This document shows, piece after piece, positions 1 to 64,000 of a DNA stretch of 64,000 nucleotides. The stretch covers positions 42,176-106,175 of the forward strand of contig JADFUR010000065.1 of the NCBI GenBank assembly GCA_015222055.1, given 5' to 3'. The notes under the pieces are model-generated. The model worked only from the letters and a program-made list of their open reading frames with translations. It had not been told where the DNA came from and made no database searches. Positions within the stretch are counted from its first letter, which is position 1; every line of letters starts with the position of its first letter. Both the position numbers and the translations under genes were made by a program. The DNA comes from Bacteroidota bacterium (GTDB taxonomy: Bacteria > Bacteroidota > Bacteroidia > Bacteroidales > B39-G9).

Positions 1-1
1 A

Positions 2-502
2 CCTTTAATTGAGTTTGCAAAAAGCAACAAGCTTAAATTTATTGCTACAAACATACCTCGTAGATATGCTTCGCTTGTTCATAAAAAAGGCTTTGAGGGA
101 ATAAATAATCTATCTGCTGAAGCAAAACAATATATTGCACCCATGCCAATAAATTATGATGCAAATATAAATTGCTACAAACAAATGATGAGTATGGGTG
201 GTGCCATGAAAGCACATATAAACAAAAATTTTCCAATGGCACAAGCTGCTAAAGATGCTACTATGGCTCATTTTATATTAACGAATTGGCAAAAAGGCAA
301 ACTCTTTATTCATTATAATGGAGCTTATCACTCAGATAATTATGAAGGAATAGTCTGGCATCTGAACAAAAAAAACAAAAATTTAAATATTGTAACAATC
401 ACTACTGTATTGCAAAAAACAATTGATGTTTTGGAAGATGAAAATAAAAACACAGCAGATTTTATTTTTTGTGTACCTGAAGATATGACTAGAAGTTATT
501 AA
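2..502 (+). CDS. ChaN-family (DUF399-like) protein, 5' end cut by window edge
   Basis: The reading frame is open from nt 2 and runs into the 143..502 ORF. The translation (...IPRRYASLVHKKGFEGINNLSAEAKQYIAP...HYNGAYHSDNYEGIVWHL...) resembles ChaN/DUF399 proteins, from memory only. Confidence 0.5.
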   Translation, partial: PLIEFAKSNKLKFIATNIPRRYASLVHKKGFEGINNLSAEAKQYIAPMPINYDANINCYKQMMSMGGAMKAHINKNFPMAQAAKDATMAHFILTNWQKGKLFIHYNGAYHSDNYEGIVWHLNKKNKNLNIVTITTVLQKTIDVLEDENKNTADFIFCVPEDMTRSY

Positions 503-767
503 TTGTTAGTTGATTAGTTGTTAACCTGAGTTCAATTAATACAAATTAATTTTTGCATGTATGTGTTATAGCCGTTGCACGATTTTATTAAATAAATGTG
601 GAGTAGTTATTAACATTTTTTTATTAATTAGCATATCCGTGCCACGGCAAGGGTACAGTTGCCATTCAAACAGTTTATGATTTTTAACGCTTCATTTCAC
701 TCTAAAATTTACGAAATGAATTTAAGGTCGGTTGCTTCGCTAAGTAATAAGGGGGTGTTTTTATTTT

Positions 768-792
768 GTCATGCTGAACTCGTTTCAGCATC
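768..792. repeat. Short intergenic hairpin repeat (gtcatgctgaactcgtttcagcatc)
   Basis: Inverted repeat gctgaa/ttcagc. It belongs to the 'gtcat...' class of short palindromic intergenic repeats, also seen at 36467-36547 and 40114-40137. Confidence 0.5.
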
Positions 793-1042
793 TGTTAATA
801 TAAAACAAAATAATCATTCTTTTGCAAACATAGGATGACAGTTTGAATAAAATCTTCTCAAAAGATGCAAGAGTCTGTACCTTTGTCTACTTATTCATTT
901 TATAAAAGCACAAGCGAGGACGCTTGCACTAGTTGTGAATTTAACCATTTAACAATAAAACAATTTAGCAATATATTCACAAGCGTAATTATATTGCTAA
1001 ATTATTTTTCTCTCCATGGAGAATTCATAAAAGCTCAAGAAT

Positions 1043-3661
1043 CTATTTAATTTTATTTTTTCCTTTTTCAATTGCTTTTGTCAAGCCATCGGGGTTTTTA
1101 CCACCTGCTGTAGCATAAAAAGCCTGACCACCACCACCACCTTGTATCTCTTTTGAAATTTCGCGAATAATATTTCCGGCATGCAAATCTTTTTCTTTAA
1201 CTAAATTATCAGAAATCATTACTGATAGACTTGCTTTTCCTTTAATTTCAGCACCAAGAATAAGATACAAATTATCTATCTGATTTTTGAGTTGAAAAGC
1301 AATGTCTTTAATATAATCGGCAGAATCAATATCAATCTTTTCTGCAATAACATTAATACCATTAATATTTTGAACCTTATTAGCTAAATCTTTTCTAATA
1401 ATATTTACTTTCTCTCTGTTAAAATCTTCGATCCTTTTCTTAAGCTGTGCATTCTCATTAATAACATCTTCAATGCTTTCAACTACATTTTTAGTATTAT
1501 TAAAAATTTGTTTTACTTCTTTCAGGGTATTTACCTCTTTGTAGATATATTGTTCAGCATTAAAAGAGGAAATCGCTTCAATTCTTCTTATACCTGCAGC
1601 AATAGCTGTTTCGGCTATAATTTTAAAAAAGCCTATTTCTCCAGTTGCATTAACATGAGTACCACCACAAAGCTCAATAGAATCATTAAACCGAATAACT
1701 CTTACCGTATCACCGTACTTTTCACCAAATAAAGCCATTGCACCTAACTCTTTTGCTCTTCTGATTGGCAAATTACGTTTCTCACTCAACTGAATATTTT
1801 CTCTTATTTTAGAATTTACAATTTTCTCTACTTTTGCAATATCCTCATCGGTAAGTTTTTTAAAATGAGAAAAATCAAAACGCAAATGTTTTTCATCAAC
1901 CAATGAACCTTTTTGTTCAACATGCTCACCAAGCACATTTCGCAAAGCATAATGCAACAGATGAGTTGCTGAGTGATTACATTTAATTAAATCTCGTCTG
2001 CTTTTATTAACGACAGCCATAAATTTAACACTAAGATCAGATGGCAACTTTTTAGTAATATGAACAGTAAGTCCATTTTCTTTTTTAGTGTCAATAATTG
2101 AAATTTTCTCGCCATTTGCTTCAATATATCCGGTATCTCCAACTTGTCCCCCACTCTCACCATAAAAAGGAGTTAGCTGAAATACCAATTGAAACAATTC
2201 TTTATTTTGAATTTTAATTTTACGATATCGAGCAATTCTCACCTGAGCGTCAGTAAATTCATAGCCGACAAACTCTTCGACAGCATCATCAATTAACACA
2301 TGCCAATCGTCGGCATCTATTGTTGCAGCGTCACGAGAGCGAGATTTTTGCATTGACATTTCTTTATTAAAATCATCAATATTAACATTCAAGCCATTTT
2401 CTTTCAAAATAAGCTGAGTTAAGTCAAGTGGGAAGCCATAAGTGTCATATAAAACAAAGGCATCTTTCCCTTCAATTGAATCACTTTTATCTTTTTTAGC
2501 CTTTTCAATTATTTTATCAAGAAGCTTTATTCCAATATCTAATGTACGTAAAAAGGAAACTTCTTCTTCATTAATAATCTTTTCAATAGTTTGTTGCTGC
2601 TGGATTAATCCCTTGAAAGCATCGCCCATAATAGAAATTAGCACAGGAACTAAAGTATTAATAAACGGTTCTTTCTGATTTAAAAAAGTGTAAGCATAAC
2701 GAACAGCTCGTCGAAGAATACGACGAATTACATAACCAGCTTTGTTGTTTGAAGGCAATTGACCATCTGCAATAGCAAAAGATACAGCTCTTAGATGGTC
2801 GGCAATAACTCGCATTGCAATATCATCTTTCTCATTTTCGCCATATTTTTTTGCAGATTTTTTTGCAATTTCTTGAATTATTGGTTGAAAAACATCGGTG
2901 TCATAATTTGATTTTTTTCCTTGAATAACCATACATAATCGTTCAAAGCCCATACCTGTATCTACGTGTCTCATAGGTAATTGCTCTAACGATTTATCTA
3001 CCTTTCGGTTATATTGTATAAAAACCAAATTCCATATTTCAATAACTAAATGATGGTCTTTATTAATTAAATCAACAGCATCAATTTTTTTTCTTTCATC
3101 CTCATCTCTTAAATCAATATGAATCTCTGAACACGGACCACAAGGTCCTGTGCTACCCATCTCCCAAAAATTATCTTTTTTCGATCCATTAATTATTCTA
3201 TCCTCAGGAAGATATTTTCTCCAAAAATTAAATGCCTCATTATCTTTTCCCAAGCCATCATCTTTTGAACCTTCAAACACAGTTGCATAAAGTCTGTCTT
3301 CAGATATTTTGAAAACGTCTACTAATAATTCCCAAGCCCAATCAATAGCCTCTTCCTTGAAATAGTCACCAAAAGACCAATTACCAAGCATCTCAAACAT
3401 TGTATGATGATAAGTATCGTGTCCCACCTCTTCGAGATCATTATGTTTACCAGAAACTCTTAAACATTTTTGTGAATTTGATACACGTTTATATTTAATC
3501 GATGAATTACCTAAAAACATGTCTTTAAACTGATTCATACCAGCATTGGTAAACATAAGTGTAGGGTCGTTCTTAACCACCATTGGTGCAGATTGCACAA
3601 TTTGATGCTGTTTTGATTCAAAAAAATTTTTAAATACTTTTCTTATTTCGTTAGAATTCAT
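1043..3661 (-). CDS. alaS: Alanine--tRNA ligase
   Basis: 872-aa ORF with class II AlaRS hallmarks ([28 protein letters not shown], editing-domain HSATHLLH, C-terminal GGGGGQ). Confidence 0.97.
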
Positions 3662-3755
3662 AATCTTATATTAAAGGTGCAATTTTATAGTTTTTTATTA
3701 TCGAATTACTTTAACTGTCATATCTAAAGAGTTTGTAAAATTAATTTATTTAATT

Positions 3756-3763
3756 TAGATTTG
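3756..3763 (+). promoter_or_regulatory. Putative Bacteroidetes -7 promoter box (TAnnTTTG)
   Basis: tagatttg lies 39 nt upstream of the 3802 ATG and matches the TAnnTTTG consensus for Bacteroidetes sigma-A promoters. Motif match only. Confidence 0.3.
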
Positions 3764-3801
3764 TATTTGTTTATTATCTTTTTTTTTTACATTTTTGTTT
3801 T

Positions 3802-4773
3802 ATGCCAAAATATAAATACAAATTTAATTCAGATTCGCTTAATTATGACAAAATAAAAAAAACTTCGAAACAAAAGTTTTTTCAATTTTTCTCATATATT
3901 TTGGCAAGCATCTTTATGGCAGTAATTATTATTGTTATATTCTCAATTTTTTTCGACACGCCAAACGAAAAAACTTTAAAAAGGGAAAACAAACAGTTAA
4001 TAGTGCAATATAATTTAATGGATAAAAAATTAACACAAATTTCAAATGTATTAAATGATATCCAACAAAGAGACGATAATATATATCGAGTTATTTTCGA
4101 GGCAGACCCAATACCAAAATCAATTAGAGAGGCTGGTTTTGGCGGTATAAATCGCTATGCCAAACTAGAAGGATATTCTAACTCAGATCTTGTTATTAAA
4201 ACTGCCACAAAATTAGACAAACTATCTAAAAAATTATATGTTCAATCAAAATCTTACGATAAGATTATTGATATGGCCAAAAACAAGCAAAAATATTTTT
4301 CTTCAATACCTGCTATTGCCCCAATATCAGATAAAGACTTAATTAGATTTGCGTCAGGTTTTGGATATAGAATTCATCCAATATACAAAACAAAAAAGAT
4401 GCATACCGGTATTGACTTAACAGCTCCTACAGGAACAAAAATATATGCTACAGGAGATGGCAAAGTTGTAAAATCTGGCTTATCAAAAGGTGGTTATGGT
4501 CAAAGAGTAATAATTGATCATGATTATGGCTACAAAACAGTTTATGCTCATTTAAGCAAAATAGTTGTGAGGAGAGGTCGAAAAATAAATCGTGGAGAAC
4601 TGATTGGGCTCGTTGGATCTACAGGCGTTTCAACAGCACCTCATTTACATTATGAGGTACGAAGATATAACAAACCCGTTAATCCTATCAATTATTATTT
4701 TAACGATATTACGCCTTCTGAATATGATAAAATGATTTTGGTTTCTTCAAGAAAAAACCAAAGTTTTGACTAA
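3802..4773 (+). CDS. M23 family metallopeptidase (membrane anchored)
   Basis: N-terminal TM helix plus the M23 motifs HTGIDLTAPTGTKIYATGDGKV and GSTGVSTAPHLHYEV. Confidence 0.9.
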   Translation: MPKYKYKFNSDSLNYDKIKKTSKQKFFQFFSYILASIFMAVIIIVIFSIFFDTPNEKTLKRENKQLIVQYNLMDKKLTQISNVLNDIQQRDDNIYRVIFEADPIPKSIREAGFGGINRYAKLEGYSNSDLVIKTATKLDKLSKKLYVQSKSYDKIIDMAKNKQKYFSSIPAIAPISDKDLIRFASGFGYRIHPIYKTKKMHTGIDLTAPTGTKIYATGDGKVVKSGLSKGGYGQRVIIDHDYGYKTVYAHLSKIVVRRGRKINRGELIGLVGSTGVSTAPHLHYEVRRYNKPVNPINYYFNDITPSEYDKMILVSSRKNQSFD

Positions 4774-4794
4774 TTTCATTTAAAAAAAATCTTT

Positions 4795-5130
4795 ATGCCT
4801 TATAAAGAAAAAAAAATAGAAAAGTTATATTACTCAATTGGAGAGGTTGCTAAAATGTTTGACGTTAATACGTCATTAATTCGTTTTTGGGAAAAAGAAT
4901 TTGATGTCATTAAACCCAAAAAAAACAAAAAAGGCAATCGTTTATTTACTAAACCAGATATTGAAAACTTCTATCTTATATTTCATTTAGTAAAAGACAG
5001 AGGAATGACTTTAAAAGGTGCAAAGAAAAAATTAAAAGAAAATAAAGAAGATACTATTAATAATTTTGAAGTAATACACTCTTTACAAAAAATAAAAGAA
5101 ATGCTTCTTGAAATTAAAGAAAATTTATAA
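4795..5130 (+). CDS. MerR family transcriptional regulator
   Basis: N-terminal MerR-type HTH (YSIGEVAKMFDVNTSLIRFWEKEF) in a 111-aa ORF. Confidence 0.8.
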   Translation: MPYKEKKIEKLYYSIGEVAKMFDVNTSLIRFWEKEFDVIKPKKNKKGNRLFTKPDIENFYLIFHLVKDRGMTLKGAKKKLKENKEDTINNFEVIHSLQKIKEMLLEIKENL

Positions 5131-5422
5131 TTCTATAATATTTTTTATTATACTTTTTTCACTTTTCTTCACTCTTATACCACATATTTTTGAACAAACG
5201 AATCCGATTCTATTTCAATTTAATCGCCTCATTTTTAATTTCTTATAAATAAAGCACCTTTTTTGGAATAAAATACGAAAAAAAAATTTTTTATTCCAAA
5301 AAAAAAATATACCTTTGTCGACTTTTTAAAAAGACTTTACTGTGAAAAGATTAAAAAATGGTTAATAAATAGTTGTTTATATAAGAAATTATTGTTTCTC
5401 ATAAAAATGCTAGGTCTTTTCA

Positions 5423-5455
5423 TAAAAAAAATGGGCATCTAACGATGCCCATTTT
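5423..5455 (-). terminator. Rho-independent terminator of the giant gene
   Basis: Read on the minus strand: aaatgggcatc-gtta-gatgcccattt followed by T8, about 20 nt past the stop at 5476. Confidence 0.75.
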
Positions 5456-5475
5456 TCATTTTATTTTAAATTATA

Positions 5476-8400
5476 TTATTCAATCATTAATTTAACTCTT
5501 GAATAACACTCTTTTCCTGTAATAGAAATCAAATAAATACCAGCTTTTAAGTTCATATTATTCTTTATTTTAATCAATTTCTTGCTTTGATACTCAAAAA
5601 TAGTTACTTTTTTTGATAAGTAAGTATTACCTAACAAATCGCTAATTCTAAGGACTATATCTCCATCAGGCACATTGCTTAACATAATATTCAACTCAGC
5701 TTCAGATCTTAACGGATTTGGATATACACCTAACTCTAACTGTTTATTAAAATCATTAAATTGATAATTAATATCAAGCAAATCAGAGTAAGTTGATTTC
5801 CCGTTATAATTTGTTTGTTTTAATCTATAATAAGACATACCAAATAGCGGATCGTAATCAGTAGCACTATAATTAATTAAATCACTACTGTTACCTGCTC
5901 CGGAAACATCTTCAACATCTTCAAAATTGTAAGCGTCAGAAGAACGTTGAACTGTAAAGTAATCATTATTTTTCTCAGAAGCTGTTATCCAAGAAATATT
6001 GACTTTATCATTATCCAGATTTGCAGTGAACGACAACAACTCAATTGGAAGAGGGTTTGATGATGCTTTGTCTGTAGTAACACCAAATGTAATCGGACTA
6101 AATCTAGTAAAGGGTAAATTTGAAATAATCCATCCAGAAGAATCGGCAGCTTCGTTAAATGCAGAATTACCAAAATCGTTCCACTTATCATTTTCATAAT
6201 GAGAAACTACTAAGGAATCAGGAGCATCAATAACACTTCTTGAACTATCTTCCCAAAACAGTTTAACATATGGCTCTGCTGTACCAGAACCAGGACTAGA
6301 TAAATCCCAATACTCAATTTTACTTACATGATCCATATTAGTACCCATTGTAGTAATATCGGAATAAGGGGCATTAAAATATTCAGCAATAAAATTACCT
6401 GAACCTGTCATGCTTGATATTCCTAATCTTGCATAAACGCTGTCTTTACCAATAGGGAATACAAAATCTGCAGTACCATATTTTCTTAATGGTCCTATCA
6501 CATAACTCTTATCGCTTCCTTCATTTGCCGTTGCTAAATAATCGAGCGACAATAAATTACTGGATGTTGTTTGCACAACTCCTGAAGTAAGTGTAAATTC
6601 ATTATAAACCAACACATTACGCCCTAAAACCACTTGAGGTGCAGTTGTATTTGTATTATTAATAGTAAGATTGTAAAAATTCTCGACTGATGTATTTGTG
6701 ATAGTTTGTTGAGTATTACCAAAAATATTAACAGTGCTTGCAAAACGATTAAATGTGCCAGTATTTGTCCAATTGCCTTTTAAATTAATTGTAGATGTTA
6801 ATGCATCAAGAGTTCCTGAAATTGAAATATTGCCATTTACAGTAATACTATTATTCAACGACATTGTTCCTGTTCCTCCAATTAATAAATTATTAAACGG
6901 GCCGTCGTTATTAATACTTTGGTCTTTTGTACCATTAAAATTAACTGTAGTTCCTGTTCCTGCTGTAAATGTACCTACATTAGTCCAATCTTCTTTAACA
7001 TTTAAAATTGCGTTGGACTGCATATCTAATGTACCGCCGATTTGATTATCAAGCGAACCATATATTGTAAGATCGTTGCTATTGCTAATAGTAACCTTCC
7101 CTCCATTTAGTATAATTAAGTTAAACACTTCACGTCCAGCAGTTGAAACTATTGGATCATTAGTAACATCTGGGATAATTAAATTTGTTGTTTTAGATGG
7201 CAAATTTGGAGGATCACTCCAATTATTGGCATCATTCCAATCTGTAGATTCTGAACCGTCCCATGTTAAGGTGATATAAGAAAAGCCGAAAGTTCCTGGC
7301 CCAAATGTTGAATAAGCATCATTTGAAGTTACAGAACCTTTATTAAGATCTCCGATAAATGATGATTGTCCTTTATTTTTCCATTCACTTGAACTAAAAT
7401 TAGCTGCCACCAAGGCATCAATATCAGGAATACCGCTTCGTGTCCCATCTTCCCAATAATAAGTAACCTTTGGTGTTGCAGTTCCTACAAATCTACTTAA
7501 GTTCCAATATTCGACATCACTTACACTATTTAAACCAGCTTCTAAAGAAATGGTGTTAGAATAGGCGACATCATGATATTCCGCAGTAAAAGTTGAACTA
7601 CTAGTTAAGGTAGAAATACCCAATCTGGCAAATACAGAACTAGTTCCAATTGGGAACACAAAATCTTGAGCACCAATTTTTTTCATTGGACCGTCAATAT
7701 ATGATGCACTAGTTGCAGGAGAAGGCAATACCGTAGCTCCATCTGCAATAGTCAATATGTGTGATGGACTTGTTTCAACCAAACCATCAGAAAGTGTTAA
7801 TTGATTATTAACAACAACTTCGCCATCAAGCAAAATTGCTGTTGATGAAGATGAATTATTAATTACCAGATTATAAAATGTTTCAGATTTTTCAATGCCC
7901 TGTGATGATGAACCGGTAAAACTAACAGTACTTGTTCCGGGAGTAAAAGCACCAGTTCCATACCAATTACCTGTTATATCAATAGTATTACTACCTGCAC
8001 TAAAAGTACTGTTAATTGTTAAATCATTATTAACAGTAATATTGTTATTTAAAGTTTTTATTCCTGTGCCTGCAACAACAAGATTATTAAATGTTTCACC
8101 TGAAGCATTAGTAATACTTTGAGCAGTACCATCGAAAGTTACTGTTGCATTACCACAGTTAAAAGTATCGAAATTTGACCAATCGCCACCAACAAAGATG
8201 TTGTGCGTTGCGTCTTTAACCGTTAATATACCTTTAGAGATTGCGAAATCATTATCAACATAAATATTGCTTTGTGTTGTAAATATTGCAGTTCCGCTTC
8301 CACTATTAATTTCAAGATTATAGAAGAAATTATTACCTGCATCAATATCCCAATTGTCTGTTGCTGTTAAAATTACAGTAGAATTGCCTCCATGAGTAAA

Positions 8401-11400
8401 TGTACCTGAATTAGCCCACTGACCATCAACATTAATAGTTGAAGAAGACCCATTTGAAATAATAAAAGAGCCACCAATTGTCATATCTCCATCAATAGTT
8501 AAATCCATATCTCCTCCAAGTGTGAGAGAAGCTCCTTCAAAAATAGTGATATTTTGAGCTAAAGTATCTGTACCTGCATTAAGAACAGGAAATTGATTAT
8601 AACCTTCGCTTACATCAGGTATAAAAACATTTGTAGTTATAGATGGCACACCATCACCACCGGCTAAATTATCCCAATTTAAATGATTATCCCATCGTGT
8701 ATTATTATTAAGAGTATCAGCTCCTGTCCACCACAAAGTTGGGTCTGTATATGACCATGTAACAGCACCACTTGTGGAAGAACCATCATCATCTTCGAAA
8801 TAATAACTTGCAACTAATCCTAAAGCATCTTTCAAATCAAAAATACCAGTTGTTAATGCTTCATTTCTTTTTACATTATATGTTGCACCATTATTAAAAT
8901 AAGCATTATAAACTTTAAAAGTATCTGCTGTAAAATCATTTTCTAATAATAAGTATCTACCTCCAGATGCACCGTTTGCAAAAACACCATTTGAAAATGT
9001 ACTGTCAGACTCATTAACCGTTGACCCGGATTTTAAAAAGATTCCCGTAGTATCCATATATTCGAACACGTAACGTTTTGCATAAATTTCACCACCATCA
9101 CTAACAGAAAAAGAATATCTGCCTGAATTTTGATGAGTTATTGTAGCAGGATGATTTAAAGAACCGATTGCTTTAAATTCACCACCCGAATAAACGTCTA
9201 AAGAAGCATTATCAGCCATTTTAAGGTTTGCATCATCGTTAACATATAATATCCCATAAATTGACAAATCGTCAGATCCTGCACCGTCTCCAAAATTAAA
9301 GGTATTGCTATTTAAGTTAAAGGTTCCTGAAGTTAAATCAAAATTTCGACTTATATTTAATTCACTTCCGGTAAGATTATAAGTGCCTGAAATTATGTCA
9401 ACATCATAATAAACAGAAGAACCGGGATTAAATGAATTTTCACCGCTTGAATTTAAAGTTAGTTTACCCGATTGAGCAATAAAAATATCATTATTAATAA
9501 AATCACCTTTAACAGTAAGGTCTCTATTGCTACTTGTGACATCGAACCCCCCTGAGCTAATAATAAAATTACCATTAACAGTAAGGTCACGTGCTGTTTG
9601 AATTGTACCACTTACCTCAATAATTAAGTTATTGAAAGGTGAGTTATAATTATCAACAATTTTAACACCGGTACCATTAAATATAACAGTACCCGAACCA
9701 GCTGTAAATATACCATTATTATCAACTATCCAACTGCCTGCCACAGATAGTGTATCGTTATCGGTTGTCATTATTAAATTACCATTAATATTTATATCTC
9801 CTGCAACTTCGAGACCAACTCCTGTGGCAGCATTAATGTTTAATGTTAAAAAAGCACTATTATCAATGATTAAGGAAGCCGCTTCTGCACCAGACTGACT
9901 AATTTGAGGAAATATAGTAGTTTGTGGAATAACAACATCTTCATCTGTAGTTGGCACCTTATCAGAACCAACGTCTGCATGCCAGTTACCTACTTTAAAC
10001 CAATCTTGATCAACATCACCTGTCCAAGTTAAAGTAACAGCACCTGTCCAATGAATTAGGTTATAAGAATCGTTATCATAATTTTCACCTGATAACGGTC
10101 CTTTAGCATCGTAAAAATATAAATCGCCGGCAGTAGAGGTAGTCTTAGAAAGATTATAAGTACCATAACCAGGATTAACAGGGAATGAAACATTATAAAT
10201 ACTGTCTGAAGCACCGAATCTTTGTGTATTTTCAATTTGCAAACAAGTACCTCCCGAATAAGGATTTGTAAATGTACCATTGCTAAAATTATCAGTAGCA
10301 TCAATAATTGCACCATTGTTAATTTGCACACCAGGTTGTTCCATATATTCAAATAAATAATTATTTGCATGAATGGTACCTCCGTCTTCAACGGTAAAAT
10401 AATATCTGTATGAATTTCTGTTTGTTACTTGGGCATAATTTTCTACCGTACCCACAGCATAAAATGTTCCACCATCTTTAACATTAAAAGAACAACGGTT
10501 ACCTAGTTTAAGACTTCCACCTGCACCAACTTTATATATACCCGCCATATTTGCAACATCATAAGAATTTCCTAATGTAACGATCTTGCCATTACCGTCA
10601 AAAATGCCACTTGTAATAGTAAATGTTCCATCTAAAGTTAAATCGTCTATTAAAGTATATGTTGCATTTGAATTAATAGTAAGATTATTTAATGTAGATC
10701 CATTAGTTTGAATCTGAGCATCACCGCCTGTTTTACTCAAGTAATAGGTACCTGTTTGATAAAATTTACCAGTATTATCAGCAATTAAATCTCCATTAAC
10801 TGTTACTGTATAATTATTGTAAAGATAAAATATTCCACCCCTAGACGAGAGTTTATTCTCAACTGTAACATTACTATAATACAAACGGCAATAAACATTT
10901 TCCGGTTTATAAATTCTCAGTCTATAAAAATCATTACTTCCTGAAGTTCCAAGATAAATACGTTGTTCGTCATCTCCATCAAAAATAACTTCACCAGAAT
11001 TAGGTAAAAAAGTACCTGAATATTGATTATACCAATAACCAGCAATATATATAATATTACCAGCAGCATCAAGAGTATCATTACTATCGTAAAAATACAA
11101 TCTGTTGTTTATATCTATATTACCTTCAAGAGTTTTTCTGTTAGCTCCATCTAAATATAGATTTCCAAATTGGACACCGCTTCGAATTGTTTGATCGTTT
11201 GCTCCGTCATAGAATGTATAACTTTCAGTATCTGCGGTATAGTTGCTAAAATTATTGGGGTAATTGTCGGCACCACTAACATAAATTCTTGTACCTCCAG
11301 GAGCAGCATTTTCAAGTGCAAATGTACCAGAACCAGCTGTATTATTGATTAATAATGTGTCAATATCAAAATAATAACAATCAACGGTTACATTACCAGA

Positions 11401-14400
11401 TACATCAACATTACCACTTAGGTATTTATAATTATTAGTAGAAACATCTGTGTTGCTTAAAATCAAATTATTAAATTTAGCAGCATAAAGATACTGAGTA
11501 CCACCATTAAAATTGATTGTTCCTGTACCTGAATAATTACCTGTCCCTTTCCAATATCTACCTTTAAAATTATGAGTTTGACCACCATCGTCGAAAGTAC
11601 CATTTTGTTTAATTTCAACATTTCCCATGATGGTAAAAGCACAAGCTGCATCAGCTTTAATTGTAGAATTTTCTTCAACTTCCAATGCATTATAATTCAC
11701 ATAAGTATTTAAATAATCAATAGAAAGGGAACCATACATTGTTTTAGTCCCTGTGCCTGCAATATCAAGTCTGTTAAAAGTGCCATTTGTAATGCTCTGA
11801 TTTACACCACTTAAAACAAGCCATCCGTCATTTTGTGAAGCATGAAATGTTCCACCTGAATTATTATAATTTCCTGTTATTGTATAATTATAATTATTAG
11901 TGTTTGGAATAACATCTCCTGCGTAAATAATTAAATTGCCGTCAATATCAATATCACCAGACAAATAAAATGTTGCACCACCATTAAATTCGATATTATG
12001 GAAAGCGGCATTTCTTGGTTCAACAAGAACACTTCCGTTGGGTGCACTGAATAAGACCGTTGATTGCCCATTTAAAAATACAGCATCGCTTGCAATATTA
12101 TAGTCTCCTTTAACATTTATAACAGCAGTATCTTCAACAGCAAGAATGGCATCTGCACCGAGCAATACATCTTTATTTACTTTAATTGTATCAACACCTG
12201 TTTCAATACCGAGAATACCATCAGTAATATTAAGATTATTACAAATAGCCCCTGTTTTATAAATACTAGGGTTATTAACCGTAATAGGAATAACAGCATC
12301 TACAATACTTGTAGGTATGTTGGCAGGACTCCAGTTTCCAGCGGTAAACCAATCGGTACTTACATTACCTGTCCATGTTACAAGAGAAATTGGAGGCCAT
12401 GTGATTTTCCCAGGAGTAACTAATGCATCAGGATCACTTTCATAAATTTCGCCACCTAGTAAACCGCCAATTATTCCTCCAAACTTAAGCGTGTCGGTTG
12501 CACTTGCACTACGACGAACATTAAAATGAGTACTCTGAGCAGGTGAAGTTCCATGATTAAAAGTTACATTATTAATAACTGGTAAACCTGTAACATCAGC
12601 GTTAATATTCAGGTAAACAAAATTATTACGAATTGTGTCATTATTTGGATAAGCAGGGTCGGAATATTGTGTTCCAGAATAAATATTTGACCATACACCA
12701 TCAGAAAAATTATTCGTATCATCAACTATTGCACCATCTTTAACATCTAAACCATCGTAAGACAGATATTGAAATTGATAATACTTGGCTTTTATAGTAG
12801 CACCTGATTCTATATCAATTTTCACACCTCTATTGTTATACCCTTGAGAACGTGTAACATTAGCATTATTACCGTTTTCTCCAACGACTTTCAATGTTCC
12901 GTTAACTGTTAAAGTTGGATATAAATCATACATGTCAAATTGTAAATTTGAACCTGCATCAACATCAAGAGTTCCACCGGCTTGAATATAATGATGTTCG
13001 CCATTGGGATAATACGGAAAGGTTGATTCGTTATCATCATTATTACCGAGAGTTAAATTTTTTCCATTTAGCTTTAAAGTAGCATTATTCCCAACTGTTA
13101 ATTTATTTGTAATAGTTGCGTTATCAATTAAAGTATATGTTCTTGCACTCGTTTGTGATTGATTAAACATCACATCGTAAAAACTGTATCCACCTGATTG
13201 AATAGTTTTATTTACATCAAGGTCACTTTCAAAAAATACAGTGTCTTCGTAAGGTTGAAAGTAACCTCTATTAGACCAATTCCCTGTTAAATTAATGTTA
13301 TAAGGGTTATCGCCCAAATCAGAAGTTCTGAAATAAACTCTATCATCTATTGTAAAATCTTGCACATTTAATTCACCTTCCATTATTTTCCATCCACTTG
13401 CAGAGAAACGAATGTTATTAAGTGTCATTTCAGGAATATATTGATTACCGTTTCTGTCAAAAGTAATATTTGCATCATTTGTAATCCATTCACCTAAATT
13501 AGTGATGTATAGTGAAGCAATATTATGAGAAACATTTCCCATATCAACAATAACTCTATAATGACTATCAGCACTATCTGCACCTTGCTCAATACTAAAA
13601 ATACCATTGTTTACATTTAAGCCATGATTAACAATTTTTTTAGTCCCTCTATTACTAAACACCACACCATAAAAATTATTATATGTGCCTGGGTCAATAA
13701 CCTGAGTTGAATCATCGAAATATACTATATTATTAGTATGATTAAAGAACCCGTCATTAGCTAAAGTATCACCAGAGAAATATAAATCGTGAGAACAATT
13801 AAGAGTATCGTTTGCAATAATTGTAAGATTACCTTCAATATAAATAGTTGTTTCGTTTAAAGTTTTTTGACCACCAATTCCATTAAAAACAACATTGTTA
13901 AGTTTAAGAGTAGTATATGAACCACCTGCATAAATATTTTGCCCTGAAGCTCCATTAAACGTAATAGTATTTTTCGGAATATAATCTCTTAAATCAACAG
14001 TAGAACCACCAATAGAAATATTATGGCTTGAATCTTCTAAAGTGATATAGTCATAATACATTCTAAAATCACCAAGAACTGTTAAATCACCATCAAGCTT
14101 CACGGTTCGTGAAGAGTTATCATAAAGATATAAATTTCCATAAACAGGTGTTGATAAAATTGTTTGATTTTCATTACCCCTAATATATGTAGTGTTAGTA
14201 GCATCAATATCATAAATGTCAAATCCTGTAGGGAATGCTTTGCCACCGCTTGCTGTTGCAGTATCTGCAAGATAAGAATAAATTCTAGAATCTGCACCAA
14301 TTTTAAATTCCTTACCGGAAACAGAACAATCTAAGGCAAATTGTTGCATATTAAGATTTGTTTCATCATAAAACGTAACATTTCCTGTAATATCTAAATT

Positions 14401-17400
14401 GTTATACATTGTTACCCAAGCGGAACCTTTTTTAATAACATTATTAAACCCTTTAAGATCAACATCAATATTCCAATTTTCACCATCGTGAATAAGAATT
14501 CCTGTTCCCCAATTAATTTTTAGACCATCAGTTGCCATAGAAAGATTGCCTGTAAGAATTATTTGATGATTATCCACAGAAAGCTCAGTATCATCATCAT
14601 AAACAGAAAGACTACCTTTAACATAAATATCATCGGTAAGAGTTTTTGTATTTAAGGAATCTTCATGAACACGGCGTAATCTTAAATTATAATATGTTGT
14701 AGGATAAATTGCTTGGTCGTCATCTGAATAATAATCAACATAACCACCAGTTAAACTAATATTTTCGAAACCTGTAGGGAAATTATTTGTTCCTCTCAAA
14801 TACAAAATACCTCCTGTCATAATAAGAGTATTGTCAGCACCAGAACCGTTTATAGAAGCGGTTGGTTCTATATAAAGGTTAGAACCAAGTTGATTTGTTA
14901 AATCACCGTTAATAGTCAAATCATTATATATATATTTTGTACCTGCACCCTGTGCAATTAAATTATTAAAAGTAGTAGGTAAACCAACATCGCCAATACG
15001 TGATGTTCCTGTACCGTTAAAAACAACAGTACCAGCACCTGTTTGCGTAAATCCGCTCGCACCCTCATAATTATCCCAGTCGTGCCCCATAAAAATAAAA
15101 TATGTTTTACCATCTAACACAGAACCTAATTCAATTTCTAAATCGTGAGTAACAGAAATATTTTGAGATAATTCTTTAGTAGCTGAATTTCGTGTTTTAA
15201 AATTATAGAATGTACCACCTTGAATTTTTTGAACTGTTGAACCTGTTTTTTCAAAAATAACAGTAGCAGTTCCTCCATCAAAAATTCCACCATTAAGAGC
15301 CCAATCACCGTTAATATGAATATCTTTATTAGTAGCAGCAAATATGCCACTGTTTATTGAAATACTATCAGTTATCGCTATAATATTTGTAGAAATTCCT
15401 ACAATTCCATTATTAGCATCAATAATTAAATCATAAAAAGGATCTGCTAAACCATTAGTCGAAATCGCATATGATCCTGTTCCTGGATTAAAAATAACAG
15501 TAGCTGTACCTTCGTTAAAAGTGCCTTGATTTGCCCAGCCTCCTGCAACTCTAATTGTATCGGTTGACAGTGTTTGAGTAAGAGTATCCCCCACTCCAAT
15601 AGTAATGTTATTACCAACGGTTAATTCTTTACCGTTTAAAACTAGACTAATTGGAATTGCTCCGCCACCGTCAATTGTTAATCGTCTTGTTATAGCATTT
15701 TGGGCATCAATATCAACCCTATATGAACCTGCAACCGTTGTGTGGTCAAGATGAACGTTTGCTGTATCATTAGGCACTGTGCTTCCTGACCAGTTATTAG
15801 CATCTTCCCAAGAACTGCCATCTCCACCTCCGGAGGTTCCAACCCAAAATTTAGCACCGGGATAAGTCCAAGCAATTAAAGTCCCGGGATCAGAATCATC
15901 ATTATCATAATTTTCACCGGAAAGTGTGCCTGAAGAATTCTCAAAAATTATTGTACCTGTTCCCGATGTTTTTTGAACATTATATGTGGTTCCGTTATTA
16001 AACACAACATTAGTTACAGTATTATCTGAAAAATTAATACCACTCATTGTTAAATAAGCTGTACCGATACCATCCGAAAAAGTTGTTTCACTAAAATTAT
16101 AAGTGCCATCAATACTGCCACCTTGAATATCTACTCCGTTCCCTTGTGTTGAAGTAATTAAACAATTTTTTGCAAAGAGAGTCCCCGAATTTTGAACAAA
16201 ATTATAATTGCCTGACATTGAAGAAACAGTTGCAGGATAATCTTCTGTACCTATAATTTTTAAATTTCCACCATTATTTGTTAATGTGCGACCATTATAT
16301 ATTCTTAAAACAGCTGAAGAGTCGATAAATAAAGTTCCATTACTGTTAATTGTAACATCACCTGTATTACTATCCATATTTAATTCATGATGATTTAAAT
16401 TAAAAGTACCACTATCAACAACAAATTTTGTAAGATCGTTATTTCCTGATAAGGTCAAATTGTTAACTAATTGATATTCACCTCCACCATTAATATTTGT
16501 TTGGCGGATTGTGTAATAATCACCCGCATCAAAATCAAAAGTTTCCGATCCGGAAGCACCTTCAAGAGTTAGTTTGCTGTTTTTAGTATAATAAGTATTT
16601 TGATTAAAATTACCGCCAGTATTCCTAAAATCACCACCTACATAAACATCGTTCCAATAAGTATAAAAAATACCGTTATCAATAATAAAATCGTGTAAAA
16701 CCCTTAAGTCGTTACCATCAGTTTTAATATTATTAATGTCACGAATTGGATAAAGAATTGTTGATATATTTATATCGCTGTTATTAATTTCAAGGTCATA
16801 AAATTGTTTTCCAGTTCTGCCATTGCCATCAGCATCGATAGAATCACCTGTATAAATATTTGAATAGCCACCAACAAATGTAACACAGCCTTTGCGGGGG
16901 ATAAACGCACCTGTTTTTGTACTGTCATAATTCCACTCATTATTATACCATTGTTCTTCAACAGAAATATTATATGAAGTAGTTCCTCCATCGGGACTGG
17001 CATCAAGAGTAGCAATAGTATCAATTTTCAGCCACCCATTTAAAGATAAATTTCCATTTAATTTTTTCGTTTCAGTACCACTAATTGTAACATCATGAAA
17101 AGTTGACCCATCAATAGTTTGATCTGCACCATCGAAAACAACAGCTCTGTAATGCGAAAAACTTCCTCCGGTATTAGTCCAATCACCAGAAACACTTATT
17201 TCAAACCATTCGGCTGCAACCGTAGCATTATTCATAATAAAATCACCATTAATATCAAAAGGTTGCTCATATAATCTTTTAACACCACTGCCTATAAATT
17301 CCAGTGTACAATAATCTGTATTAGCATTATAATTACGAATAAGTTGTTCTTCAGTATTTCCATTAAAAATAATTTTGGCATCTGCGTTATGAAGGAATTC

Positions 17401-20097
17401 ACAACCATTATAAATATACCAATCACCACCTATTGAAAGGGTATTTGATCCTAAATCAAAATCACCTTTGTTTTCAGTAAATCTAAAATGTTGATTAACG
17501 ACAAAATCTGACAACGCTTGAAGAGTATCAGCACTTTTATCAATATATAATTGATTGAAAGCACTATTGTTATCACTTTGGACAAAAATTGTTTGATGAC
17601 CCGATCCATTAAAAGTAACTCGTCCAGATGATTGTGTGAATGTACCGGTACTCCCATTATCCCAGTTACCGACAACCTCAATATATCTGTTATCGGCATT
17701 AACTATAACACCATTGTTTATTGTAACATTACTTGAAATATATAAATTACCATGAATCGATTTAATACCAGCTGCTGTACCCGCAAAAATTATATTTCCA
17801 AAATTTGAAGCACTAATAATTTGGTTTGTTCCATTAAAAGTAACTGTTGCTGAATTTGGTATATCAGTATAAGCAATCCCTAAATCCCAATCACCAGCAA
17901 TTTCAACGCTGGATGACGATCCAAGTATTTTGAACACAGGCGTATATCCCTCACGACAAATATCACCTTTTATAATTAATGTACCAAATACAATCTTATT
18001 CCCATTTCCATATAATTTAATGTTTCCATATTCAAGACCTAATGTACACGGAATATTTTGTGATCCTACGCCATCTTCAATTCTACCATCAAATCGAACT
18101 GTACTTTTCAAATCCAAATTAAATGAATTAAAAGAATTCGTTGTATTAAGAAAATTATTATCCCCACTTGTTCTTAATTCCACATTGCTTCCAATAGTAA
18201 AAGTAGCAGACCCTCCTGAATTATCTATTTTATTTTCATTAATGTCAAATATAAGAATCATTGACGGATTCTCTGAAGAATTAGTAACTGAAAAATCCCC
18301 ATTTACTTCAATATTTCCATCTAAATATTTTGTACGCTCTACAGTAGGAGCGTTATTTATAAAAAAAAGATTATTAAATGTATAAGTACCGGCAGTACGG
18401 GCATATAGATATTGATCATCATCAGAGGCGTCAAAGGTAAAATTACCTCCTGAAGCTGTTATCCAAGAAGTGCGTTCAGGATGATCAACATCATAGTTAT
18501 CATATAAATTACCTGCAAGAGTATGATTATAAGCTTGTAAAGCTAAATAAACAGAATCTGTATTTGAAGCATAAACATACAAATTGTTATTAATATCTAA
18601 AGCTCCGTCAACAGTTTTTATATTACGATAAAAATAAAGGTAGCCGTATGTAATTCCACCACGGATAGTTTGAGGAATATTTACATCGTATCTAGCCCAA
18701 GATTCCTCTTCAAAAGTATAAGTATCAAACCCTGTAGGAAAATTGTCTGTTCCTCTCAAATATAAAGATGTATTGTCTTTTACTAAAAAAGCATGACCTG
18801 CAGAACCAATTAATTTCGAATCATTGCCTGCATCAACTTTTTGAATAACAAAATAACCTGAATTAATTGAAAAATCATCTTCAACCCTCATTGTATGACC
18901 TTGATAAAGAAAAACATTTCCTTCAACAACAACTTTTGCTGTTCCGATAGTAAAATCGCTATCACCATAATCTCTAACAGTACCACCCTTTAATGTAACA
19001 GTACCTGAGAAGCTACAAGTACCTTCTAAAGAAAAACCATTGGCAAAAGTTTGATTATGAGTATTACCATCATCTGCAACTGTTGCATTGCTAGATATCA
19101 CACAATAATCGTTAGCAGTAAGGTTGCCATAGATTGTTTTAACTCCTGTTTGAAAATTCACTCTATCAAACTCTACGTTATCTCCAATATTAATGCTTTG
19201 ATCAGAAGCACCATAAAAATAGGCATAACCATCGTTAGCTTTATAGCTACTTCCGTCGGCAACTGTAAAATTACCATTAAACGTATTGTTTGCAGAAGTT
19301 ACAACAGAAGTGTTATTTGTTATTAATAAATTCTTATTTACACTAATATTGTCTGCTATTGAAGCAACACCACCCCCATTAAAGATAAGATTATTAAAAA
19401 CAGCATTTTCCGTAATCGACTGAACCAAAGGAGCATTCATTTCAATTGTACCATCATCTGTAGAAATAAATGTACCATCCTCAGTCCAGTTACCTGCAAC
19501 TGTGTGAGTGTAAGTACCGGGAATAAATGTAGCACCTAATTTTATTGTTAAAGGTCCGTCAACATCTAATGCAATGTTGGCAGTTACAGTTCCTGAGTTA
19601 AACATTAATCCATTAAAGGTAGGTGTATTTGAACCAGTTATTGAAAAAGCACCATCAAGAACAACATTTGCAACCTGTGCTGATGAGTTACGTAAATTTA
19701 TTGAACCATTATTTGTAAGCGTTCCTTTTAAATAAATTGTATGAGTTGCCTCAAAACTACCAACATTTAATACACCTCCAACGTCAACAGTTAAAAAACT
19801 ATTAATAATAATGTTACGTATTGTTGTGCTATTACCAATTGTAAGTGTACCTGTAACAGTTAATGCATGAACATTTATAGAATCGTCAACTGTTATAGTA
19901 TGAGTATTTTGGATAATAAATATATTTCCACCTGTTAAATCAGCAACAGTAGGATCTGAACCTCCTCCCCCAATGTTTGTATCCCAATTCGTTAATGTGG
20001 TAAAATCACCTGTTCCTTGAGAATAATAGCTTGTTTGAGAAAATAAATGAATAGTGAAAAAAAACAAACCTATTAATGTTAGTAAATACTTTTTCAT
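5476..20097 (-). CDS. Giant (~4,873 aa) modular cell-surface protein with T9SS type A C-terminal sorting domain
   Basis: Uninterrupted 14.6-kb ORF. The likely start is the second Met, giving signal peptide MKKYLLTLIGLFFFTIHLFSQ (alternative ATG at 20127). The C-terminal ~85 aa (YPNPLRSEAELNIML...GIYLISITGKECYSRVKLMIE) look like a Por secretion tail. The body is N/G/T-rich beta-helix-like repeats with recurring module starts (W-x-G...DW...NW...P...IP). Confidence 0.9.
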   Translation of the reverse strand: MKKYLLTLIGLFFFTIHLFSQTSYYSQGTGDFTTLTNWDTNIGGGGSDPTVADLTGGNIFIIQNTHTITVDDSINVHALTVTGTLTIGNSTTIRNIIINSFLTVDVGGVLNVGSFEATHTIYLKGTLTNNGSINLRNSSAQVANVVLDGAFSITGSNTPTFNGLMFNSGTVTANIALDVDGPLTIKLGATFIPGTYTHTVAGNWTEDGTFISTDDGTIEMNAPLVQSITENAVFNNLIFNGGGVASIADNISVNKNLLITNNTSVVTSANNTFNGNFTVADGSSYKANDGYAYFYGASDQSINIGDNVEFDRVNFQTGVKTIYGNLTANDYCVISSNATVADDGNTHNQTFANGFSLEGTCSFSGTVTLKGGTVRDYGDSDFTIGTAKVVVEGNVFLYQGHTMRVEDDFSINSGYFVIQKVDAGNDSKLIGSAGHAFLVKDNTSLYLRGTDNFPTGFDTYTFEEESWARYDVNIPQTIRGGITYGYLYFYRNIKTVDGALDINNNLYVYASNTDSVYLALQAYNHTLAGNLYDNYDVDHPERTSWITASGGNFTFDASDDDQYLYARTAGTYTFNNLFFINNAPTVERTKYLDGNIEVNGDFSVTNSSENPSMILIFDINENKIDNSGGSATFTIGSNVELRTSGDNNFLNTTNSFNSFNLDLKSTVRFDGRIEDGVGSQNIPCTLGLEYGNIKLYGNGNKIVFGTLIIKGDICREGYTPVFKILGSSSSVEIAGDWDLGIAYTDIPNSATVTFNGTNQIISASNFGNIIFAGTAAGIKSIHGNLYISSNVTINNGVIVNADNRYIEVVGNWDNGSTGTFTQSSGRVTFNGSGHQTIFVQSDNNSAFNQLYIDKSADTLQALSDFVVNQHFRFTENKGDFDLGSNTLSIGGDWYIYNGCEFLHNADAKIIFNGNTEEQLIRNYNANTDYCTLEFIGSGVKRLYEQPFDINGDFIMNNATVAAEWFEISVSGDWTNTGGSFSHYRAVVFDGADQTIDGSTFHDVTISGTETKKLNGNLSLNGWLKIDTIATLDASPDGGTTSYNISVEEQWYNNEWNYDSTKTGAFIPRKGCVTFVGGYSNIYTGDSIDADGNGRTGKQFYDLEINNSDINISTILYPIRDINNIKTDGNDLRVLHDFIIDNGIFYTYWNDVYVGGDFRNTGGNFNQNTYYTKNSKLTLEGASGSETFDFDAGDYYTIRQTNINGGGEYQLVNNLTLSGNNDLTKFVVDSGTFNLNHHELNMDSNTGDVTINSNGTLFIDSSAVLRIYNGRTLTNNGGNLKIIGTEDYPATVSSMSGNYNFVQNSGTLFAKNCLITSTQGNGVDIQGGSIDGTYNFSETTFSDGIGTAYLTMSGINFSDNTVTNVVFNNGTTYNVQKTSGTGTIIFENSSGTLSGENYDNDDSDPGTLIAWTYPGAKFWVGTSGGGDGSSWEDANNWSGSTVPNDTANVHLDHTTVAGSYRVDIDAQNAITRRLTIDGGGAIPISLVLNGKELTVGNNITIGVGDTLTQTLSTDTIRVAGGWANQGTFNEGTATVIFNPGTGSYAISTNGLADPFYDLIIDANNGIVGISTNIIAITDSISINSGIFAATNKDIHINGDWALNGGIFDGGTATVIFEKTGSTVQKIQGGTFYNFKTRNSATKELSQNISVTHDLEIELGSVLDGKTYFIFMGHDWDNYEGASGFTQTGAGTVVFNGTGTSRIGDVGLPTTFNNLIAQGAGTKYIYNDLTINGDLTNQLGSNLYIEPTASINGSGADNTLIMTGGILYLRGTNNFPTGFENISLTGGYVDYYSDDDQAIYPTTYYNLRLRRVHEDSLNTKTLTDDIYVKGSLSVYDDDTELSVDNHQIILTGNLSMATDGLKINWGTGILIHDGENWNIDVDLKGFNNVIKKGSAWVTMYNNLDITGNVTFYDETNLNMQQFALDCSVSGKEFKIGADSRIYSYLADTATASGGKAFPTGFDIYDIDATNTTYIRGNENQTILSTPVYGNLYLYDNSSRTVKLDGDLTVLGDFRMYYDYITLEDSSHNISIGGSTVDLRDYIPKNTITFNGASGQNIYAGGSYTTLKLNNVVFNGIGGQKTLNETTIYIEGNLTIIANDTLNCSHDLYFSGDTLANDGFFNHTNNIVYFDDSTQVIDPGTYNNFYGVVFSNRGTKKIVNHGLNVNNGIFSIEQGADSADSHYRVIVDMGNVSHNIASLYITNLGEWITNDANITFDRNGNQYIPEMTLNNIRFSASGWKIMEGELNVQDFTIDDRVYFRTSDLGDNPYNINLTGNWSNRGYFQPYEDTVFFESDLDVNKTIQSGGYSFYDVMFNQSQTSARTYTLIDNATITNKLTVGNNATLKLNGKNLTLGNNDDNESTFPYYPNGEHHYIQAGGTLDVDAGSNLQFDMYDLYPTLTVNGTLKVVGENGNNANVTRSQGYNNRGVKIDIESGATIKAKYYQFQYLSYDGLDVKDGAIVDDTNNFSDGVWSNIYSGTQYSDPAYPNNDTIRNNFVYLNINADVTGLPVINNVTFNHGTSPAQSTHFNVRRSASATDTLKFGGIIGGLLGGEIYESDPDALVTPGKITWPPISLVTWTGNVSTDWFTAGNWSPANIPTSIVDAVIPITVNNPSIYKTGAICNNLNITDGILGIETGVDTIKVNKDVLLGADAILAVEDTAVINVKGDYNIASDAVFLNGQSTVLFSAPNGSVLVEPRNAAFHNIEFNGGATFYLSGDIDIDGNLIIYAGDVIPNTNNYNYTITGNYNNSGGTFHASQNDGWLVLSGVNQSITNGTFNRLDIAGTGTKTMYGSLSIDYLNTYVNYNALEVEENSTIKADAACAFTIMGNVEIKQNGTFDDGGQTHNFKGRYWKGTGNYSGTGTINFNGGTQYLYAAKFNNLILSNTDVSTNNYKYLSGNVDVSGNVTVDCYYFDIDTLLINNTAGSGTFALENAAPGGTRIYVSGADNYPNNFSNYTADTESYTFYDGANDQTIRSGVQFGNLYLDGANRKTLEGNIDINNRLYFYDSNDTLDAAGNIIYIAGYWYNQYSGTFLPNSGEVIFDGDDEQRIYLGTSGSNDFYRLRIYKPENVYCRLYYSNVTVENKLSSRGGIFYLYNNYTVTVNGDLIADNTGKFYQTGTYYLSKTGGDAQIQTNGSTLNNLTINSNATYTLIDDLTLDGTFTITSGIFDGNGKIVTLGNSYDVANMAGIYKVGAGGSLKLGNRCSFNVKDGGTFYAVGTVENYAQVTNRNSYRYYFTVEDGGTIHANNYLFEYMEQPGVQINNGAIIDATDNFSNGTFTNPYSGGTCLQIENTQRFGASDSIYNVSFPVNPGYGTYNLSKTTSTAGDLYFYDAKGPLSGENYDNDSYNLIHWTGAVTLTWTGDVDQDWFKVGNWHADVGSDKVPTTDEDVVIPQTTIFPQISQSGAEAASLIIDNSAFLTLNINAATGVGLEVAGDININGNLIMTTDNDTLSVAGSWIVDNNGIFTAGSGTVIFNGTGVKIVDNYNSPFNNLIIEVSGTIQTARDLTVNGNFIISSGGFDVTSSNRDLTVKGDFINNDIFIAQSGKLTLNSSGENSFNPGSSVYYDVDIISGTYNLTGSELNISRNFDLTSGTFNLNSNTFNFGDGAGSDDLSIYGILYVNDDANLKMADNASLDVYSGGEFKAIGSLNHPATITHQNSGRYSFSVSDGGEIYAKRYVFEYMDTTGIFLKSGSTVNESDSTFSNGVFANGASGGRYLLLENDFTADTFKVYNAYFNNGATYNVKRNEALTTGIFDLKDALGLVASYYFEDDDGSSTSGAVTWSYTDPTLWWTGADTLNNNTRWDNHLNWDNLAGGDGVPSITTNVFIPDVSEGYNQFPVLNAGTDTLAQNITIFEGASLTLGGDMDLTIDGDMTIGGSFIISNGSSSTINVDGQWANSGTFTHGGNSTVILTATDNWDIDAGNNFFYNLEINSGSGTAIFTTQSNIYVDNDFAISKGILTVKDATHNIFVGGDWSNFDTFNCGNATVTFDGTAQSITNASGETFNNLVVAGTGIKTLNNNITVNNDLTINSTFSAGSNTIDITGNWYGTGAFTPGTSTVSFTGSSSQGIEKSETFYNLVINNSSSSTAILLDGEVVVNNQLTLSDGLVETSPSHILTIADGATVLPSPATSASYIDGPMKKIGAQDFVFPIGTSSVFARLGISTLTSSSTFTAEYHDVAYSNTISLEAGLNSVSDVEYWNLSRFVGTATPKVTYYWEDGTRSGIPDIDALVAANFSSSEWKNKGQSSFIGDLNKGSVTSNDAYSTFGPGTFGFSYITLTWDGSESTDWNDANNWSDPPNLPSKTTNLIIPDVTNDPIVSTAGREVFNLIILNGGKVTISNSNDLTIYGSLDNQIGGTLDMQSNAILNVKEDWTNVGTFTAGTGTTVNFNGTKDQSINNDGPFNNLLIGGTGTMSLNNSITVNGNISISGTLDALTSTINLKGNWTNTGTFNRFASTVNIFGNTQQTITNTSVENFYNLTINNTNTTAPQVVLGRNVLVYNEFTLTSGVVQTTSSNLLSLDYLATANEGSDKSYVIGPLRKYGTADFVFPIGKDSVYARLGISSMTGSGNFIAEYFNAPYSDITTMGTNMDHVSKIEYWDLSSPGSGTAEPYVKLFWEDSSRSVIDAPDSLVVSHYENDKWNDFGNSAFNEAADSSGWIISNLPFTRFSPITFGVTTDKASSNPLPIELLSFTANLDNDKVNISWITASEKNNDYFTVQRSSDAYNFEDVEDVSGAGNSSDLINYSATDYDPLFGMSYYRLKQTNYNGKSTYSDLLDINYQFNDFNKQLELGVYPNPLRSEAELNIMLSNVPDGDIVLRISDLLGNTYLSKKVTIFEYQSKKLIKIKNNMNLKAGIYLISITGKECYSRVKLMIE

Positions 20098-20457
20098 AAA
20101 TTTATTTTTTGAATAAATAATGTTCATATAATAATTAGTACGTTATTTAGTAAAACCAGTTAATTTTTTTATCCTAACACATTGAAAAATTGGATGAATA
20201 GACACTTTAAATTGATTATTTTCATATTAAATTTCAACAATTCTACAAGAAAAAACTTTTAAAGTTAAAGTTTTTTACAAAACAAAAAAAAAAAACATTT
20301 TGATATTACATAAAACCATAACTTTTAAGCACTAACAGTATCTATCTTTAGATTAAAGTTAAAGATAAATATTAAATATTTTCAACATTCAGTTATCTCC
20401 CAATAATAAAAAAACTAAAATTTAAAAAACTCCTAACTTAAAGTATATAAATTTATA

Positions 20458-20465
20458 TACTTTTG
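20458..20465 (+). promoter_or_regulatory. Putative -7 promoter box (TAnnTTTG)
   Basis: tacttttg lies 18 nt upstream of the 20483 ATG. Motif match only. Confidence 0.3.
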
Positions 20466-20482
20466 TAAAAAATACTTAAACG

Positions 20483-20824
20483 ATGTCGAAAAAAAACAAA
20501 AAAGTGGGTATTGTCTATTCAACAAATCAACATTTCGATTATGAGTATGATGAAACAGATAAAGAAAAGGAAACATTAGAACCTTCAGCACAATCGTTAA
20601 AAATAACATTAGACAAAAAACAACGTAAAGGAAAAATTGTAACTATAGTTTCTGGTTTTGTTGGAAAAATAGAAGACCTAAAAAATCTTGCCAAATTATT
20701 GAAAACAAAGTGCGGTGTAGGTGGTAGCGTTAAAGATGGTGAAATAATTATTCAAGGCGATTTTAAAAAAAAACTAATTCAAATATTAACCTCAGAAGGG
20801 TATAAAAAAATTCGCAATTCCTAA
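20483..20824 (+). CDS. yciH: SUI1/YciH-family translation initiation factor
   Basis: 113 aa; KGKIVTIVSGF...KCGVGGSVKDGEIIIQGDFKKKL is typical of the eIF1/SUI1 family. Confidence 0.8.
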   Translation: MSKKNKKVGIVYSTNQHFDYEYDETDKEKETLEPSAQSLKITLDKKQRKGKIVTIVSGFVGKIEDLKNLAKLLKTKCGVGGSVKDGEIIIQGDFKKKLIQILTSEGYKKIRNS

Positions 20825-20867
20825 TTTGTGATCTGTAATTCGTAATTTAAAACTGTAAAAATTAGAT

Positions 20868-23780
20868 ATGAACAAATATTTTATAATAGCTATTAGCGAA
20901 CACCGGAAATTTGGACTTTTTGCTCAGCCATATATTATAAAAAAAGACAATTCGTTTTACACTATCCAAAAAAAAGTAACCCTTGAATATATTGAAAACT
21001 ACGAATTTGATTTTTCTGAAAAAGAAAAACAAATAATCAGAATTACTGATGAATACAGTGACAGAAATTTATTACGAAATTTCTGCAAAAAGAAACAAGG
21101 TTTTAAAGAATTCTACACCACAGCATCACAAGAGCTTATAACAAAACAAATAAGACCATATATAGAAAAACGAATTGTTCAGATAGTTGAATTAATAAAA
21201 GGGACAAGCATTAAAATTTATAAATTATCGAAAAATTATAATAACATTTACGACAGTGATGAACTTTTTCTTAATAAAGAAAATGCACAAACTGTTTTTA
21301 ACATTATTAAATCGGAGAACGAAACAAAATATTTCATATCTATTCAACAAGATGATGAAAAATTAACTCTTACTAACAAAGCCGTTGTAATTCTCACAAA
21401 TTCACCCTGCTCTTTAATCCAAAACAATAAGATTTTCACTTTTACTGATGTAGATGGTAAAAAACTAGCACCTTTTTTTAATAAAACTCACATACTAATT
21501 CCAAAAAATGTTGAAAAAAAATGGTTTGAAACATTTGCTTTTAACAGCATAAAAAAATATAAAATTAATGCTTCAGGCTTTGAAATTATTGAAATTAAAC
21601 CAGAGATTAAACCTATTTTATCTATTGAGCATAATCTAAAAAAAGAGCCTGTGCTGGTTTTGAAATTTCAATATAACGATAAAACAATTTTATCTAATTA
21701 CATATCAAATGTTTTTATAAATTTTGACTTTTCAGATAGCAATTATAAATTTTACAAAATATACAGAGATAAAAAATTAGAGATTAATAAAATTAACAAG
21801 CTTATTGAACTAGGGTTTGAATCGAAAGATAATATGAATTTTTATCTCTCAACACAGAACAAAAGCGAAAAAAATATTTACCAATTAATTAATTTTATTA
21901 ATAATAATCAAAAGGAATTAACAGAAAACAATTTTACACTCAATCAAAATTATTTTGAAAAAAAATATTATCTCGGACCAATAAAACTCAATCTACATAT
22001 AAAAAACAATAATGATTGGTTTGACATTTACGGAACAATCATAATAGAAGGAACCGAAATTCCTTTTATAAAATTAATAAAACATATATTATCAGGTAAG
22101 CGAGAATATAAATTGCCTAGCAAAGAGATTATAATTATTCCAGAGGAATGGTTTTCTAAATATAAGGAAATTTTTCTTTTCAGTAAAAAGGAAAAAGAAA
22201 CTATAAAGATAAAAAAATATCATTTTCAATTATTGAAGAACAAAATTGAAGGTATAGATAAAAAATATCTTTTAGATTTTGAAGACTTACTAAACCAAAA
22301 AAAAGAACAAATTGAGCAACCAAAACTATTACAGGCAAAATTGCGTCCATATCAAACACAGGGATTGACATGGATGTATCATTTACAAAAAAATAATTTT
22401 GGCGGTTGTCTTGCTGATGATATGGGATTGGGTAAAACAATACAAACGCTCTCATTGTTGCTAAAATCGAGAACAAACGCAACTATTAAACAAAAATTAA
22501 CAAACACTTCAGAACAATTGTATTTTTTTAATGATGACGGCAATCAACGAAACACATCTTTAATTATAATGCCCTCGTCGTTAATACATAATTGGGTAAA
22601 CGAAATAATAAAATTCGCACCTCAACTTAGAGTATATAAATATATTGGGAACAACAGAACAAAAAACCTAAACAATTTTGGTCATTATGACATTGTTTTA
22701 ACAACTTATGGAGTTGTTAGAAATGATATTGAATTTTTAAAAAAATATAATTTTAGTTATATAATATTAGACGAAAGTCAGATAATAAAAAATCCGAAAT
22801 CGAAAACATATTCATCAGTTCTTGAGTTAAATTCAGAAAATAAACTTGTATTAACAGGCACCCCAATTGAAAATTCATTAATTGATCTTTGGTCGCAAAT
22901 AAATTTTATTAACAGAGGATTGCTTGGCAATTTAAATTTTTTCAAAACTCAATTTGTTATTCCAATTGAAAAAGACCATGATGATATACAACAAGACAAA
23001 CTTAAAAATTTAATTCACCCATTTATATTAAGGCGAACAAAACAAGAAGTAGCAAAAGACTTACCTGATTTAACAGAACAAACACTTTATTGCAAAATGA
23101 CTGTTGATCAAAAACATTTTTATGAGGAAGAAAAATCAAAAATCAGAAATTTAGTTTTAGAAAGCATTGAGCAAAAAGGTGTTGAGAAATCTAAATTTGT
23201 TGTATTACAAGCACTAATTAAACTAAGACAGTTAGCCAACCATCCTGTATTAGTTAATAAAGATTATGAATCTGATTCTGGGAAATTTGATGATGTTGTA
23301 AGGAATATCGAAAATGTAATTTCTGAAAATCACAAAGTGTTAATATTCTCTTCATTTACAAAACATCTTGATTTATTTGCCAAATATCTTGACGAAAAAA
23401 ATACTAAGTATTCAATATTAACCGGTAAGAGCAAAGACAGAGAACGAATAATAAAGGTTTTTCAAGATGATAAAAACACCAAAATATTTCTAATCTCACT
23501 AAAAGCAGGTGGCGTAGGTCTAAATTTAACTGCAGCCGATTATGTATTTTTGCTTGACCCTTGGTGGAATCCTGCAGCCGAAAACCAAGCCATTAGTCGT
23601 GCTCATCGAATAGGTCAAAACAAAAAAGTATTTGTATATAGATTTATTTCGAGTGAAACAATAGAAGAAAAAATAATTCAGTTACAAAAAAAGAAATCAC
23701 AATTAGCAAATTTATTCATTAACTCAAACAATCCATTTAAAAAACTGACTGTTGAAAATCTTGTTGAGCTTTTTGATTAA
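20868..23780 (+). CDS. SNF2-family helicase with ~480-aa uncharacterised N-terminal region
   Basis: LRPYQTQGLTWM, DDMGLGKTIQ, ILDESQIIKNP, LTGTPIENSL, ISRAHRIGQ. Confidence 0.9.
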   Translation: MNKYFIIAISEHRKFGLFAQPYIIKKDNSFYTIQKKVTLEYIENYEFDFSEKEKQIIRITDEYSDRNLLRNFCKKKQGFKEFYTTASQELITKQIRPYIEKRIVQIVELIKGTSIKIYKLSKNYNNIYDSDELFLNKENAQTVFNIIKSENETKYFISIQQDDEKLTLTNKAVVILTNSPCSLIQNNKIFTFTDVDGKKLAPFFNKTHILIPKNVEKKWFETFAFNSIKKYKINASGFEIIEIKPEIKPILSIEHNLKKEPVLVLKFQYNDKTILSNYISNVFINFDFSDSNYKFYKIYRDKKLEINKINKLIELGFESKDNMNFYLSTQNKSEKNIYQLINFINNNQKELTENNFTLNQNYFEKKYYLGPIKLNLHIKNNNDWFDIYGTIIIEGTEIPFIKLIKHILSGKREYKLPSKEIIIIPEEWFSKYKEIFLFSKKEKETIKIKKYHFQLLKNKIEGIDKKYLLDFEDLLNQKKEQIEQPKLLQAKLRPYQTQGLTWMYHLQKNNFGGCLADDMGLGKTIQTLSLLLKSRTNATIKQKLTNTSEQLYFFNDDGNQRNTSLIIMPSSLIHNWVNEIIKFAPQLRVYKYIGNNRTKNLNNFGHYDIVLTTYGVVRNDIEFLKKYNFSYIILDESQIIKNPKSKTYSSVLELNSENKLVLTGTPIENSLIDLWSQINFINRGLLGNLNFFKTQFVIPIEKDHDDIQQDKLKNLIHPFILRRTKQEVAKDLPDLTEQTLYCKMTVDQKHFYEEEKSKIRNLVLESIEQKGVEKSKFVVLQALIKLRQLANHPVLVNKDYESDSGKFDDVVRNIENVISENHKVLIFSSFTKHLDLFAKYLDEKNTKYSILTGKSKDRERIIKVFQDDKNTKIFLISLKAGGVGLNLTAADYVFLLDPWWNPAAENQAISRAHRIGQNKKVFVYRFISSETIEEKIIQLQKKKSQLANLFINSNNPFKKLTVENLVELFD

Positions 23781-23862
23781 TGATATTGATTCGAAATTTT
23801 ATCCAGTTCTAACATCGTGATTTATAATCATATTTAAATAAAGACATTTAATTTAAATATTT

Positions 23863-23870
23863 TATATTTG
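23863..23870 (+). promoter_or_regulatory. Putative -7 promoter box (TAnnTTTG)
   Basis: tatatttg lies 28 nt upstream of the 23898 ATG. Motif match only. Confidence 0.3.
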
Positions 23871-23897
23871 TAAATATTTATAATAAAAATAATTAAT

Positions 23898-24410
23898 ATG
23901 AAAAAAACATTATTTTTAGCAATAGGAATATTTCTTTTAAGTAATCTTTTTAGTCAAACAAACAAAAAAGAAAATTTACAGGCTGTTGACGGCGAAAAAA
24001 TTTTACAGAAAATAACTAAATTTCAATTATCCAGTTGGAACTACGAAGGCGAAAAAAATATTCGTTATTACACCCCTTTTGCTAAAAAATTTTTCTCATC
24101 CTTTGGCAACGATGGAATAGGTATTATTGGAAACGATTCTATTATTGACGCAATTAATTTCGCAAGTGTTAATTTTATTGCAATTAAAACACTTGAACAA
24201 AGAACAAAAAAGTTAAAAAGCACTCAAGACGAATTACAAGAAACTCAACTAAGATTGCAACAAGAATCTTCAAAAATTATGAACTTGCAGATGCAAATAG
24301 ATAAATTAAAAAGCTCTTTAGATGATATTAATATCTTTAGGTCTAAAATTATTAATATGGAAGATCGAATTCAAGAAACAAATCGTAAGATTGAAGAATT
24401 AGAAAAATAA
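23898..24410 (+). CDS. Small secreted protein with tail-fibre / endosialidase-chaperone (Peptidase S74-like) domain and C-terminal coiled coil
   Basis: Signal peptide MKKTLFLAIGIFLLSNLFSQ. SWNYEGEKNIRYYTPFAKKFFSSFG...IDAINFASVNFIAIKTLEQR fits the S74 intramolecular-chaperone pattern (from memory). A heptad-like tail follows. Confidence 0.5.
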   Translation: MKKTLFLAIGIFLLSNLFSQTNKKENLQAVDGEKILQKITKFQLSSWNYEGEKNIRYYTPFAKKFFSSFGNDGIGIIGNDSIIDAINFASVNFIAIKTLEQRTKKLKSTQDELQETQLRLQQESSKIMNLQMQIDKLKSSLDDINIFRSKIINMEDRIQETNRKIEELEK

Positions 24411-24418
24411 TTTTTATA

Positions 24419-24460
24419 GAAATAGATTTTTCAAATTGTTAAAATTTGAAAAATCTATTT
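24419..24460. terminator. Bidirectional hairpin terminator between convergent genes
   Basis: aaatagatttttcaaat / atttgaaaaatctattt: 17-bp perfect stem between the stops at 24410 (+) and 24506 (-). Confidence 0.6.
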
Positions 24461-24505
24461 AACATTCAATTAAACAGTGCAAGTAATTAGTTAAATTTTT
24501 TAATT

Positions 24506-25453
24506 TTATACTCGTTTTAAAAATCGATTAATATTTTTCTTTATTCTTTCTTCTACACTATTAATATTGTCTTTTATAAATTTCTCACCAATAATACTTT
24601 CATAAAGTTCAATATATCTTTCAGATGTATCTTTAATAATTTCATATGTCATTTCAGGTATTTTTTGTCCATCCTTACCTTGAAAATTATTTTCAATTAA
24701 CCATTGGCGTACAAATTCTTTTGAAAGTTGACGTTGAGCTTGTCCTTTGTTTTGTCTTTCTTCATATCCTTCAGAATAGAAATAACGTGAAGAATCTGGC
24801 GTGTGAATTTCATCAATTAAAAAAATTTGATTATCTTTTTTACCGAACTCATATTTTGTATCAACGAGTATCAAACCTTTATCATCCGCAAGTTTTGTTC
24901 CTCTTCTAAACAATTCAAGTGAATATGTTTCTAATTTTTCATAGTCTTTTTGTGATACTATATTTCTTTTTACAATTTCTTCTTTCGAAATATCCTGATC
25001 ATGACCGACATCTTCTTTTGTTGTAGGAGTTATTATTGGCTTATCAAATTTATCATGTTCTTTCATCCCTTCAGGTAAAGCCACACCACAAATTTCACGC
25101 TTTCCACTTTTATATTCTCTCCATGCATGCCCTGTAAGATAAGCTCTTACAACCATTTCAACCTTAAAAGGCTCAATAAAATAACCAACAGTTACCATTG
25201 GATCTGGTGATGATATCTTCCAATTAGGAACAATATCTTTAGTGGCATCTAAAAATTTTGAAGCAATTTGATTCAAAACTTGTCCTTTAAAAGGGATTGC
25301 TTTAGGCAAAACAACATCAAAGGCCGAAATTCTATCAGTTACAACTATTATAATATATTTATCGTCAATATTATATACATCACGTACTTTGCCTTTATAA
25401 AAACTTTTTTGATTAAAGAAACTGAACCTTGTACCTATAACAGCATCATTCAT
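24506..25453 (-). CDS. purC: Phosphoribosylaminoimidazole-succinocarboxamide synthase
   Basis: 315-aa long-form SAICAR synthetase ([24 protein letters not shown]). Confidence 0.93.
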
Positions 25454-25634
25454 AAGTGCTTATTTTTTATCGTTAAAATTAAAAAAATTATATGCAATAT
25501 AAAAAATTAATATTTTTATTTAAAATTAGTTTTACAAAATTTTAGTTGGAATTTTAACTTTTAAAATTGCAATATTTCTTATTTAAATTATTAAGTCATT
25601 TATAATACAATCATTTTTTTATAAATGCAAAAAA

Positions 25635-26963
25635 CTACAAATATTCTATTAATTTCTCAAGACCATTCTTTCTTGACCCCTTAATTAATATCGAGGATGA
25701 TTTAATTGGATTAATATTCATGAAACCAATAAGCTCTTCAACATTTTTAAAAAAGTTAAATCCTTTATAATGAGTATTTAAATCGTAAAAACATTCCCCT
25801 ATTAAAAAAACTTTTTTAAAATTCATCTTTTCAATAAAAATTGTAATCAATGAATGCTCAATGTCTGATTTAGAACCAAGTTCAAGCATATCTCCTAAAA
25901 TAATTATTTTGTTCTCAAGTTTAGTTTTCAAAAAAGCATTTATAGCTTCTTTCATGCTAGTAGGGTTGGCATTGTAAGCATCTAAAATTATTGTATTGCT
26001 TTGTTTTTTTATAAGCTGAGATCTTTTGTTCGAAGGAATATAATTTTCAATGGCATTTTTAATATTAAGTTCCGAAATACCAAAATGATTACCAATACAA
26101 GCTGCAGCTAAGGCATTTTCAAAATTAAAAGCTCCAAATATTTTAGTTTTTATAGACCTTGTATTATTATTCCAATCAAATATATCATCATCAAAAGACA
26201 TATCCTCAGTAGACATCCACTTGAATTGGAGAAATAAATCGGAATTAATTAACTTTCCTTGACAATGATTAAAACCCGAAGAACCATAAAATATTACTCT
26301 TGCAGGGGGATTTAAATCTTCCAAAATTTCATTATCGTTATTAACAAAAGCAAGCCCCTTATTAATTATCAGAAATTGATATAATTCAGATTTTGCTTTT
26401 TTAACACCTTCAAGAGATCCAAAACCTTCTAGATGAGCTTTACCGATATTTGTTATTACACCATAATTTGGTTGTGCTATTTCACATAATTCTTTTATTT
26501 CACCTATATGATTAGCTCCCATTTCGACAACTCCAATATCCGTATCTTTATTCATATTCAATAAAGTTATGGGAACTCCAATATGGTTATTTAAATTTCC
26601 ACTGGTTGAAACAACATTAAATTGAGTAGCAAGAATCTTATTTATTAATTCTTTAGTAGTTGTTTTTCCATTAGTACCTGTAATAGCCAAAATAGGCAAG
26701 TCTAATTGTTCGCGATGATATTTGGCAAGCTTCTGCAAAGTATCTAAAACATTTTCGACAAGAATAAAACGATTATCAACAGCAAATTCTTTCTCATCAA
26801 CTACTGCATAGTTACATTTATCCAAAGCATTAATTGCATATCTGTTTCCATTAAAATTATCTCCCTTTAGAGCAAAAAAAATTGATTTGTCAATAATTTT
26901 TCTGCTATCTGTACAGATATATGGATGTTTTAAAAAAATATTATATAATTCACTAATCTTCAT
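25635..26963 (-). CDS. murF: UDP-N-acetylmuramoyl-tripeptide--D-alanyl-D-alanine ligase
   Basis: Mur ligase motifs (ITGTNGKTTTKE, DAYNANPTSM) and MurF-like length. Confidence 0.9.
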   Translation of the reverse strand: MKISELYNIFLKHPYICTDSRKIIDKSIFFALKGDNFNGNRYAINALDKCNYAVVDEKEFAVDNRFILVENVLDTLQKLAKYHREQLDLPILAITGTNGKTTTKELINKILATQFNVVSTSGNLNNHIGVPITLLNMNKDTDIGVVEMGANHIGEIKELCEIAQPNYGVITNIGKAHLEGFGSLEGVKKAKSELYQFLIINKGLAFVNNDNEILEDLNPPARVIFYGSSGFNHCQGKLINSDLFLQFKWMSTEDMSFDDDIFDWNNNTRSIKTKIFGAFNFENALAAACIGNHFGISELNIKNAIENYIPSNKRSQLIKKQSNTIILDAYNANPTSMKEAINAFLKTKLENKIIILGDMLELGSKSDIEHSLITIFIEKMNFKKVFLIGECFYDLNTHYKGFNFFKNVEELIGFMNINPIKSSSILIKGSRKNGLEKLIEYL

Positions 26964-26969
26964 ATCATT

Positions 26970-26997
26970 AAAAAAACCTCATTAAAATAATGAGGTT
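26970..26997 (-). terminator. Rho-independent terminator downstream of gldJ
   Basis: Minus strand: aacctcatt-atttt-aatgaggtt followed by T7. Confidence 0.65.
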
Positions 26998-27018
26998 AAA
27001 TATTAAATAATAATAATT

Positions 27019-28500
27019 CTATTTCGAAGCTGGAGCACCAACACGTGTCATTGCACAACGGAAGCCCAAGTCATCTTGAGAATGATTCTCGTCTAAAAAT
27101 CTTCTTGTACCAGAAACTAACCAATAAGCACGATCTCTCCACGAACCACCTTTGTATACACGCGAATGGTCTGTTATTAATGAAGTAATATTAATTGTAT
27201 TTTTATCTTGAGAATGATACATTCTATTTGAGCCAGATCCTTTAGTAGCATCTTCGTTACCATACTCAATACTTGATTCATAATCTCCATCAAGATAATT
27301 AATATTGTCTGATTTACTGTAATTTCTTCTATCTATAGATTCTGCTTCAGTAACATCTCTCCATTGAATTCTTCCAAGTGAATCTTTTTGTGCAATATTT
27401 CCTTCATCATCTCTAATTTGAGTCTTAAAAACATTTCCTCTAAATGGTCTAAACTCATCCATATTCTGAGATGAAGTTGGTCGATATATATCTAAAACCC
27501 ATTCGTTTACATTTCCAGCCATACAATAAAGACCAAAATCATTAGGCCAATAACTATGAACAGGACCACAGTAATCTGCATTATCATTAAGCGAACCTGC
27601 AGTTCCCATCATATCACCTCTACCTCTAATAAAGTTAGCCATCATACTTCCCTGATCACCTGAGTTAGGATTTCTAAATCTTTCACCATTCCATGGATAC
27701 AATCTTCTTTCGTAAACACGTTCTTCAACAGAATTACCAACTAAGGCTACAGCAGCATATTCCCATTCTGCTTCGGTTGGCAGTCTATATCTAGGCAAGA
27801 AAATACCATCTTCTAATCTTACTTTTCTAACATCCTTATTTGGATCCATATCTTCCATTGGCTCTCCAACGGCTCCTTCATATTGTCCAGCAAGATATGC
27901 CTCAGTGTTAAAATTATTTTCAGCTTGTTGATTTGGATCTTCTAACAATATTCCTAATTGAATTAAAACATTTTCATTTACGCGATCTGTTCTCCACTTA
28001 CAAAAATTTGTAGCTTGAACCCAACTAACACCTACAACTGGATACTCTTGATAAGCAGGATGACGAAAATAATATAAAAGTTGAGGTTCATTATAAGATA
28101 ATTTTCTTCTCCATACTAAAGTATCTGGTAATGCTTTTTTATAAACATCTGGATAATCAACAAATACACGATCTAACCAAAATAAATATTCTCTATAATC
28201 AACATTCTTAACTTCTGTTTCATCCATATAAAACGAGGAAACAGTAACTCTACGTGGCATGTTATTCCAATCATACAGCACATCTTGTTCAACACGTCCC
28301 ATTGTAAATGTTCCTCCTTCAACCAAAACTAAACCAGGTCCTGTCTCTTGTTCAAAATAACCTTGTTTATATTCGAAACCTCCATTATCAGGATTATTAT
28401 ATGACCAGCCTGTTATTTGTGAAGCTTCTTCGTTACATGAAGTCGCAATTAATACAATTGTTGTGAATAATGAAATTGCAGTAAGTGTTCTTATTTTCAT
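27019..28500 (-). CDS. gldJ: Gliding-motility/T9SS lipoprotein GldJ (FGE-sulfatase/SUMF1-like fold)
   Basis: Lipoprotein signal (...LIATSC). ITGWSYNNPDNGGFEY N-terminus and SUMF1-type motifs (GGSWRD, GFRC). Synteny with murF and porU/porV as in Flavobacterium johnsoniae. A GldK/PorK paralogue cannot be fully excluded. Confidence 0.75.
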   Translation of the reverse strand: MKIRTLTAISLFTTIVLIATSCNEEASQITGWSYNNPDNGGFEYKQGYFEQETGPGLVLVEGGTFTMGRVEQDVLYDWNNMPRRVTVSSFYMDETEVKNVDYREYLFWLDRVFVDYPDVYKKALPDTLVWRRKLSYNEPQLLYYFRHPAYQEYPVVGVSWVQATNFCKWRTDRVNENVLIQLGILLEDPNQQAENNFNTEAYLAGQYEGAVGEPMEDMDPNKDVRKVRLEDGIFLPRYRLPTEAEWEYAAVALVGNSVEERVYERRLYPWNGERFRNPNSGDQGSMMANFIRGRGDMMGTAGSLNDNADYCGPVHSYWPNDFGLYCMAGNVNEWVLDIYRPTSSQNMDEFRPFRGNVFKTQIRDDEGNIAQKDSLGRIQWRDVTEAESIDRRNYSKSDNINYLDGDYESSIEYGNEDATKGSGSNRMYHSQDKNTINITSLITDHSRVYKGGSWRDRAYWLVSGTRRFLDENHSQDDLGFRCAMTRVGAPASK

Positions 28501-28564
28501 AATTTTTTTTTTTCAAATTCAATTACAAATATAAATAAAAAGATGAATTTACAATAATATTTAA

Positions 28565-29548
28565 CTAAAAAGATGGACATTTTATTGCTCTAAACTTTTT
28601 CTTTGGTTTTAGCCTCTCAAATTCAATGACAAAGGAAAGCTCATGAGCTCCAATAATTCGGGTGCTTAAATACGAAATATTAAAATCGTAACTATAGGCA
28701 AATTTATAATAATCAGATTTATATCCAAAAAGGAAAACAAGTGAACTGAAATGTGGTTTTAAATTTTGTCTTAACCAAAATCCGGCTTCAAATTGTCTCC
28801 TATGAAGATAGATTCCATAATTAATTTGCTGAAAATTTCGCTGTTGTTGAAATAAAATGTTTGGCGAAAAATATAAATCTCCTTTTCTAAATCGGAAATT
28901 TTTTATTTCAATATTGGTTCCAAATTGTAACGAAAACTTCGTGCTTAGAACATTGCTGTAATTTTCAATACCTGAAAAAGATTCTAAAGGCTGAGTTAAA
29001 TGATGAACGGCAAATCCAAAATAACTATCCTTATTATAACCTATAAAACCTGCCGAAAAATCAATAAACCCTTTTTTTAATTTATTTGGTGACAGTTCTC
29101 TCGTTGTGTTCACATTCCTTCCTGATGGGTCAATCATATCGGGAAATACTAAATTATCCCAATTAAGTTTTTTTTGTGAATATGTAGTTTGAAATCCTGC
29201 ACTAAAAGAAAATTTTTTGCTTAAATTCATTTTATAAGAGTACATACCACTTATATTAAATGTATTAAAATCACCTCTTACATCATCCATTATATGAAAT
29301 CCCACACCTCCTTGAACGGCATCTACATACTGATCATATGATGCCGAATAAGTAGCAAACGACGACTGTGCTCCAGTCCATTGATTTCGATAATTTACGG
29401 CTACTCTTGCATTCATTTCTGATCCTGCAAAAGCTGGATTCAGATATAATGAATTTGTATAAAATTGAGAAAACTGAGCATCTTGTGCTTTGATTTGTGA
29501 AATTATACAAAAAGGTAAATATAATAATATTATTATCTTCTTATTCAT
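28565..29548 (-). CDS. PorP/SprF-family T9SS membrane protein
   Basis: Signal peptide then AQDAQFSQFYTNSLYLNPAFAGS, the characteristic PorP/SprF N-terminus. Beta-barrel-like alternating pattern. Confidence 0.85.
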   Translation of the reverse strand: MNKKIIILLYLPFCIISQIKAQDAQFSQFYTNSLYLNPAFAGSEMNARVAVNYRNQWTGAQSSFATYSASYDQYVDAVQGGVGFHIMDDVRGDFNTFNISGMYSYKMNLSKKFSFSAGFQTTYSQKKLNWDNLVFPDMIDPSGRNVNTTRELSPNKLKKGFIDFSAGFIGYNKDSYFGFAVHHLTQPLESFSGIENYSNVLSTKFSLQFGTNIEIKNFRFRKGDLYFSPNILFQQQRNFQQINYGIYLHRRQFEAGFWLRQNLKPHFSSLVFLFGYKSDYYKFAYSYDFNISYLSTRIIGAHELSFVIEFERLKPKKKFRAIKCPSF

Positions 29549-29755
29549 GTAACAACAATCAACCGTATTTATAACAATAAAAGTACAAAAAAAAACGTTA
29601 AAAAACTTAAATTAAGAAAATCTTTTATTTTTAATCTATTATCATTTTCTTTATTGAGTTATTTATCCGTAAAATATTAATTCAATTTCGTTAAATTAAA
29701 TTACTTTAAATAGTATGATTTACTTAGCTTCTTAATTAAAATTTATTTATATAAA

Positions 29756-32700
29756 ATGAGAATTAAAAAAACCTTGCTCTGTATATTTATTATATTCAAT
29801 GTATTAAGCTCTAATATTATAGCACAACAAAAGGCTTTAACTGAAAGCATAAAATGGCAAAATAATATTTCAAAAAGTTTAGACAGTAACTATTCTGAAA
29901 GATTAAATTTTAAAGATGCTGTTTATAATGATTTGAACTCGTTATTACCATTTTATTTTAAACGCATTAAACTTAGTAATATTACAAATGATGTAGATGT
30001 TAATATTACGAACACATCATTTTCTAATTTTAAAAGCGATGAACTTAAAAACATTAAAATCAAAAAAAACTTTCAAAGCAACATAAAAATTAATTATAAA
30101 ATAAAATATGATAGAAAAATTCCATATTTATATGTAAATTTTATCCCAATAGTTAGAAATAAATCAAACGGCAAATTACAAAAATTACAGAATTTCACAA
30201 TATCTATTACTGAAAAATCTAGTGCTAAAAAATCGACAAAACTCAAATCACACAAACAAAATTCCATTTTAAATTCCGGTAATTGGTTTAAAATAAAAAT
30301 CGACAAAACAGGCGTTTACAAACTCACTTATAACGATTTGATTAATATTGGCATTTCAAAGCCTGAAAATGTTCGTATATATGGAAATGGAGGAAGTATG
30401 TTACCTATAAAAAATAGTGCTTTTCGATACGATGATTTAGTCGAAAATCCTATATTTATGGAAAAAGGTAGTGATGGTATTTTCAACCAAGATGATTACA
30501 TTATTTTTTATGCCCAAAACTCAGTAGAATGGAAATATAACGAACAAGAGCAACTTTTTTATCATTCTGTGAATATGTACACAGACTATTCATACTATTT
30601 TCTTACCTCAGATTTAGCTTCTGGTAAAAAAATTACTACAGAAAATATCCCTTCTGCTAATATAACAAATAATATATTTACTTACGACGACTATGCTTTT
30701 TTTGAAAAAAACGATACTAATCTAATTCGCTCAGGGCGTGAATGGTTTGGCGAAGCTTTTCGGAATCAAACATCATATAACTTTTCGTTTCAATTCCCAA
30801 ACAGGGATGTATCAGTACCAATAAAAATAAAAACTCATGTTGCATCACACTCTTCTAACTCGTATCCCGACAGTTATTTTAAATTAACTTCCGATAATGC
30901 AGATATACAAACAATTTATGTTCCGGGATTTAACACTGGGTCAAGTTACTCTGCGGCTAAGGACAAAACCGCTTCAAGTTTTTTTTCAAACTCTAATAAA
31001 AATTTGAACATAAATATAAAATATTTTGGAACATCTAGCTCATCTGAAGGTTGGCTAAATTATATTTTTTTAAATGTGCGGCAAAATCTCTCTATGACTA
31101 AAAATCAAATAAATTTTCGTGATATTATTTCCGTAGGGTCAGGAAATATTTCACAATTTACACTCTCAAATGCTACACAAAACATAAAAATATGGGATGT
31201 GTCAAACATATCTGACATAAAACAGATATCAACACAATACTCGAATAACAAATTGACTTTTAAGCTTGCAACCGATACACTACGAGAATTTATAGCCTTC
31301 ACTGGCGATGAATTTTTTACACCTATTATTCAAGGTGATGATTTAGGTAAAATTGAAAATCAAAATTTACACGCCCTAAATTTTTACGATTTAATAATTG
31401 TTACTCATCCAGACTTTAAATCTTATGCTGATGAACTTGCCGATTTTCATATAAATAGTGATAATTTAAAGGTGCTATCTGTAACAAGCTCACAGGTTTA
31501 TAATGAATTCTCATCAGGAAAACCCGACGTTGCTGCAATTAGAGATTTCATGAAAATGTTTTACGACAGAGCAACTACTGAAGAGCAATTGCCAAAATAT
31601 CTTTTATTATTTGGTGACGGCTCATATGACAACAAGACACAGAGTAACAAAAATTCAAATTATATTTTAACATATCAGTCAAAAAATTCACTAGATGGAG
31701 ATTCCTCATTTAGCACAGATGATTTTTATGCAATGCTAGATGATGATGAAGGAGGCTACGTAGGAGCTGTAGATATTGGTGTTGGACGATTACCGGTAAG
31801 AACCGAGGATGAAGCACAGTCAGTTACAAATAAAATTAAAAACTATTATAATAAAGAAACCATAGGTGATTGGCGTAATTCAATTTGCTTTATTGGAGAT
31901 GATGAAGACAACAATGATTATATGCGTAATGCAAACGAATTATCAAAAAAAATTCTCACAAATCATCCTACATATAACATTGATAAAATTTTCCTTGATG
32001 CTTATCCTCAAATTTCAACGCCTAGTGGACAAAGATACCCTGATGTTACCAATGCTATTAATAACAAAATGAAAAAAGGAGCTCTCCTAATTAACTATAT
32101 TGGACACGGAAACCCCACAAAATTTTCACACGAAGAAGTAATAACGATTAATGATGTTACTTCTTGGACAAATTACAACCAATTGCCTTTGTTTATGACT
32201 GCCAGTTGTGAAGTCAGCCGATTTGATGATTATGCACGAACTTCTATTGGCGAACTTATTTTATTAAATCCAAATGGAGGTGGTATCGCTTTATTGTCAA
32301 CTACTCGTTTAGTGAGCTCAGGAGCTAATAACGCATTAAATAAAAATTTTATCAATTTTGTTTTTAATAAAGATTTACGATTAGGTGATATTGTAAGACT
32401 AACGAAAGTAAATACAGGTTCTGATGCAACTACAAATAAACGAAACTTCACTCTTCTGGGTGACCCTGCATTAAAACTAAACATACCCCGAAATAATGTT
32501 GTAACTACAAAAATAAACAACACTCCTATTACTGAAAATATTGATACATTAAATGCTTTAAGCAAGATTACAATTCAAGGTTTTGTTCAAGATGAAGCAG
32601 GAAATAAACTTACCGATTTTAACGGATTAATAAGTCCCACAATTTATGACAAACCTGTTAGTAAAACTACTCTCAGTAATGATGGACTTACTCCTTTCAC

Positions 32701-33568
32701 TTATAATTTACAAAAAAATATTATCTATAAAGGAAATGCAAGCGTAAATAATGGGGATTTTACTTTTAGCTTTATCGTTCCAAAAGATATTTCATATAAT
32801 TATGGTAATGGAAAAATAAGTTATTATGCAGATAATTCTAATATTGATGCAACAGGTTTTTTTAACAATATTATTATTGGAGGATCAGCCGATACTGCAT
32901 TTATGGACAGCATTGGTCCTAAAATGAATATCTACATGAACGACAGCAATTTTGTTTTCAACGGTTTAACCGACGAGAATCCAAAACTACTTGTTATTGT
33001 TACAGATTCAACAGGAATAAACACTGTAGGAAATGGAATTGGACACGACATAACTGCTGTATTAGATGACAATGAAAATCAAGCAATGATATTAAACGAC
33101 TATTATCAGGCTGATGTTAACAGTTATCAAAGAGGTAAAATAGAATATCCATTTTCAAATTTAGATGAAGGTCATCATAAAATAAAACTTAAAGTTTGGG
33201 ATATCTATAACAACTCATCCGAAAATTATATTGAGTTTAATGTTGCTAAATCAGAGAATTTGATTTTAGAACATGTCTATAATTATCCAAACCCATTTAC
33301 TACATCAACGTCATTTTTAATTGAACACAACCAAGCTGGTGCTGATTTGGATATCATTATTCAAATTTTTACTATTACAGGTAAAATTGTAAAAACAATA
33401 GAAACGCAAAGTCTTTCAGATGGTTACAGAATAAACCCTATACCATGGAATGGATTAGACGAATATAATGACAAAATTGCCCGAGGCGTTTATATTTATA
33501 CTGTTAGAGTTCGTTCAAATAATGGAAAACAGGCAAGTAAATTTGGCAAACTTGTTATCTTGAGGTAG
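29756..33568 (+). CDS. porU: T9SS C-terminal signal peptidase/sortase PorU (peptidase C25 family)
   Basis: 1270 aa. Gingipain-like core (YLLLFGDGSYDNK, NYIGHGN, FMTASCEVSRFDD) and C-terminal beta-sandwich (YNYPNPFTTSTSF...GVYIYTVRVRS). Sits directly upstream of porV. Confidence 0.9.
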   Translation: MRIKKTLLCIFIIFNVLSSNIIAQQKALTESIKWQNNISKSLDSNYSERLNFKDAVYNDLNSLLPFYFKRIKLSNITNDVDVNITNTSFSNFKSDELKNIKIKKNFQSNIKINYKIKYDRKIPYLYVNFIPIVRNKSNGKLQKLQNFTISITEKSSAKKSTKLKSHKQNSILNSGNWFKIKIDKTGVYKLTYNDLINIGISKPENVRIYGNGGSMLPIKNSAFRYDDLVENPIFMEKGSDGIFNQDDYIIFYAQNSVEWKYNEQEQLFYHSVNMYTDYSYYFLTSDLASGKKITTENIPSANITNNIFTYDDYAFFEKNDTNLIRSGREWFGEAFRNQTSYNFSFQFPNRDVSVPIKIKTHVASHSSNSYPDSYFKLTSDNADIQTIYVPGFNTGSSYSAAKDKTASSFFSNSNKNLNINIKYFGTSSSSEGWLNYIFLNVRQNLSMTKNQINFRDIISVGSGNISQFTLSNATQNIKIWDVSNISDIKQISTQYSNNKLTFKLATDTLREFIAFTGDEFFTPIIQGDDLGKIENQNLHALNFYDLIIVTHPDFKSYADELADFHINSDNLKVLSVTSSQVYNEFSSGKPDVAAIRDFMKMFYDRATTEEQLPKYLLLFGDGSYDNKTQSNKNSNYILTYQSKNSLDGDSSFSTDDFYAMLDDDEGGYVGAVDIGVGRLPVRTEDEAQSVTNKIKNYYNKETIGDWRNSICFIGDDEDNNDYMRNANELSKKILTNHPTYNIDKIFLDAYPQISTPSGQRYPDVTNAINNKMKKGALLINYIGHGNPTKFSHEEVITINDVTSWTNYNQLPLFMTASCEVSRFDDYARTSIGELILLNPNGGGIALLSTTRLVSSGANNALNKNFINFVFNKDLRLGDIVRLTKVNTGSDATTNKRNFTLLGDPALKLNIPRNNVVTTKINNTPITENIDTLNALSKITIQGFVQDEAGNKLTDFNGLISPTIYDKPVSKTTLSNDGLTPFTYNLQKNIIYKGNASVNNGDFTFSFIVPKDISYNYGNGKISYYADNSNIDATGFFNNIIIGGSADTAFMDSIGPKMNIYMNDSNFVFNGLTDENPKLLVIVTDSTGINTVGNGIGHDITAVLDDNENQAMILNDYYQADVNSYQRGKIEYPFSNLDEGHHKIKLKVWDIYNNSSENYIEFNVAKSENLILEHVYNYPNPFTTSTSFLIEHNQAGADLDIIIQIFTITGKIVKTIETQSLSDGYRINPIPWNGLDEYNDKIARGVYIYTVRVRSNNGKQASKFGKLVILR

Positions 33569-33691
33569 GAAAGGCTAAAGTGGAAAGTGGAAAGGCTAAA
33601 GGGGAAAATAAATTTTTAGAATTTTATATTACAGAATCATTACTTTTTGAGAGGACACATAATAAATAATTAAAATATTAGTTTAAATATA

Positions 33692-33699
33692 TATATTTG
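33692..33699 (+). promoter_or_regulatory. Putative -7 promoter box (TAnnTTTG)
   Basis: tatatttg lies 25 nt upstream of the porV ATG. Motif match only. Confidence 0.3.
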
Positions 33700-33723
33700 T
33701 ACAAAATTAATAGTTTCTAAAAG

Positions 33724-34989
33724 ATGAATAAAAATTTTAAAATAATTATATCATTATTTGCAATAAGTTTATTTAGCCAATCGATTTTTTCGCAGGGAGT
33801 AAATGGGAATAATAACAACGTTATAGGACAAGACGAAGGATTAAGAACCATAACAACAGCAGTACCATTTCTGATGATTGCTCCCGATTCTCGGTCAGGA
33901 GCAATGGGTGATGCTGGAGTTGCAACAACACCTGATGCAAATTCAATGCATTGGAATCCTTCCAAATATGCTTTTATGGAGAATGATTTTGGACTTTCAA
34001 TATCATACACACCTTGGCTTCGAAAATTAGTAGACGATATTAACCTTGCCTATCTTAGTGGTTATTACAGAATTGACAAAAATCAAGTATTTGCTGCATC
34101 TTTATTATATTTCTCTCTTGGGAGTATTACTTTTACTAACGATCAAGGTCAGGCATTAAATAATTTTAATCCTCACGAATTTTCATTTGACTTTTCTTAT
34201 TCCAGATTATTGTCGAAACATTTCTCAGGTAGTTTGGCTGCTCGGTATATATACTCAAATTTAACCGGAGGTACCACTGTAAGTAATGAGCAATCTCATG
34301 CAGGACATGCTTTTGCTATGGATGTTTCAGCTTTTTACCAAAATGATATTAACTTTTTTGACAAAGATGCAAATCTTGCTTTTGGAATGAATATATCAAA
34401 TATTGGTAACAAAATTGATTATACCAACGATACAAAAAATTTTATACCAATTAACTTAAAAATAGGTAGTGCGTTAACAACTAAAATTGATGATTACAAC
34501 TCATTAATGTTTACTGTTGATTTTAACAAACTTTTAGTACCCACACCCCCTGTTTATGCAATTAATGAGTTAAACGACTATGTTGTTGACGAGAATGGCG
34601 ATCAAGTAATTGCAGCTGGTAAAAACCCTAATGTATCTGTCCCTGTTGGTATGTTTCAATCATTTTATGATGCTCCCGGAATATTAGATTCAGACGGTTC
34701 AAGAAATGTTTTTAAAGAAGAATTACAAGAAATTACTTATTCTATTGGTGCTGAATATTGGTATGCAAAGCAATTTGCAATAAGAGCCGGATATTTTCAC
34801 GAACATGGCTCAAAAGGAAATCGTAAATATTTCACAGCCGGTTTAGGTATTCGTTTTAATGTTTTTGGTTTAGACTTTGCTTATTTAATACCAACCGGAA
34901 ACCAAAATAATAACCCTTTAGCTGAAACTTTACGTTTTTCATTAGTTTTCAATTTTGAAAATATAAACGCACAAAGCGGTCCACAATAA
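33724..34989 (+). CDS. porV: T9SS outer-membrane shuttle protein PorV (LptO)
   Basis: ITTAVPFLMIAPDSRSGAMGDAGVATTPDANSMHWNPSK is the conserved PorV N-terminal signature. The protein is a 421-aa beta-barrel. Confidence 0.92.
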   Translation: MNKNFKIIISLFAISLFSQSIFSQGVNGNNNNVIGQDEGLRTITTAVPFLMIAPDSRSGAMGDAGVATTPDANSMHWNPSKYAFMENDFGLSISYTPWLRKLVDDINLAYLSGYYRIDKNQVFAASLLYFSLGSITFTNDQGQALNNFNPHEFSFDFSYSRLLSKHFSGSLAARYIYSNLTGGTTVSNEQSHAGHAFAMDVSAFYQNDINFFDKDANLAFGMNISNIGNKIDYTNDTKNFIPINLKIGSALTTKIDDYNSLMFTVDFNKLLVPTPPVYAINELNDYVVDENGDQVIAAGKNPNVSVPVGMFQSFYDAPGILDSDGSRNVFKEELQEITYSIGAEYWYAKQFAIRAGYFHEHGSKGNRKYFTAGLGIRFNVFGLDFAYLIPTGNQNNNPLAETLRFSLVFNFENINAQSGPQ

Positions 34990-35468
34990 TGAAAATAAGA
35001 GTAGGTTTTGGATATGATGTTCACCAACTAAAAGAAGTCGAAAGTCTTGTTTTGGGTGGTGTTAATATTAATCACTACAAAGGCACTGTTGCTCACTCCG
35101 ATGGCGATGTTTTGATTCATGCAATTTGCGATGCGCTGTTAGGTGCAGCAAATTTACGAGACATTGGTGTGCTTTTCCCCGACAACTCAGATGAATATAA
35201 AAACATTGACAGCAAAATTCTTTTAAAAAAAACTATTGAATTATTAAAAGAAAACAGCTACTCTATTTCAAACATTGATTCAACAATATGCCTTCAAAAA
35301 CCAAAAATTAAAGATATAATTCCCGATATGCAAAAAATATTATCATCGGTTATGAATATCTCAATAAACGACATATCAATTAAAGCAACAACAACAGAAA
35401 AATTAGGCTTTGTTGGTACCGAAGAAGGCATTTCTGCTTATGCTGTTTGTTTAATTGAAAAAGGATAA
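34989..35468 (+). CDS. ispF: 2-C-methyl-D-erythritol 2,4-cyclodiphosphate synthase
   Basis: RVGFGYDVHQL, HSDGDVLIHAICDALLGA, FP motif; 159 aa. The start overlaps the porV stop. Confidence 0.93.
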   Translation: MKIRVGFGYDVHQLKEVESLVLGGVNINHYKGTVAHSDGDVLIHAICDALLGAANLRDIGVLFPDNSDEYKNIDSKILLKKTIELLKENSYSISNIDSTICLQKPKIKDIIPDMQKILSSVMNISINDISIKATTTEKLGFVGTEEGISAYAVCLIEKG

Positions 35469-35470
35469 CA

Positions 35471-35800
35471 ATGCACGAAACAATATCTTCTTTCGGAGAT
35501 TTCAATAATACAAAATCAAACAGTCTTGCAGTATTGTTTTATTTCTCTCATGATGACTGTAATGTGTGTAAAATTTTAAAACCGAAAATTTACGAACTGC
35601 TACAAAACGAATTTCCCAAAATAAAATTCAGATATGTGGATATAAAAAAAACTCCTGAGGTATCTGCACAGAATAACATTTTTACTGTACCAACATTACT
35701 AATATATTTTGAAGGAAAAGAATTTGTTAGAAGAAGCAGAAATATTGGTATAACGGAATTAAAAAATCTTATTGAAAGACCTTATAAAATGATGTTTTAA
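35471..35800 (+). CDS. Thioredoxin-fold protein (CxxC)
   Basis: 109 aa with CNVCK redox motif and TVPTLLIY, typical of the thioredoxin fold. Confidence 0.7.
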   Translation: MHETISSFGDFNNTKSNSLAVLFYFSHDDCNVCKILKPKIYELLQNEFPKIKFRYVDIKKTPEVSAQNNIFTVPTLLIYFEGKEFVRRSRNIGITELKNLIERPYKMMF

Positions 35801-35803
35801 TTT

Positions 35804-36409
35804 TTATAAATCTTTTGAATAAATAATCTTCGCTCCTTTTTCAACCAGTTCGTTTAAAGATTTGTTAAAATTGTTGCTCACAACTGCCTTTGTAGCATCG
35901 GCAATTAAAAACGAATTATATTTAAGTGCTAGTGCATCAATAACTGTATATTTTACACAAAAATCAGTTGCCAAACCACAAAAATACACATCTGAAATAT
36001 TTTTCTTTTTTAAAACATTATTTAGTTCGGTTGAATGAATTTTACCATTATCGAAAAAGCCCGAATAGCTGTCAACCTCAACATCACTCCCTTTTGTAAC
36101 AAAACAAGCAGTTTTTGGGATTTTAATGTCTTTATGAATTTCAGCACCGAAAGAATTCTGAACGCAATGAACAGGCCATAAAATTTGATCAATATTATTC
36201 AACTTTATAAGGTCAAAAACTTTTTTGTCTTTATGATTCGTAGCAAAACTTTTATGCTTTGCCGGATGCCAATCTTTTGTGAAAATTAGTGTGTCGAACT
36301 TGTCAACAATATTATTAACTACAGGTATTATTGAATTACTTTCGGGAACGGCTAATGCTCCGTTTTCGAAAAAATCATTTTGCAAATCAACAATAACTAG
36401 TGCTTTCAT
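35804..36409 (-). CDS. pncA: Nicotinamidase/pyrazinamidase (isochorismatase family)
   Basis: ALVIVDLQNDF, DWHP..H.SF, catalytic Cys context FCGLATDFCV. Confidence 0.85.
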   Translation of the reverse strand: MKALVIVDLQNDFFENGALAVPESNSIIPVVNNIVDKFDTLIFTKDWHPAKHKSFATNHKDKKVFDLIKLNNIDQILWPVHCVQNSFGAEIHKDIKIPKTACFVTKGSDVEVDSYSGFFDNGKIHSTELNNVLKKKNISDVYFCGLATDFCVKYTVIDALALKYNSFLIADATKAVVSNNFNKSLNELVEKGAKIIYSKDL

Positions 36410-36466
36410 GGGTTAATTACGAGTTATGAATTACATTATTTAGTACTTGCAAAAAAACTCCTATAT

Positions 36467-36547
36467 TGTCATTTCGACTGAAAGGAGAAATTTCATAACA
36501 CAGTGTATGTAAATTCAATGAGATTTCTCGCTTCGTTCGAAATGACA
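36467..36547. repeat. 81-bp palindromic intergenic element
   Basis: Outer arms tgtcatttcga / tcgaaatgaca; inner arms gagaaat / atttctc. Lies between pncA and the DUF167 gene. Confidence 0.6.
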
Positions 36548-36582
36548 GTATAATTAAAATTTCAAGGGCTATCTTTCAAGCA

Positions 36583-36867
36583 CTATTTAATATTAAGGCA
36601 TTTTTTAAATTCATCTTTTGTGATGTTTGAAACAAACAAAGTCTTTTGATGATTTTTGCTTACAGAATGCACGACAACTTCTTGTTTTAAAATATTTTTT
36701 AACAGCGATAGCAATTCTTTAGTTGCACTTCCCTTAACTGCTGCATTAACAACCGAAACAAAAAACCCTTTCTTATTGCTAATTTTTACTGATTGTTTTT
36801 TTGAATTTGGTTTTACAAAAACATCAAATTTTATTCCATTATCGAATTCAGTAATATTTAATGCCAT
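36583..36867 (-). CDS. DUF167 (YggU-like) family protein
   Basis: FDVFVKPNSKKQSV...VVNAAVKGSATKELLSLL fits the DUF167 pattern. Start chosen at the internal Met (MALNITE); the ORF extends to 36897. Confidence 0.6.
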   Translation of the reverse strand: MALNITEFDNGIKFDVFVKPNSKKQSVKISNKKGFFVSVVNAAVKGSATKELLSLLKNILKQEVVVHSVSKNHQKTLFVSNITKDEFKKCLNIK

Positions 36868-36925
36868 TGTAAAAATTTTACAAAAAAGCCCCTGCAAAAC
36901 AGAGGCTTTTAATCTTTTATTTTTT

Positions 36926-38647
36926 TTATTCTACCCAAGTTTTAACTTCGTCAATTAAAGGATTTTTAAGTCCCAGTTTATGTTTTTTATTCATTCCACA
37001 AAGTTGTTGATGCAATTTATTAGAATTAATACCCTTTAAATCTTTAACAGTTAAAAAGCCTACTTTCTGCACAACAGAAACCCACTCCTGAGGAATACCC
37101 AGTTCTAAAAATTTATCAACACTATCTTTAATATCTTTTTTCTCAGGTCTCATTTGAGGGAAGAAAAGAACATCCTGAATTGAATTTGAATTAGTCATAA
37201 TCATTGCTAAACGGTCAATTCCAATTCCTAAACCTGATGTAGGAGGCATTCCGAATTCAATTGCACGTAAAAAATCCTCATCTAAAATCATTGCTTCCTC
37301 ATCGCCACGTTTGCCAAGCAACAACTGTTGTTCAAAACGATTGCGTTGATCAATAGGGTCGTTCAATTCAGAGTAGGCATTACAAAGCTCTTTACTATTA
37401 CATATTGCCTCAAAACGCTCAACTAACCCATCTTTGCTACGATGTTTTTTTGCAAGAGGCGACATCTCTATTGGATAATCAGTAATAAATGTTGGTTGAA
37501 TTAATTTTGCTTCACATGTCTCACCAAAAATCTCATCAATAAGTTTCCCTTTTCCCATTGTCTCATCAAAAGGAACCTTTAATTTTTCAGCAGTCTCAAG
37601 CAATTGTTTTTCATCCATCTCTGAAATATCAATTCCTGTAAAATGCTCAATAACTTCAAACATTGTGAAACGTTTCCAAGGTCGCTTAAAATTAATTATG
37701 TTTTCGCCAACTTTTACCTCAGTCGTGCCATGAAGGTCAATAGCTATTTTTTCAACCATCTCCTCAACAGTATTCATCATCCAATTATAATCTTTGTATG
37801 CAACATACAATTCCATTTGTGTGAATTCAGGATTATGAAATCTGTCCATACCTTCGTTTCTAAAGTCTTTAGAGAATTCATAAACACCATCGAAACCACC
37901 AACAATAAGGCGTTTCAGGTATAACTCATTTGCTATTCGTAAATACAAATCAGTATTAAGCGAATTATGATGAGTTTTAAATGGTCGGGCAGCAGCTCCT
38001 CCATAAATTGGCTGAAGAATAGGTGTCTCAACTTCTAAATATTCTCTACTGTTTAAATATTCGCGAATTGAATTCATTAATTTTGTTCGCTGAACAAATG
38101 TTTTTTTAACAGCCGGATTAACAATTAAATCAACATATCGTTGACGATATCTTTGTTCAGGGTCGTTAAACCCGTCGTAAATCTCTCCATTTTTCTCTTT
38201 CACAATTGGAAGGGGACGAATTGTCTTGCTTAAAATCGTTAATTTCTGAACGTGAATTGACAACTCTCCTACTTTTGTGATAAAAACAAAACCTTCTAAT
38301 CCAATAATATCACCTATGTCAAGTAATTTTTTAAAAACAGTGTTATATAATGTTTTATCCTCATCAGGACATATATCATCACGCTTTAAATATATTTGAA
38401 TTCTTCCTTTATCATCTTGTAACTCAGCAAAAGAAGCACTTCCCATAATTCTTCGGCTCATAATTCGTCCGGCAATGCTTACTTTTTGGTAATTATTTTT
38501 TGCAACATCATAGTTTTCCTTAATTTCCGATGATGTAACATTCACCTTAAATTCCTTTGCAGGATAGGGATCAATGCCAAGTTTTTTTATTTCTTCTAAC
38601 GAATTTCTTCTAATAATTTCTTGTTCACTTAAGTCTAAATTAATCAT
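36926..38647 (-). CDS. lysS: Lysine--tRNA ligase (class II, Bacteroidetes long form)
   Basis: [46 protein letters not shown]; 573 aa with C-terminal extension. Confidence 0.95.
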
Positions 38648-38876
38648 TGTAATAAATTTTCTGATTTTGTGTGCAAAGATATATATAAGTTGTGAGGTTG
38701 TGAAATTGTGAACTTGTTAAATTGTTGAATTGTTGAATTGTTGAATTGATAACTATAAGAGATAACCTTTAAAACAAACCACGAAGTACACTAAGAAGAC
38801 ACAAAGTACACTAATAGCATAGTGAACTTTGTGAAAAACTTTGTGTGTTTTGTAGTAAAATTCTAAACTTTATACT

Positions 38877-38916
38877 TTCAATCCCGAAGTATCGGGATTT
38901 CGCTAACGCTCAACTT
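38877..38916. repeat. 40-bp repeat, copy A (ttcaatcccgaagtatcgggatttcgctaacgctcaactt)
   Basis: Direct repeat of 40151-40190 (about 36/40 identical). Contains the hairpin atcccga/tcgggat and abuts the trxB stop codon. Confidence 0.8.
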
Positions 38917-39918
38917 CTATGATTTTGAAGACAGATATCTTTCAGCATCAATAGCAGCCATACACCCTGAACCTGCAGATGTTATTGCCTGTCGATAATG
39001 AGGATCTTGAACATCACCGGCAGCGAAAACACCCTCAACATTAGTTTTAGTTGTTCCGGGAATAGTTTTAATATATCCTACTTCATCAGTATCAATATAT
39101 GGTTTAAAAAATTTTGAATTTGGCACATGACCAATAGCAAGGAAAAATCCATCAATATTAATTTTTACTTCCTGCTCATCTTTCTCACCTTTGCGTTTTA
39201 TTAATGTTAAACCTGTAACAACCTTATCACCAGTAACTTCTTTAGTATTGTGTTCAAATAAAGTTTCAATATTAGGTGTGTTTGCAACTTTTTCTTGCAT
39301 AGCTTTTGATGCACGCAAATAATTTTTACGAACAATTAAATAAACTTTTTTGCACATTCCGGCAAGGTAAACAGATTCTTCGCAAGCAGTATCACCACCA
39401 CCAACAACAGCAACATTTTTTCCTTTATAGAAAAAGCCATCGCAGGTAGCACATGCCGAAACACCAGAACCTTTAAATTTCTCTTCAGATTCTATTCCTA
39501 AATACCTTGCATCAGCACCTGTTGAGATAATAACAGATTCTGCTTCAATTTGATTTTTATTATCAACAATAACTTTACGTTTATTATTTGAAAAATCGAC
39601 AGATGTTACCATACCCCATCTTATATCAGTACCAAATCGCTCTGCTTGTTTTCTCAAATCTTCCATCATCTCCGGCCCTGAAATTCCTTCCGGATATCCT
39701 GGAAAATTATCTACATCTGTTGTTGTGGTTAACTGTCCACCGGGTTGCAATCCCTGAATTAACACAGGACTAAGATTAGCTCTGGCTGCATAAATAGCAG
39801 CAGTATATCCTGCTGGTCCCGAACCAATTATTAAACATTTAACTTTTTCTACATTCTCGTCTAATTTGTCTTGATGATTATTATCATCGATGTTTCCCAT
39901 TGTTTTAAATAATTCCAT
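38917..39918 (-). CDS. trxB: Thioredoxin-disulfide reductase
   Basis: GSGPAGYTAAIYAARANL, redox-active CATCDGFF, GGGDTACEE. The start may be the Met at 39900. Confidence 0.93.
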   Translation of the reverse strand: MELFKTMGNIDDNNHQDKLDENVEKVKCLIIGSGPAGYTAAIYAARANLSPVLIQGLQPGGQLTTTTDVDNFPGYPEGISGPEMMEDLRKQAERFGTDIRWGMVTSVDFSNNKRKVIVDNKNQIEAESVIISTGADARYLGIESEEKFKGSGVSACATCDGFFYKGKNVAVVGGGDTACEESVYLAGMCKKVYLIVRKNYLRASKAMQEKVANTPNIETLFEHNTKEVTGDKVVTGLTLIKRKGEKDEQEVKINIDGFFLAIGHVPNSKFFKPYIDTDEVGYIKTIPGTTKTNVEGVFAAGDVQDPHYRQAITSAGSGCMAAIDAERYLSSKS

Positions 39919-40150
39919 TTCTATATTATATTTAATTACGAATTTAAAATTACGAATTAGGAATTATAGCTATTTGAACTTTTTACGGTTTATAATACTA
40001 CTACCTAATTTCAAGTTTGTGTCTACTACGCAAAGTCGATAAGTCACATCATTGCGGGGGACTGTTCCGAAAATCAAAAAAATGAAACAATACCTGTGTC
40101 ATGATTATCAACAGATTGCTTCGTTCCTCGCAATGACGAATTTATCAGCT

Positions 40151-40190
40151 TTCAATCCCGAATTCTCGGGATTTCGCTATCGCTCAACTT
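40151..40190. repeat. 40-bp repeat, copy B
   Basis: ttcaatcccgaattctcgggatttcgctatcgctcaactt, a direct repeat of 38877-38916 on the other side of trxB. Confidence 0.8.
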
Positions 40191-40329
40191 TACAAACTAA
40201 TTACAGACACTTTGTCATATCTACATATATAAATAAATTGTTTTTTATATTAACAAAAAAAATGCCAATCTTTTTAATTATTAAAGGTTGTAAATTTACG
40301 GTATATTATTAATTTTGTAAAATAAAATT

Positions 40330-40405
40330 CGGGGTGTAGCTCAGTCAGGTTTAGAGTACGCGTCTGGGGGGCGTGGGGTCGGTAGTTCGAATCTACTCAC
40401 CCCGA
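40330..40405 (+). tRNA. tRNA-Pro (anticodon GGG)
   Basis: Hand-folded cloverleaf: acceptor CGGGGTG/CACCCCG, D stem GCTC/GAGT, anticodon stem CGCGT/GCGTG with loop CT-GGG-GG, T arm GGTAG-TTCGAAT-CTACT, discriminator A. No encoded CCA. Confidence 0.85.
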
Positions 40406-40412
40406 CTTTTAA

Positions 40413-40446
40413 AAAGATTTAGATTGGTTTCTAAATCTTTTTTTTT
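40413..40446 (+). terminator. Rho-independent terminator after tRNA-Pro
   Basis: agatttaga-ttggtt-tctaaatct followed by T8. Confidence 0.7.
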
Positions 40447-40806
40447 GCTTATTTATTCGGTTAAAAATCAATAATATTTAATTGAACATAAATTCAATTT
40501 TATTGTTGCCCGATAAATTTTAAACTATCTAAATATTTAAACAGGACGTACCTACGGCACTTTAAAATATGTTTATAACATCTGTGCTATAAACAGATCA
40601 CCACTACTTGGTTTCTTTATTATTCTCAAACTAGGGCGTATTTGTTTATTTGAAAAGCCGCTAATCTGTTAACTTTACAAAAGGGCTGAAAGCTACAAAT
40701 CGATACGTCAGCTTATTACAAATCCACTAAGCGATTATAAATTGACAACTTTATTTTCCGAAGGAATATCAGTATTAGTATATTCAAGCATTTTAAAGTT
40801 AATAAT

Positions 40807-40885
40807 AAATGTTTAGCAACACTTATCGTTTAATAAGGCTCTTTAATATTTGAAAATTATTTTATTATTGGTAAATTTAGGGGTT
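40807..40885. repeat. 'aatgtttagcaac' repeat family, copy 1 (3' module only; approximate ends)
   Basis: aaatgtttagcaacacttatcgtttaataaggctctttaatatttgaaaattatttt... aligns with 41785-41865 and 46336-46390. Confidence 0.7.
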
Positions 40886-40914
40886 GTAATTAGTAATTTT
40901 TTAAAAAAAAACAT

Positions 40915-41622
40915 ATGAAAAACATTTTGATTGGATTATTTTTATTGATTTCAATTTCTGCCATTGCTCAAAATGGTGAAAAAAATTTCATTGACCAGAA
41001 TTATATTGAAGTGACAGGAAAATCTGAGATGGATATAAGTCCTGATTTAATTTATATAAAAATATTATTAAATGAAAAGGATAATAATAAAAAAATATCT
41101 GTAACTGAACTTGAAAAACAAATGGCAGATAAACTCACAGAGATAGGTGTTGATATTTCAAAAGAATTATTAGTAAAAGATATCTCAAGCAATTTTAAGT
41201 ATTATCTGTTAACAAAAAATGAAGTTTTATTATCAAAAGAATTTCAATTATTGGTTAGAGATGCTAAAACAGCAAGCAGAGTTTTCATTGAGCTAAAAAA
41301 AATAGGGATTTCAAATATATCAATTGACAGGCTTGATAATAGTAAGATAACTGATTACAGAAAAGAGGTTAAAATAAATGCAATAAAAGCAGCTAGAGAA
41401 AAAGCTCAATCTCTTGCAATTGCGATTAATCAGGATATTGGTCGTGCAATTTTTATTCATGAACAGAATAATAAATTTCAAAGTAATCGGACTTCAAATA
41501 GCATAATGGTAAAAGGATATGCTAGTTCTAAAATTTATGGCTCTAACGCATCAGATTTAGAAATTGATTTTGAAAAAATTAAATTAGAATATTCTATAAT
41601 TTGCAAATTTGAATTAAAATAA
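40915..41622 (+). CDS. SIMPL (DUF541) domain periplasmic protein
   Basis: Signal peptide, then YIEVTGKSEMDISPDLIYIKILL and the later KINAIKAAREKAQSLA, typical of SIMPL/DUF541. Confidence 0.7.
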   Translation: MKNILIGLFLLISISAIAQNGEKNFIDQNYIEVTGKSEMDISPDLIYIKILLNEKDNNKKISVTELEKQMADKLTEIGVDISKELLVKDISSNFKYYLLTKNEVLLSKEFQLLVRDAKTASRVFIELKKIGISNISIDRLDNSKITDYRKEVKINAIKAAREKAQSLAIAINQDIGRAIFIHEQNNKFQSNRTSNSIMVKGYASSKIYGSNASDLEIDFEKIKLEYSIICKFELK

Positions 41623-41639
41623 ATGTACGGCATATAATC

Positions 41640-41865
41640 AACTAACCAGCTGACGGTCAAATAACCACCAGAGAACCTCGCCCTCCAACGCATCCCGAAA
41701 AATTTGAGACGCAATAACAGTCTGCAAAATAAAAAAATCTAATTACAAACAGGCAACAAAAAACACAATTGCAAATAAATGAATAAATGTTTAGCAACGC
41801 TTTTCTTTTAATAGAACTCTTAAGTATTTGAAAATTTTTTATTATTGAGAAATTTAAAGGTTAAA
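41640..41865. repeat. ~225-bp intergenic repeat element, copy 2 (approximate ends)
   Basis: Shares gctgacggtcaaataa (41649-41664), acaattgcaaataa and aaatgtttagcaac(g/a)cttttcttttaata with copy 3. Starts about 20 nt after the upstream stop codon. Confidence 0.7.
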
Positions 41866-41945
41866 ATTTTCAATAAAACTCAATAGAGAATCTTATTAAA
41901 GTGTTATAGGCAAGCATAAAAACCACCTATCTGAAAAGTTAAATC

Positions 41946-42119
41946 ATGATAACTCAGATTAAGGAACTTAAAAACTTTGGAATATATCAATAATTCCCTT
42001 GGGGCGTTTTGCCTTAATTTAAAAAATTCAACCTAATCAACGGATTGAATAGAAGTGGTAAAACTACAATCTCTAGAATCTTTTCAAGTTGCGAAAAAAA
42101 GATATCCAAATGCGATTAA
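41946..42119 (+). pseudogene. Decayed N-terminal fragment of a P-loop (ABC/RloC-PrrC-like) ATPase gene
   Basis: A single frame reads MITQIKELKNFGIYQ*FPWGVLP*FKKFNLINGLNRSGKTTISRIFSSCEKKISKCD*. It has a Walker A box (GLNRSGKTT) and the usual N-terminal beta-strand, two in-frame stops, and is truncated after ~57 codons. Confidence 0.6.
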
Positions 42120-42353
42120 ACACCTATAAATAGTAGATTTTAAGCTACTTTATTTCAAATAAAATTCAATAAAATTTCTGATATTTGCAAAATTCCAATA
42201 TATTTACAAAAATTAAATTTCATGATAAAAAATTTGTTTGAAATTCTTTAAAAAAATGACACCCAAATTATCATTAAAATCAATTACCCCTTGTTAATCG
42301 AAAACAAAATAGTGTAGAACAAAATAGAATTATTAATTATTAAAATTTAGATT

Positions 42354-42878
42354 ATGAAAAAAGTAAATTTTGCAAAATTGTTCGCTTTATTAGCGATAAG
42401 TATGACATTAATTTTCACAACAAGTTGTGAAAAAGATGATGACAACAACGGTATAACTGCATCGATAGTAGGAGTTTGGACATCGGACACTTATACGGCA
42501 GTCATTACAGTTGATGGGGTATCTATAATCGATTACATAATAAAAGAATTGGGATTAACACAAGCTCAGGCTGAGGCTATGCTTGAAGGTGATGATGGAC
42601 TTGGAGATGGCACTATAGAATTTAAAAAAGACGGAACTTTTATTGACAATTTGGAAAGTGAGGAAGAAGGTACAGGAACATGGACCTTGGTTGGTGAAAA
42701 ACTTACTATAATTTCTAAAGATAAAGACGGTGAAATGGAGACAATGATTTTTGATGTTAACACTTTAAATGCTTCAACTCTTATTGTTGAGAGCAATGAG
42801 ACTTCTAACGAAGACATGAATTTTGATGGTGAAAAAGAAGCTATTGTAAGCAATATTAGGATAACACTTACCCGATAA
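42354..42878 (+). CDS. Lipocalin-like domain lipoprotein
   Basis: Lipoprotein signal (LIFTTSC), GVWTSDTY and GTWTLVGEKLTII motifs, acidic 174-aa protein. Confidence 0.55.
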   Translation: MKKVNFAKLFALLAISMTLIFTTSCEKDDDNNGITASIVGVWTSDTYTAVITVDGVSIIDYIIKELGLTQAQAEAMLEGDDGLGDGTIEFKKDGTFIDNLESEEEGTGTWTLVGEKLTIISKDKDGEMETMIFDVNTLNASTLIVESNETSNEDMNFDGEKEAIVSNIRITLTR

Positions 42879-42897
42879 TTTATTATCGGTTATTAAA

Positions 42898-42932
42898 GGT
42901 TCGAGGCAAATATGACTCGAACCTTTTTTTTT
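42898..42932 (+). terminator. Rho-independent terminator
   Basis: ggttcgag-gcaaatatga-ctcgaacc followed by T9, 20 nt after the stop at 42878. Confidence 0.8.
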
Positions 42933-43096
42933 GATAATTACTAAACTTTTAAACATAAAAAAAAGTTGTTTCGTATATCAATATTAGTATCTATTCTTTT
43001 ATCATTTAGTGAAAAGGAAGTGTGTCAAAGACAAATAAAACATAAAAAAAATGACGATTATTTAATTGTGGGTATTCATTAACAGAAATAGTTTGT

Positions 43097-43104
43097 TACT
43101 TTTG
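43097..43104 (+). promoter_or_regulatory. Putative -7 promoter box (TAnnTTTG)
   Basis: tacttttg lies ~70 nt upstream of the DEAD-box helicase ATG. Motif match only. Confidence 0.3.
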
Positions 43105-43174
43105 CACCTTATATAAAATATCATCCAAAAAGTCTTTTTAAATATTTTAGAATGATATTAAAAGAAATTGAATA

Positions 43175-44446
43175 ATGCAATTTGAAGATCTGAAAATTAT
43201 TGAGCCTATTATAAAGGCTCTAAAAGAAGAAAACTATTCTGTACCTACATCAATACAGGAAAAAGCAATTCCACTCATAATAAATAGAAATGATGTTTTG
43301 GGTAGTGCTCAAACAGGAACAGGTAAAACAGCTGCTTTTGCTGTTCCAATACTGCAACACTTATTTCTTGATCGTAAACAGAATAATAGTCCACGCAAAA
43401 TAAATGCTCTCATCATAACTCCTACTCGAGAATTAGCAATTCAAATTGCAGAGAGTTTTTCGGTCTATGGGAAATATACAGGAATTAAAAATACCGTCAT
43501 TTTTGGAGGTGTGAAACAAGGTAAACAAACAGATGCTCTTCGCAGAGGTGTCGACATTCTCGTTGCAACACCAGGAAGACTTCTAGATCTAATGAATCAG
43601 AATATTGTTAGCTTGAAGGATATTGAATATTTTGTGCTTGACGAAGCTGACCGGATGCTCGATATGGGTTTTATTCATGATATTAAAAAAATTATTGCCG
43701 AATTACCACGAAAACGGCAGTCATTATTTTTTTCAGCAACAATGCCAAATAATATTGTTGTACTTTCGAAAAAAATTCTGAATAATCCAATTAAAGTAGA
43801 AGTAAGTGCGGTTTCGTCTCCAGCTGACACAATACATCAATATTTGTACTATACTAATAAATCAAATAAGAAAAAATTGCTTCTTTATATTCTTGAGGAT
43901 GAAAGAATTGATCAGGTATTGTTATTTTCGAAAACGAAACATGGTGCTGACAAAATTGCCCGTCTCTTAAAAAAAGAAAAAATTAAATCAGCCGCTATAC
44001 ATGGTGACAAAGCCCAAAATCAAAGACAAACAGCCTTAAAACAGTTTAAAAACGGAGAAATAAGGGTGTTGGTTGCGACTGATATTGCTGCCAGAGGTAT
44101 TGATATTGAAAAGCTAAAATATGTCATCAATTTTGACATCCCTAATATATCTGAAACATATGTTCACAGGATAGGCAGATCAGGTCGAGCTGGGGATGAA
44201 GGTGTTTCTATATCCATTTGTGAACCTGAAGAAAATGCGTATATAAAAGACATTGAAAAATTAATAAAACAGAAAATAGAAACTATAAATGACAGTCCTT
44301 TTCCTCAAACAGAAAAACCAATGACAGCAAAGGAAAAACAAGTATTTGAAAAGGAAAAAACAAAAAGAAAACAAGAATATTTTGCTGCAAGAAATAAAAG
44401 TAAAAAAAATACAAATTCACCAACGTTTAATAGGAAAAATAATTAG
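43175..44446 (+). CDS. rhlE: DEAD-box ATP-dependent RNA helicase (RhlE-like)
   Basis: Q motif, AQTGTGKTAAF, PTRELA, DEAD, SAT, HRIGRSGRAG, basic C-terminal tail. Confidence 0.92.
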   Translation: MQFEDLKIIEPIIKALKEENYSVPTSIQEKAIPLIINRNDVLGSAQTGTGKTAAFAVPILQHLFLDRKQNNSPRKINALIITPTRELAIQIAESFSVYGKYTGIKNTVIFGGVKQGKQTDALRRGVDILVATPGRLLDLMNQNIVSLKDIEYFVLDEADRMLDMGFIHDIKKIIAELPRKRQSLFFSATMPNNIVVLSKKILNNPIKVEVSAVSSPADTIHQYLYYTNKSNKKKLLLYILEDERIDQVLLFSKTKHGADKIARLLKKEKIKSAAIHGDKAQNQRQTALKQFKNGEIRVLVATDIAARGIDIEKLKYVINFDIPNISETYVHRIGRSGRAGDEGVSISICEPEENAYIKDIEKLIKQKIETINDSPFPQTEKPMTAKEKQVFEKEKTKRKQEYFAARNKSKKNTNSPTFNRKNN

Positions 44447-44611
44447 AAGTTTAGCAGAATAATAAAAAACGGCACCAAAAATAAAACATTTTTCAGCCTC
44501 GGCTTTTCATCCAATTATAATAATAAATGAGTATTGCTGACTTCTTCAATACTCACAAAATTAATGCACGAACAAACAAATTTTATTATTGATACGATGT
44601 ATTAAACTTTT

Positions 44612-44639
44612 AAATAAGATACTCCAGTGTGTCTTATTT
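44612..44639 (+). repeat. 28-nt hairpin motif, copy 1 (aaataagatactccagtgtgtcttattt)
   Basis: 25/28 identical, in direct orientation, to 59498-59525. Stem aaataaga/tcttattt with a conserved 12-nt loop. Lies 62 nt upstream of the sdaA ATG. Confidence 0.75.
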
Positions 44640-44700
44640 AAGTTTTATAGGGCATTATAAAAAATTAAGAGATAAGGTTATAAAGAGTAATAATATAAAT

Positions 44701-46119
44701 ATGGAATCGATAAGTATATTTGAAATTATAAAAATTGGAATTGGTCCATCTAGTTCACACACTATGGGACCATGGCGGGCAGCAGTATTTTTTTTAAACT
44801 ATTTGAATAAATATGACAAACTCAACGAAGTAAGCGAGATTAAAACGTCTTTGTATGGTTCACTAGCAAAAACAGGATTAGGTCATGGTACTGATATTGC
44901 TGTGATGTTGGGACTTTCTAATGAAGATTTCACAACAATTGATACGAATAAAATAGCCGAAAAAATTGAAAATATTAAACAAAGTGGCTTAATTAGTATT
45001 TCAGAAAGCCACACAATCCCTTTCAATTACGATAAACATATCATTTTTGAATTCAACAAAAGTCTTGATTATCACCCAAACGGGATACGATTTAATGCCA
45101 TTTTAAAAGACGGCACTAGCATTTCAAGAGAATATTTTTCTGTTGGCGGAGGTTTTGTCATTACCCAAGATTCTGACCAAATAGCAAAAAATCCTATCAA
45201 AACTAAATATCCTTGCCATACCGAGCAAGATATATTGAATAATTGCAAAAAACTAAATCTTAAAATATCTGAGCTTGTAATGCTTAACGAAACAGCATGG
45301 CAAAATGAAGCGGAAACTCGTAAACAAGCCCTTTACATCTGGAGCGAAATAAAAAACTGTATATTTAGAGGTGTTAATAAATCAGGAATTTTACCAGGAG
45401 GATTAAAGGTAAGAAGAAGGGCTTATGATTTAAACAAAAAGCTTTTACATGGACAAAAATTCAATAATGTAGATGACTGGATAAATGCTATTAAACAAGG
45501 TTCGAAAAATTTCACTACAGTTAGCAAATGGATAAGTGTATTTGCTTTAGCTGTAACTGAAGAAAATGCTTCTTTTGGAAGAATTATTACTGCTCCAACC
45601 AATGGTGCGTCAGGTGTTATCCCTGCAGTATTGATGTATGCATACTGTTTTACTTCTAATTTTGAAGATGAAGAAATCGTAAAATTTATTATCACTGCAG
45701 GAGAAATAGGTACTCTTTATAAAAAGGGGGCTACCATTTCTGCGGCCATGGGTGGTTGTCAGGCAGAAATAGGTGTTTCGAGTTCTATGGCAGCAGGCGG
45801 TCTTACAGAATCGCTTGGAGGAAGAAAAGAACAAGTGTTTCAAGCTGCGGAAATAGCCATGGAGCACCACTTAGGTATGACTTGCGACCCCATAGGCGGA
45901 CTGGTACAAATACCTTGTATTGAACGAAATTGCATGGGCGCTATTAAAGCAATAACTGCCTCAAACATAGCATTAGAAAGTGATTCGTCTGCTGCTCGCC
46001 TAAGTTTAGACGATGTAATCAAAGTAATGTGGGAAACCGCTATTGATATGAACGCAAAATATAAAGAAACATCTGAAGGAGGTTTGGCTAAAATTCCAGT
46101 AAATATTTCCGAATGTTAA
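44701..46119 (+). CDS. sdaA: L-serine ammonia-lyase (iron-sulfur dependent, single chain)
   Basis: SIFEIIKIGIGPSSSHTMGPW, GGCQAEIG, CIERN. ATG at 44701 is preferred over the track's GTG at 44629, which lies inside the hairpin motif. Confidence 0.9.
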   Translation: MESISIFEIIKIGIGPSSSHTMGPWRAAVFFLNYLNKYDKLNEVSEIKTSLYGSLAKTGLGHGTDIAVMLGLSNEDFTTIDTNKIAEKIENIKQSGLISISESHTIPFNYDKHIIFEFNKSLDYHPNGIRFNAILKDGTSISREYFSVGGGFVITQDSDQIAKNPIKTKYPCHTEQDILNNCKKLNLKISELVMLNETAWQNEAETRKQALYIWSEIKNCIFRGVNKSGILPGGLKVRRRAYDLNKKLLHGQKFNNVDDWINAIKQGSKNFTTVSKWISVFALAVTEENASFGRIITAPTNGASGVIPAVLMYAYCFTSNFEDEEIVKFIITAGEIGTLYKKGATISAAMGGCQAEIGVSSSMAAGGLTESLGGRKEQVFQAAEIAMEHHLGMTCDPIGGLVQIPCIERNCMGAIKAITASNIALESDSSAARLSLDDVIKVMWETAIDMNAKYKETSEGGLAKIPVNISEC

Positions 46120-46149
46120 ATAAAAACCAAATAAAAATGCACCATAATT

Positions 46150-46390
46150 GATTAGATGGCTGACGGTCAAATAATTGCCGTTACTCCATTCACAGCAACG
46201 CAGTCTACCAAAATAAATTCGAGATGCGATGACGGTTAATAAAATGAAAAAATCCAAACGGGTATGTTTGAACTCAAATTCCCAACAGTAATAAAAAAAC
46301 ACACATTTAAAAACTACAATTGCAAATAACTAAATTAATGTTTAGCAACACTTTTCTTTTAATAAAGCTCTTTAATTTTTAACCATTATT
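46150..46390. repeat. ~240-bp intergenic repeat element, copy 3 (approximate ends)
   Basis: gctgacggtcaaataa at 46159-46174, acaattgcaaataa at about 46316, taatgtttagcaacacttttcttttaataaagctcttt at 46336 onward. About 65% identity to copy 2 by eye. Confidence 0.7.
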
Positions 46391-46547
46391 TTTTTGTTAC
46401 TAAAAAATGGTTTTGCCTTTTTGATTATATTTCACTTATAAAATTTTTCAGTTTCAAATTTGTCACAATTTTTATTAATTACGGTGTGTTGGCACGTACT
46501 CTTACCAATTTTTCATCAAGATGTGTATACTTTTGCAGCGGCTTCAA

Positions 46548-49547
46548 TTATGGTCTTGCTATTCCGTTTATAAATGTTTCTACAAATCCTAAAATCTTTG
46601 CTGTTACTCTTTCGGCTATTGTTTTTCTTTCTTTCAAACTTGGTCTTTTGTTTAGCATTCCAATAATTTCATCTCTTAAGGGTTTCTTTTCGGTGAACAG
46701 GTAGTTCCCAATTACTTCCTGTAATTTTTCAGAATCCAAATTTTCTTCTTTACTAAGTTTCGCTATTGCCAAAAGTCTTTCTTGATTCCAATAGTTTTCA
46801 AATTCTTCCGGAATATTATCGGAATCATCAATTTCAGGTAAATTTTCTTGTATAAACCTTTCAATTAGCTCTCGTTTGCTACGCATGCGTGCATCACCAG
46901 CCATTAATTCAATAATTGCTTTTTTCTGATTCTCATGTTCTTCTTCGCTTGCATCTTTCAGTTTAGCAAGTAGTTTCAATATGTATGCAACATTTATTTC
47001 GTCTCTATGAATTAATTCTAATTCAAAATCAATATCCTGTAAAATTGAAACTTTCTCTTTTTGATGTGCCGATTTTGCTTTGTCGTAAAGGTCAAGATAT
47101 TTACTTTTATAATCTTCAAAATTTTGCTCTTCCATTGACAAATCAGCAAAATCAAACTCAGTGAAAGTTGCCAATACGTTTTTCAAACGCATTAATTCTC
47201 TGAATGCTTTTATAAATTCGAGTTCTTTTTCTTCATCTTGTAAATCGTTTACACTGCCCACCGTTGGTGTAATTTGCAATAATTCATTAAATGCCTGATT
47301 AAATTTAACAACATACTCTTCATAAGGCTGAATTATTATTTCATCTTTAGCATTTTTGTTCGAGAAAAGTGAAATTGCTTCGTCAGTAGCTGCTTTTAAA
47401 TTTCGGAAACAGACAATATTACCCTGCGATTTTAATTCGTTTAAAATTCTGTTTGTTCTTGAATATGTCTGTATTAAACCGTGATATTTCAAATTCTTAT
47501 CAACATAAAGAGTGTTTAATGTTTTACAGTCGAAACCCGTTAAAAACATATTAACTACCAACAAAATATCAATTTGTTTTTGCTTTACTCGCTTTGCAAC
47601 ATCATTGTAATAGTTGTAGAAACTCTTACTATCTTTTGTAGTGAAGTTTGTGCTATATTGCTTATTGTAATGCCCAATAAATTCTTCGAGATAATCTCTA
47701 CTTAATTGTGAATTATAAGTTGTGAATTGTGAATTGTTTTGGGATTGATATTCAGCTTGTGGTTCAGCTGCAATTTTAGATGATGTTTCCTGAGCGGAGT
47801 CGGATGTTTCCTGAGCGAAGTCGAAGGAAACCTCATCATCAATAAAAGCACTTCCTATAGCGTCTTTATCATCTTCGTTTGCCTGATAAGAAAAAATAGT
47901 AGCCACTCGCAAATTATGTTCACCATTTTCTTTTTTCTGACGAAACAGTTTATAATACTCAATTAAAATATCGATGCTGGAAACAGCAAAAATGCTTGTA
48001 AACTCTCTGTTGTGGGTTTTACGATTATGATTTGTTATAATGTAATCGGTAATATTATTTAAACGCTCCGGGGCATTCATCACCTCTGCTTCGTCAATGC
48101 CTTCGACAAGCTCAGCAGAACTGCCTTCGACAAGCTCAGGAGAACTGCCTTCTACATTAATATCTAAAATATTGTCTTTCTTTTTAAAAGTGCTTATATA
48201 TTCAATAGATAGCTTCAATACATTTTCATCACGAATTGCATCAGTAATTACATATTGATGAAGCTTTTTATCAAACAACATTTTGGTTGTTCGTTTTCCA
48301 AATTCGTTTTTACCTGCATTCTTTTCAAATATTGGTGTGCCTGTAAAACCAAACATCTGACTAGCTGTAAAAAAAGTTTTAATATCTTTATGGGTTTTCC
48401 CAAATTGCGAACGGTGGCACTCATCAAAAATGAAAACAATGTGTTTATCTTTGAGAGTTTCCATTCTGTTTAAATACCTGTTTTTGCAGATGGCGGAATC
48501 TAATTTTTGAATAGTAGTAACAATAATTCTGCTATCACCAATCATCTGTTTAACCAATGTATTGGTATTGTTTGTGCCGTCGATACTTCCTTTGCTAAAT
48601 GCGTTAAATTCTTTGGTTGTTTGATAATCTAAATCTCTACGGTCAACTACAAAAACAACTTTATACACTTTTGGAAAATTGGTGAGAATTTGAGCTGTTT
48701 TAAACGAAGTTAAAGTTTTGCCCGAACCTGTTGTATGCCAAATGTAACCGAACTTATTTGTGGTTTGAACTCTTTCAATAATGGCTTCTACTGCATAAAA
48801 TTGATATGGACGAAGCACCATCAGAATTTTATCAGATTCGTGAATTACAATGTATTTGCATATCATTTTAGAGATATGACAAGGCTCTAAAAAAATATCG
48901 GTAAAATCGGAAAGTTGAGTAATAAGATTATTATCTACATCGCTCCAATAAAAAGTTTGTTTAAACGAGCGTGCTTTTATAGGGTTGTTGGCATAGTATT
49001 TTGTATTTACGCCATTGCTGATTACAAATATTTGGATAAACTGGAATAAGCCGTAACCAGCCCAATACGAATGTCTTTCGTAACGATTGGTTTGATTAAA
49101 AGCCTCTTTTAATTCTAATCCACGGCGTTTTAGCTCTATTTGAACCAATGGCAAACCGTTTATCAAAATAGTAACATCGTAGCGGTTTTTATAAGAACCT
49201 TCCATTGTTACTTGTTGAGTAACCTGAAACTGATTTTTACACCATTGTATTTGATTTATTAATTCAATGGTTTTGTGTTCGCCTTTATCATTGGTAAAAG
49301 GAACACGGTCACGCAATATTTTGGCACGTTCAAAAATATTGCCTTTGTTGATATAGTTTAATATTTGTTTAAAATCATTATCGGATAGGACACATGGCCG
49401 TGTGCTTGTACTGTTGTGAATTTCCAATTGTGATTTTAGATTAGCCAACAAATCGTTTTCATCTTTTATGACCACATATTTGTAAGCCAAATTTTGTAAT
49501 TGAGCAACAAGATTATTTTCTAATATTTGTTCGGCTTGGGTTTTCAT
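46548..49547 (-). CDS. hsdR: Type I restriction enzyme R subunit
   Basis: N-terminal PD-(D/E)xK region (YDVTILINGLPLVQIELKR) and SF2 motor motifs (TTGSGKTLT, FDECHRSQFG, GFTGTP, TGFDCKTLNTLYVDK). Start placed at the Met whose ATG overlaps the upstream TGA (ATGA at 49547-49544). An alternative ATG is at 49568. Confidence 0.93.
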   Translation of the reverse strand: MKTQAEQILENNLVAQLQNLAYKYVVIKDENDLLANLKSQLEIHNSTSTRPCVLSDNDFKQILNYINKGNIFERAKILRDRVPFTNDKGEHKTIELINQIQWCKNQFQVTQQVTMEGSYKNRYDVTILINGLPLVQIELKRRGLELKEAFNQTNRYERHSYWAGYGLFQFIQIFVISNGVNTKYYANNPIKARSFKQTFYWSDVDNNLITQLSDFTDIFLEPCHISKMICKYIVIHESDKILMVLRPYQFYAVEAIIERVQTTNKFGYIWHTTGSGKTLTSFKTAQILTNFPKVYKVVFVVDRRDLDYQTTKEFNAFSKGSIDGTNNTNTLVKQMIGDSRIIVTTIQKLDSAICKNRYLNRMETLKDKHIVFIFDECHRSQFGKTHKDIKTFFTASQMFGFTGTPIFEKNAGKNEFGKRTTKMLFDKKLHQYVITDAIRDENVLKLSIEYISTFKKKDNILDINVEGSSPELVEGSSAELVEGIDEAEVMNAPERLNNITDYIITNHNRKTHNREFTSIFAVSSIDILIEYYKLFRQKKENGEHNLRVATIFSYQANEDDKDAIGSAFIDDEVSFDFAQETSDSAQETSSKIAAEPQAEYQSQNNSQFTTYNSQLSRDYLEEFIGHYNKQYSTNFTTKDSKSFYNYYNDVAKRVKQKQIDILLVVNMFLTGFDCKTLNTLYVDKNLKYHGLIQTYSRTNRILNELKSQGNIVCFRNLKAATDEAISLFSNKNAKDEIIIQPYEEYVVKFNQAFNELLQITPTVGSVNDLQDEEKELEFIKAFRELMRLKNVLATFTEFDFADLSMEEQNFEDYKSKYLDLYDKAKSAHQKEKVSILQDIDFELELIHRDEINVAYILKLLAKLKDASEEEHENQKKAIIELMAGDARMRSKRELIERFIQENLPEIDDSDNIPEEFENYWNQERLLAIAKLSKEENLDSEKLQEVIGNYLFTEKKPLRDEIIGMLNKRPSLKERKTIAERVTAKILGFVETFINGIARP
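47701..47832. repeat. In-frame repeat insertion inside hsdR (aattgtgaatt-type repeats plus 2 x 21-bp gatgtttcctgagcg[g/a]agtcg)
   Basis: Tandem 21-mers at 47782-47802 and 47803-47823, closing hairpin gtttcc...ggaaac. Translated as FAQETSDSAQETS...QSQNNSQFTTYNSQLS. Locally much more GC-rich than the gene. Confidence 0.8.
48099..48152. repeat. In-frame 24-bp tandem repeat inside hsdR (gccttcgacaagctcag[c/g]agaact x2.25)
   Basis: Read directly from the sequence; translated as EGSSPELVEGSSAELVEG between conserved HsdR blocks. Confidence 0.85.
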
Positions 49548-50188
49548 ATTACTTTTTTGATTTGCCACAATAATCGTTCACGGTCGTATTTAGTTTGCCT
49601 ACCATATGACATAATTCCATTGAGATAAAAATAAGTTTTGGTTTTATCTACATACAAACCAGTTTTGTCCTCAAATTGTAATTGTAAATATCCTTTTAAA
49701 ATATCAGCTGTAATAACATTATTGGTAATAACTAGCTTTGGAGAAATGAATTTTAAAATTTCAGAAAAAACAGATAGGTGTTTATTGTGTAAAGGTTTAA
49801 GTAAACCATTGTCACCTATTAACTCTTTAACAATAATTTTGGCAGTTTTGTAACTCATTTGGAACAAATCACAATGTTCAAACTCTACACCTAAATCATC
49901 AGCGATACTCGAAATGGGTTTGTAGTAACGTTTGTATTGACCATTTCTATCAGGCACCCCATCGCCAAAAATTGCCTGGAATTCTTGTTTAATTTTATGT
50001 TGGATTTCGACTTCGCTAAAACTCGTAATAGCAGGCTTTGGTGTTATGTCGCCCGATGGATTTAGTCCAACGAACAGTATTTTGGCATTGGTATTTAATG
50101 GATGTATAAATGTTGGCATATTTCCCCGAAGATTGTCGGGTAATTGATGCCACCATTCTAATATCTCCTTATTTAAAATCTCTTCCAT
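49544..50188 (-). CDS. Hypothetical 214-aa protein embedded in the type I R-M operon (possible uracil-DNA-glycosylase-superfamily fold)
   Basis: Its start abuts the hsdS stop (TAAATG) and its stop overlaps the hsdR start (ATGA). KILFVGLNPSG resembles UDG/MUG motif A (G-[IL]-NP-[GS]), but this is a weak, memory-based call. Confidence 0.35.
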   Translation of the reverse strand: MEEILNKEILEWWHQLPDNLRGNMPTFIHPLNTNAKILFVGLNPSGDITPKPAITSFSEVEIQHKIKQEFQAIFGDGVPDRNGQYKRYYKPISSIADDLGVEFEHCDLFQMSYKTAKIIVKELIGDNGLLKPLHNKHLSVFSEILKFISPKLVITNNVITADILKGYLQLQFEDKTGLYVDKTKTYFYLNGIMSYGRQTKYDRERLLWQIKKVI

Positions 50189-51925
50189 TTAAACAAACAT
50201 TTTTTGTAATAAACCCTTTTTAAATAATTGTGAATTATCAATTGTTGATTGTAAATTATTTATGCTTTTATCTATTGATGAAAGGAAATTGGCTATTTTT
50301 TGTTGTTCTTCAAATGATGGTATTTTAACATTAATTTTTGAAAAATTACCAACTGATATCGTGAACCTTGTGCTTCCTGTAGAATAACTTGATAGTTGTT
50401 TCAAAACAGATGGAATATTGCAAAAATAATGTGAATACAGTAAGTCAAGTTTTATTTTTGGTCTAAACCTCATTAAATGATAACTAAATAAAGTATCTTC
50501 CAAATCCTCAAAAATTACAACAGAATGACCTATATCAGTGGGCGTTTCAGATGATGGTGTAAACAAAATATCACCTTTTCTTAAATTCGTAGATTTAATT
50601 TGATTTTCTTTTGCGGTAACAATTTGTAAGTTTTCACGAGTAGTGTTGTTAATGTTTTCGTGTCGATAAACATTCATATAATTAACAAGATATATTTGCT
50701 TTTCATTTTCTTTTGAAAGTTTATCTACGCTACTTGTTTGAAATGCACCAATCTCCCCCAACCTCTTCACTTCCCAATCAGGTGGTTCGACAAGCTCACC
50801 AGCCTTATTTTTGATTTTAAACCGTAACTCTTGCGAAAATAATTTTTGCATTACCCCTTTTTTGTATTGCTCTAATTCTGTTTTCTTTTCTTGCAAAAGG
50901 TTTATGCGTTTGTCAACTGCGGTGAGGAAAGTGGCTATGCGGGTTTGTTCTTCCAGAATAGGGACATTTATATCAAGTGTTTTTAATTGACTTGCATACA
51001 AATGAACTACGGAAATACCTTGCGACAATCTTGCGATATTAGTTTTTTGAGCATTATTCAAGTAGTATGATAAAAAAATACCGTCCATCTCAGATTTAAT
51101 AATATTTAAATCTCCACCTAATGCCACACCCGATTTTTCAACGCAAGAAGCAGTTGCAATATCAATTTGAGTTTCCCCAGATGCAGGAATGATAACATCA
51201 TTAGCTTCACTTAATAAAAGTTCTGCTTCATCAATATTTGTTTTTGAAACAATTTCAGTGATTACTTCTGAATATTCCGTATATAATTCTCCGTATCGAA
51301 TACATTCGGTTGCTCCGTCTTCTGAAATATCTGCTTTTGAGATTCCTTTCCCTTTACTAAAAGTAGCAATTGCACCAAGTTTATCAGGATTCCATTCCCC
51401 CTCAAACTCAGGAAACCGTAATTGTGGCACATTGTGGCTGAGCGGAGTCGGGTGGCTGAGCGTAGTTGGGTGGCTGAGCGAAATAGGGTGGCTGAGCGTA
51501 GTCGAAGCCACGTTCTCTTTCGTTTCGGCTCCGCTCAACGACCGTTCACTCCCCGACGACCGTTCACTCCCCGACGACCGTTCTTCCCCCGCTGCCTGAG
51601 CGGAGCCGAAGGCAGCCGATTTAAAAGCTTTATGTGATGTTTCATTCAAACACATGGATAATTCGTGCAATTTTTCCGGCATATTGTTAATCAAAGCTTC
51701 TTTCTTTTTTCTGCTCCATCCTTGCACTTGTTTTTCTCTGTAAAAAGCATTGTCTATTCTGTCGAATTCTTCAAAATAAACTAACTCTACAGGTAAATGT
51801 TTTTTAGTATGATTTGCTCCTTCACCATTTTGGTGTTGATGTAATCTTAGTTCCAGATATTTTGTGCTTCCTGTATAATAACTGTCATCTGAGCACTTTA
51901 AAATATACATATATCCTCTTGTCAT
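50189..51925 (-). CDS. hsdS: GIY-YIG nuclease domain joined in frame to type I specificity subunit HsdS
   Basis: aa 1-~95: GIY-YIG (GYMYILKCSDDSYYTGSTKYLELRLHQH...YREKQVQGWSRKKKEALI). aa ~100-165: repeat-encoded linker. aa 166-578: two-TRD HsdS beginning VPQLRFPEFEGEW. No stop codon between the parts. An in-frame GTG at 51430 could start a conventional HsdS. Confidence 0.85.
   Translation of the reverse strand: MTRGYMYILKCSDDSYYTGSTKYLELRLHQHQNGEGANHTKKHLPVELVYFEEFDRIDNAFYREKQVQGWSRKKKEALINNMPEKLHELSMCLNETSHKAFKSAAFGSAQAAGEERSSGSERSSGSERSLSGAETKENVASTTLSHPISLSHPTTLSHPTPLSHNVPQLRFPEFEGEWNPDKLGAIATFSKGKGISKADISEDGATECIRYGELYTEYSEVITEIVSKTNIDEAELLLSEANDVIIPASGETQIDIATASCVEKSGVALGGDLNIIKSEMDGIFLSYYLNNAQKTNIARLSQGISVVHLYASQLKTLDINVPILEEQTRIATFLTAVDKRINLLQEKKTELEQYKKGVMQKLFSQELRFKIKNKAGELVEPPDWEVKRLGEIGAFQTSSVDKLSKENEKQIYLVNYMNVYRHENINNTTRENLQIVTAKENQIKSTNLRKGDILFTPSSETPTDIGHSVVIFEDLEDTLFSYHLMRFRPKIKLDLLYSHYFCNIPSVLKQLSSYSTGSTRFTISVGNFSKINVKIPSFEEQQKIANFLSSIDKSINNLQSTIDNSQLFKKGLLQKMFV
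51434..51616. repeat. GC-rich tandem and hairpin repeats forming the GIY-YIG/HsdS linker
   Basis: 4 x 18 bp gtggctgagcg-nnnnn-gg (51434-51511, LSHP(T/I)x repeats). About 2.5 x 18 bp cgacgaccgttcactccc (SERSSG repeats). Hairpin gctgcc-tgagcggagccgaa-ggcagc (51591-51616). Confidence 0.85.
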
Positions 51926-51936
51926 ATCAATATATT

Positions 51937-53508
51937 TTAAAATGGTGTTTCAATATTTAATTCCTCACAAAAACCGGCAATCTCTTTGTTTACCTCTTCT
52001 AAATCATTATTAATAGTTTTCAGATTATCAGAAACCTCTTTTAAATCAACAGGCTCTTCCTCTTCAAAAGTATCAACATATCTTGGAATATTCAGGTTGT
52101 AGTCGTTTTCGGCAATCTCTGCCAAACTTGCTACATAAGAATATTTATCTTTGGTTTGTCTAGAGCGGTAAGTATCAATAATTTCATTTACATCCTCATC
52201 ACGCAATTGGTTTTGGTTACCGTTTTTTACGAAATGCTCATGTCCGCTTGCATCAATAAAAACTACATTTTCATCAGCTTCACGGCATTTTTTAAACACC
52301 AAAATACAAGTAGGAATACTTGTGCCGTAAAAAATATTGGCAGGCAAACCAATAACGGCATCTAAATAATTAAGTTCTTTAATTAAATATTTACGGATAA
52401 CTCCTTCGGCTGCACCTCTAAACAAAACACCATGTGGTGCTACGGTTGCCATTGTTCCGTTGTCTGCCAGTTGGTAAATCATGTGGGTTACAAATGCGTA
52501 ATCGGCTTTCGTCTTGGGTGCTAATCGTCCATATTGACTAAATCTTTCGTCAGTACTGTTTAATGGATTTGTATCACTTTTCCAATGAGCCGAAAATGGC
52601 GGATTGGCAACAACGGCTTCAAATCGTTTATCGAGATGTTGCGGATTTTCCAAAGTGTCTTCTTGCCGTATATCAAACTTACGGTAATGAACATCGTGCA
52701 AAATCATATTCATACGAGCAAGGTTGTAGGTGGTACGGTTTAGTTCTTGTCCGTAAAATTCGCTTACATCACTTACTTCTCTTGCCACACGCAAAAGCAA
52801 AGAACCCGAACCGCAGGTTGGGTCATAAACCGATTTTAATTTTGTTTTTCCTGTAGTAACAATTTTTGCCAGTATTTTAGAAACCTGTTGTGGTGTATAA
52901 AATTCTCCTGCCGATTTTCCTGCACCTGCTGCAAACTTTGCAATCAAATATTCGTAAGCATCTCCCAAAACATCGGCTTCTACATCGTCAAGTTTGAAAT
53001 CTATTTTGTCGAGATGGTTTAATATTTTTACAATTACTTCGTTTCTGGCTCCAACCGTTCTACCGATTTTAGTAGAAGTTAAATCCATATCCTCAAACAA
53101 AGCGTTAAAATCATCTTCCGATTCTGTTCCCATTGTGCTTTGCTCAATTTGGTTCATCACGGCTTGTAAATCTTCAATTATGTAGTTGCTTTCACTTTCG
53201 GTGTCGGCATTTCCTTTTTTTGCAAGTTCAGAAAATAGTTCACTAGGTTTTAAAAAGTAACCCAATTTCATTAAAGATTCTTCTTTTAGGGCATCCAGAG
53301 TTTCTGTGTTGGTTACTTTTTTATAGTCTGTTACTTTCTCTCCTTCAAGTAGCCCATTGGCATATAAATATTGTTTTTCGCTCAGGTATTTATAAAAGAT
53401 AAAACCGAGAATGTAGTCTCGGTAATCGTCTGCACTTATTTTTCCTCTCAGTAGGTTTGCAATTCCCCAAAGTTGAGCTTCCAATATTTTTTTTTGGTCT
53501 TCTGACAT
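51937..53508 (-). CDS. hsdM: Type I restriction-modification N6-adenine DNA methyltransferase subunit
   Basis: HsdM N-terminal domain (LWGIANLLRG), motif I DPTCGSGSLLL, motif IV VANPPFS; 523 aa. Confidence 0.95.
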   Translation of the reverse strand: MSEDQKKILEAQLWGIANLLRGKISADDYRDYILGFIFYKYLSEKQYLYANGLLEGEKVTDYKKVTNTETLDALKEESLMKLGYFLKPSELFSELAKKGNADTESESNYIIEDLQAVMNQIEQSTMGTESEDDFNALFEDMDLTSTKIGRTVGARNEVIVKILNHLDKIDFKLDDVEADVLGDAYEYLIAKFAAGAGKSAGEFYTPQQVSKILAKIVTTGKTKLKSVYDPTCGSGSLLLRVAREVSDVSEFYGQELNRTTYNLARMNMILHDVHYRKFDIRQEDTLENPQHLDKRFEAVVANPPFSAHWKSDTNPLNSTDERFSQYGRLAPKTKADYAFVTHMIYQLADNGTMATVAPHGVLFRGAAEGVIRKYLIKELNYLDAVIGLPANIFYGTSIPTCILVFKKCREADENVVFIDASGHEHFVKNGNQNQLRDEDVNEIIDTYRSRQTKDKYSYVASLAEIAENDYNLNIPRYVDTFEEEEPVDLKEVSDNLKTINNDLEEVNKEIAGFCEELNIETPF

Positions 53509-53666
53509 ATTATTTATTTCTCTTTAATCTCAATTTCTATTAATATTTGTAAAAATACAAAAAATATGATAATGAAATAGAAGTTGTGTTATTTGTTCGT
53601 TGGGTTTTTTTAATATTTTGTTGTGGAGGATTCTTTCTGTTTCGTTTTTTTTGATTGTGACTGGTG

Positions 53667-53801
53667 GCAGTCTGTCTAAAAACCAAAAAAATTTACACTT
53701 TTAATAAAATCGTTTAATTTATAAATTCCTGTATATTAGCGTTTTATAATTTTAAAATATTAACAAAACTACTAATCTAAAGTGGGTTTTAGACAGTCTG
53801 A
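53667..53801. repeat. Imperfect 18-bp inverted repeat pair bracketing ~100 bp of AT-rich DNA
   Basis: gcagtctgtctaaaaacc (53667-53684) versus gggttttagacagtctga (53784-53801), 15/18 complementary. The right arm continues as cagtctgacggtc, resembling the gctgacggtcaa box of the 200-bp repeat family. Confidence 0.5.
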
Positions 53802-53935
53802 CGGTCGAGGCTATGCGTAGTTTTGGATTTTGGAACAATAAGCTTTCAATTTACCCCTAATTTCATTTAATGTTATGAGCTTTAATATTAGCACATTGCC
53901 CAAATTACGTATAGCCTTTGTTGGCGCTTCGTACT

Positions 53936-56062
53936 TTATTTAAACATTCCTTTATCTCTTTTTTTTACACCTTTCGATTTTCCAAGTTTGTCTAACTCTA
54001 ATTCTTCTTTCAGAAAATCTTTTATATAAGACTCTATATTTGAAACATTATACTTGATGTTTAATTTTTCTTTTACAAATGGAATAATATCTGATAACTT
54101 CGAATGTCCATTAATATTAATAAATTCTATTATAACAGTAGATAAATCTTTCTTAGTCTCTTTATTAACAGGAATATCTTTTAATTGTAGAGTGCCATCA
54201 CAACTTGTTTTTTTATCCCAACCATATTTTGAACAACCATAAAAAGGTTTATTATCCTTTTTTCTATACCTAAGTATCATTTCACTTCCACATTTCGGGC
54301 ATTTTGGATTATCATTTGTTTGCTGAGAACTGACAGGTTTCTGCTCAATAACAGAACTCCTTTTTTCTTTGTTAGGTTGAACTTGCTTTACTGATTGTGT
54401 CTTTATTCGTTTTGTTGGTGTTTCTTCATCCTTAATTTTTACAGGTCGTTTTACCAAACTTTCAATATTAAATGAAACTTCTAAATGAGAATTATGTAAT
54501 TTATCTTGTACGTCTTGATATAATCTACGAGTACTTTCAATATTCTCTTTTTCAAATAATAAATTTGTTATTGTTTTAGGCAAAGCAGAAAATCCGAAAA
54601 TACTACCCCAAAGACCAAGTGCAATCCTATAATCTGAAAGTTGATTCTTTCTTAAACTATCAATTAATTTCTCTGCTTCTTCTCCTTTTTGAATGAATAA
54701 AGCGATAGATTGCAAAAGTATGCTTGAATGACTTTTTAAGTCAAATGGTTGATAATTTTCAATATTATCCATTAAACTATTAAAGTAATCTCTCTCCTTG
54801 CTATTTTCCCAGTTTGGAATATATTCTTTCAGAATAGCACCAACTTTAAATGCTAAATTTATTTTTTCTTCTTTAAAAGTCTGAATGTTATTTATTGGGT
54901 AGTCAAAAATATCGTTAATAATATTTCTGTATAAATCTGCTTTGCCTTTTTCAAAAAAATTATCTTCCAATTGTGTTATTTTAAATCCATTAAAATTGAG
55001 ATTTTCAATTAGAGATAATGGATCTGTTTTTTTTCTTTCTTCTTTCTTTAACTCAGAAACATATCTCGTTATTCTACTTGTCTTTACTGATAGTATCTGT
55101 TTTGAATATGGATTGGTTAAGTATTCTTTAAGGTCATCAATTAGAAATAAAATATCATTTTCACTGTCTTTAATTTTATTTTCTAATTGCTGATAAACAG
55201 ATTCTTTTTCTAACTTTAACCCTTTTAAGAAATTAACAAGTTTTGACTGCTCGTTAATATTTGAATCGTCTATATATTTGGCTTTTACTAATTCTTCTTT
55301 TAATACTTTTTTATTTCCAATTGCATTATCAATACTTACTTTAAAGCTCTCTAATTTATCAATTATATTTTGAGAGGAACTCGTTTGCTTTCCTTTTTGA
55401 TTAAAGAACTCTAAAATTAATTGTGAGATTAAAATAAATTCTTCTTTTAATGTTTTTTCTTTTATCGAAGATGAAAGTATTATACCTAGAAAGTATGAAT
55501 AATAAAACCCTTTCAGTTTATTTGTTTTAGAATCTATATCTATTTGTTTAGAAACTTCATTGTTAGGCAAATCTGATAATTTTGAGATAAATGATTTATC
55601 CCAATCAAACGAAGCATTATTATTACTTATTAAAGAAATAGCTTTTTTATAAACAGGCAATAATTTTGTTCCAATACTTGGCTCTACTTTAATCAAAGTT
55701 GTATTTAATTCTTTTTCCTTAAAAAACAAAAATCTAACCTTACTTGGATGAAAATATATAGTTTTATTAAGTTGAAAAATTTTTATTCCATTATTTTCAG
55801 AACTATTAGTAATGCTATCTATTATTAATTCTTTTGAAATTTCAATAATTAGTGGATATTCGTCAAAATCAGTTTCGCCAATTTTAAATAAAGGGATTTT
55901 ATCGTAAGCAAGAATTGAATTTATAAAAGGATTAGGTTCAACTTTTGTAAAACGCTTATATCCGAATTTTCTATTTGTATAGAAAGCTTCTGGCGATATT
56001 GATTCAGTCGTCAATATATTATTAAAATTCAATGTGTTTGTTGCAATATATAGTTTTTCCAT
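53936..56062 (-). CDS. 708-aa protein of unknown function with C-terminal topoisomerase-type C4 zinc finger (gene 4 of candidate system)
   Basis: CPKCGSEMILRYRKKDNKPFYGCSKYGWDKKTSCDGT (nt 54191-54301) matches the Topo C4 zinc-finger pattern. I recognise nothing in the first ~580 aa. Its start is 2 nt after the helicase stop. Confidence 0.8.
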   Translation of the reverse strand: MEKLYIATNTLNFNNILTTESISPEAFYTNRKFGYKRFTKVEPNPFINSILAYDKIPLFKIGETDFDEYPLIIEISKELIIDSITNSSENNGIKIFQLNKTIYFHPSKVRFLFFKEKELNTTLIKVEPSIGTKLLPVYKKAISLISNNNASFDWDKSFISKLSDLPNNEVSKQIDIDSKTNKLKGFYYSYFLGIILSSSIKEKTLKEEFILISQLILEFFNQKGKQTSSSQNIIDKLESFKVSIDNAIGNKKVLKEELVKAKYIDDSNINEQSKLVNFLKGLKLEKESVYQQLENKIKDSENDILFLIDDLKEYLTNPYSKQILSVKTSRITRYVSELKKEERKKTDPLSLIENLNFNGFKITQLEDNFFEKGKADLYRNIINDIFDYPINNIQTFKEEKINLAFKVGAILKEYIPNWENSKERDYFNSLMDNIENYQPFDLKSHSSILLQSIALFIQKGEEAEKLIDSLRKNQLSDYRIALGLWGSIFGFSALPKTITNLLFEKENIESTRRLYQDVQDKLHNSHLEVSFNIESLVKRPVKIKDEETPTKRIKTQSVKQVQPNKEKRSSVIEQKPVSSQQTNDNPKCPKCGSEMILRYRKKDNKPFYGCSKYGWDKKTSCDGTLQLKDIPVNKETKKDLSTVIIEFININGHSKLSDIIPFVKEKLNIKYNVSNIESYIKDFLKEELELDKLGKSKGVKKRDKGMFK

Positions 56063-56064
56063 AA

Positions 56065-57138
56065 TTATAATCTTCTGCTTGATTTACTTATTAATGAAGT
56101 TTCATATAAGTTATCTGATACGTCATTAAAAAATGGTGACAAATCTCCTGAATGCATTATAAACAATGATTGATAAGAACGTGTTATCGCAACATATAAT
56201 GGGCTTCTATAATCTTCGTCAGAAACAGTACAATTTGGAATAAAAACTGCTTCAAATTGTAAACCTTTACTACTATGATATGTTGTCAATTTAGGTTTGT
56301 CTGTACTAAAATTTAAAGTCATCTTACTTGCTCCTCCTTTTATGTCATATTTAGCTTCAACATCAATTCCTTTTTGAGCAATGTACTCTTCTGCATATTT
56401 TACGTCTGTATTATTTCTGAAAAATATCCCTACATCTTCAAATTGTCGATTTTTAATTATTTCAATAATCGCATCTAGCTGTAAAATAAGATTATTATAA
56501 AGCAAGACTTTTGGCAATTCTGTTCCTTCATTACGGCATCTCAATTCTAATTCATCATCAGAATTTGTAATTTGTTCAGCTAATCTTGCAATCTTTTTTG
56601 GCAACCTATGATTGAATACTAATTGCTCACTTGGAAAACTAGTTTGAGCAGCTATCTGCTCCATTGATATTGGTTCTGGCGTTCTAAACTTATAAATTTG
56701 TTGAGCACTATCACCGTACATTATTAGAGCTTTATTAGCCTTTGATTTAAATATGTCAATATCTTCAGCTGCAAAATCTTGCGCCTCATCAACTATTATG
56801 TAATCTGCTGAAGGTGCATTTTCGTGTTTTATCCAAGTTCCATTCTCCATTGTCCAACGCCAACGCCACTTATCATAATGAAGAACTCTATCACTTCTCA
56901 ATCCAATGTCGGTGATTCCATCTTTCATATATTGTTTAAGTGTCTTTGTAAATAGGATAAAATAAAAACTACCCATGTTTTCTTCTTGGATTTGTTTTAC
57001 TTTCCACAAAGCTAAAATTGACTTGCCGCTTCCTGCACAGCCTTTTACTAAAAATGATTTGTCAGTCCTTCTTCGAATCACTTGTTCTTGATACCCATCA
57101 AGCTCAGATTCATTGATGTAAAATGATTTTTTTGGCAT
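56065..57138 (-). CDS. Compact UvrD-like SF1 helicase/ATPase (gene 3 of candidate system)
   Basis: Walker A GCAGSGKS, Walker B IIVDEAQDF, motif III YGDSAQQIY, YHSSKGLQFEAVFI, motif VI YVAITRS; only 357 aa. Confidence 0.85.
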   Translation of the reverse strand: MPKKSFYINESELDGYQEQVIRRRTDKSFLVKGCAGSGKSILALWKVKQIQEENMGSFYFILFTKTLKQYMKDGITDIGLRSDRVLHYDKWRWRWTMENGTWIKHENAPSADYIIVDEAQDFAAEDIDIFKSKANKALIMYGDSAQQIYKFRTPEPISMEQIAAQTSFPSEQLVFNHRLPKKIARLAEQITNSDDELELRCRNEGTELPKVLLYNNLILQLDAIIEIIKNRQFEDVGIFFRNNTDVKYAEEYIAQKGIDVEAKYDIKGGASKMTLNFSTDKPKLTTYHSSKGLQFEAVFIPNCTVSDEDYRSPLYVAITRSYQSLFIMHSGDLSPFFNDVSDNLYETSLISKSSRRL

Positions 57139-57150
57139 TTCTATTTTATA

Positions 57151-58155
57151 TTAAATAATACTCTGTTTATTAACATCGTGTTTCTTCAAATTCTGTTTTA
57201 CTATATTCTCCGAATAATTTGCATAACAATAAGTACAAAGATGATTGCAAGTGTTATACATTCCAATATCTTTACTTACGATACAACCACAAGCCTTTCT
57301 TTGCCCCTTGTCTTTTAATTTTATGTTACTAGAATAATCATTATCAAACAATGATAGCATTGGATTACTTAAACCTAACCAATCAAGAATTTTAGGGTCA
57401 TCTTTTCCTATTTTATATATTAATTCATCATCAATACATCTGTTATGCTTAATGCTGAATTTTTCTAAATCAACTTTTTCGGCACAAGTCGAAAGTGATA
57501 ATTTCCAAGATTTATTTAAATACACAATTTTTTCAGAAAATTCATCAATTTCAGATTGTGTAAACTCTCTGTATGATTCATTTGTTTTTGATAAGTTAGA
57601 TTTAACTTTTTTATATAATTCAATATCTGCAAAACTGAATACTAACTTTTCTGTATGTTGATATATTTGATTTCCAATATTTTTAATTTTTGAAATTAAA
57701 TTGTCAATTGTTATTGAAGAACTTAGAATTAACGGGTCAAAACGCCAAATAACTTTTTCTTTTCCAATCTGATTTGATAAATTAATAAACGTTTCTATTC
57801 TTGTATCAAGTTTTGGTACATTTGGCTCTAAGTTTTCTTTTACGTAATCGTTTAGAGTATATTGAAAATAAAATTTAATTCCCCTTTTATCAAGTTCTTT
57901 CAAATGTGGAATTATTGGTTTTGGGTTTTTTGTCCAAAAAACAATGATTTTAGTTTCTTCAAAAGACACATACTGTTCTTTTCTATTAAATGGGTTTATC
58001 CAAGTGATATAACCTTTTTCAAGTCGATTCATAAACCAACGTGAATAAAAAGCTGGAATATCAGTTGAACGACTTGCTGAAATTACAAAAGGAAGAATTG
58101 CTTCAACCGTTTCGCCTTTATCATTGATTATATTTTTTTTATCCCAAACTTTCAT
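57151..58155 (-). CDS. DUF1848 family protein with C-terminal radical-SAM-like CX3CX2C cluster (gene 2 of candidate system)
   Basis: ISASRSTDIPAFYSRWFMNRLEKGY...IVFWTKNP...FYFQYTLNDY...VIWRFDPLI...QRKACGC...CNHLCTYCYAN matches my recollection of DUF1848 end to end. The Cys triad is at nt 57226-57249. Confidence 0.75.
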   Translation of the reverse strand: MKVWDKKNIINDKGETVEAILPFVISASRSTDIPAFYSRWFMNRLEKGYITWINPFNRKEQYVSFEETKIIVFWTKNPKPIIPHLKELDKRGIKFYFQYTLNDYVKENLEPNVPKLDTRIETFINLSNQIGKEKVIWRFDPLILSSSITIDNLISKIKNIGNQIYQHTEKLVFSFADIELYKKVKSNLSKTNESYREFTQSEIDEFSEKIVYLNKSWKLSLSTCAEKVDLEKFSIKHNRCIDDELIYKIGKDDPKILDWLGLSNPMLSLFDNDYSSNIKLKDKGQRKACGCIVSKDIGMYNTCNHLCTYCYANYSENIVKQNLKKHDVNKQSII

Positions 58156-58158
58156 AAT

Positions 58159-59439
58159 TTATATTTTATATGCTGATTGTGTATTTGAAGTAGAAGAAAT
58201 AAAGTAACAATATTTTTGATTTCCGATATTATCCCAACCAATTACATTTCCTATATTATCTATTTTTGATAATATCAAATTAACAAATTTACTTTTTCCT
58301 ATTATTCTATAAGTAACTTTTGTTCTGTCATTTTTCTTTTTACTATGAGTAACTACAAAATGATTATTACTAAAACAATCTTGTTTGCAAATACTATCAA
58401 ATTTGGCACAACTTGTTGGAATAAGAGTTTTGTATGTACCTTTATTTTCTTGAATAAACCTATTTGTCTGTTTATTTAGAAGTATTGGCATATAATCAAC
58501 TTCTATTTTCTTTGTTACGTCAAGCATTAATAAAAGCCCTTCATTATTCAGATATTTTGCAAAATGGTTATAGAAATTGAAATATGAATCTCTGTCTTTT
58601 GTAATTATTTCATTTATCATCTTTGATGAAATAATGAAATCAAAATTTGGTTCAAAAAATTGCTTTGAGTTCTCATATAAATCTGTTATCGTTTCAAAAG
58701 CAACATAATGACAATTAAGACTTATGTTTAAATTATATTTTAATTGAATATGAAATACTATCTTTTCAAGGAATTTTAACGCTTCTTTGTTTCCATCAAC
58801 TGCAACAATATTGAAGTTAGCTTTTTTTGAAATATTTTCAATCAGGCTTAGTAGTAGTCCTGATAAATTTCCGCCAGTACCTGAACCAATATCAAGTATG
58901 TTAATTTCTTCTTGTTCTTGATATGATTTTTCAATTATTTCATTTTGTATAATATTATTGAATATGGAATACGTTTCAGCAAAACTTCTTGGGAAATATG
59001 TACCTATATAAATTAGAACATCCCCTTTTTTATGGTTTAAGTTTTTGTTGAATTTTTTAAAATTGGGTGCGAAGCTTGCATTTAATTTATTAAAAATATA
59101 ATCATCTATGAATTTAGGTAACGTAATATCCTTTTGTAATTCTTTTGACTTAAGCTTTTTTATAGATTTAATGGTTCTTCCATTTGCTCCAACAAACCAA
59201 AATATTTTTCGTGAAGTTTGTTGTACTTCCTTGTTTAAGAATTTTGATAATTTTCCAATTTGTTCTTGCTCAATTTTCTTTTCAAGTAATTCAATCTCAC
59301 ATAAAAAATCAAATTGGCTTTCAGAATATTCAATTGATTCTTCTTTTGAAAAAACAGATATATGTAATTCAGAATCCCCAAAAATTATTTTGGAAATTTC
59401 TTTTACATTGTTTTCTAATATCTGCTTTTCGTTTCTCAT
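58159..59439 (-). CDS. Class I SAM-dependent methyltransferase-like protein with ~180-aa unknown N-terminal region (gene 1 of candidate system)
   Basis: Motif I INILDIGSGTGGN, acidic beta-2 end VAVDGN, FDFIISS, LLLMLDV. No NPPY/DPPY/SPPY or PC-type DNA-methyltransferase catalytic motif. Confidence 0.7.
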   Translation of the reverse strand: MRNEKQILENNVKEISKIIFGDSELHISVFSKEESIEYSESQFDFLCEIELLEKKIEQEQIGKLSKFLNKEVQQTSRKIFWFVGANGRTIKSIKKLKSKELQKDITLPKFIDDYIFNKLNASFAPNFKKFNKNLNHKKGDVLIYIGTYFPRSFAETYSIFNNIIQNEIIEKSYQEQEEINILDIGSGTGGNLSGLLLSLIENISKKANFNIVAVDGNKEALKFLEKIVFHIQLKYNLNISLNCHYVAFETITDLYENSKQFFEPNFDFIISSKMINEIITKDRDSYFNFYNHFAKYLNNEGLLLMLDVTKKIEVDYMPILLNKQTNRFIQENKGTYKTLIPTSCAKFDSICKQDCFSNNHFVVTHSKKKNDRTKVTYRIIGKSKFVNLILSKIDNIGNVIGWDNIGNQKYCYFISSTSNTQSAYKI

Positions 59440-59497
59440 TATTTTAATTCAATTTTTCTGTCTATTCGGGTCTTTCTTTGTATGAACGCCAACACTT

Positions 59498-59525
59498 AAA
59501 TAAGACACCCCAGTGTATCTTATTT
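59498..59525 (+). repeat. 28-nt hairpin motif, copy 2 (aaataagacaccccagtgtatcttattt)
   Basis: 25/28 identical to 44612-44639 in the same orientation. Lies 59-86 nt upstream of the start of the four-gene operon, which is on the opposite strand. Confidence 0.75.
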
Positions 59526-59799
59526 CCTTTATAAGTTTATTTCAATTTACATCAAATCTTATAAGAAAGTAAATTTATAAAAAAATAAACTATTGTGCGG
59601 CTTCTTGTGAATGTTAAAAAACAGAAATTGATTTTCAATTTCTAAAATAATTATTTTAAAATTCTTGAGTATTTATCATTTAAAAAAAAACTGTATCAAT
59701 TATAAAACGCCCAATCCCGTTTATTACAATTATAGTAATATAAGATTTGCCATTAAAAAGTGGCATGAACTTAAAAGCTGTAGAAAAAATTCGGTTTTT

Positions 59800-59970
59800 G
59801 ATATAACAAAGTGTAGCAAAAAAGGCTTTATTCTAGATACAGTTTTTTATTACTTTGGTAAATTTATAACTATTGTATGAGATAAAAAATATTTTTTCTG
59901 GATATTATTTGATTTCTGTGCATTAATTTTTTAAAAAAAAAGGCGAGTCATAGACTACACCAAGTAGGGG
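59800..59970. repeat. ~165-bp direct repeat, copy 1
   Basis: Shares a perfect 55-nt core (ggtaaatttataactattgtatgagataaaaaatattttttctggatattatttg, 59857-59911) and diverged flanks with 60610-60768. Confidence 0.85.
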
Positions 59971-60186
59971 TATAAAATTTGGCGGTATGAAACGTTGGGG
60001 ATTGCTAACTACTTTCCTTGTCCAGTTACAAAAAAATTTAAGCGGGCAGAAGTCTTTAAAAGCATTGCAATTCTAATAATTATTTTTATGCACGTTATTT
60101 ATATCCTTTTTCACTTAAAATACTATTAATTTTTCAATTTAATAGAGTACAAAATGAGTTCTTACAGTAGGATAATTTCAACTAGG

Positions 60187-60447
60187 TTAATCTGTTAGTT
60201 TCAATTTAACAAGTTGAGCAGTAACACCTTTCACTAAATTTAACTTTCTTTCAATTTCAACATGTTTGTCATTTTCGCCAGCTAATTCGATAAAAACCAG
60301 ACCAGTATTGGAACACTTATCAAGTATACCGTCATGAATACCCAAACGAATTTTTATATAACAGCCCCAACCGGTTAAAATTTTTTGTACTTTTTCGGCA
60401 GCTTCTCTACGTGTACTCATGTAAATTAATAAAATATTTTTTTCCAT
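60187..60447 (-). CDS. Small ACT/NikR-C-like protein (resembles TM1266-type 'iron-only hydrogenase system regulator' family)
   Basis: 86 aa. ILLIYMSTRREAAEKVQKILTGWGCYIKIRLGI...GLVFIELAG...LNLVKGVTAQLVKL fits a beta-alpha-beta-beta-alpha-beta small regulator. Family assignment is from memory only. Confidence 0.4.
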   Translation of the reverse strand: MEKNILLIYMSTRREAAEKVQKILTGWGCYIKIRLGIHDGILDKCSNTGLVFIELAGENDKHVEIERKLNLVKGVTAQLVKLKLTD

Positions 60448-60609
60448 AATTGTATTTTTTTAATTTATAAATAAATCATTATTAACAACTTTTTAGATAA
60501 AATGCTATTGAATAACTGTCGTTTTTACTTACTGCAACTGACAACTATTTTGAAATAATTTTTTTTATATCTATCCCTTTATTTTTCTTGTAACTCTATT
60601 TCAGTACGA

Positions 60610-60768
60610 GATATAACAAAAAAGCTTTGTTTTAGATACCATTTTTTACTACTCAGGTAAATTTATAACTATTGTATGAGATAAAAAATATTTTTTCTGG
60701 ATATTATTTGTTTGCGTCATTAATTTTTTCTAAAAAGGGGTAGTCAGTGACTACGCAACAAGCAGGGG
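60610..60768. repeat. ~165-bp direct repeat, copy 2
   Basis: The perfect 55-nt core is at 60656-60710. It lacks an 11-nt segment present in copy 1. Confidence 0.85.
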
Positions 60769-60772
60769 AACT

Positions 60773-60808
60773 AAAAAAAAATGGTGCAAGCGAAAACGCT
60801 TGCACCAT
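60773..60808 (-). terminator. Rho-independent terminator of the UvrD/PcrA gene
   Basis: Minus strand: atggtgcaagcg-tttt-cgcttgcaccat followed by T8, 23 nt past the stop. Confidence 0.8.
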
Positions 60809-60830
60809 TTTAAATTTTACTTTAAAAAAA

Positions 60831-63167
60831 TCAATATCTTAAAATTCTCAATTTAGCAAATTTCAACAACAGTTCCTTCTGACCTGATTTTTGAAAAAAC
60901 ACCTTTGCTTTAATGTTTGGGAATTCTCCTTCGAGGCTAATTACTTTTCCAGCACCAAAACGCTGATGTTCGACATTCATTCCCATTTGAATTTTTTTCG
61001 GGTCGTCAGCAACAAAACCTTCATCAGCTACTCTCTTAGGTTTAGCATCTTGCAATTTAGTGAATTTTTTATCAGGTTCTATGCTTACTGTTGATGGTTT
61101 TGCCTTTGAGGCATTTGACTTATTCTTGTAATTATATTTAGGTTTAAATTTGGGTTTAAAATCATTAAAATCAGTATTCTCTTGTTTAATATCAGATTCT
61201 TCTTCAGGCATTTCTAAATATTTGACATCAATATCCTTTATAAAACGACTTGGACGACAATCTGACAACACACCCCATTTGTAACGATTTAAAGCATATG
61301 AAATTTGAACTTGTGTCTCTGCACGTGTTATCGCAACATAAAACAATCTTCGCTCCTCTTCTAATTCCTGTCTTGTCGCTGTTGACATGTGCGAAGGAAA
61401 AAGCTCTTCCTCAACTCCAACAATAAATACATATTTAAACTCCAAACCTTTGGCAGAATGGATTGTCATTAAAGCAACTTTATTAAAATCTTCCTCTTTT
61501 TCATTATCAACATTTGTGAGCAATGATACATTTTGCAGATATTGGTCAAGAGTTACCAGCTTATCTTTATTCTCGTCATTCTCTTCAAAATCTTTAATAG
61601 CATTTAAAAGTTCTTGAATATTATCCTGTTTAACAATGTTTTCTGACGATTTTTCAGCACTCAAATCATTTATTATTCCTGATGTTTTTGCTATTGAATA
61701 TGCAAAATCGTAAGCTGATGTTTCTAATGCTTTATCTGAATTTTCTTTAATAAAATTTATAAAATTATTTATTTTAAGAAATGCTCCTTGGTTAATTTCT
61801 AATCCGTATTTTTGAGCATTAACTGCAATATCCCAAAGGTTCAAATTATTATTATTGGCCGCCAATGTTATTTTGGTAAAAGTTGTTTTGCCTATTCCTC
61901 GTGCAGGATAATTAATTATTCGCTTAAACGATTCATTATCGTTATGGTTAACAATAAGTCTGAAATATGCAATCAAATCTTTTATTTCCTTACGTTGATA
62001 AAAAGATTGTCCTCCGTAAATTTTGTAGGGAATATCAAACTTTCTAAACGATTCTTCAAAAACCCGCGACTGAGCATTTGTTCTATATAATATTGCAAAA
62101 TCTTTATAATCAATGTGTTTATCTAATTTTGTGTTAATTATTGAACTAGCTACTTCAAAGCCTTCTTCTTTATCTGTAAGAGCTCTAACAACTTTTATCT
62201 TCTCACCTTGTTCCTTTTTGCTAAAGACAACTTTTTCAATCTGGTCTTTATTCTTTTTTATCAAACTATTTGCTGCATCTACAATAGTTTGCGACGAGCG
62301 ATAATTCTGTTCAAGTTTAAAAAGCTTATATTCAGGGTAATCATTTCTGAAATTTAAGATATTCTCAATTTTAGCACCTCTAAAAGAGTAAATACTTTGA
62401 GCATCATCTCCAACAACACAAATATTTTTATGCTTTTCTGCTAATTTTTTGACAATCAAATATTGAGAAAAATTAGTATCCTGATACTCATCAACAAGAA
62501 TATAAGAAAACTTTTTTTGGTATTTATTAAGTACTTCGGGGGAATTACGAAACAAAATATTAGTATTCAACAACAAATCGTCGAAATCCATTGCATCTGC
62601 TCTTTTGCACTTACTTGAATAAATTTCATAGATACGAGCTATTTCAGGTTTGTTGCTACTTCTGTCACGTTCAATTACTTGTGCATTACTTTTATACGCA
62701 TCAGCAGTAATTAAATTATTTTTAGCTGATGATATTCTGTTTAAAACAGCATTAACAGGATATTCTTTTTCATCAAGATGTAAATCTTTAATTATTGATT
62801 TTATAAGACTTTTAGAATCGGCTGAATCATAAATCGTATAATTAGAAGTAAATCCTAGTTTATCAGCTTCGAACCGTAAAATCTTAGAAAAAATTGAGTG
62901 AAAAGTACCCATCCATAAATTTCTGGAAGCATCACTACCTACCAACGACACAATACGTTCTTTCATTTCTTTTGCAGCTTTGTTGGTAAAAGTTAAAGCT
63001 AAAATTGAATTTGAATAAACACCTAATGTCAATAAATGTGCAATTCGATAAGTCAAAACCCTTGTTTTTCCTGAGCCTGCACCGGCTATGACCAATTCTG
63101 GCCCTTTAACATTTGTTACCGCTTCACGTTGCACACTGTTTAATTCTTCTAAATAGCTCTTATCCAC
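60831..63167 (-). CDS. pcrA: ATP-dependent DNA helicase, UvrD/PcrA family
   Basis: AGAGSGKTRVLTYRIAHL, LTFTNKAAKEM, VDEYQDTN, GDDAQSIYSFRGA, QNYRS, HSAKGLEF, YVAITRA; 778 aa. Confidence 0.93.
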   Translation of the reverse strand: MDKSYLEELNSVQREAVTNVKGPELVIAGAGSGKTRVLTYRIAHLLTLGVYSNSILALTFTNKAAKEMKERIVSLVGSDASRNLWMGTFHSIFSKILRFEADKLGFTSNYTIYDSADSKSLIKSIIKDLHLDEKEYPVNAVLNRISSAKNNLITADAYKSNAQVIERDRSSNKPEIARIYEIYSSKCKRADAMDFDDLLLNTNILFRNSPEVLNKYQKKFSYILVDEYQDTNFSQYLIVKKLAEKHKNICVVGDDAQSIYSFRGAKIENILNFRNDYPEYKLFKLEQNYRSSQTIVDAANSLIKKNKDQIEKVVFSKKEQGEKIKVVRALTDKEEGFEVASSIINTKLDKHIDYKDFAILYRTNAQSRVFEESFRKFDIPYKIYGGQSFYQRKEIKDLIAYFRLIVNHNDNESFKRIINYPARGIGKTTFTKITLAANNNNLNLWDIAVNAQKYGLEINQGAFLKINNFINFIKENSDKALETSAYDFAYSIAKTSGIINDLSAEKSSENIVKQDNIQELLNAIKDFEENDENKDKLVTLDQYLQNVSLLTNVDNEKEEDFNKVALMTIHSAKGLEFKYVFIVGVEEELFPSHMSTATRQELEEERRLFYVAITRAETQVQISYALNRYKWGVLSDCRPSRFIKDIDVKYLEMPEEESDIKQENTDFNDFKPKFKPKYNYKNKSNASKAKPSTVSIEPDKKFTKLQDAKPKRVADEGFVADDPKKIQMGMNVEHQRFGAGKVISLEGEFPNIKAKVFFQKSGQKELLLKFAKLRILRY

Positions 63168-63477
63168 AATACTAATTATTTTTACATTAAAACTTCAAAA
63201 TTAACTATATTGAAAAAATATATATCAGAATAATCAATATATTTTTAAACAATTTATTTATTTTGTTTCTCTCTCATTTTCATTAAATTAACAAAAATTC
63301 AAAAGTAATTTGTTTATTACAAAATGTAATTTAACTAAATATTGTTTTTTTAATATGATGTTTTGATTATTTTCGCTTCAAAAAAAATCACTAATAGAAA
63401 ATATTCAAATATTATATGTCGTGTTTTGAAATAATTTAAAACACAAATCGTTATAGATAGGTAAAATAATTTTGTTA

Positions 63478-64000
63478 ATGAGAATATCAAAAATCATATT
63501 AATATTACTAATAATTCAATTATTGAATATTAATTTCATCAATGCACAAATAACATCTCCAAAATCAGATTACACTGACACAACTAAATACAACAATGTT
63601 GATTTACTTGGTGTTGACAGCATTTTTGTGTTTTATTCACCTCAAAAAAATGGATGGCCTGTTAGTGGCTCATTAACAGCAAAGTTAGATAAAATAAAAA
63701 AATTGGATTACATATGGAAAAAATTCAATTCTACTACATATAAATTCGATATTGATATAAAAACTGAGCTTGGTGTTGACTCTTCAATTGTTAATGATCT
63801 TGAAAGTGGAGGCTACCATGTTCAAATTACAAACGGAACAACTATTGATACAAGTTTTGTTGCTTGGCTTTATATAAATCATTTAAAAGTAGAAATTGAG
63901 TATGTCTCGACATGTGAAAATTTAGAGCTTTCAGGTATTAGCGGAGGCTTTCCTTTTTCTTATTATGATTTGCTTGACAGTAAAAAAATAACAATAAATA
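63478..64000 (+). CDS. Secreted protein of unknown function, 3' end beyond window
   Basis: Hand translation from the ATG at 63478 is open to the window end. MRISKIILILLIIQLLNINFINAQ is a signal peptide and beta-rich sequence follows. The ORF is missing from the track because it has no stop in the window. Confidence 0.6.
   Translation, partial: MRISKIILILLIIQLLNINFINAQITSPKSDYTDTTKYNNVDLLGVDSIFVFYSPQKNGWPVSGSLTAKLDKIKKLDYIWKKFNSTTYKFDIDIKTELGVDSSIVNDLESGGYHVQITNGTTIDTSFVAWLYINHLKVEIEYVSTCENLELSGISGGFPFSYYDLLDSKKITIN

Follow-up and report, generated by a model that had tools for sequence, protein, structure and literature searches.

A GIY-YIG nuclease–hairpin cassette between hsdM and hsdS, most likely read through into the type I specificity subunit in a Bacteroidota lineage

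Results

The type I operon and its features

The window, a 64,000-nt stretch of a Bacteroidota contig (JADFUR010000065.1), carries a type I restriction–modification operon on its minus strand, in which a nuclease, a GC-rich linker and the specificity subunit share one frame. The features are as follows, with stems in gene orientation.

51937–53508, minus strand: hsdM, 523 aa, type I methyltransferase subunit (Pfam N6_Mtase, E 1.9e-110; HsdM_N, E 1.3e-17); stop codon TAA at 51937–51939
50189–51925, minus strand: GIY-YIG domain, hairpin-encoded linker and HsdS in one ORF of 578 aa (ORF, Pfam, AlphaFold)
51653–51925, minus strand: GIY-YIG nuclease domain, aa 1–91, prokaryotic Slx1-like/UPF0213 type (Pfam PF01541, PDB matches)
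51431–51652, minus strand: linker, aa 92–165 (74 residues), three hairpins and two 18-bp tandem arrays, predicted to be disordered
51591–51616, minus strand: hairpin H1, gctgcct-TCGGCTCCGCTC-aggcagc, 7-bp stem
51538–51583, minus strand: 18-bp tandem array ×2.6 (ERSSGS), 100% matches, between H1 and the inverted H2 (Tandem Repeats Finder)
51520–51541, minus strand: hairpin H2, the loop of H1 inverted, 5-bp stem
51488–51511, minus strand: hairpin H3, gtggct-TCGACTACGCTC-agccac, 6-bp stem
51434–51504, minus strand: 18-bp tandem array ×3.9 (LSHPxx) (Tandem Repeats Finder)
50189–51430, minus strand: HsdS proper, aa 166–578, two target recognition domains (TRDs), central and C-terminal conserved helices (two Pfam Methylase_S matches)
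50783–50801, plus strand: hairpin tggt-TCGACAAGCTC-acca in the central region of HsdS, in frame (GELVEPP)
49544–50188, minus strand: 214-aa ORF in a variable slot for accessory genes that separates hsdS from hsdR, no family match
46548–49568, minus strand: hsdR, about 1000 aa, carrying two inserts derived from hairpins, both in frame (Pfam HSDR_N, SWI2_SNF2, T1R_D3-like, EcoR124_C)
48098–48156, minus strand: 24-bp ×2.5 array in hsdR (SSPELVEG), loop TCGACAAGCTC, stems of only 2–3 bp
47806–47831, minus strand: hairpin gtttcct-TCGACTTCGCTC-aggaaac in hsdR, within a 21-bp ×2 array (47782–47823)

One frame from nuclease to specificity subunit

An initial annotation of this DNA had described an ORF that begins 11 nt after hsdM, encodes a complete small GIY-YIG domain, passes through 18-bp tandem repeats and runs without a stop into an HsdS with two TRDs, past an in-frame GTG at the place where HsdS proteins usually start. 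This anatomy was borne out throughout. The ATG of the fusion ORF lies 11 nt past the hsdM stop codon, both tandem arrays were recovered, and Pfam finds in the same 578-aa protein a GIY-YIG domain (aa 4–75, E 4.8e-16) and two Methylase_S stretches (E 8.6e-36); the GTG, at 51428–51430, directly precedes PQLRFPEF. In an AlphaFold model of the whole protein, residues 1–91 and 169–578 form confident modules, with residues 92–168 between them at a pLDDT below 50. The second module has the makings of a type I HsdS, with two TRDs, conserved helical regions (long helices at 324–363 and 538–577 in the model) and hsdM and hsdR in the same operon, and it lacks both the usual M-x(1-8) leader and an ATG of its own. 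Because the same continuous frame is found on L114, a metagenome contig assembled independently of the window, and about 25 further GIY-YIG::HsdS fusion proteins occur in the protein collection, we judge from these sequence comparisons that the frame is not an assembly artefact.

The nuclease domain finds its best PDB matches in 1ZG2 (E 4.7e-12) and 1YWL (E 1.5e-9). Y7, Y17, G19, R27, H31 and E64 are invariant among its relatives, and it possesses the minimal Slx1-like/UPF0213 core of Tyr, Tyr-x-Gly, Arg, His and Glu; a conserved C-terminal Asn is absent, position 80 varying among N, G, E and K. It differs from its counterpart in L114, the closest relative, by 10 synonymous and 3 non-synonymous codons. 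A Pfam search of the window's protein revealed no NUMOD, HTH, zinc finger or other DNA-binding module, and no NCBIfam model matches the nuclease. Most members of its clade are stand-alone proteins of 96–190 aa including their tail, encoded in unrelated contexts.

The start codon of the specificity subunit

Where does translation of HsdS begin? Two in-frame alternatives to the nuclease ATG exist, the GTG and an ATG at 51653–51655 (residue 91), and the initial annotation had proposed that HsdS might be made from the former. In a broader version of this proposal, which we consider unlikely, two proteins are made, HsdS starting at the GTG or, as a tail–HsdS protein, at the ATG, and the long ORF is an illusion of gene calling; at most other loci the nuclease ORF does stop where hsdS begins or shortly before, often with an ATGA overlap, and separate products are the norm. 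Here, however, no stop separates the parts, and ribosomes starting at the nuclease ATG must therefore make the fusion. Moreover, L114 has ATA at the position of the GTG, and the 25 nt preceding the GTG are 64% G+C, against a median of 16% and a maximum of 52% for 1,423 long ORFs of the genome, which places its context outside the genome's range, while that of the nuclease ATG is typical. The sequence upstream of the second ATG (44% G+C) likewise exceeds the genome's 99th percentile (40%). Initiation at the GTG is thus disfavoured, and because L114 encodes the same fusion with ATA in place of a GTG whose context is atypical here, the sequence makes it most likely that HsdS in this lineage is translated as a fusion from the nuclease ATG; from the same data we infer the use of that upstream codon.

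The linker consists of hairpins

The linker is made of the hairpins that accompany this GIY-YIG clade and is not a designed tether. The 14-nt core of H2 is the exact reverse complement of that of H1, and the LSHPxx array arose by slippage from the 3' half of H3; in L114 the ERSSGS array is shorter by one unit and the LSHPxx array by three (a 54-nt gap). With G+C rising to 57–62%, against 29.4% for the genome, the linker contains the longest GC island of the whole assembly (214 bp). Its overall fold energy is no different from that of shuffled sequences (z −0.37), and only the specific hairpins matter, not the structure of the linker as a whole. The periods of tandem arrays are divisible by three in 20 of 21 cases inside translated tails versus 20 of 45 outside ORFs, a rule that is partly inherent in how ORFs are delimited.

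Across the clade, the hairpin combines a variable stem of 5–9 bp with a conserved loop, TCGRSN(2-3)SCTC. Of 81 loci from many phyla, 80 carry this loop motif no more than 350 bp from the GIY-YIG gene, where it lies on both sides of the gene and in either orientation and reaches a density of 6.1 per kb, versus 0.20 per kb elsewhere in the same loci (31-fold enrichment); the hairpins of the window lie only 3' of the nuclease. The stems covary, with 77.8% of cells paired versus 58% in shuffles and a covariation score of 0.506 versus 0.18, a value reached by none of 500 shuffles (slid controls, 0.07–0.18). The window's own genome holds only 14 hairpins of the family (stem ≥4 bp), 8 of them at its two cassette-carrying type I loci, and with so few copies a genome-wide spread of the REP/RAYT kind was rejected for this genome.

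Further hairpins lie in frame within the operon. Besides the copy in the central region of the window's HsdS, other hsdS genes next to a cassette carry an internal hairpin in 5 of 18 cases, mostly also in the central region. The inserts in hsdR are absent from an orthologue that is 85% identical, with a 16-residue gap in the latter exactly at the 24-bp array. The linker's origin in cassette hairpins and the additional in-frame copies in hsdS and hsdR had been missed by the initial annotation. The 214-aa ORF has no match in Pfam or NCBIfam, and in relatives other genes fill its slot.

Empty sites and the spread of the cassette

One reading in the initial annotation was that a GIY-YIG cassette had entered between hsdM and hsdS together with its repeat tail, and a comparison of orthologous hsdMS loci was suggested there as a check. 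The comparison upholds this reading: orthologous hsdM genes (58–79% identical) are directly followed, with no cassette, by an hsdS with its own ATG and leader, the protein starting M(E)Kxx..N(I/V)PxLRFPEF, these empty sites being seen only in orthologues with an HsdM C-terminal identity of at most 79%. No direct-repeat target duplication marked the ends of the cassette. A second copy in the window's genome stands unfused before another hsdS, and the downstream neighbour of sampled clade members is HsdS in 18 of 69 cases. This 26% association derives from the 80 loci closest to a query alignment of HsdS-fused proteins and may be inflated as a figure for the whole clade. Upstream neighbours (n = 75) include 15 HsdM and 4 HsdR, and the hsdS genes next to a cassette belong to several unrelated N-terminal types.

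The clade comprises at least 585 loci with 70–88% protein identity, in Bacteroidota and in metagenome-assembled genomes labelled as other phyla. It is carried by only 45 of 401 genomes of the order, and a search of one genome from the same genus (88% complete) did not find it. Relative to L114, third codon positions diverge by 11.6% in the nuclease gene, 28.9% in hsdM and 34.8% in hsdR (binomial P ~5e-5); constraint at the DNA level could be an alternative cause of the low synonymous divergence of the nuclease gene. Identity to L114 is 92–100% over most of 51990–51440 (60-nt windows), the high-identity tract beginning about 50 nt inside hsdM. Searches of plasmids and viral contigs recovered only distant relatives of the nuclease (identity ≤49% and ≤45%, respectively) and gave no evidence that the cassette is carried by phages or known plasmids.

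Fusion is a minority state

Read-through into hsdS was found in 2 of 17 hsdS-adjacent copies and a fusion in 6 of 53 copies in the order, or about 1 in 8 to 10. L114 keeps the fusion frame despite indels of 15, 18 and 54 nt and different TRDs, and three further fusion proteins (P0003, P0004 and P0005) combine near-identical nuclease domains and similar hairpin tails with different TRDs. Of the genuine nuclease–HsdS fusion that the initial annotation had considered, the ORF itself is real and conserved in the lineage. Because fusion is a minority state, it would seem to be tolerated as a by-product of insertion rather than to represent a designed two-nuclease enzyme or the purpose of the cassette.

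Discussion

A model for the origin of the fusion

Our analyses revealed a nuclease domain of the minimal GIY-YIG type, a linker composed of its clade's hairpins and a type I specificity subunit without an ATG of its own, joined in one frame. We propose, with a probability of roughly 0.7, that a mobile nuclease–hairpin cassette was inserted at the hsdM–hsdS junction and is read through into hsdS as a tolerated by-product. A Slx1-like/Ssn-like GIY-YIG gene for about 90 residues, together with its cognate DNA hairpins, would constitute a small, horizontally spreading cassette, one copy of which would have landed at this junction of the type I operon. The GC-rich linker would then be DNA-level cargo, namely the three hairpins along with 18-bp fragments of them that slippage has multiplied. 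Because this tail is poor in stop codons and in frame with hsdS, whose first codons are lost, the nuclease ORF would read into hsdS, yielding a 66-kDa protein with a folded nuclease domain, a disordered tether of about 75 residues and a normal HsdS. By analogy with the Ssn enzymes discussed below, we expect single-stranded DNA carrying these hairpins to be the substrate of the nuclease.

Could the fusion instead be a functional innovation, in which the tethered GIY-YIG domain works within the type I complex and is targeted by HsdS? The domain might provide the M2S complex with a second, HsdR-independent cleavage activity, or it might nick the hairpins flanking TRD1 and so lead to an exchange of specificity cassettes. 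The GIY-YIG::HsdS proteins look independent, one of them being encoded in the complete genome of a cultured Tenacibaculum maritimum, and the fusion is kept while TRDs are swapped, as in L114 and P0003–P0005. The catalytic residues are intact, the nuclease domain is under purifying selection, and the AlphaFold model shows the nuclease folded and free at the end of a long tether. In addition, TRD1 is bracketed by hairpins, with the tail on one side and the hairpin at 50783–50801 on the other, an arrangement echoed by the internal hairpins of other hsdS genes. We nevertheless regard an innovation of this kind as improbable. Fusion is rare even next to hsdS, and the nuclease is just as readily fused to ThiE, adenosine deaminase, CobJ, PurE, GHMP kinase and others, a pattern that suggests accidental read-through. 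Linker length ranges between about 35 and about 230 residues, with nothing shared beyond the hairpin motifs, and the clade consists mostly of stand-alone genes. Similarly doubtful is the idea that the cassette lies preferentially at the 5' end of hsdS for a functional reason, whereby hairpins bracketing TRD1 and a single-strand nuclease would gate or promote specificity-domain exchange through recombination with incoming single-stranded DNA, or the tethered nuclease would give HsdS-directed, HsdR-independent cleavage by M2S. If true, HsdS-directed cleavage would be a natural analogue of engineered chimeras between GIY-YIG and DNA-binding domains.

It is very improbable that the locus is decaying and the open frame is a functionless remnant of an insertion that disabled hsdS, as the loss of that gene's own start and the repeat insertions in hsdR and hsdS might suggest, given that all three hsd genes are full-length, free of stops and match their families from end to end, all three remain open in L114 (84–87% nucleotide identity), the changes relative to L114 are mostly synonymous (133 versus 44 non-synonymous in hsdM, 291 versus 101 in hsdR) and the inserts lie in linker regions with the frame preserved.

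What is the relevance of an insertion that is read through? On the cassette model, the specificity subunit appears to depend on the start codon of a selfish gene, which represents a testable case of host-gene capture. A hairpin that would serve a nuclease at the DNA level is also translated and contributes a disordered linker and loop inserts to three subunits of a single enzyme. The clade shows a strong attraction to the hsdM–hsdS junction. Domain fusions and low-complexity linkers of this sort call for caution and should not be taken as designed architecture, while natural nuclease–HsdS fusions offer material for activity assays.

Relation to known systems

Among the papers searched, none brings together a GIY-YIG domain and either an HsdS fusion or GC-rich repeats in Bacteroidetes. 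The closest precedent for the cassette is the Ssn family of single-domain GIY-YIG nucleases, which cleave DNA site-specifically, only when it is single-stranded and beside their hairpin, and are flanked by NTS/SRM hairpin repeats, SsnA belonging to the CDD clade cd10448 (GIY-YIG_unchar_3) (Chenal et al., Nat Commun 2025, PMC11893778). As in that family, a GIY-YIG protein of about 90–100 residues without a DNA-binding domain is encoded by a gene that has cognate short hairpins, in both orientations, on one or both of its flanks, with a wide and patchy distribution across phyla. Ssn proteins are single domains of about 94–100 aa, unlike the window's protein of 578 aa, and the Ssn paper makes no mention of R-M operons, Bacteroidota or fusions (PMC11893778). 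The hairpins also differ: the window's clade conserves an 11–12-nt loop and varies the stem, whereas NTS conserve the stem and a 5' CGTC tag, the identity of the NTS loop being not essential for cleavage (PMC11893778). The published SRM consensus, HGTCWYN(0-2)YYVSBRHN(0-5)WNVSBRGN(0-2)RNCYNB, was rejected as a description of our hairpins, with no match near or far in 81 loci, none in 51300–52100 and two genome-wide. An NTS scan, in which a Neisseria-type SsnA was sought, covered 401 genomes from the class to which G402 belongs (a gammaproteobacterium labelled Hydrocarboniphaga) and gave one match only, the NTS-flanked Ssn-type gene L115. Its protein and the window's domain share 35% identity (E 2e-10); the latter scores higher against UPF0213 protein BH0048 (49 bits, E 4.7e-12) than against L115, which itself reaches only 22 bits against BH0048. 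These comparisons widen the Ssn picture of 2025 to a large, mostly Bacteroidota clade with hairpins of conserved loop and free stem.

[quoted passage not shown] A close homologue lacks the domain, and the authors considered the insertion very recent and possibly of no consequence for the enzyme, and 1ZG2 and 1YWL belong to their bacterial Slx1 family (PMC1564403). In both cases a type I subunit includes, in frame, a minimal prokaryotic GIY-YIG domain of the Slx1-like kind that a close homologue lacks. The domain is internal to HsdR in MCA0838 and N-terminal to HsdS in the window, and hairpin repeats, the origin of the linker and a site preference were not described there.

Two families of repeats invite comparison. 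Rickettsia palindromic elements, reportedly described by Ogata and co-workers in 2000, are said to be short palindromes that lie in frame in protein-coding genes at tolerant positions and are translated. The window's hairpins are likewise translated as extra peptide in hsdR, in the centre of hsdS and in the linker; the Rickettsia elements differ in having no known enzyme associated with them. REP/RAYT systems do share a repeat family tied to one enzyme gene. RAYTs, however, are Y1 transposases and not GIY-YIG proteins, and the window's genome has 14 copies rather than hundreds.

Free-standing GIY-YIG homing endonuclease genes are known from T-even phages, where they encode the Seg proteins, e.g., SegB (PMC2330249). 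The window's nuclease differs from these in lacking a NUMOD/HTH DNA-binding domain and in having no close relatives that we could find on phage contigs or plasmids. It may resemble them as an intergenic nuclease gene with presence/absence polymorphism between conserved genes, and in the tract of raised identity that reaches about 50 nt into the upstream gene. Finally, like other restriction-linked ORFs, the cassette occupies an accessory slot of a type I operon, as such operons often offer.

Operon and fused reading frame

The minus strand of the window carries a type I restriction-modification operon of four open reading frames (ORFs). The initial annotation had described a GIY-YIG domain, GC-rich repeats and HsdS running in a single frame that opens 11 nt after hsdM, and all of the described features were found:

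51937-53508, minus strand: hsdM, first gene of the operon
50189-51925, minus strand: 578-aa ORF, second in the operon, starting 11 nt past the hsdM stop codon
aa 4-75 of the 578-aa ORF, minus strand: GIY-YIG domain (Pfam PF01541, E 4.8e-16)
51538-51583, minus strand: 18-bp tandem array x2.6 (ERSSG) within the 578-aa ORF
51434-51504, minus strand: 18-bp tandem array x3.9 (LSHP) within the 578-aa ORF
51428-51430, minus strand: in-frame GTG, proposed as an internal hsdS start
49544-50188, minus strand: 214-aa ORF of no known family, between hsdS and hsdR
46548-49568, minus strand: hsdR, last of the four ORFs

The HsdS part is complete, with two Methylase_S stretches, and the repeat segment, which reaches 57-62% G+C versus 29.4% for the genome, is the longest GC island of the assembly. 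No Pfam or NCBIfam family matched the 214-aa ORF. Its place is taken by an Abi_C protein in L114, a metagenome contig with the same fusion, and by three unrelated genes in L116, a complete genome with the fusion layout; because the contents differ in this way, the hsdS-hsdR gap counts as a variable accessory slot in operons of this type.

Insertion and spread of the cassette

A GIY-YIG cassette with its repeat tail had been suggested to have inserted between hsdM and hsdS, and empty sites in orthologous loci bear this out. Within 401 genomes of the order we took the 29 nearest HsdM C-termini and looked at 14 junctions: hsdS directly follows hsdM in 10 (eight within about 5-35 nt), one holds a GIY-YIG cassette and three hold other genes. 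Some of the other loci had no match to hsdS in the stretch fetched. HsdS at the empty sites begins M(E)Kxx..N(I/V)PxLRFPEF; the cassette of the window sits exactly where this short leader would be, and the frame continues into NVPQLRFPEF.

The nuclease clade is carried by 45 of the 401 genomes, mostly in single copy, and was not found in a genome of the same genus (88% complete). A second copy in the window's own genome (L002, G000:C39:2888-6163), 76% identical, lies in another type I locus with the order hsdM, ORF6N gene, GIY-YIG cassette, hsdS. The L002 nuclease is not fused, its ORF end overlapping the hsdS start as ATGA, and the layout of hairpin, 18-bp array (STTKET x5) and inverted hairpin matches that of the window. 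A third GIY-YIG gene of this genome, L003, is a distant one (38% identical) and has a lysine-rich tail.

The closest relative found, L114, carries the same fusion between hsdM and hsdR, together with another accessory gene. Third-codon-position differences between it and the window amount to 28.9% in hsdM and 34.8% in hsdR versus 11.6% in the nuclease gene (P about 5e-5), and identity in 60-nt windows is 92-100% over most of 51990-51440 versus 75-85% at the 3' end of hsdM (final ~200 nt). Either the cassette would postdate the divergence of the two operons, or it would have been homogenised afterwards. A search of plasmids and viral contigs returned no close relatives of the nuclease. On these sequence comparisons, we regard the cassette as an inserted, horizontally spreading element.

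A cognate hairpin family

Alignment of the relatives' nuclease domains defined at least 585 such loci at 70-88% protein identity, mainly in Bacteroidota and also in metagenome-assembled genomes labelled as other phyla; 80 loci were fetched from species-representative genomes. Short motifs common to the DNA beside the nuclease genes, for example CTCAGCCACC and TTCGACTCCGCTCAG, reduce to a single hairpin family with a conserved 11-12-nt loop, TCGRSN(2-3)SCTC, on a stem of 5-9 bp of nearly any sequence with a T·A closing pair. In a search by loop only, 80 of 81 loci had a family member no more than 350 bp from the gene. Members lie on either flank and in both orientations, and their density is 6.1 per kb near the gene versus 0.20 per kb in the rest of the same loci.

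For a covariation test, 124 distinct instances were picked by the loop alone and eight flanking positions were scored. These were paired in 77.8% of cells versus 58% in shuffles, double-sided changes numbered 200 versus 76, and the covariation score of 0.506 (versus 0.18) was reached by 0 of 500 shuffles, with slid controls at 0.07-0.18. Because the stems covary around a fixed loop, the stem is under selection for pairing and the loop is the conserved part.

Three family hairpins lie in the linker of the window and others lie within hsdS and hsdR:

51591-51616, minus strand: hairpin H1, linker
51520-51541, minus strand: hairpin H2, with the H1 loop inverted; the 14-nt cores of H1 and H2 are exact reverse complements
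51488-51511, minus strand: hairpin H3, linker
50783-50801: inverted family hairpin in the centre of hsdS, in frame between TRD1 and TRD2, read as GELVEPP
48098-48156: 24-bp x2.5 array with the loop motif TCGACAAGCTC in hsdR, in frame
47806-47831: good hairpin (7-bp stem) in hsdR, in frame, within an insert at 47782-47831

The ERSSG array fills the spacer between H1 and H2, and the LSHP array is an amplified 3' half of H3. The HsdR of L114 (85% identical) has gaps precisely at both hairpin-derived inserts; the hairpins have spread locally within the window's operon.

Hairpin arrays outside ORFs have periods of 19-21 bp (19 bp in L005, 20 bp in L035; a further case is L088, G239:C6), whereas in translated tails the periods are multiples of three. 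A different dispersed GC-rich hairpin family in the window's own genome, CGTCATTGCGATCCGCCAGCTGGCGGA..AGCAATC (for example at C101:89524, C106:12868, C38:10944, C14:31796, C23:3665 and C9:51696), has a CGTC tag that recalls the NTS-type repeats of Ssn nucleases. At or near many contig ends of this genome (C3:6, C39:6, C42:19, C111:6, C81:304, C112:32402) lies a 41-nt GC-rich sequence, GGGCTTTACTTACGTGAGCTCTCAGGCTCGGTTCAGCCCGG, the mark of a multi-copy element at which the assembly breaks.

Association with hsdS

In the 80 loci, HsdM lies 5' of the nuclease in 15 of 75 cases and HsdR in 4 of 75. The 3' gene is HsdS in 18 of 69 (17 without the window's own genome), a 26% adjacency that may overstate the whole clade, since the 80 loci are the best matches to a query built from HsdS-linked copies. 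Several unrelated N-terminal types occur in the neighbouring HsdS proteins (PxLRFPEF, KGWEIKKLGE, SEWKE, IPEDWEV), so the association arose more than once. Of 18 other hsdS genes next to a cassette, 5 also have an internal hairpin, which in four of them falls at relative position 0.40-0.52, and TRD1 is thus often bracketed by hairpins; cassette-free orthologous loci contain just 2 hairpins in 90.6 kb. The attraction of the cassette to the 5' end of hsdS is among the notable features of this system.

Status of the fusion

Is the fused protein a product of selection? Fusion is a minority state, found in 2 of 17 hsdS-adjacent copies, the others being separate genes, often with stop/start overlap; in an unbiased sample of the order, 6 of 53 copies are part of open frames of at least 300 aa. 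When the search was limited to long proteins, about 25 HsdS proteins emerged with this nuclease fused to them. Its other partners include GHMP kinases, ThiE, adenosine deaminase, CobJ, PurE, DprA and an integrase, and the connection is in every case a hairpin-encoded peptide. Such a pattern is what one would expect of accidental read-through where GC-rich DNA has few stop codons. The nuclease domain also occurs in ~900-aa open frames in four genomes (G248:C1:16511, G335:C4:5692, G337:C135:34249, G200:C230:4971), which may represent a conserved fusion to a large protein (compare P0089, 959 aa).

Within the window's lineage, the fusion is nevertheless maintained. The tails of L114 and the window differ by indels of 15, 18 and 54 nt, each a multiple of three, and both TRDs are replaced in L114 with the frame kept. 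Three GIY-YIG::HsdS fusion proteins (P0003, P0004, P0005) have near-identical nuclease domains, similar hairpin tails and different TRDs. Array periods are multiples of three in 20 of 21 cases within translated tails or neighbouring ORFs versus 20 of 45 outside ORFs, a partly definitional contrast (Fisher P 8e-5).

Synthesis of HsdS from the internal GTG, one of the routes put forward initially, fares poorly: the codon is ATA in L114, and the 25 nt upstream are 64% G+C, beyond the maximum of 52% (median 16%) for 1,423 long ORFs of the genome. The corresponding value for the nuclease ATG is 16%, and an in-frame ATG at residue 91 (51653-51655) may serve as an alternative start. In an AlphaFold model based on 16 fusion proteins, the GIY-YIG domain (aa 1-91) and HsdS are predicted with confidence and the segment between them (aa 92-168) has pLDDT <50; no feature of the model speaks against a putative tethered two-module protein. 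We infer the step from ORF to protein: HsdS is here most likely translated as the fusion and would seem to rely on the start codon of a selfish gene. Of the proposed nuclease-HsdS fusion, then, the frame is real and kept in L114, but its existence is probably incidental, and the fusion is most likely tolerated rather than selected. Participation of the tethered nuclease, or of the TRD-bracketing hairpins, in specificity exchange or cleavage strikes us as improbable.

Relation to known systems

The best solved relatives of the domain are 1ZG2 (E 4.7e-12) and 1YWL. Its conserved residues include Tyr, Tyr-x-Gly, Arg, His and Glu but no C-terminal Asn, and it belongs to the minimal prokaryotic Slx1-like/UPF0213 group. 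A direct precedent exists in the HsdR of Methylococcus capsulatus, where a Slx1-like domain lies in frame and is missing from an 80%-identical homologue; its insertion was judged recent and probably irrelevant (Dunin-Horkawicz et al. 2006, PMC1564403).

Ssn proteins are single-domain GIY-YIG proteins (CDD family cd10448) whose genes are flanked by NTS/SRM hairpins and which cut adjoining single-stranded DNA; the NTS stem and CGTC tag are conserved, and loop identity is not essential for cleavage (Chenal et al. 2025, PMC11893778, which mentions neither restriction-modification operons nor fusions). An NTS-flanked Ssn-type protein is 35% identical to the window domain, which is somewhat closer to the UPF0213 structures, and the SRM consensus had 0 matches among the clade's hairpins. 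Like Ssn, the present clade comprises a nuclease gene flanked by its own hairpins; unlike the NTS, its hairpin is reversed in design, with the loop conserved and the stem free. The cassette is a variant both of Ssn-like nuclease/hairpin cassettes and of Slx1-like insertions into type I restriction-modification genes, distinguished by cognate hairpins that are translated, in each of the three Hsd subunit contexts, into linker or loop peptides.

Follow-up and report, generated by a model that had tools for sequence, protein, structure and literature searches.

A conserved four-gene cassette encoding SAM-methyltransferase-fold, DUF1848, UvrD-like and zinc-ribbon proteins is a candidate bacterial immune system

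Organization of the cassette

The window analyzed here, a 64,000-nucleotide stretch from a Bacteroidota bacterium (contig JADFUR010000065.1), contains four closely spaced minus-strand genes and, next to them, a type I restriction-modification (R-M) system. The features are as follows.

g1, 58159..59439, minus strand: 426 aa, class I SAM-methyltransferase-fold protein
g2, 57151..58155, minus strand: 334 aa, DUF1848 protein
g3, 56065..57138, minus strand: 357 aa, minimal SF1 (UvrD-like) ATPase/helicase
g4, 53936..56062, minus strand: 708 aa, multidomain protein with a zinc ribbon
hsdM, 51937-53508, co-directional with the cassette
59440..60186, minus strand: 747-nt AT-rich non-coding stretch upstream of g1

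All four reading frames start with ATG, and their coordinates and the gaps of 3, 12 and 2 nt between them match those of an earlier note on this DNA exactly. That note gave the distance between the cassette and hsdM as 428 nt; by our recount it is 427 nt. The type I R-M neighbor is genuine, with hsdM (E 1e-138) and hsdR (E 2e-138) both recognized in profile searches. The 747-nt region upstream of g1 has no minus-strand ORF of 80 aa or more, no match in an Rfam search and no meaningful repeats, and is presumably where the operon promoter lies. The cassette is low in GC relative to its flanks in this window and is an insertion between housekeeping genes, as is the cassette at locus L096. We note that pcrA also lies near the cassette.

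The cassette proteins

The g1 protein has the class I SAM motifs reported earlier, ILDIGSGTGGN at aa 181 and VAVDGN at aa 212, and the reported lack of DNA-methyltransferase catalytic motifs was borne out, with neither amino- nor C5-methyltransferase motifs and no [DNS]PP[YFWH], PC or ENV in the sequence. Class I methyltransferase matches in Pfam are all sub-threshold (the best is CheR, E 2.8e-4, scoring 20.8 bits where 27 are required); they are to protein, RNA and small-molecule methyltransferases, and no Pfam DNA-methyltransferase family was matched. A PDB profile search found no relative, PADLOC gave no match even at E 0.1, and similarity to the neighboring HsdM is not significant. A DNA-methyltransferase identity for g1 is not demonstrable. 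Its family comprises 775 clusters when grouped at 50% identity, of which 414 have E<=1e-30; the core spans approximately aa 105-426, and in relatives the N-terminal ∼100 aa are optional. The SAM-binding motifs are invariant across the family (alignment A1), as are Y144-G-T-Y-F-P-R-S152, E155, G185xG187xG189G190, K273, E277, D307, T309, K311, C344, C351, C355, H365, D371 and C411; the C-terminal region is Cys-rich. About one quarter of the g1 relatives are fused to a NERD, PIN or HEPN nuclease, and among 37 long members the fused nucleases are NERD (19), PIN_4 (8), HEPN_Swt1 (1) and PIN_9 (1). PIN and HEPN domains in such fusions generally act as RNases.

The earlier assignment of g2 to DUF1848 over its full length stands (PF08902, E 3.1e-97), although the spacing of its C-terminal cysteines was misstated, being CGC-x11-CNHLCTYC and not x14. 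This CxxxCxYC motif conforms to the canonical CxxxCx(aromatic)C pattern and is accompanied by four more invariant cysteines, so that all seven (Cys 224, 240, 289, 291, 303, 307 and 310) are invariant. There is a weak Pfam Radical_SAM match at aa 299-318 (E 0.023; 15.3 bits against a threshold of 29.5), and the AF2 model is a (beta/alpha) barrel (pLDDT 90.6, pTM 0.90) with the Cys motif at the C-terminus, not after beta-1. Foldseek comparison of the model with the PDB returned generic TIM barrels alone (E>=4e-3); the top 50 matches include no radical SAM enzyme, and a PDB-sequence profile search found nothing. We regard g2 as a putative non-canonical Fe-S/radical-SAM-like enzyme, an identity drawn from the Cys motif and the barrel fold and not from similarity to a radical SAM enzyme of known structure.

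The core motifs attributed to g3 are all present: Walker A (GCAGSGKS), II (DEAQD), III (GDSAQ), V (TYHSSKGLQ) and VI (VAITR). It exceeds the Pfam gathering thresholds for UvrD_C_2, UvrD-helicase, UvrD_C, AAA_19 and Viral_helicase1, and is without large accessory domains. Its best PADLOC matches are GajB (E 3e-22), the NERD+UvrD candidate C3a187 (E 2.5e-18) and RTasHel (E 1.2e-17).

For g4, the earlier note recognized a topoisomerase-type zinc finger and nothing else, and Zn_ribbon_Top1 is indeed its sole Pfam match, which at 27.3 bits falls short of the cut-off of 32. The same profile is found in 25 of 59 g4-family members (best E 3.8e-13). The protein can be divided as follows.

about aa 1-200: N-domain, conserved, novel alpha/beta
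helical body: hypervariable segment at aa 220-360, conserved segment at aa 420-500
aa 539-583: disordered linker
aa 588-621: C4 zinc ribbon
aa 634-701: C-terminal winged helix

The ribbon comprises the only four cysteines of g4 (588, 591, 610 and 621). A family search gave 100 matches, and N12, S23, Y28, G34, K133, G185, Y190 and G490 are invariant (alignment A2). When the AF2 model (pLDDT 86.5, pTM 0.70) was compared with the PDB and BFVD, the C-terminal ∼75 aa matched winged helices with a probability of ∼1.0, and beyond the winged helix there was nothing at E<0.07; neither PADLOC nor NCBIfam has a match to g4. The models of g2 and g4 are confident, and Foldseek found no close solved relative of either. 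No nuclease domain is recognizable in g1, g2, g3 or g4 of the window, and the residues that are invariant in the N-domain of g4 (N, S, Y, G, K, Y) do not resemble a metal-dependent nuclease site.

Conservation and gene order

Homologs of g1 were used to collect 80 independent loci. The four families, which the earlier note proposed as a candidate system, do occur together outside this genome: all four are present at 69 of the 80 loci, in several phyla, and at further metagenomic loci. The intact cassette, with its gene order shuffled, is found in at least 70 other genomes. The order among the complete loci is g1-g3-g4-g2 in 63 (62 with all four genes co-directional), g2-g1-g3-g4 in four (three co-directional) and g1-g2-g3-g4 in two (both co-directional), and 67 of the 69 are therefore co-directional throughout. 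Median intergenic distances do not exceed 9 nt, or the genes overlap; together with the adjacency of four families at 69 of 80 loci, this is far beyond chance. Adjacency of g3 to g4 is kept in every complete locus (69/69), with a largest gap of 55 nt in the 71 loci where g3 and g4 are both present, and loci L036, L056, L063, L069, L076 and L081 have g1 and g2 only. These two observations support the division into genes 1-2 and genes 3-4 suggested in the earlier note, and the loci with g1 and g2 alone indicate that a helicase/DNA-binder module has been joined to a core of two genes. In agreement with such a core, g1 adjoins every assessable DUF1848 gene of the clade at 50-60% identity. Median identity across loci falls from 52% for g2, the most conserved component, to 38% for g3, 33% for g1 and 29% for g4, rates that, with the hypervariable middle of g4, fit an enzyme core with fast-evolving recognition parts.

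The loci span Bacteroidota, Ignavibacteria and Chlorobi relatives, Firmicutes, Campylobacterota, Desulfovibrionales, Succinivibrio and Caldisericota, and distribution over these phyla is patchy. The cassette was found in only two of 2.9 million viral contigs.

Genomic context

In line with the suggestion that this is a defense locus, the cassettes usually sit on mobile elements or among defense genes, not in housekeeping operons. The flanks hold Mob_Pre relaxases, integrases, BREX genes (BrxL), McrBC, HsdR, MmeI-type R-M systems, SoFic and NsnB as well as the PADLOC candidates PDC-S01/S02. In a sample of 122 nearest neighbors we counted BrxL three times, PDC-S01 four times, and PDC-S02, SoFic and NsnB twice each, these being raw tallies for the sampled neighbors. 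McrBC, a PD-(D/E)xK restriction endonuclease and HsdR are among the defense neighbors at sampled loci, and at another locus an MmeI-type R-M system and a HATPase_c_3 ATPase lie beside the cassette.

Interpretation

The four genes form a single horizontally mobile accessory cassette, most likely an anti-phage or anti-plasmid defense system that uses SAM chemistry on nucleic acid. That it serves in conflict or defense is probable; this reading comes from the context of the genes, and we infer the function itself. A self-marking mechanism, in which g1 and g2 mark host DNA and g3 and g4 attack unmarked DNA, is a tentative proposal with somewhat less than an even chance of being correct. Here, g1 and g2 would act together to tag host DNA with a SAM-derived mark, with g1 binding SAM and the target and g2 providing Fe-S/radical chemistry, which would account for a g1 protein without the ordinary DNA-methylase catalytic motifs. 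A g3-g4 complex would load on DNA through the zinc ribbon and winged helix of g4, the g3 ATPase would drive translocation while the fast-evolving middle region of g4 reads the DNA, and the complex would then block or destroy DNA lacking the mark. In many relatives the NERD, PIN or HEPN domains fused to g1 may supply or back up killing; the version in the window has no recognizable nuclease, and the conserved g4 N-terminal domain is therefore the candidate effector. An abortive or RNA-directed mechanism would suit the PIN and HEPN fusions no less well.

In an alternative, the modification is a weapon or abortive response and not a self-mark. Here g3 and g4 would sense invading or damaged DNA and release g1 and g2 to modify invader DNA, or host or phage RNA such as tRNA, thereby blocking replication or translation, with the fused nucleases as co-effectors; alternatively, g2 would be an eraser that keeps g1 harmless before infection, as in the writer/eraser toxin-antitoxin system DarT-DarG. 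This would agree with the resemblance of g1 to non-DNA methyltransferases and its lack of DNA-methyltransferase motifs, with the typical RNase effectors PIN_4, PIN_9 and HEPN_Swt1, with the JGI label 'DNA repair photolyase' for DUF1848, and with the ability of the g1-g2 pair to occur alone, like toxin-antitoxin modules. The partners of more divergent DUF1848 genes are AlkB and a remote g1-like gene in Planktothrix and ADP-ribose hydrolase and Sir2 in Roseburia, which hints at 'eraser/repair' and not 'writer'. However, these are single loci of a divergent clade with statistically weak g1-like matches (E 0.002-0.03), g2 evolves more slowly than is usual for an antitoxin, and g3 and g4 intervene between g1 and g2 in 63 of 69 loci, unlike the arrangement of tightly coupled toxin-antitoxin pairs; we judge this alternative unlikely. 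It is rather improbable that the cassette serves a mobilizable or integrative element instead of the host, either modifying or escorting element DNA past recipient restriction or excluding competing elements. In its favor, 10 loci have a Mob_Pre relaxase immediately upstream, the flanks often contain integrases and DUF3987 primase-helicase, DUF6043 and DUF6371 proteins, L045 and L046 are identically scoring cassettes in Bacteroides xylanisolvens and a MAG labeled 'Eubacterium', and the ssDNA-binding annotation of the topoisomerase-type zinc ribbon would suit a conjugative ssDNA intermediate. However, mobile elements routinely carry defense systems, and a context of this kind cannot tell the two readings apart; moreover, many loci, the window included, have no relaxase or integrase nearby and lie amid housekeeping or defense genes, and nuclease fusions on g1 suit attack better than protection.

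The cassette might also have branched off, without a reverse transcriptase (RT), from the class 1 UG/Abi (DRT-like) systems UG25/UG35, the ancestral methylase-RT fusion having lost, or never had, its RT, with g4 in its place. PADLOC models of RT-associated proteins match g2 (RTasDUF1848, E 3.3e-41) as well as g3, and the UG25/UG35 partnerships (PMC9226505) cover three of the four component types. We consider this improbable: no RT domain is detected in any of the four proteins, the contiguous cassettes have no room for one, the longest of the best 150 g1-family representatives is 772 aa with none RT-sized, and the g4 fold is not RT-like by Foldseek. In a comparison with the PADLOC models, the absence of matches to g1 would likewise make any relationship distant if the UG25/UG35 RT models include the fused methylase. 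A DNA-repair, RNA-modification or stress operon with no role in phage or plasmid conflict is very improbable. It would be in keeping with the photolyase label, the high conservation of g2, a UvrD-like helicase with pcrA nearby in the window, and the AlkB linkage at one divergent locus, but the distribution is patchy, the context differs from genome to genome and associates the cassette with mobile elements and defense genes, g1 carries nuclease fusions, g4 is hypervariable, and GC is low against the flanks, all of which, to our knowledge, are atypical of core repair or modification pathways. Least probable of all is that the cassette is a module of the adjacent type I system that works only with HsdMSR. 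In the window hsdM is co-directional and no terminator-like site lies in the intervening sequence, and in L084 the cassette also adjoins a type I HsdR; however, the 25 families most often found in the 122 nearest neighbors do not include Hsd genes, a type I system is absent from the vicinity of most loci, and type I R-M linkage is not conserved across loci.

Relationship to known systems

The computational tests proposed beforehand all came out in favor of a candidate defense system, and nothing named as counting against it was found. The cassette is a strong candidate for a bacterial immune system not described before, and one that lends itself to testing. PADLOC has no named system for the four-gene set, NCBIfam no name for g1, g2 or g4, and Pfam no entry naming the set, and a literature search yielded no matching system. 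The earlier description of the system as undescribed holds in that sense, although DUF1848 and UvrD-like genes were already known as partners of the methylase-RT fusions UG25 and UG35, and the components are thus not wholly undescribed. Mestre et al. (2022; PMC9226505) report that N-terminal methylase-RT fusions partner DUF1848 (UG25) or a UvrD-like helicase (UG35), and rated the defense prediction for both as inconclusive. UG25 and UG35 have an RT, whereas the four proteins of the cassette have no detectable RT domain. These systems, themselves uncharacterized, are nonetheless the nearest precedent, and the pairings of a methyltransferase with DUF1848 and of a methyltransferase with UvrD recur in them.

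Organization of the cassette

Four minus-strand open reading frames lie in the window at the coordinates proposed in the earlier note, and re-measurement of their spacings gave the same values of 3, 12 and 2 nt. The domain assignments made there for the four products agree with profile searches, and the quoted motifs are all present, although the cysteine-rich tail of g2 reads CGC-x11-CNHLCTYC and not CGC-x14-CNHLCTYC. The genes, referred to together as the cassette, are as follows.

58159-59439, minus strand: g1, SAM-methyltransferase-fold protein, 426 aa
57151-58155, minus strand: g2, DUF1848 protein, 334 aa
56065-57138, minus strand: g3, UvrD-like helicase, 357 aa
53936-56062, minus strand: g4, zinc-ribbon protein, 708 aa

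Downstream of the cassette is a genuine type I restriction-modification (R-M) system, in which profile searches identify hsdM, hsdS, a 214-aa open reading frame and hsdR. The hsdM gene is co-directional with the cassette as claimed, although the gap between them is 427 nt rather than 428 nt; a terminator-like site was looked for in this gap and none was found. Together the cassette and the R-M genes make up a ∼13-kb island with a lower GC content than its surroundings, bordered by housekeeping genes for serine dehydratase, a DEAD-box helicase and LysRS on one side and for PcrA on the other. In searches for non-coding elements, Rfam matches did not rise above chance and meaningful repeats were absent, and a sigma-70 promoter scan is uninformative for Bacteroidota.

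The HsdS protein (50189-51925, minus strand) has an architecture that is unusual for this family, with a GIY-YIG nuclease domain (PF01541, E 5e-16) at its N-terminus (aa 4-75) joined to the Methylase_S target-recognition domains. The 214-aa open reading frame between hsdS and hsdR (49544-50188, minus strand) shares 25 nt with the predicted start of hsdR (49568). Pfam and NCBIfam give no match for it, and it may contribute a further component to the R-M locus. Directly downstream of pcrA (60831-63167), a perfect hairpin with a 15-bp stem and T-runs on both strands (60778-60811) is likely a bidirectional intrinsic terminator insulating the region upstream of the cassette. A second low-GC stretch at ∼20000-26000 (0.24-0.27, compared to ∼0.31-0.34 elsewhere), with strong positive AT skew, may be another horizontally acquired segment.

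Conservation and distribution

Homologous loci were located with a degenerate pattern derived from the g1 family alignment and scanned against one genome per GTDB species. The scan yielded 135 confirmed g1 relatives, from which 80 loci were kept and their open reading frames searched with the four window proteins. All four genes are adjacent in 69 of the 80 loci, and in 67 of these complete loci they are co-directional. The other 11 are either cut by contig ends (about six, including L071, where g2 is truncated) or contain g1 and g2 only (L036, L056, L063, L069 and L076). Gene order is variable: g1-g3-g4-g2 is found in 63 of the 69 complete loci (62 fully co-directional), g2-g1-g3-g4 in four, and the order seen in the window, g1-g2-g3-g4, in two. 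The g4 gene directly follows g3 in all 69, with a maximum gap of 55 nt among the 71 loci having both genes. Median gaps within the cassette are 9 nt or less, or the genes overlap, and a few loci have larger g1-to-g3 or g4-to-g2 gaps that hold extra open reading frames. The constancy of the content while the order is shuffled argues for a functional system rather than a chance neighbourhood, and the cassette is composed of a two-gene core, g1 and g2, plus an inseparable g3-g4 pair.

The hosts are mostly Bacteroidales, with further representatives in the Ignavibacteria/Kapaibacteria, Chloroherpeton, Lachnospiraceae, Oscillospiraceae, Helicobacteraceae, Desulfovibrionales, Succinivibrio and Caldisericota. 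The cassette is widespread in human-gut and rumen Bacteroidales, and its carriers include cultured gut Bacteroides xylanisolvens, Alistipes putredinis, Phocaeicola and Parabacteroides. The same cassette was recovered in separate look-ups that started from DUF1848 or g1 homologues, and a DUF1848 gene at first taken for an 'orphan' was found to be preceded by an unannotated homologue of g1 (E 6e-92). Median identity across loci is 52% for g2, 38% for g3, 33% for g1 and 29% for g4, such that g2 is the slowest-evolving component.

Two loci assigned to different phyla, one in Bacteroides xylanisolvens XB1A (L045, NC_021017.1) and one in 'uncultured Eubacterium sp.' UMGS1550 (L046), have equal gene lengths and near-identical scores, with those for g3 differing slightly; this reflects either a recent horizontal transfer or a mis-binned contig. 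Three loci (L059:12168-13907, L065:12175-13902 and L072:12121-13884) have a shorter protein of ∼575-587 aa in the place of g4, which matches g4 weakly (E 2e-6 to 5e-8) and has the look of either a diverged form of g4 or a substitute for it; in L059 it is followed by an extra 256-aa gene.

Genomic context

The nearest flanks of the 80 loci are heterogeneous, and are rich in mobility and defence functions as judged by counts at the sampled loci. A Mob_Pre relaxase gene is directly upstream in 10 loci, and other mobility-type flanks encode DUF3987 primase-helicases, DUF6043 and DUF6371 proteins and Xre regulators. Among the 122 nearest neighbours are genes for BrxL (three), PDC-S01 (four), PDC-S02, SoFic, NsnB and PDC-M55A (two each), as well as YhcG-type nucleases. 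Among the loci found by look-up, the L084 cassette sits between genes for McrBC, a PD-(D/E)xK restriction endonuclease, HsdR and STAND/helicase proteins, and that of L098 is preceded by integrases and followed by an HATPase_c_3 ATPase and an MmeI-type R-M system. Those of L096 and L099 are clean insertions between housekeeping genes. Patchy spread over multiple phyla, variable insertion sites, and defence or mobility neighbours, by which we define a defence-island or mobile accessory cassette operationally, are thus all observed here. The cassette is a conserved, mobile, four-gene accessory unit with a two-gene core.

Linkage to type I R-M genes was seen in the window and in the look-up loci L084 and L085 only, and no Hsd family ranks in the 25 commonest families of the 122 nearest neighbours of the 80 loci. 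In IMG/VR the cassette is present on just 2 of 2.9 million contigs, and a PHROGs search returned nothing for g1 or g2, which argues that it is a feature of cells or of mobile elements and not of phages. A phage origin was rejected on the same grounds; the 'Bacteriophage sp.' records are unverified faecal scaffolds.

In 18 of the 80 loci a gene for a Schlafen/AlbA_2 protein with an HATPase_c_4 domain (∼520-555 aa; for example L020:15753-17417) begins 3 nt after g2, and in 15 loci an Xre-type HTH gene lies behind it. The same protein is found at the look-up locus L091 (10047-11609), there with a Fic-like domain at its C-terminus. A Bacteroidales subtype may have it as a fifth component or as a regulator.

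The g1 family

Clustered at 50% identity, the g1 family comes to 775 clusters, of which 414 have E≤1e-30. The window protein is 100% identical to IMY72_08490 of a Bacteroidetes MAG, the source of the window. Motif I (ILDIGSGTGGN, at aa 181) has invariant glycines at G185, G187, G189 and G190, as looked for in a class I SAM-methyltransferase. In the VAVDGN motif at aa 212, which supplies the acidic residue expected at the end of beta-2, G216 is at least 90% conserved, and D215 appears in neither the invariant nor the conserved list. Also invariant are a YxGTYFPRSxxE block, K273/E277 and D307xTxK, together with a C-terminal set, C344/C351/C355/H365/C411, that looks like a metal site. No Pfam methyltransferase model matches g1 above its gathering threshold, the best, CheR, reaching 20.8 bits where the cut-off is 27; some homologues carry precomputed PF13847 matches.

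The catalytic motifs expected of DNA amino- (N6-A/N4-C) and C5-cytosine methyltransferases, (D/N/S)PP(Y/F/W), PC and ENV, are absent from g1, and the position of motif IV is occupied by an invariant S-S-K273-x3-E277. Profile searches found no solved relative. A gamma-class DNA amino-methyltransferase was considered and set aside, with hhalign against the adjacent HsdM giving E 0.12; the sole resemblance is the placing of GTYFPRS relative to motif X.

Many long members of the family are fused to nucleases. Of 37 long representatives, 19 have an N-terminal NERD nuclease domain, eight a C-terminal PIN_4 domain, one HEPN_Swt1 and one PIN_9; g1 of the window has no nuclease domain. In other conflict systems, variable nuclease fusions of this kind have been interpreted as having an effector or co-effector role (PMC10853773). 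Both the context of the cassette and its domain fusions are typical of such systems.

The DUF1848 protein and its wider family

The g2 protein matches DUF1848 (PF08902) over its entire length (profile positions 1-262 of 262; E 3e-97; 325.9 bits against a cut-off of 30.5). Its radical-SAM-type motif, C303-NHL-C307-T-Y309-C310, is invariant in sets of 21 and 42 sequences, and all seven cysteines are invariant, comprising CxxxCxYC at 303-310 plus C224, C240, C289 and C291. A confident AF2 model (pLDDT 90.6, pTM 0.90) is a (beta/alpha) barrel. The cysteine motif is C-terminal and does not follow beta-1, which departs from the radical-SAM core arrangement, and the match to Pfam Radical_SAM reaches 15.3 bits (E 0.023), below the cut-off of 29.5. 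From the motif, the barrel fold, this weak Pfam match and the COG-derived label 'DNA repair photolyase', which DUF1848 carries because its cysteine motif and barrel resemble those of radical SAM enzymes, we infer a possible radical-SAM identity for g2. The best 50 Foldseek matches of the model in the PDB include no radical SAM enzyme and consist of generic TIM barrels (E≥4e-3, TM≤0.38), and profile and single-sequence searches of PDB sequences returned nothing; on these results an SPL-like radical SAM enzyme was rejected as a candidate.

DUF1848 is a large family with at least 8000 candidates, and members at 28-46% identity have no g1, g3 or g4 alongside by standard HMM search. Three divergent members are found in other settings. 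On a Planktothrix agardhii plasmid (L087:6998-9544, NZ_LR882935.1) the DUF1848 gene is convergent to a 292-aa gene with g1-like motifs, itself co-directional with and 16 nt from a gene for an AlkB dioxygenase; a 1208-aa protein beside this DUF1848 was considered as a reverse transcriptase but is not recognisable as one. On a plasmid of Roseburia sp. 831b (L088:5322-7942, NZ_CP135163.1) a DUF1848 gene whose product is 30% identical to g2 forms a tight co-directional trio with genes for a protein-ADP-ribose hydrolase and a Sir2-family protein, which hints at an adduct-processing role. The third, a 255-aa DUF1848-like gene on a megaphage-sized 735-kb 'uncultured phage' record (L090:4410-8396, LR756501.1), lies between a Methyltransf_14/23 C-methyltransferase-type gene and an FkbM-type methyltransferase gene.

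Unannotated genes adjoining two of the divergent members have g1-like motifs, with weak statistics (hhalign E 0.03, for the Planktothrix gene, and 0.002; hmmsearch E 2e-5 in a database of only five sequences). As a lead, this suggests that the pairing of a methyltransferase-like protein with DUF1848 may predate the four-gene cassette, and that DUF1848 may group with enzymes acting on base or ADP-ribose adducts.

The g3 and g4 proteins

The SF1 motifs of g3 are all present (GCAGSGKS, DEAQD, GDSAQ, TYHSSKGLQ and VAITR), and it passes the cut-offs of five Pfam SF1/UvrD-type models. At 357 aa it is without the full-length 1B/2B architecture (about 650-780 aa; PcrA of the window is 778 aa), and is predicted to be a minimal SF1 motor. 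It scores far below the cut-offs of the NCBIfam equivalogs uvrD, rep, pcrA and HelD, with 31 bits against 911 for pcrA. Its closest matches in PADLOC are GajB, a NERD+UvrD candidate and a reverse transcriptase-associated helicase model.

In Pfam, g4 matches a topoisomerase-type zinc ribbon at a sub-threshold score. In a confident predicted model (pLDDT 86.5, pTM 0.70), an alpha/beta N-terminal domain and a long helical body are followed by a disordered linker, which leads to the C4 zinc ribbon and finally a winged helix. Conservation peaks in the N-terminal domain and at residues ∼420-500, and residues 220-360 are hypervariable and rich in indels. Foldseek searches of the PDB and BFVD with this model found no relative beyond the winged helix. 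The N-terminal ∼520 aa were given no identity by Pfam (59 family members) or by a profile against PDB sequences, and a PHROGs search gave a weak match over aa 506-627. As far as the model goes, the fold of the N-terminal domain may be that of a new effector or reader. The conserved ESISP...R motif prompted an ADP-ribosyltransferase-like reading, which was dropped as no fold match was found.

Possible functions

Every computational test run, including co-occurrence, genomic context and PADLOC, came out in favour of the proposal in the earlier note that the cassette is a candidate for an undescribed defence or modification system. In such a system g1 and g2 would act on nucleic acid in a SAM-dependent manner, possibly with radical chemistry, and g3 and g4 would serve as a DNA-tracking sensor or effector. 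We rank self-marking with restriction first, albeit tentatively and at somewhat below even probability, because it is the commonest logic of methyltransferase-plus-helicase defence and because the NERD-g1 fusions mimic nuclease-methylase enzymes. The main rival, which we regard as unlikely, is that the modification is itself the weapon, or that g1 and g2 are a writer/eraser pair; the non-DNA-methyltransferase character of g1, the RNase-type domains fused to it and the eraser-type partners of the divergent DUF1848 genes all point this way. Smaller shares go to an anti-restriction function serving mobile elements, a derivative of the UG25/UG35 systems without the reverse transcriptase, housekeeping repair, and an accessory role in R-M, the type I R-M linkage of the cassette not being conserved.

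A new form of epigenetic immunity is in our estimation unlikely, though it has a real chance. Here g1 and g2 would carry out a new nucleic-acid modification chemistry, and g3-g4 would read the mark and distinguish self from invader. The SAM-binding methyltransferase-fold protein g1 would be joined with a new class of Fe-S/radical enzyme, DUF1848 being predicted as a barrel with a C-terminal CxxxCxYC and a second four-cysteine site.

If it is a defence system, the cassette adds a widespread, unnamed immune module that often rides mobilizable elements and that bears on phage therapy, microbiome engineering and the spread of defence in gut Bacteroidales. It would also provide a first functional handle on DUF1848, whose conserved cysteines suggest unusual Fe-S/radical chemistry on nucleic acids, and the same handle on the unexplained methylase, DUF1848 and UvrD partners of the UG25/UG35 reverse transcriptases. 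Cultured gut Bacteroidales allow direct tests of this widespread, uncharacterised and structurally novel cassette.

Comparison with known systems

No named equivalent of the cassette was found. PADLOC v2 matched neither g1 nor g4 and assigned the four-gene set to no named system, and NCBIfam has no name for g1, g2 or g4. A literature search on DUF1848/PF08902 and the component combinations found no named system, returning just Mestre et al. 2022, the unrelated Ophion and a Dnd reappraisal.

In its inferred logic, a modification module plus an ATP-driven DNA-tracking or restriction module, the cassette resembles BREX, DISARM, Druantia type II, Dnd/Ssp, Dpd and MADS, which share its placement in defence islands and mobile elements. 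The signatures of BREX, DISARM, Druantia, Hachiman, Dnd/Ssp, Dpd and MADS are, respectively, PglX with PglZ, DrmA/B with DUF1998, DruE, HamA with DUF1837, DndA-E or SspA-D, DpdA, and MAD1-8. None of these signature proteins was found in a PADLOC scan of g1-g4, nor were BrxC, BrxL, DrmC, DruM or any other Dnd, Ssp, Dpd or MAD protein. The NCBIfam matches to MADS and BREX fall to the neighbouring hsdM and hsdS, far below the cut-offs. In contrast to the cassette, none of BREX, DISARM, Druantia type II, Dnd/Ssp, Dpd and MADS includes a DUF1848 Fe-S-type enzyme.

Like Gabija, g3-g4 is a two-gene module of a helicase and a larger partner, and g3 matches GajB models (best E 3e-22), mainly over the motif II-IV region. 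However, g4 is not an OLD/TOPRIM nuclease by PADLOC, Gabija is without SAM enzymes, and g3 at 357 aa is much shorter than the GajB models listed, which have 369-685 positions and mostly 500-685. No GajA was found among the four proteins in PADLOC, where g2 matches just RTasDUF1848. The NERD-g1 fusions resemble type IIG/IIL enzymes in that a single polypeptide carries both a PD-(D/E)xK-type nuclease and a domain for SAM binding, whereas g1 differs from these gamma-class enzymes in having no target-recognition domain and no NPPY, and is always accompanied by its DUF1848 partner.

Radical SAM enzymes occur in defence, as in pVips and Ophion. A (beta/alpha) barrel bearing a CxxxCx(aromatic)C motif is shared by g2 with spore photoproduct lyase, RlmN/Cfr, prokaryotic viperins and OpnA of Ophion, although g2 differs from the nucleic-acid radical SAM enzymes in the C-terminal position of its motif and in its partners, and no solved radical SAM enzyme is among its Foldseek or profile matches. 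Ophion combines its radical SAM protein with PHP and PRTase components (bioRxiv 10.1101/2025.09.30.679545).

The closest parallels are with the UG25 and UG35 reverse transcriptases of class 1 UG/Abi. UG25 enzymes, which are N-terminal methylase-reverse transcriptase fusions, associate with a DUF1848 cluster, and UG35 enzymes associate with a UvrD-like helicase (Mestre et al. 2022, NAR, PMC9226505); the prediction of a defence role was rated 'inconclusive' for both (PMC9226505). This is the only literature found that places DUF1848 in a defence setting. As in the cassette, a methyltransferase domain is paired with DUF1848 (UG25) or with a UvrD-like helicase (UG35), and the PADLOC models from these associations match g2 (PDLC03815 RTasDUF1848, E 3.3e-41) and g3 (PDLC03802 RTasHel, E 1.2e-17). 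The cassette differs in having no reverse transcriptase and no alpha-Rep domain, in that its methyltransferase-fold protein stands alone or is nuclease-fused, in combining DUF1848 and the helicase, and in its additional g4. No reverse transcriptase match was found in g1-g4 with Pfam or PADLOC, and no reverse transcriptase family is among the 25 commonest of the 122 nearest neighbours; the cassette is therefore not a member of the UG25/UG35 systems. A link of g1 to UG25-type reverse transcriptases found no support either in PADLOC, where g1 has no match at E≤0.1, or in the best 150 g1-family representatives, none of which is of reverse transcriptase size; g1 may or may not be homologous to the methylase domain of these fusions. 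Part of the component set is already noted beside UG25/UG35 reverse transcriptases, with which the cassette plausibly shares a module, and UG25 may have recruited the same core of a methyltransferase-fold enzyme and DUF1848. The cassette is a candidate modification-plus-motor defence set that, from its sequences, would be built from parts non-homologous to those of the named systems.

Follow-up and report, generated by a model that had tools for sequence, protein, structure and literature searches.

The DUF1848 protein encoded in the 64,000-nucleotide stretch of Bacteroidota DNA analysed here (the window) is, judged from sequence alignments, most simply read as a circularly permuted radical SAM enzyme of the SplB/spore photoproduct lyase (SPL) clade. 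What is new, at the level of sequence, is that its Cys motif and part of its barrel match a canonical family labelled 'DNA repair photolyase', in swapped order. We lean towards the view that the protein is an Fe-S, radical-SAM-type enzyme that acts on DNA within a helicase-based conflict cassette.

The DUF1848 protein and its invariant Cys residues

The features of the gene are as follows.

57151..58155, minus strand: DUF1848 protein, 334 aa, predicted TIM-barrel-like enzyme (Pfam PF08902, E 3.1e-97; PADLOC RTasDUF1848, E 3.3e-41)
57721..57960, minus strand: barrel segment, residues 66-145 (VFWTKNP, FYFQYTLND, EPNVPx4R, RFDPL), aligning to strands 3-5 of canonical SplB-like radical SAM proteins
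57436..57486, minus strand: C224 (in TCAE, where a predicted strand ends) and C240 (in NRCIDD), the remaining two invariant Cys (alignments and AF2 model)
57283..57291, minus strand: CGC (C289, C291), two of the four further invariant Cys (alignment A1 and 105 representatives)
57226..57249, minus strand: CX3CX2C motif CNHLCTYC (C303, C307, C310; Y309 before the third Cys), the predicted [4Fe-4S]/SAM site (sequence)

The open reading frame encodes a full-length DUF1848 protein, as the original prediction had stated. The Pfam model PF08902 (model positions 1-262) matched residues 24-312 with 325.9 bits, above the cut-off of 30.5. The family comprises 4918 clusters at 50% identity, and many of its members are labelled 'DNA repair photolyase' by JGI. 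It had been called uncharacterised, and a search of the literature likewise found no functional study of DUF1848/PF08902, of permuted radical SAM enzymes, of SplB in defence or of 2CompART. In Bacteroidota DNA as AT-rich as this, scanning for sigma-70 promoters gave no useful information.

Near the C-terminus, the 334-aa protein reads ...QRKACGCIVSKDIGMYNTCNHLCTYCYANYSENIV... The sequence CNHLCTYC, with CX3CX2C spacing, corresponds to residues 303-310 and lies at nt 57226-57249, exactly where it had been placed. The C-terminal position claimed for the motif was also confirmed; it ends 24 residues before the C-terminus, with a median of 27 in homologues. The same was true of the two further Cys (CGC) 14 residues upstream, as C289 is 14 residues before C303. 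The assignment of the motif to the radical SAM type (CX3CX-Tyr-C) agrees with its conservation. CX3CX2C was present in all 79 DUF1848 homologues in the fetched loci and in only 9 of the 864 other ORF products encoded there, a frequency far beyond chance. Among 105 full-length proteins representing clusters at 50% identity, C224, C240, C289, C291, C303, C307 and C310 as well as Y309 were 100% conserved, and all seven Cys were also invariant in alignment A1.

The AF2 model of the protein (pLDDT 90) consists of seven beta-alpha units and ends with a strand, the Cys loop and a helix. Invariant residues of alignment A1 follow every predicted strand of this model. A structure prediction followed by a Foldseek comparison had been proposed as a check, and its outcome was mixed. 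The radical SAM enzymes Mmp10 and Elp3 ranked at the top by probability in the PDB (prob 0.96-0.98, E 6e-3 to 9e-3, TM 0.35), but these PDB matches fall short of significance (E 1e-3). Across the PDB and BFVD, Foldseek, a sequential aligner ill suited to permuted folds, returned no match with E<1e-3 apart from two viral entries, a Pithovirus fragment and an unnamed protein. The list also includes non-radical TIM barrels such as IspG, which carries an Fe-S cluster.

Probable kinship to SplB-like radical SAM proteins

The Pfam Radical_SAM model (PF04055) matched the DUF1848 protein at the motif only (residues 299-318). The 15.3 bits obtained did not reach the gathering score of 29.5, and moving the C-terminal segment to the front by hand did not lengthen the match. 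By hhalign, the DUF1848 motif aligned with the N-terminal motif of a canonical SplB-like family with an E-value of 3.6e-6 (prob 87%). This stand-alone radical SAM family is annotated as 'DNA repair photolyase' by JGI, and its only PDB matches are to SPL (4fhc-4fhg), in two collinear pieces, one of which contains CMGHCHYCY. The motifs read CNHLCTYCYA in DUF1848, GCSxxCxYCYA in the canonical family and CMGHCHYCYL in SPL, and the C-x3-C-x-Y-C-Y(A/L) pattern of the SplB/SPL clade (COG1533) is thus found in DUF1848. As far as sequence comparison goes, homology to the canonical radical SAM family is solid at the level of the motif.

A second piece of the protein, residues 66-145, aligned with canonical positions 94-175 (E 1.3e-3 to 7e-3 in five alignment pairs). 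Here the two families share the barrel motifs TK-P, F-F-T, EPNxPx4R and (D/E)P(L/M) at matching spacing, and none of 150 column shuffles reached the score of the barrel alignment. SPL carries a like pattern, FRFSIN...EPGTSSFDGR...APIY. With a motif-less alignment (A5 vs A4), hhalign settled on a different beta-alpha register (E 0.12), and we therefore grade the putative barrel-level homology as marginal.

Since the motif piece and the barrel piece occur in swapped order in DUF1848 and in the canonical family, circular permutation is the simplest reading. When the alignment was permuted, the two matches merged into one collinear alignment of 220 columns. The Viterbi score did not rise on the permuted alignment and only the extended alignment became collinear, so that the permutation adds no statistical weight by itself. 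No significant match emerged when PDB chains were searched with DUF1848, whether as a single sequence or as a profile; the motif region of MiaB came closest (E 1.7), and SPL was not reached directly by the DUF1848 profile. A canonical SplB-like gene beside DUF1848 was not found in any of the 80 close loci. The original prediction had spoken of a spore-photoproduct-lyase-like enzyme. As a term for ancestry this is reasonable, because radical SAM proteins of the SplB/SPL type are the closest canonical kin, but the match in barrel sequence is marginal.

DUF1848 has the same C-x3-C-x-Y-C-Y motif type as SPL (SplB, COG1533) and the SOS-regulated SplB-like proteins of non-sporulating bacteria, shares with them, within the marginal barrel alignment, F-x-F-(S/T), EPxxxxxxxR and (D/E/A)P(L/M/I) motifs at matching spacing, and like them is found in DNA-related contexts. 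It differs from them in its C-terminal (permuted) motif, in its four extra invariant Cys and in not reaching Pfam Radical_SAM. Radical SAM enzymes carry the motif in the loop behind the strand that opens the barrel at its N-terminal end, a placement that DUF1848 does not have. Furthermore, SplB/SPL genes are found in sporulation or SOS operons, whereas the DUF1848 gene is present in cassettes with helicase, methyltransferase-like and ART-like proteins.

A recurrent four-gene cassette

The cassette and its neighbours in the window comprise the following.

58159..59439, minus strand: MT426, 426 aa, first cassette gene, class I SAM-methyltransferase-like domain at about residues 151-315 (sub-threshold Pfam matches)
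56065..57138, minus strand: Hel357, short SF1 UvrD-like helicase with Walker A GSGKS and DEAQD (Pfam UvrD/Viral_helicase1/AAA_19; PADLOC GajB 3e-22, RTasHel 1e-17)
53936..56062, minus strand: P708, orphan 708-aa protein (Pfam Zn_ribbon_Top1; AF2; Foldseek)
55463-56062, minus strand: DarT-like fold at the N-terminus of P708, about residues 1-200 (Foldseek)
54224-54304, minus strand: Topo-I-type zinc ribbon of P708, residues 587-613 (Pfam Zn_ribbon_Top1)
46548..53508, minus strand: type I R-M system, a separate unit 427 nt from the cassette (Pfam and PADLOC)
46548-49568, minus strand: hsdR (Pfam/PADLOC)
49544-50188, minus strand: ORF between hsdR and hsdS, function unassigned
50189-51925, minus strand: hsdS with an N-terminal GIY-YIG (Pfam/PADLOC)
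51937-53508, minus strand: hsdM (Pfam/PADLOC)

The four cassette genes are tightly packed, with 3 nt between DUF1848 and the upstream 426-aa gene, 12 nt between DUF1848 and the helicase, and 2 nt between the helicase and the 708-aa gene. MT426 gave sub-threshold matches to CheR and Methyltransf_23/31/32/12 (E 3e-4 to 7e-3, about 20 bits), with a visible LDIGSGTGG motif; no PADLOC, NCBIfam or PDB match was above threshold. Neither MT426 nor P708 was matched by PADLOC 2.0. The proposal that DUF1848 is operonic with a SAM-binding protein and a DNA helicase is in line with the tight packing and conserved synteny, while SAM binding itself rests on the sub-threshold matches.

P708 is laid out as a DarT-like fold, a helical middle region, the zinc ribbon and a C-terminal winged helix (AF2 pLDDT 82). 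Its best Foldseek matches were DarT (7omx/7omv, prob 1.0/0.99, TMt 0.45/0.42, E 0.036-0.09). Pfam DarT or ART models matched none of the 31 P708 members, DarT was not found in PDB sequence searches with P708, and the usual ART catalytic His is not evident. An hhalign comparison of P708 with ART-bearing c6 proteins was unconvincing (E 0.062 over residues 1-121). That P708 is ART-like is thus proposed from the predicted fold only. Three points go beyond the earlier prediction: the invariance of the four other Cys, the proposed circular permutation, and a fourth cassette gene whose product has a DarT-like fold.

All four genes occur together in about 25 of 80 related loci. MT426 and DUF1848 are found together in 23 loci, and the Hel357 cluster in 50 of 80, which is also the extent of DUF1848 synteny with SF1 helicases. 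The four-gene cassette was present at each of the three distant P708 homologues examined, and P708 homologues sit in the same cassette in the fetched loci with enough flanking DNA. The cassette ranges from Bacteroidota to Campylobacterota, is sometimes carried on mobile DNA and varies in gene order. Chance adjacency was rejected, as content is kept while order varies. The link to the helicase and the methyltransferase-like protein is conserved synteny and no local accident. Of the 76 scored loci, 26 lack every cassette partner within a five-gene distance of DUF1848.

The defence-like surroundings that had been proposed were borne out by the type I R-M system in the window and, elsewhere, by GajB-, DpdF- and NERD-UvrD-type helicases, PDC-S31, HsdR and WYL. 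A single composite system made up of the cassette and the type I R-M system was considered and rejected, because the cassette exists without R-M elsewhere.

DUF1848 genes are also found in other settings. Some pair with DpdF-like or NERD-UvrD giant helicases, with AlkB, or with Sir2 and macro proteins. AlkB lies directly upstream of DUF1848 in three loci (L018, L053 and L055) and is a near neighbour on a Planktothrix plasmid, a Roseburia plasmid carries Sir2, macro and DUF1848 together, and in Parabacteroides a flavodoxin gene adjoins DUF1848. A 'DWGCGQG' methyltransferase-like domain is present in 514-aa proteins and in giant helicase proteins that accompany DUF1848. Because the MT426-family HMM does not reach these domains, two distinct methyltransferase-like families accompany DUF1848. 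In sister cassettes, the P708 slot is filled by a protein with the Pfam ART domain 2CompART (E 1.2e-20). Some DUF1848 proteins are fused to canonical Radical_SAM, DnaX-like AAA+, MgsA_C or, in one representative, N6_N4 DNA methylase domains. Proteins in which DUF1848 is joined to a DNA methylase, to a DnaX/MgsA-like AAA+ domain or to a canonical radical SAM domain point to DNA, to the extent that sequence can indicate a substrate, and DNA is a well-supported prediction for the substrate of DUF1848.

Possible chemistry and relation to known systems

In the mechanism that we propose, the strand and CX3CX-Tyr-Cys-Tyr loop that normally open the barrel at the N-terminus would have been moved to the C-terminus. 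A [4Fe-4S] cluster would be bound by C303, C307 and C310, leaving its fourth iron to bind SAM, and one-electron reduction, by flavodoxin for example, would give a 5'-deoxyadenosyl radical. The target of the radical may be a modified or damaged nucleotide, which would lose a hydrogen, in DNA made single-stranded by the partner helicase. The role that we favour over modification is an SPL-like lesion reversal, in which DUF1848 would erase a base adduct set by the ART-like and methyltransferase-like cassette proteins, so that host DNA would be spared while invader DNA would still be marked. This eraser role is a guess, and a tentative one. SplB-like proteins are SOS-regulated repair enzymes, and we counted these relatives, the AlkB, Sir2/macro and flavodoxin neighbours and the 26 of 76 partner-free loci toward a repair flavour. 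Cassettes with giant helicases and UG25 systems do not include an ART, which weakens the idea of an eraser of ADP-ribose in particular.

The opposite direction of chemistry is rather unlikely in our estimate. DUF1848 and the methyltransferase-like domain would here install a radical-made base or backbone modification that marks self DNA, and variable partners (ART-like protein, REase-helicase fusions, reverse transcriptase) would attack unmarked DNA with a logic like that of R-M. The constant companion across cassette types is indeed a SAM-methyltransferase-like domain (MT426, the 'DWGCGQG' domain, the UG25 methylase-RT), one representative carries a fused N6_N4 DNA methylase, the variable remainder resembles exchangeable effectors and motors, and a type I R-M system lies beside the cassette. 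However, SPL, the closest characterised relative, which acts on the 5-thyminyl-5,6-dihydrothymine lesion, repairs rather than modifies, 26 of 76 scored loci have no methyltransferase-like partner or helicase near DUF1848, and the associations with AlkB, Sir2/macro and replication AAA+ proteins suit repair better. Sequence inspection of the methyltransferase-like domains also revealed no recognisable DNA amino-methyltransferase motif IV.

Two other explanations dispense with radical chemistry or with DNA as the substrate. Fe-S DNA glycosylases and helicases are precedents for DNA enzymes with a non-radical cluster, and DUF1848 could be a TIM-barrel DNA-processing enzyme (nuclease, glycosylase or lyase) with a structural or redox-sensing Fe-S, or zinc, centre. 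Seven invariant Cys exceed what one radical SAM cluster needs, Pfam Radical_SAM stays below its cut-off, non-radical barrels including IspG appear in the Foldseek list, and the SAM-binding motifs expected of the barrel, namely GGE-like, ribose and GXIXGXXE motifs, are putative. We nevertheless regard this explanation as quite unlikely, given that the CX3CX2C spacing, the invariant aromatic residue and YCYA make up the radical SAM/SplB signature, which aligns at E 3.6e-6 with a bona fide Radical_SAM family, and that the barrel segment aligns to the same family. Prokaryotic viperins are radical SAM defence enzymes with small-molecule products. Together with OpnA of Ophion, they raise the very improbable prospect that the product of DUF1848 is a small molecule with antiviral action or a modified nucleotide, and that DNA polymers are not its substrate. 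The partners are, on the contrary, helicases, single-stranded DNA zinc ribbons, REase-like proteins, DNA methylase and replication AAA+ domains, with no nucleotide-kinase, phosphoribosyltransferase or transporter among them, and the nearest relatives of DUF1848 act on DNA. DUF1848 also differs from prokaryotic viperin in having no Radical_SAM match beyond the motif and no nucleotide-metabolism neighbours. Ophion itself was rejected as kin, being an unrelated radical SAM system.

Among known systems, UG25 (class 1 UG/Abi) combines a methylase-RT fusion with a DUF1848 protein (PMC9226505). The DUF1848 protein of the window belongs to the same family (PADLOC RTasDUF1848, E 3.3e-41), and here too it is accompanied by a methyltransferase-like domain together with a motor or polymerase for nucleic acids. 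Unlike in UG25, no neighbour in the window has an RT domain, and the companions of DUF1848 are P708, an SF1 helicase and a methyltransferase-like protein encoded by its own gene. A demonstrated defence phenotype of UG25 was not found in the literature. DarTG consists of the DNA ADP-ribosyltransferase toxin DarT, the closest fold to the P708 N-terminus, and the macrodomain antitoxin DarG. A logic directed at single-stranded DNA is common to DarTG and the cassette, through the zinc ribbon and helicase in the latter. In contrast to DarTG, the cassette has four genes instead of two and no macrodomain, and P708 has no DarT sequence match or evident catalytic His. As a reversal enzyme, DUF1848 would be of a kind without precedent. 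The partner helicases of DUF1848 are of the types found in Gabija (GajB), Dpd (DpdF) and NERD-UvrD modules, but the cassette in the window has neither GajA nor the Dpd deazaguanine genes, and its short helicase has no NERD domain.

The most far-reaching reading is that DUF1848 represents a permuted branch of radical SAM enzymes working on DNA and, at the same time, part of an undescribed, widespread and mobile anti-phage system in which the radical enzyme erases or matures a DNA base adduct; taken as a whole, this is doubtful. The cassette is in any case a ready candidate for a new defence system, because it is conserved from Bacteroidota to Campylobacterota and is found on mobile DNA. If DUF1848 is a permuted SPL-type radical enzyme on DNA, it would give the clade, in which SPL alone has been studied, a second chemistry directed at DNA, and would provide a clear case of circular permutation in radical SAM enzymes. 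On the far-reaching reading, it would also be the first radical SAM 'antidote' or 'writer' to act directly on DNA in immunity. Its ties to ADP-ribosylation (ART-like proteins, Sir2/macro) and to AlkB suggest a putative link between DNA base adducts and radical repair.

The cysteine motif of the DUF1848 protein

The Pfam DUF1848 model matches the whole length of the product of ORF 57151–58155 (325.9 bits, E 3.1e-97), a protein from a Bacteroidota metagenome-assembled genome that is named 'DUF1848 domain-containing protein' by NCBI. Its C-terminal part reads QRKACGCIVSKDIGMYNTCNHLCTYCYANYSENIV.

57151–58155, minus strand: DUF1848 protein, 334 residues, Pfam DUF1848
57249–57226, minus strand: CNHLCTYC motif, residues 303–310

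A recount against the sequence ruler placed CNHLCTYC at the same nucleotides as the original prediction (57226–57249), and the Cys residues noted upstream in a CGC string were likewise found, C289 lying 14 residues before C303. The CX3CX2C string was present in 79 of 79 DUF1848 homologues from 80 fetched loci, at a median distance of 27 residues from the C-terminus, and in just 9 of the 864 other ORF products from these loci. The family has 4918 members at E≤1e-3 among 1.84 billion representatives searched. In 105 full-length representatives, C224, C240, C289, C291, C303, C307 and C310 were each 100% conserved, and a Tyr invariably preceded the third motif Cys. An aromatic residue just ahead of the third Cys is usual in the radical SAM signature. 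The motif is not a product of chance.

Probable relationship to SplB-like radical SAM enzymes

Direct sequence tests for radical SAM kinship were weak. Pfam Radical_SAM aligned with residues 299–318 alone (15.3 bits, cut-off 29.5), phmmer matched residues 281–316 to the cluster loop of MiaB with an E value of 1.7, and a PDB search with the DUF1848 family profile found nothing. The AlphaFold model (pLDDT 90, pTM 0.90) has seven strand-helix units in a predicted barrel-like structure, the last unit comprising strand 295–297, the Cys loop and helix 316–325. When this model was compared with the PDB by Foldseek, the highest homology probabilities belonged to the radical SAM enzymes Mmp10 (0.96–0.97) and Elp3 (0.98), but no match fell below E 1e-3 and the TM score was 0.35; the remaining matches were ordinary TIM barrels. 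A sequential aligner would be expected to do poorly on DUF1848 if its chain were permuted.

Four family representatives (P0240, P0243, P0244 and P0324) carry a canonical Pfam Radical_SAM domain fused to DUF1848. These fusions come in both domain orders, and the fused domain is of the canonical SplB-like type. Other fusion partners, each in a single representative, are a DnaX-like clamp-loader ATPase (AAA+), MgsA_C and an N6_N4 DNA methylase; P0248 is also among the fusion-bearing representatives. P0240, P0251 and P0268 have in common an extra N-terminal domain with an APHG...WxHG motif. The fused Radical_SAM domain, which bears a weak likeness to the PA0069 and Rv2578c families, is a member of a stand-alone family of 260–300 aa proteins, named 'DNA repair photolyase' by JGI and referred to here as the canonical family. 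The sole PDB matches of its profile were spore photoproduct lyase (SPL) structures 4fhc to 4fhg (E about 0.09), in the collinear pieces TGCMGHCHYCYLQ and FRFSIN...FEPGTSSFDGR...VVAPIY.

Profile-profile comparison of DUF1848 with the canonical family gave two separate matches, one in the Cys motif (DUF1848 293–318 with canonical 12–37, E 3.6e-6 to 1e-4, probability up to 89%) and one in a barrel segment (DUF1848 66–145 with canonical 94–175, E 1.3e-3 to 7e-3).

Barrel motifs with matched spacing (DUF1848; canonical family)
VFWTKNP; VVSKPRP
FYFQYTLND; IMFRFTIGA
EPNVPx4R; EPNAPx4R
RFDPL; SMEPM

With the motif left out, the barrel score (31.3) exceeded those of all 150 column shuffles (mean 16.1, s.d. 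3.4, maximum 30.0). The order of the two matches is reversed between the families, and when the C-terminal 54 residues of the DUF1848 alignment were put first, both joined in one collinear alignment of 220 columns. This permutation did not raise the Viterbi score, and one pair of alignments (A5 with A4) gave another strand-helix register at E 0.12. We therefore regard homology to the canonical family, as judged from sequence profiles, as solid for the Cys motif and as suggestive for the barrel. The simplest interpretation is that DUF1848 is a circular permutation of an SplB-like radical SAM barrel, and its ancestry is shown to be nearest to SplB-like enzymes. A literature search found no description of DUF1848 as a permuted radical SAM barrel.

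The four-gene cassette and its variants

The DUF1848 gene lies in a cassette of four minus-strand genes separated by gaps of 3, 12 and 2 nt, with the following neighbours.

58159–59439, minus strand: MT426, several class I SAM methyltransferase models below threshold, LDIGSGTGG motif
56065–57138, minus strand: Hel357, short SF1 UvrD-type helicase; nearest in PADLOC, GajB and RT-associated helicases
53936–56062, minus strand: P708, 708 aa, fourth cassette gene, zinc ribbon and DarT-like fold

MT426 had no PADLOC or PDB match, and PADLOC 2.0 likewise had none for P708, which is part of an orphan family comprising about 100 clusters. The only Pfam domain of P708 is a zinc ribbon of the topoisomerase I (ssDNA) type. 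In its model (pLDDT 82), the N-terminal ~210 residues are nearest in fold to the DNA ADP-ribosyltransferase DarT (Foldseek probability 1.0 and 0.99, target TM 0.45 and 0.42, E 0.036–0.09), and the C-terminus matches winged-helix proteins. The likeness to DarT is one of predicted fold only: no ART match was found in P708 at the sequence level, and a catalytic His of the usual kind is not apparent.

Neighbouring ORFs were clustered in the 80 loci with the closest DUF1848 relatives (49–62% identity; many loci incomplete), from Bacteroidota, Lentisphaerota, Kiritimatiellia, Campylobacterota, Bacillota and one Methanosarcinales archaeon. Helicases of the Hel357 cluster occurred in 50 of the 80, and homologues of MT426 and P708 in 23 each. 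MT-HEL-P708-DUF1848 was the commonest gene order, and MT-DUF1848-HEL-P708 is that of the window and of a Sulfurimonas genome. Constant content with variable order argues for a functional unit. Three of three distant P708 homologues (27–51% identity) sit in the same cassette. One such cassette follows rpoBC directly, a second is carried by an element that also encodes a Mob_Pre relaxase and a Toprim primase, and the third has a PIN-domain gene, a transposase and small genes of the DUF4160/DUF2442 families alongside. Variant cassettes were also found.

MT-HEL-c18-DUF1848: neighbour cluster c18 shares an N-terminal sequence pattern with P708
DUF1848-HEL-c6-MTase-like: neighbour cluster c6 has the Pfam ART domain 2CompART (E 1.2e-20)
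DUF1848, giant protein, small third gene: the giant has a 'DWGCGQG' methyltransferase-like domain and a helicase
L025:6391–11400, L056:9038–14278, L046:9070–12213: giant partners, 1047–1746 aa, 'DWGCGQG' N-terminal

The c18 cassette of loci L052 and L058 has a gene for a CoiA-like nuclease directly upstream, and the 999-aa product of this gene may be a fifth component. The L058 protein (1092–4091) combines DUF7830 and WG repeats with a DUF6035/CoiA-like nuclease domain. The giant-protein helicases are DpdF-like/RecQ-type, with a Vsr-type endonuclease domain, or NERD-UvrD; the L025 giant combines the 'DWGCGQG' domain with a DpdF-like helicase and an endonuclease domain of the Vsr/DUF559 type, and that of L046 combines it with a NERD-UvrD helicase. 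The product of the third gene is either a DUF2971/PDC-S31 protein or a membrane protein with a coiled coil. In UG25 systems, a methylase-RT fusion is paired with DUF1848 (PMC9226505). From these variants and the UG25 pairing, DUF1848 has two constant companions, a nucleic-acid motor and a SAM-methyltransferase-like domain. Its conserved association with helicases and DNA-related domains is shown; in 26 of 76 scored loci, no helicase, methyltransferase-like or P708-like gene was found within five genes of DUF1848. Recurrent flanking genes (HsdR, Schlafen/AlbA_2, AAA_14-DUF4143, WYL and RhuM) are typical of defence islands.

In the window, a complete type I R-M system (hsdM, hsdS, an ORF of no assigned role and hsdR) lies 427 nt downstream of the cassette. 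Housekeeping genes, serine dehydratase and pcrA/uvrD, border the 13-kb block of cassette and R-M system at opposite ends.

50189–51925, minus strand: HsdS with N-terminal GIY-YIG nuclease domain (Pfam E 4.8e-16)
49544–50188, minus strand: 214-aa ORF between hsdR and hsdS, overlapping hsdR by 25 nt
60187–60447: small ORF, 86 aa, weakly TM1266-like

The GIY-YIG domain is joined through a low-complexity SERSSG/LSHPxxLSHP linker, an unusual fusion. The 214-aa ORF had no Pfam or PADLOC match and no homologue across the 80 loci. Just after pcrA/uvrD, a perfect 15-bp hairpin (60778–60811) with T-runs on both sides, resembling a bidirectional terminator, bounds the island-side intergenic region.

Possible function of DUF1848

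C303, C307 and C310 are predicted to bind a [4Fe-4S] cluster, at which SAM would be cleaved to a 5'-deoxyadenosyl radical; this radical would then attack a nucleotide of the single-stranded DNA that the helicase presents. The alternatives that the Cys residues hold a non-radical Fe-S centre, or that DUF1848 makes a small-molecule product, are less likely. Whether the reaction would write a DNA modification or reverse a lesion is a closer matter, as a writer would agree equally well with the DNA methylase fusion and with the constant methyltransferase-like partner. An AlkB-like 2OG-Fe(II) oxygenase gene (PF13532, E 1.3e-32) lies immediately upstream of DUF1848 in L018, L053 and L055 (for example, L055:7363–7998) and at a distance of two genes on a Planktothrix plasmid (L081:8861–9544), which may point to alkyl-type lesions of DNA or RNA in such systems. 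A Roseburia plasmid (L082:5322–7942) has its genes for Sir2, a macrodomain ADP-ribose hydrolase and DUF1848 in a row and in the same direction, a second, independent tie to ADP-ribosylation; the idea of a role in ADP-ribose chemistry is weakened by the existence of cassettes without an ART. In Parabacteroides, DUF1848 diverges from a flavodoxin gene and is followed by one for a non-specific endonuclease. By a small margin, we favour SPL-like lesion reversal, with an eraser or immunity role, over the writing of a modification, because SplB-like enzymes are SOS-regulated repair proteins, the links to AlkB, Sir2/macrodomain and replication ATPase are in keeping with repair, many members of the family occur on their own, and the cassette contains transferase-like proteins but no known reversal enzyme.

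Among known systems, UG25 is represented in PADLOC by an accessory model that matches the DUF1848 protein, but its RT is absent here. SplB/SPL-type radical SAM enzymes would be the closest in working; since the motif lies at a different position and the Pfam score is below the cut-off, we term DUF1848 a permuted relative of this type rather than a member. The family also occurs in six plasmids and eight phage records, one a 735-kb phage, where it could serve in counter-defence or repair. The homologue in the 735-kb uncultured phage LR756501 (319181–319954) has 46% identity, and others are present in human-gut phage contigs. A literature search found nothing on the four-gene cassette. The DUF1848 family was thus already catalogued, as an uncharacterised family, and the cassette in which it is found here appears to be undescribed.
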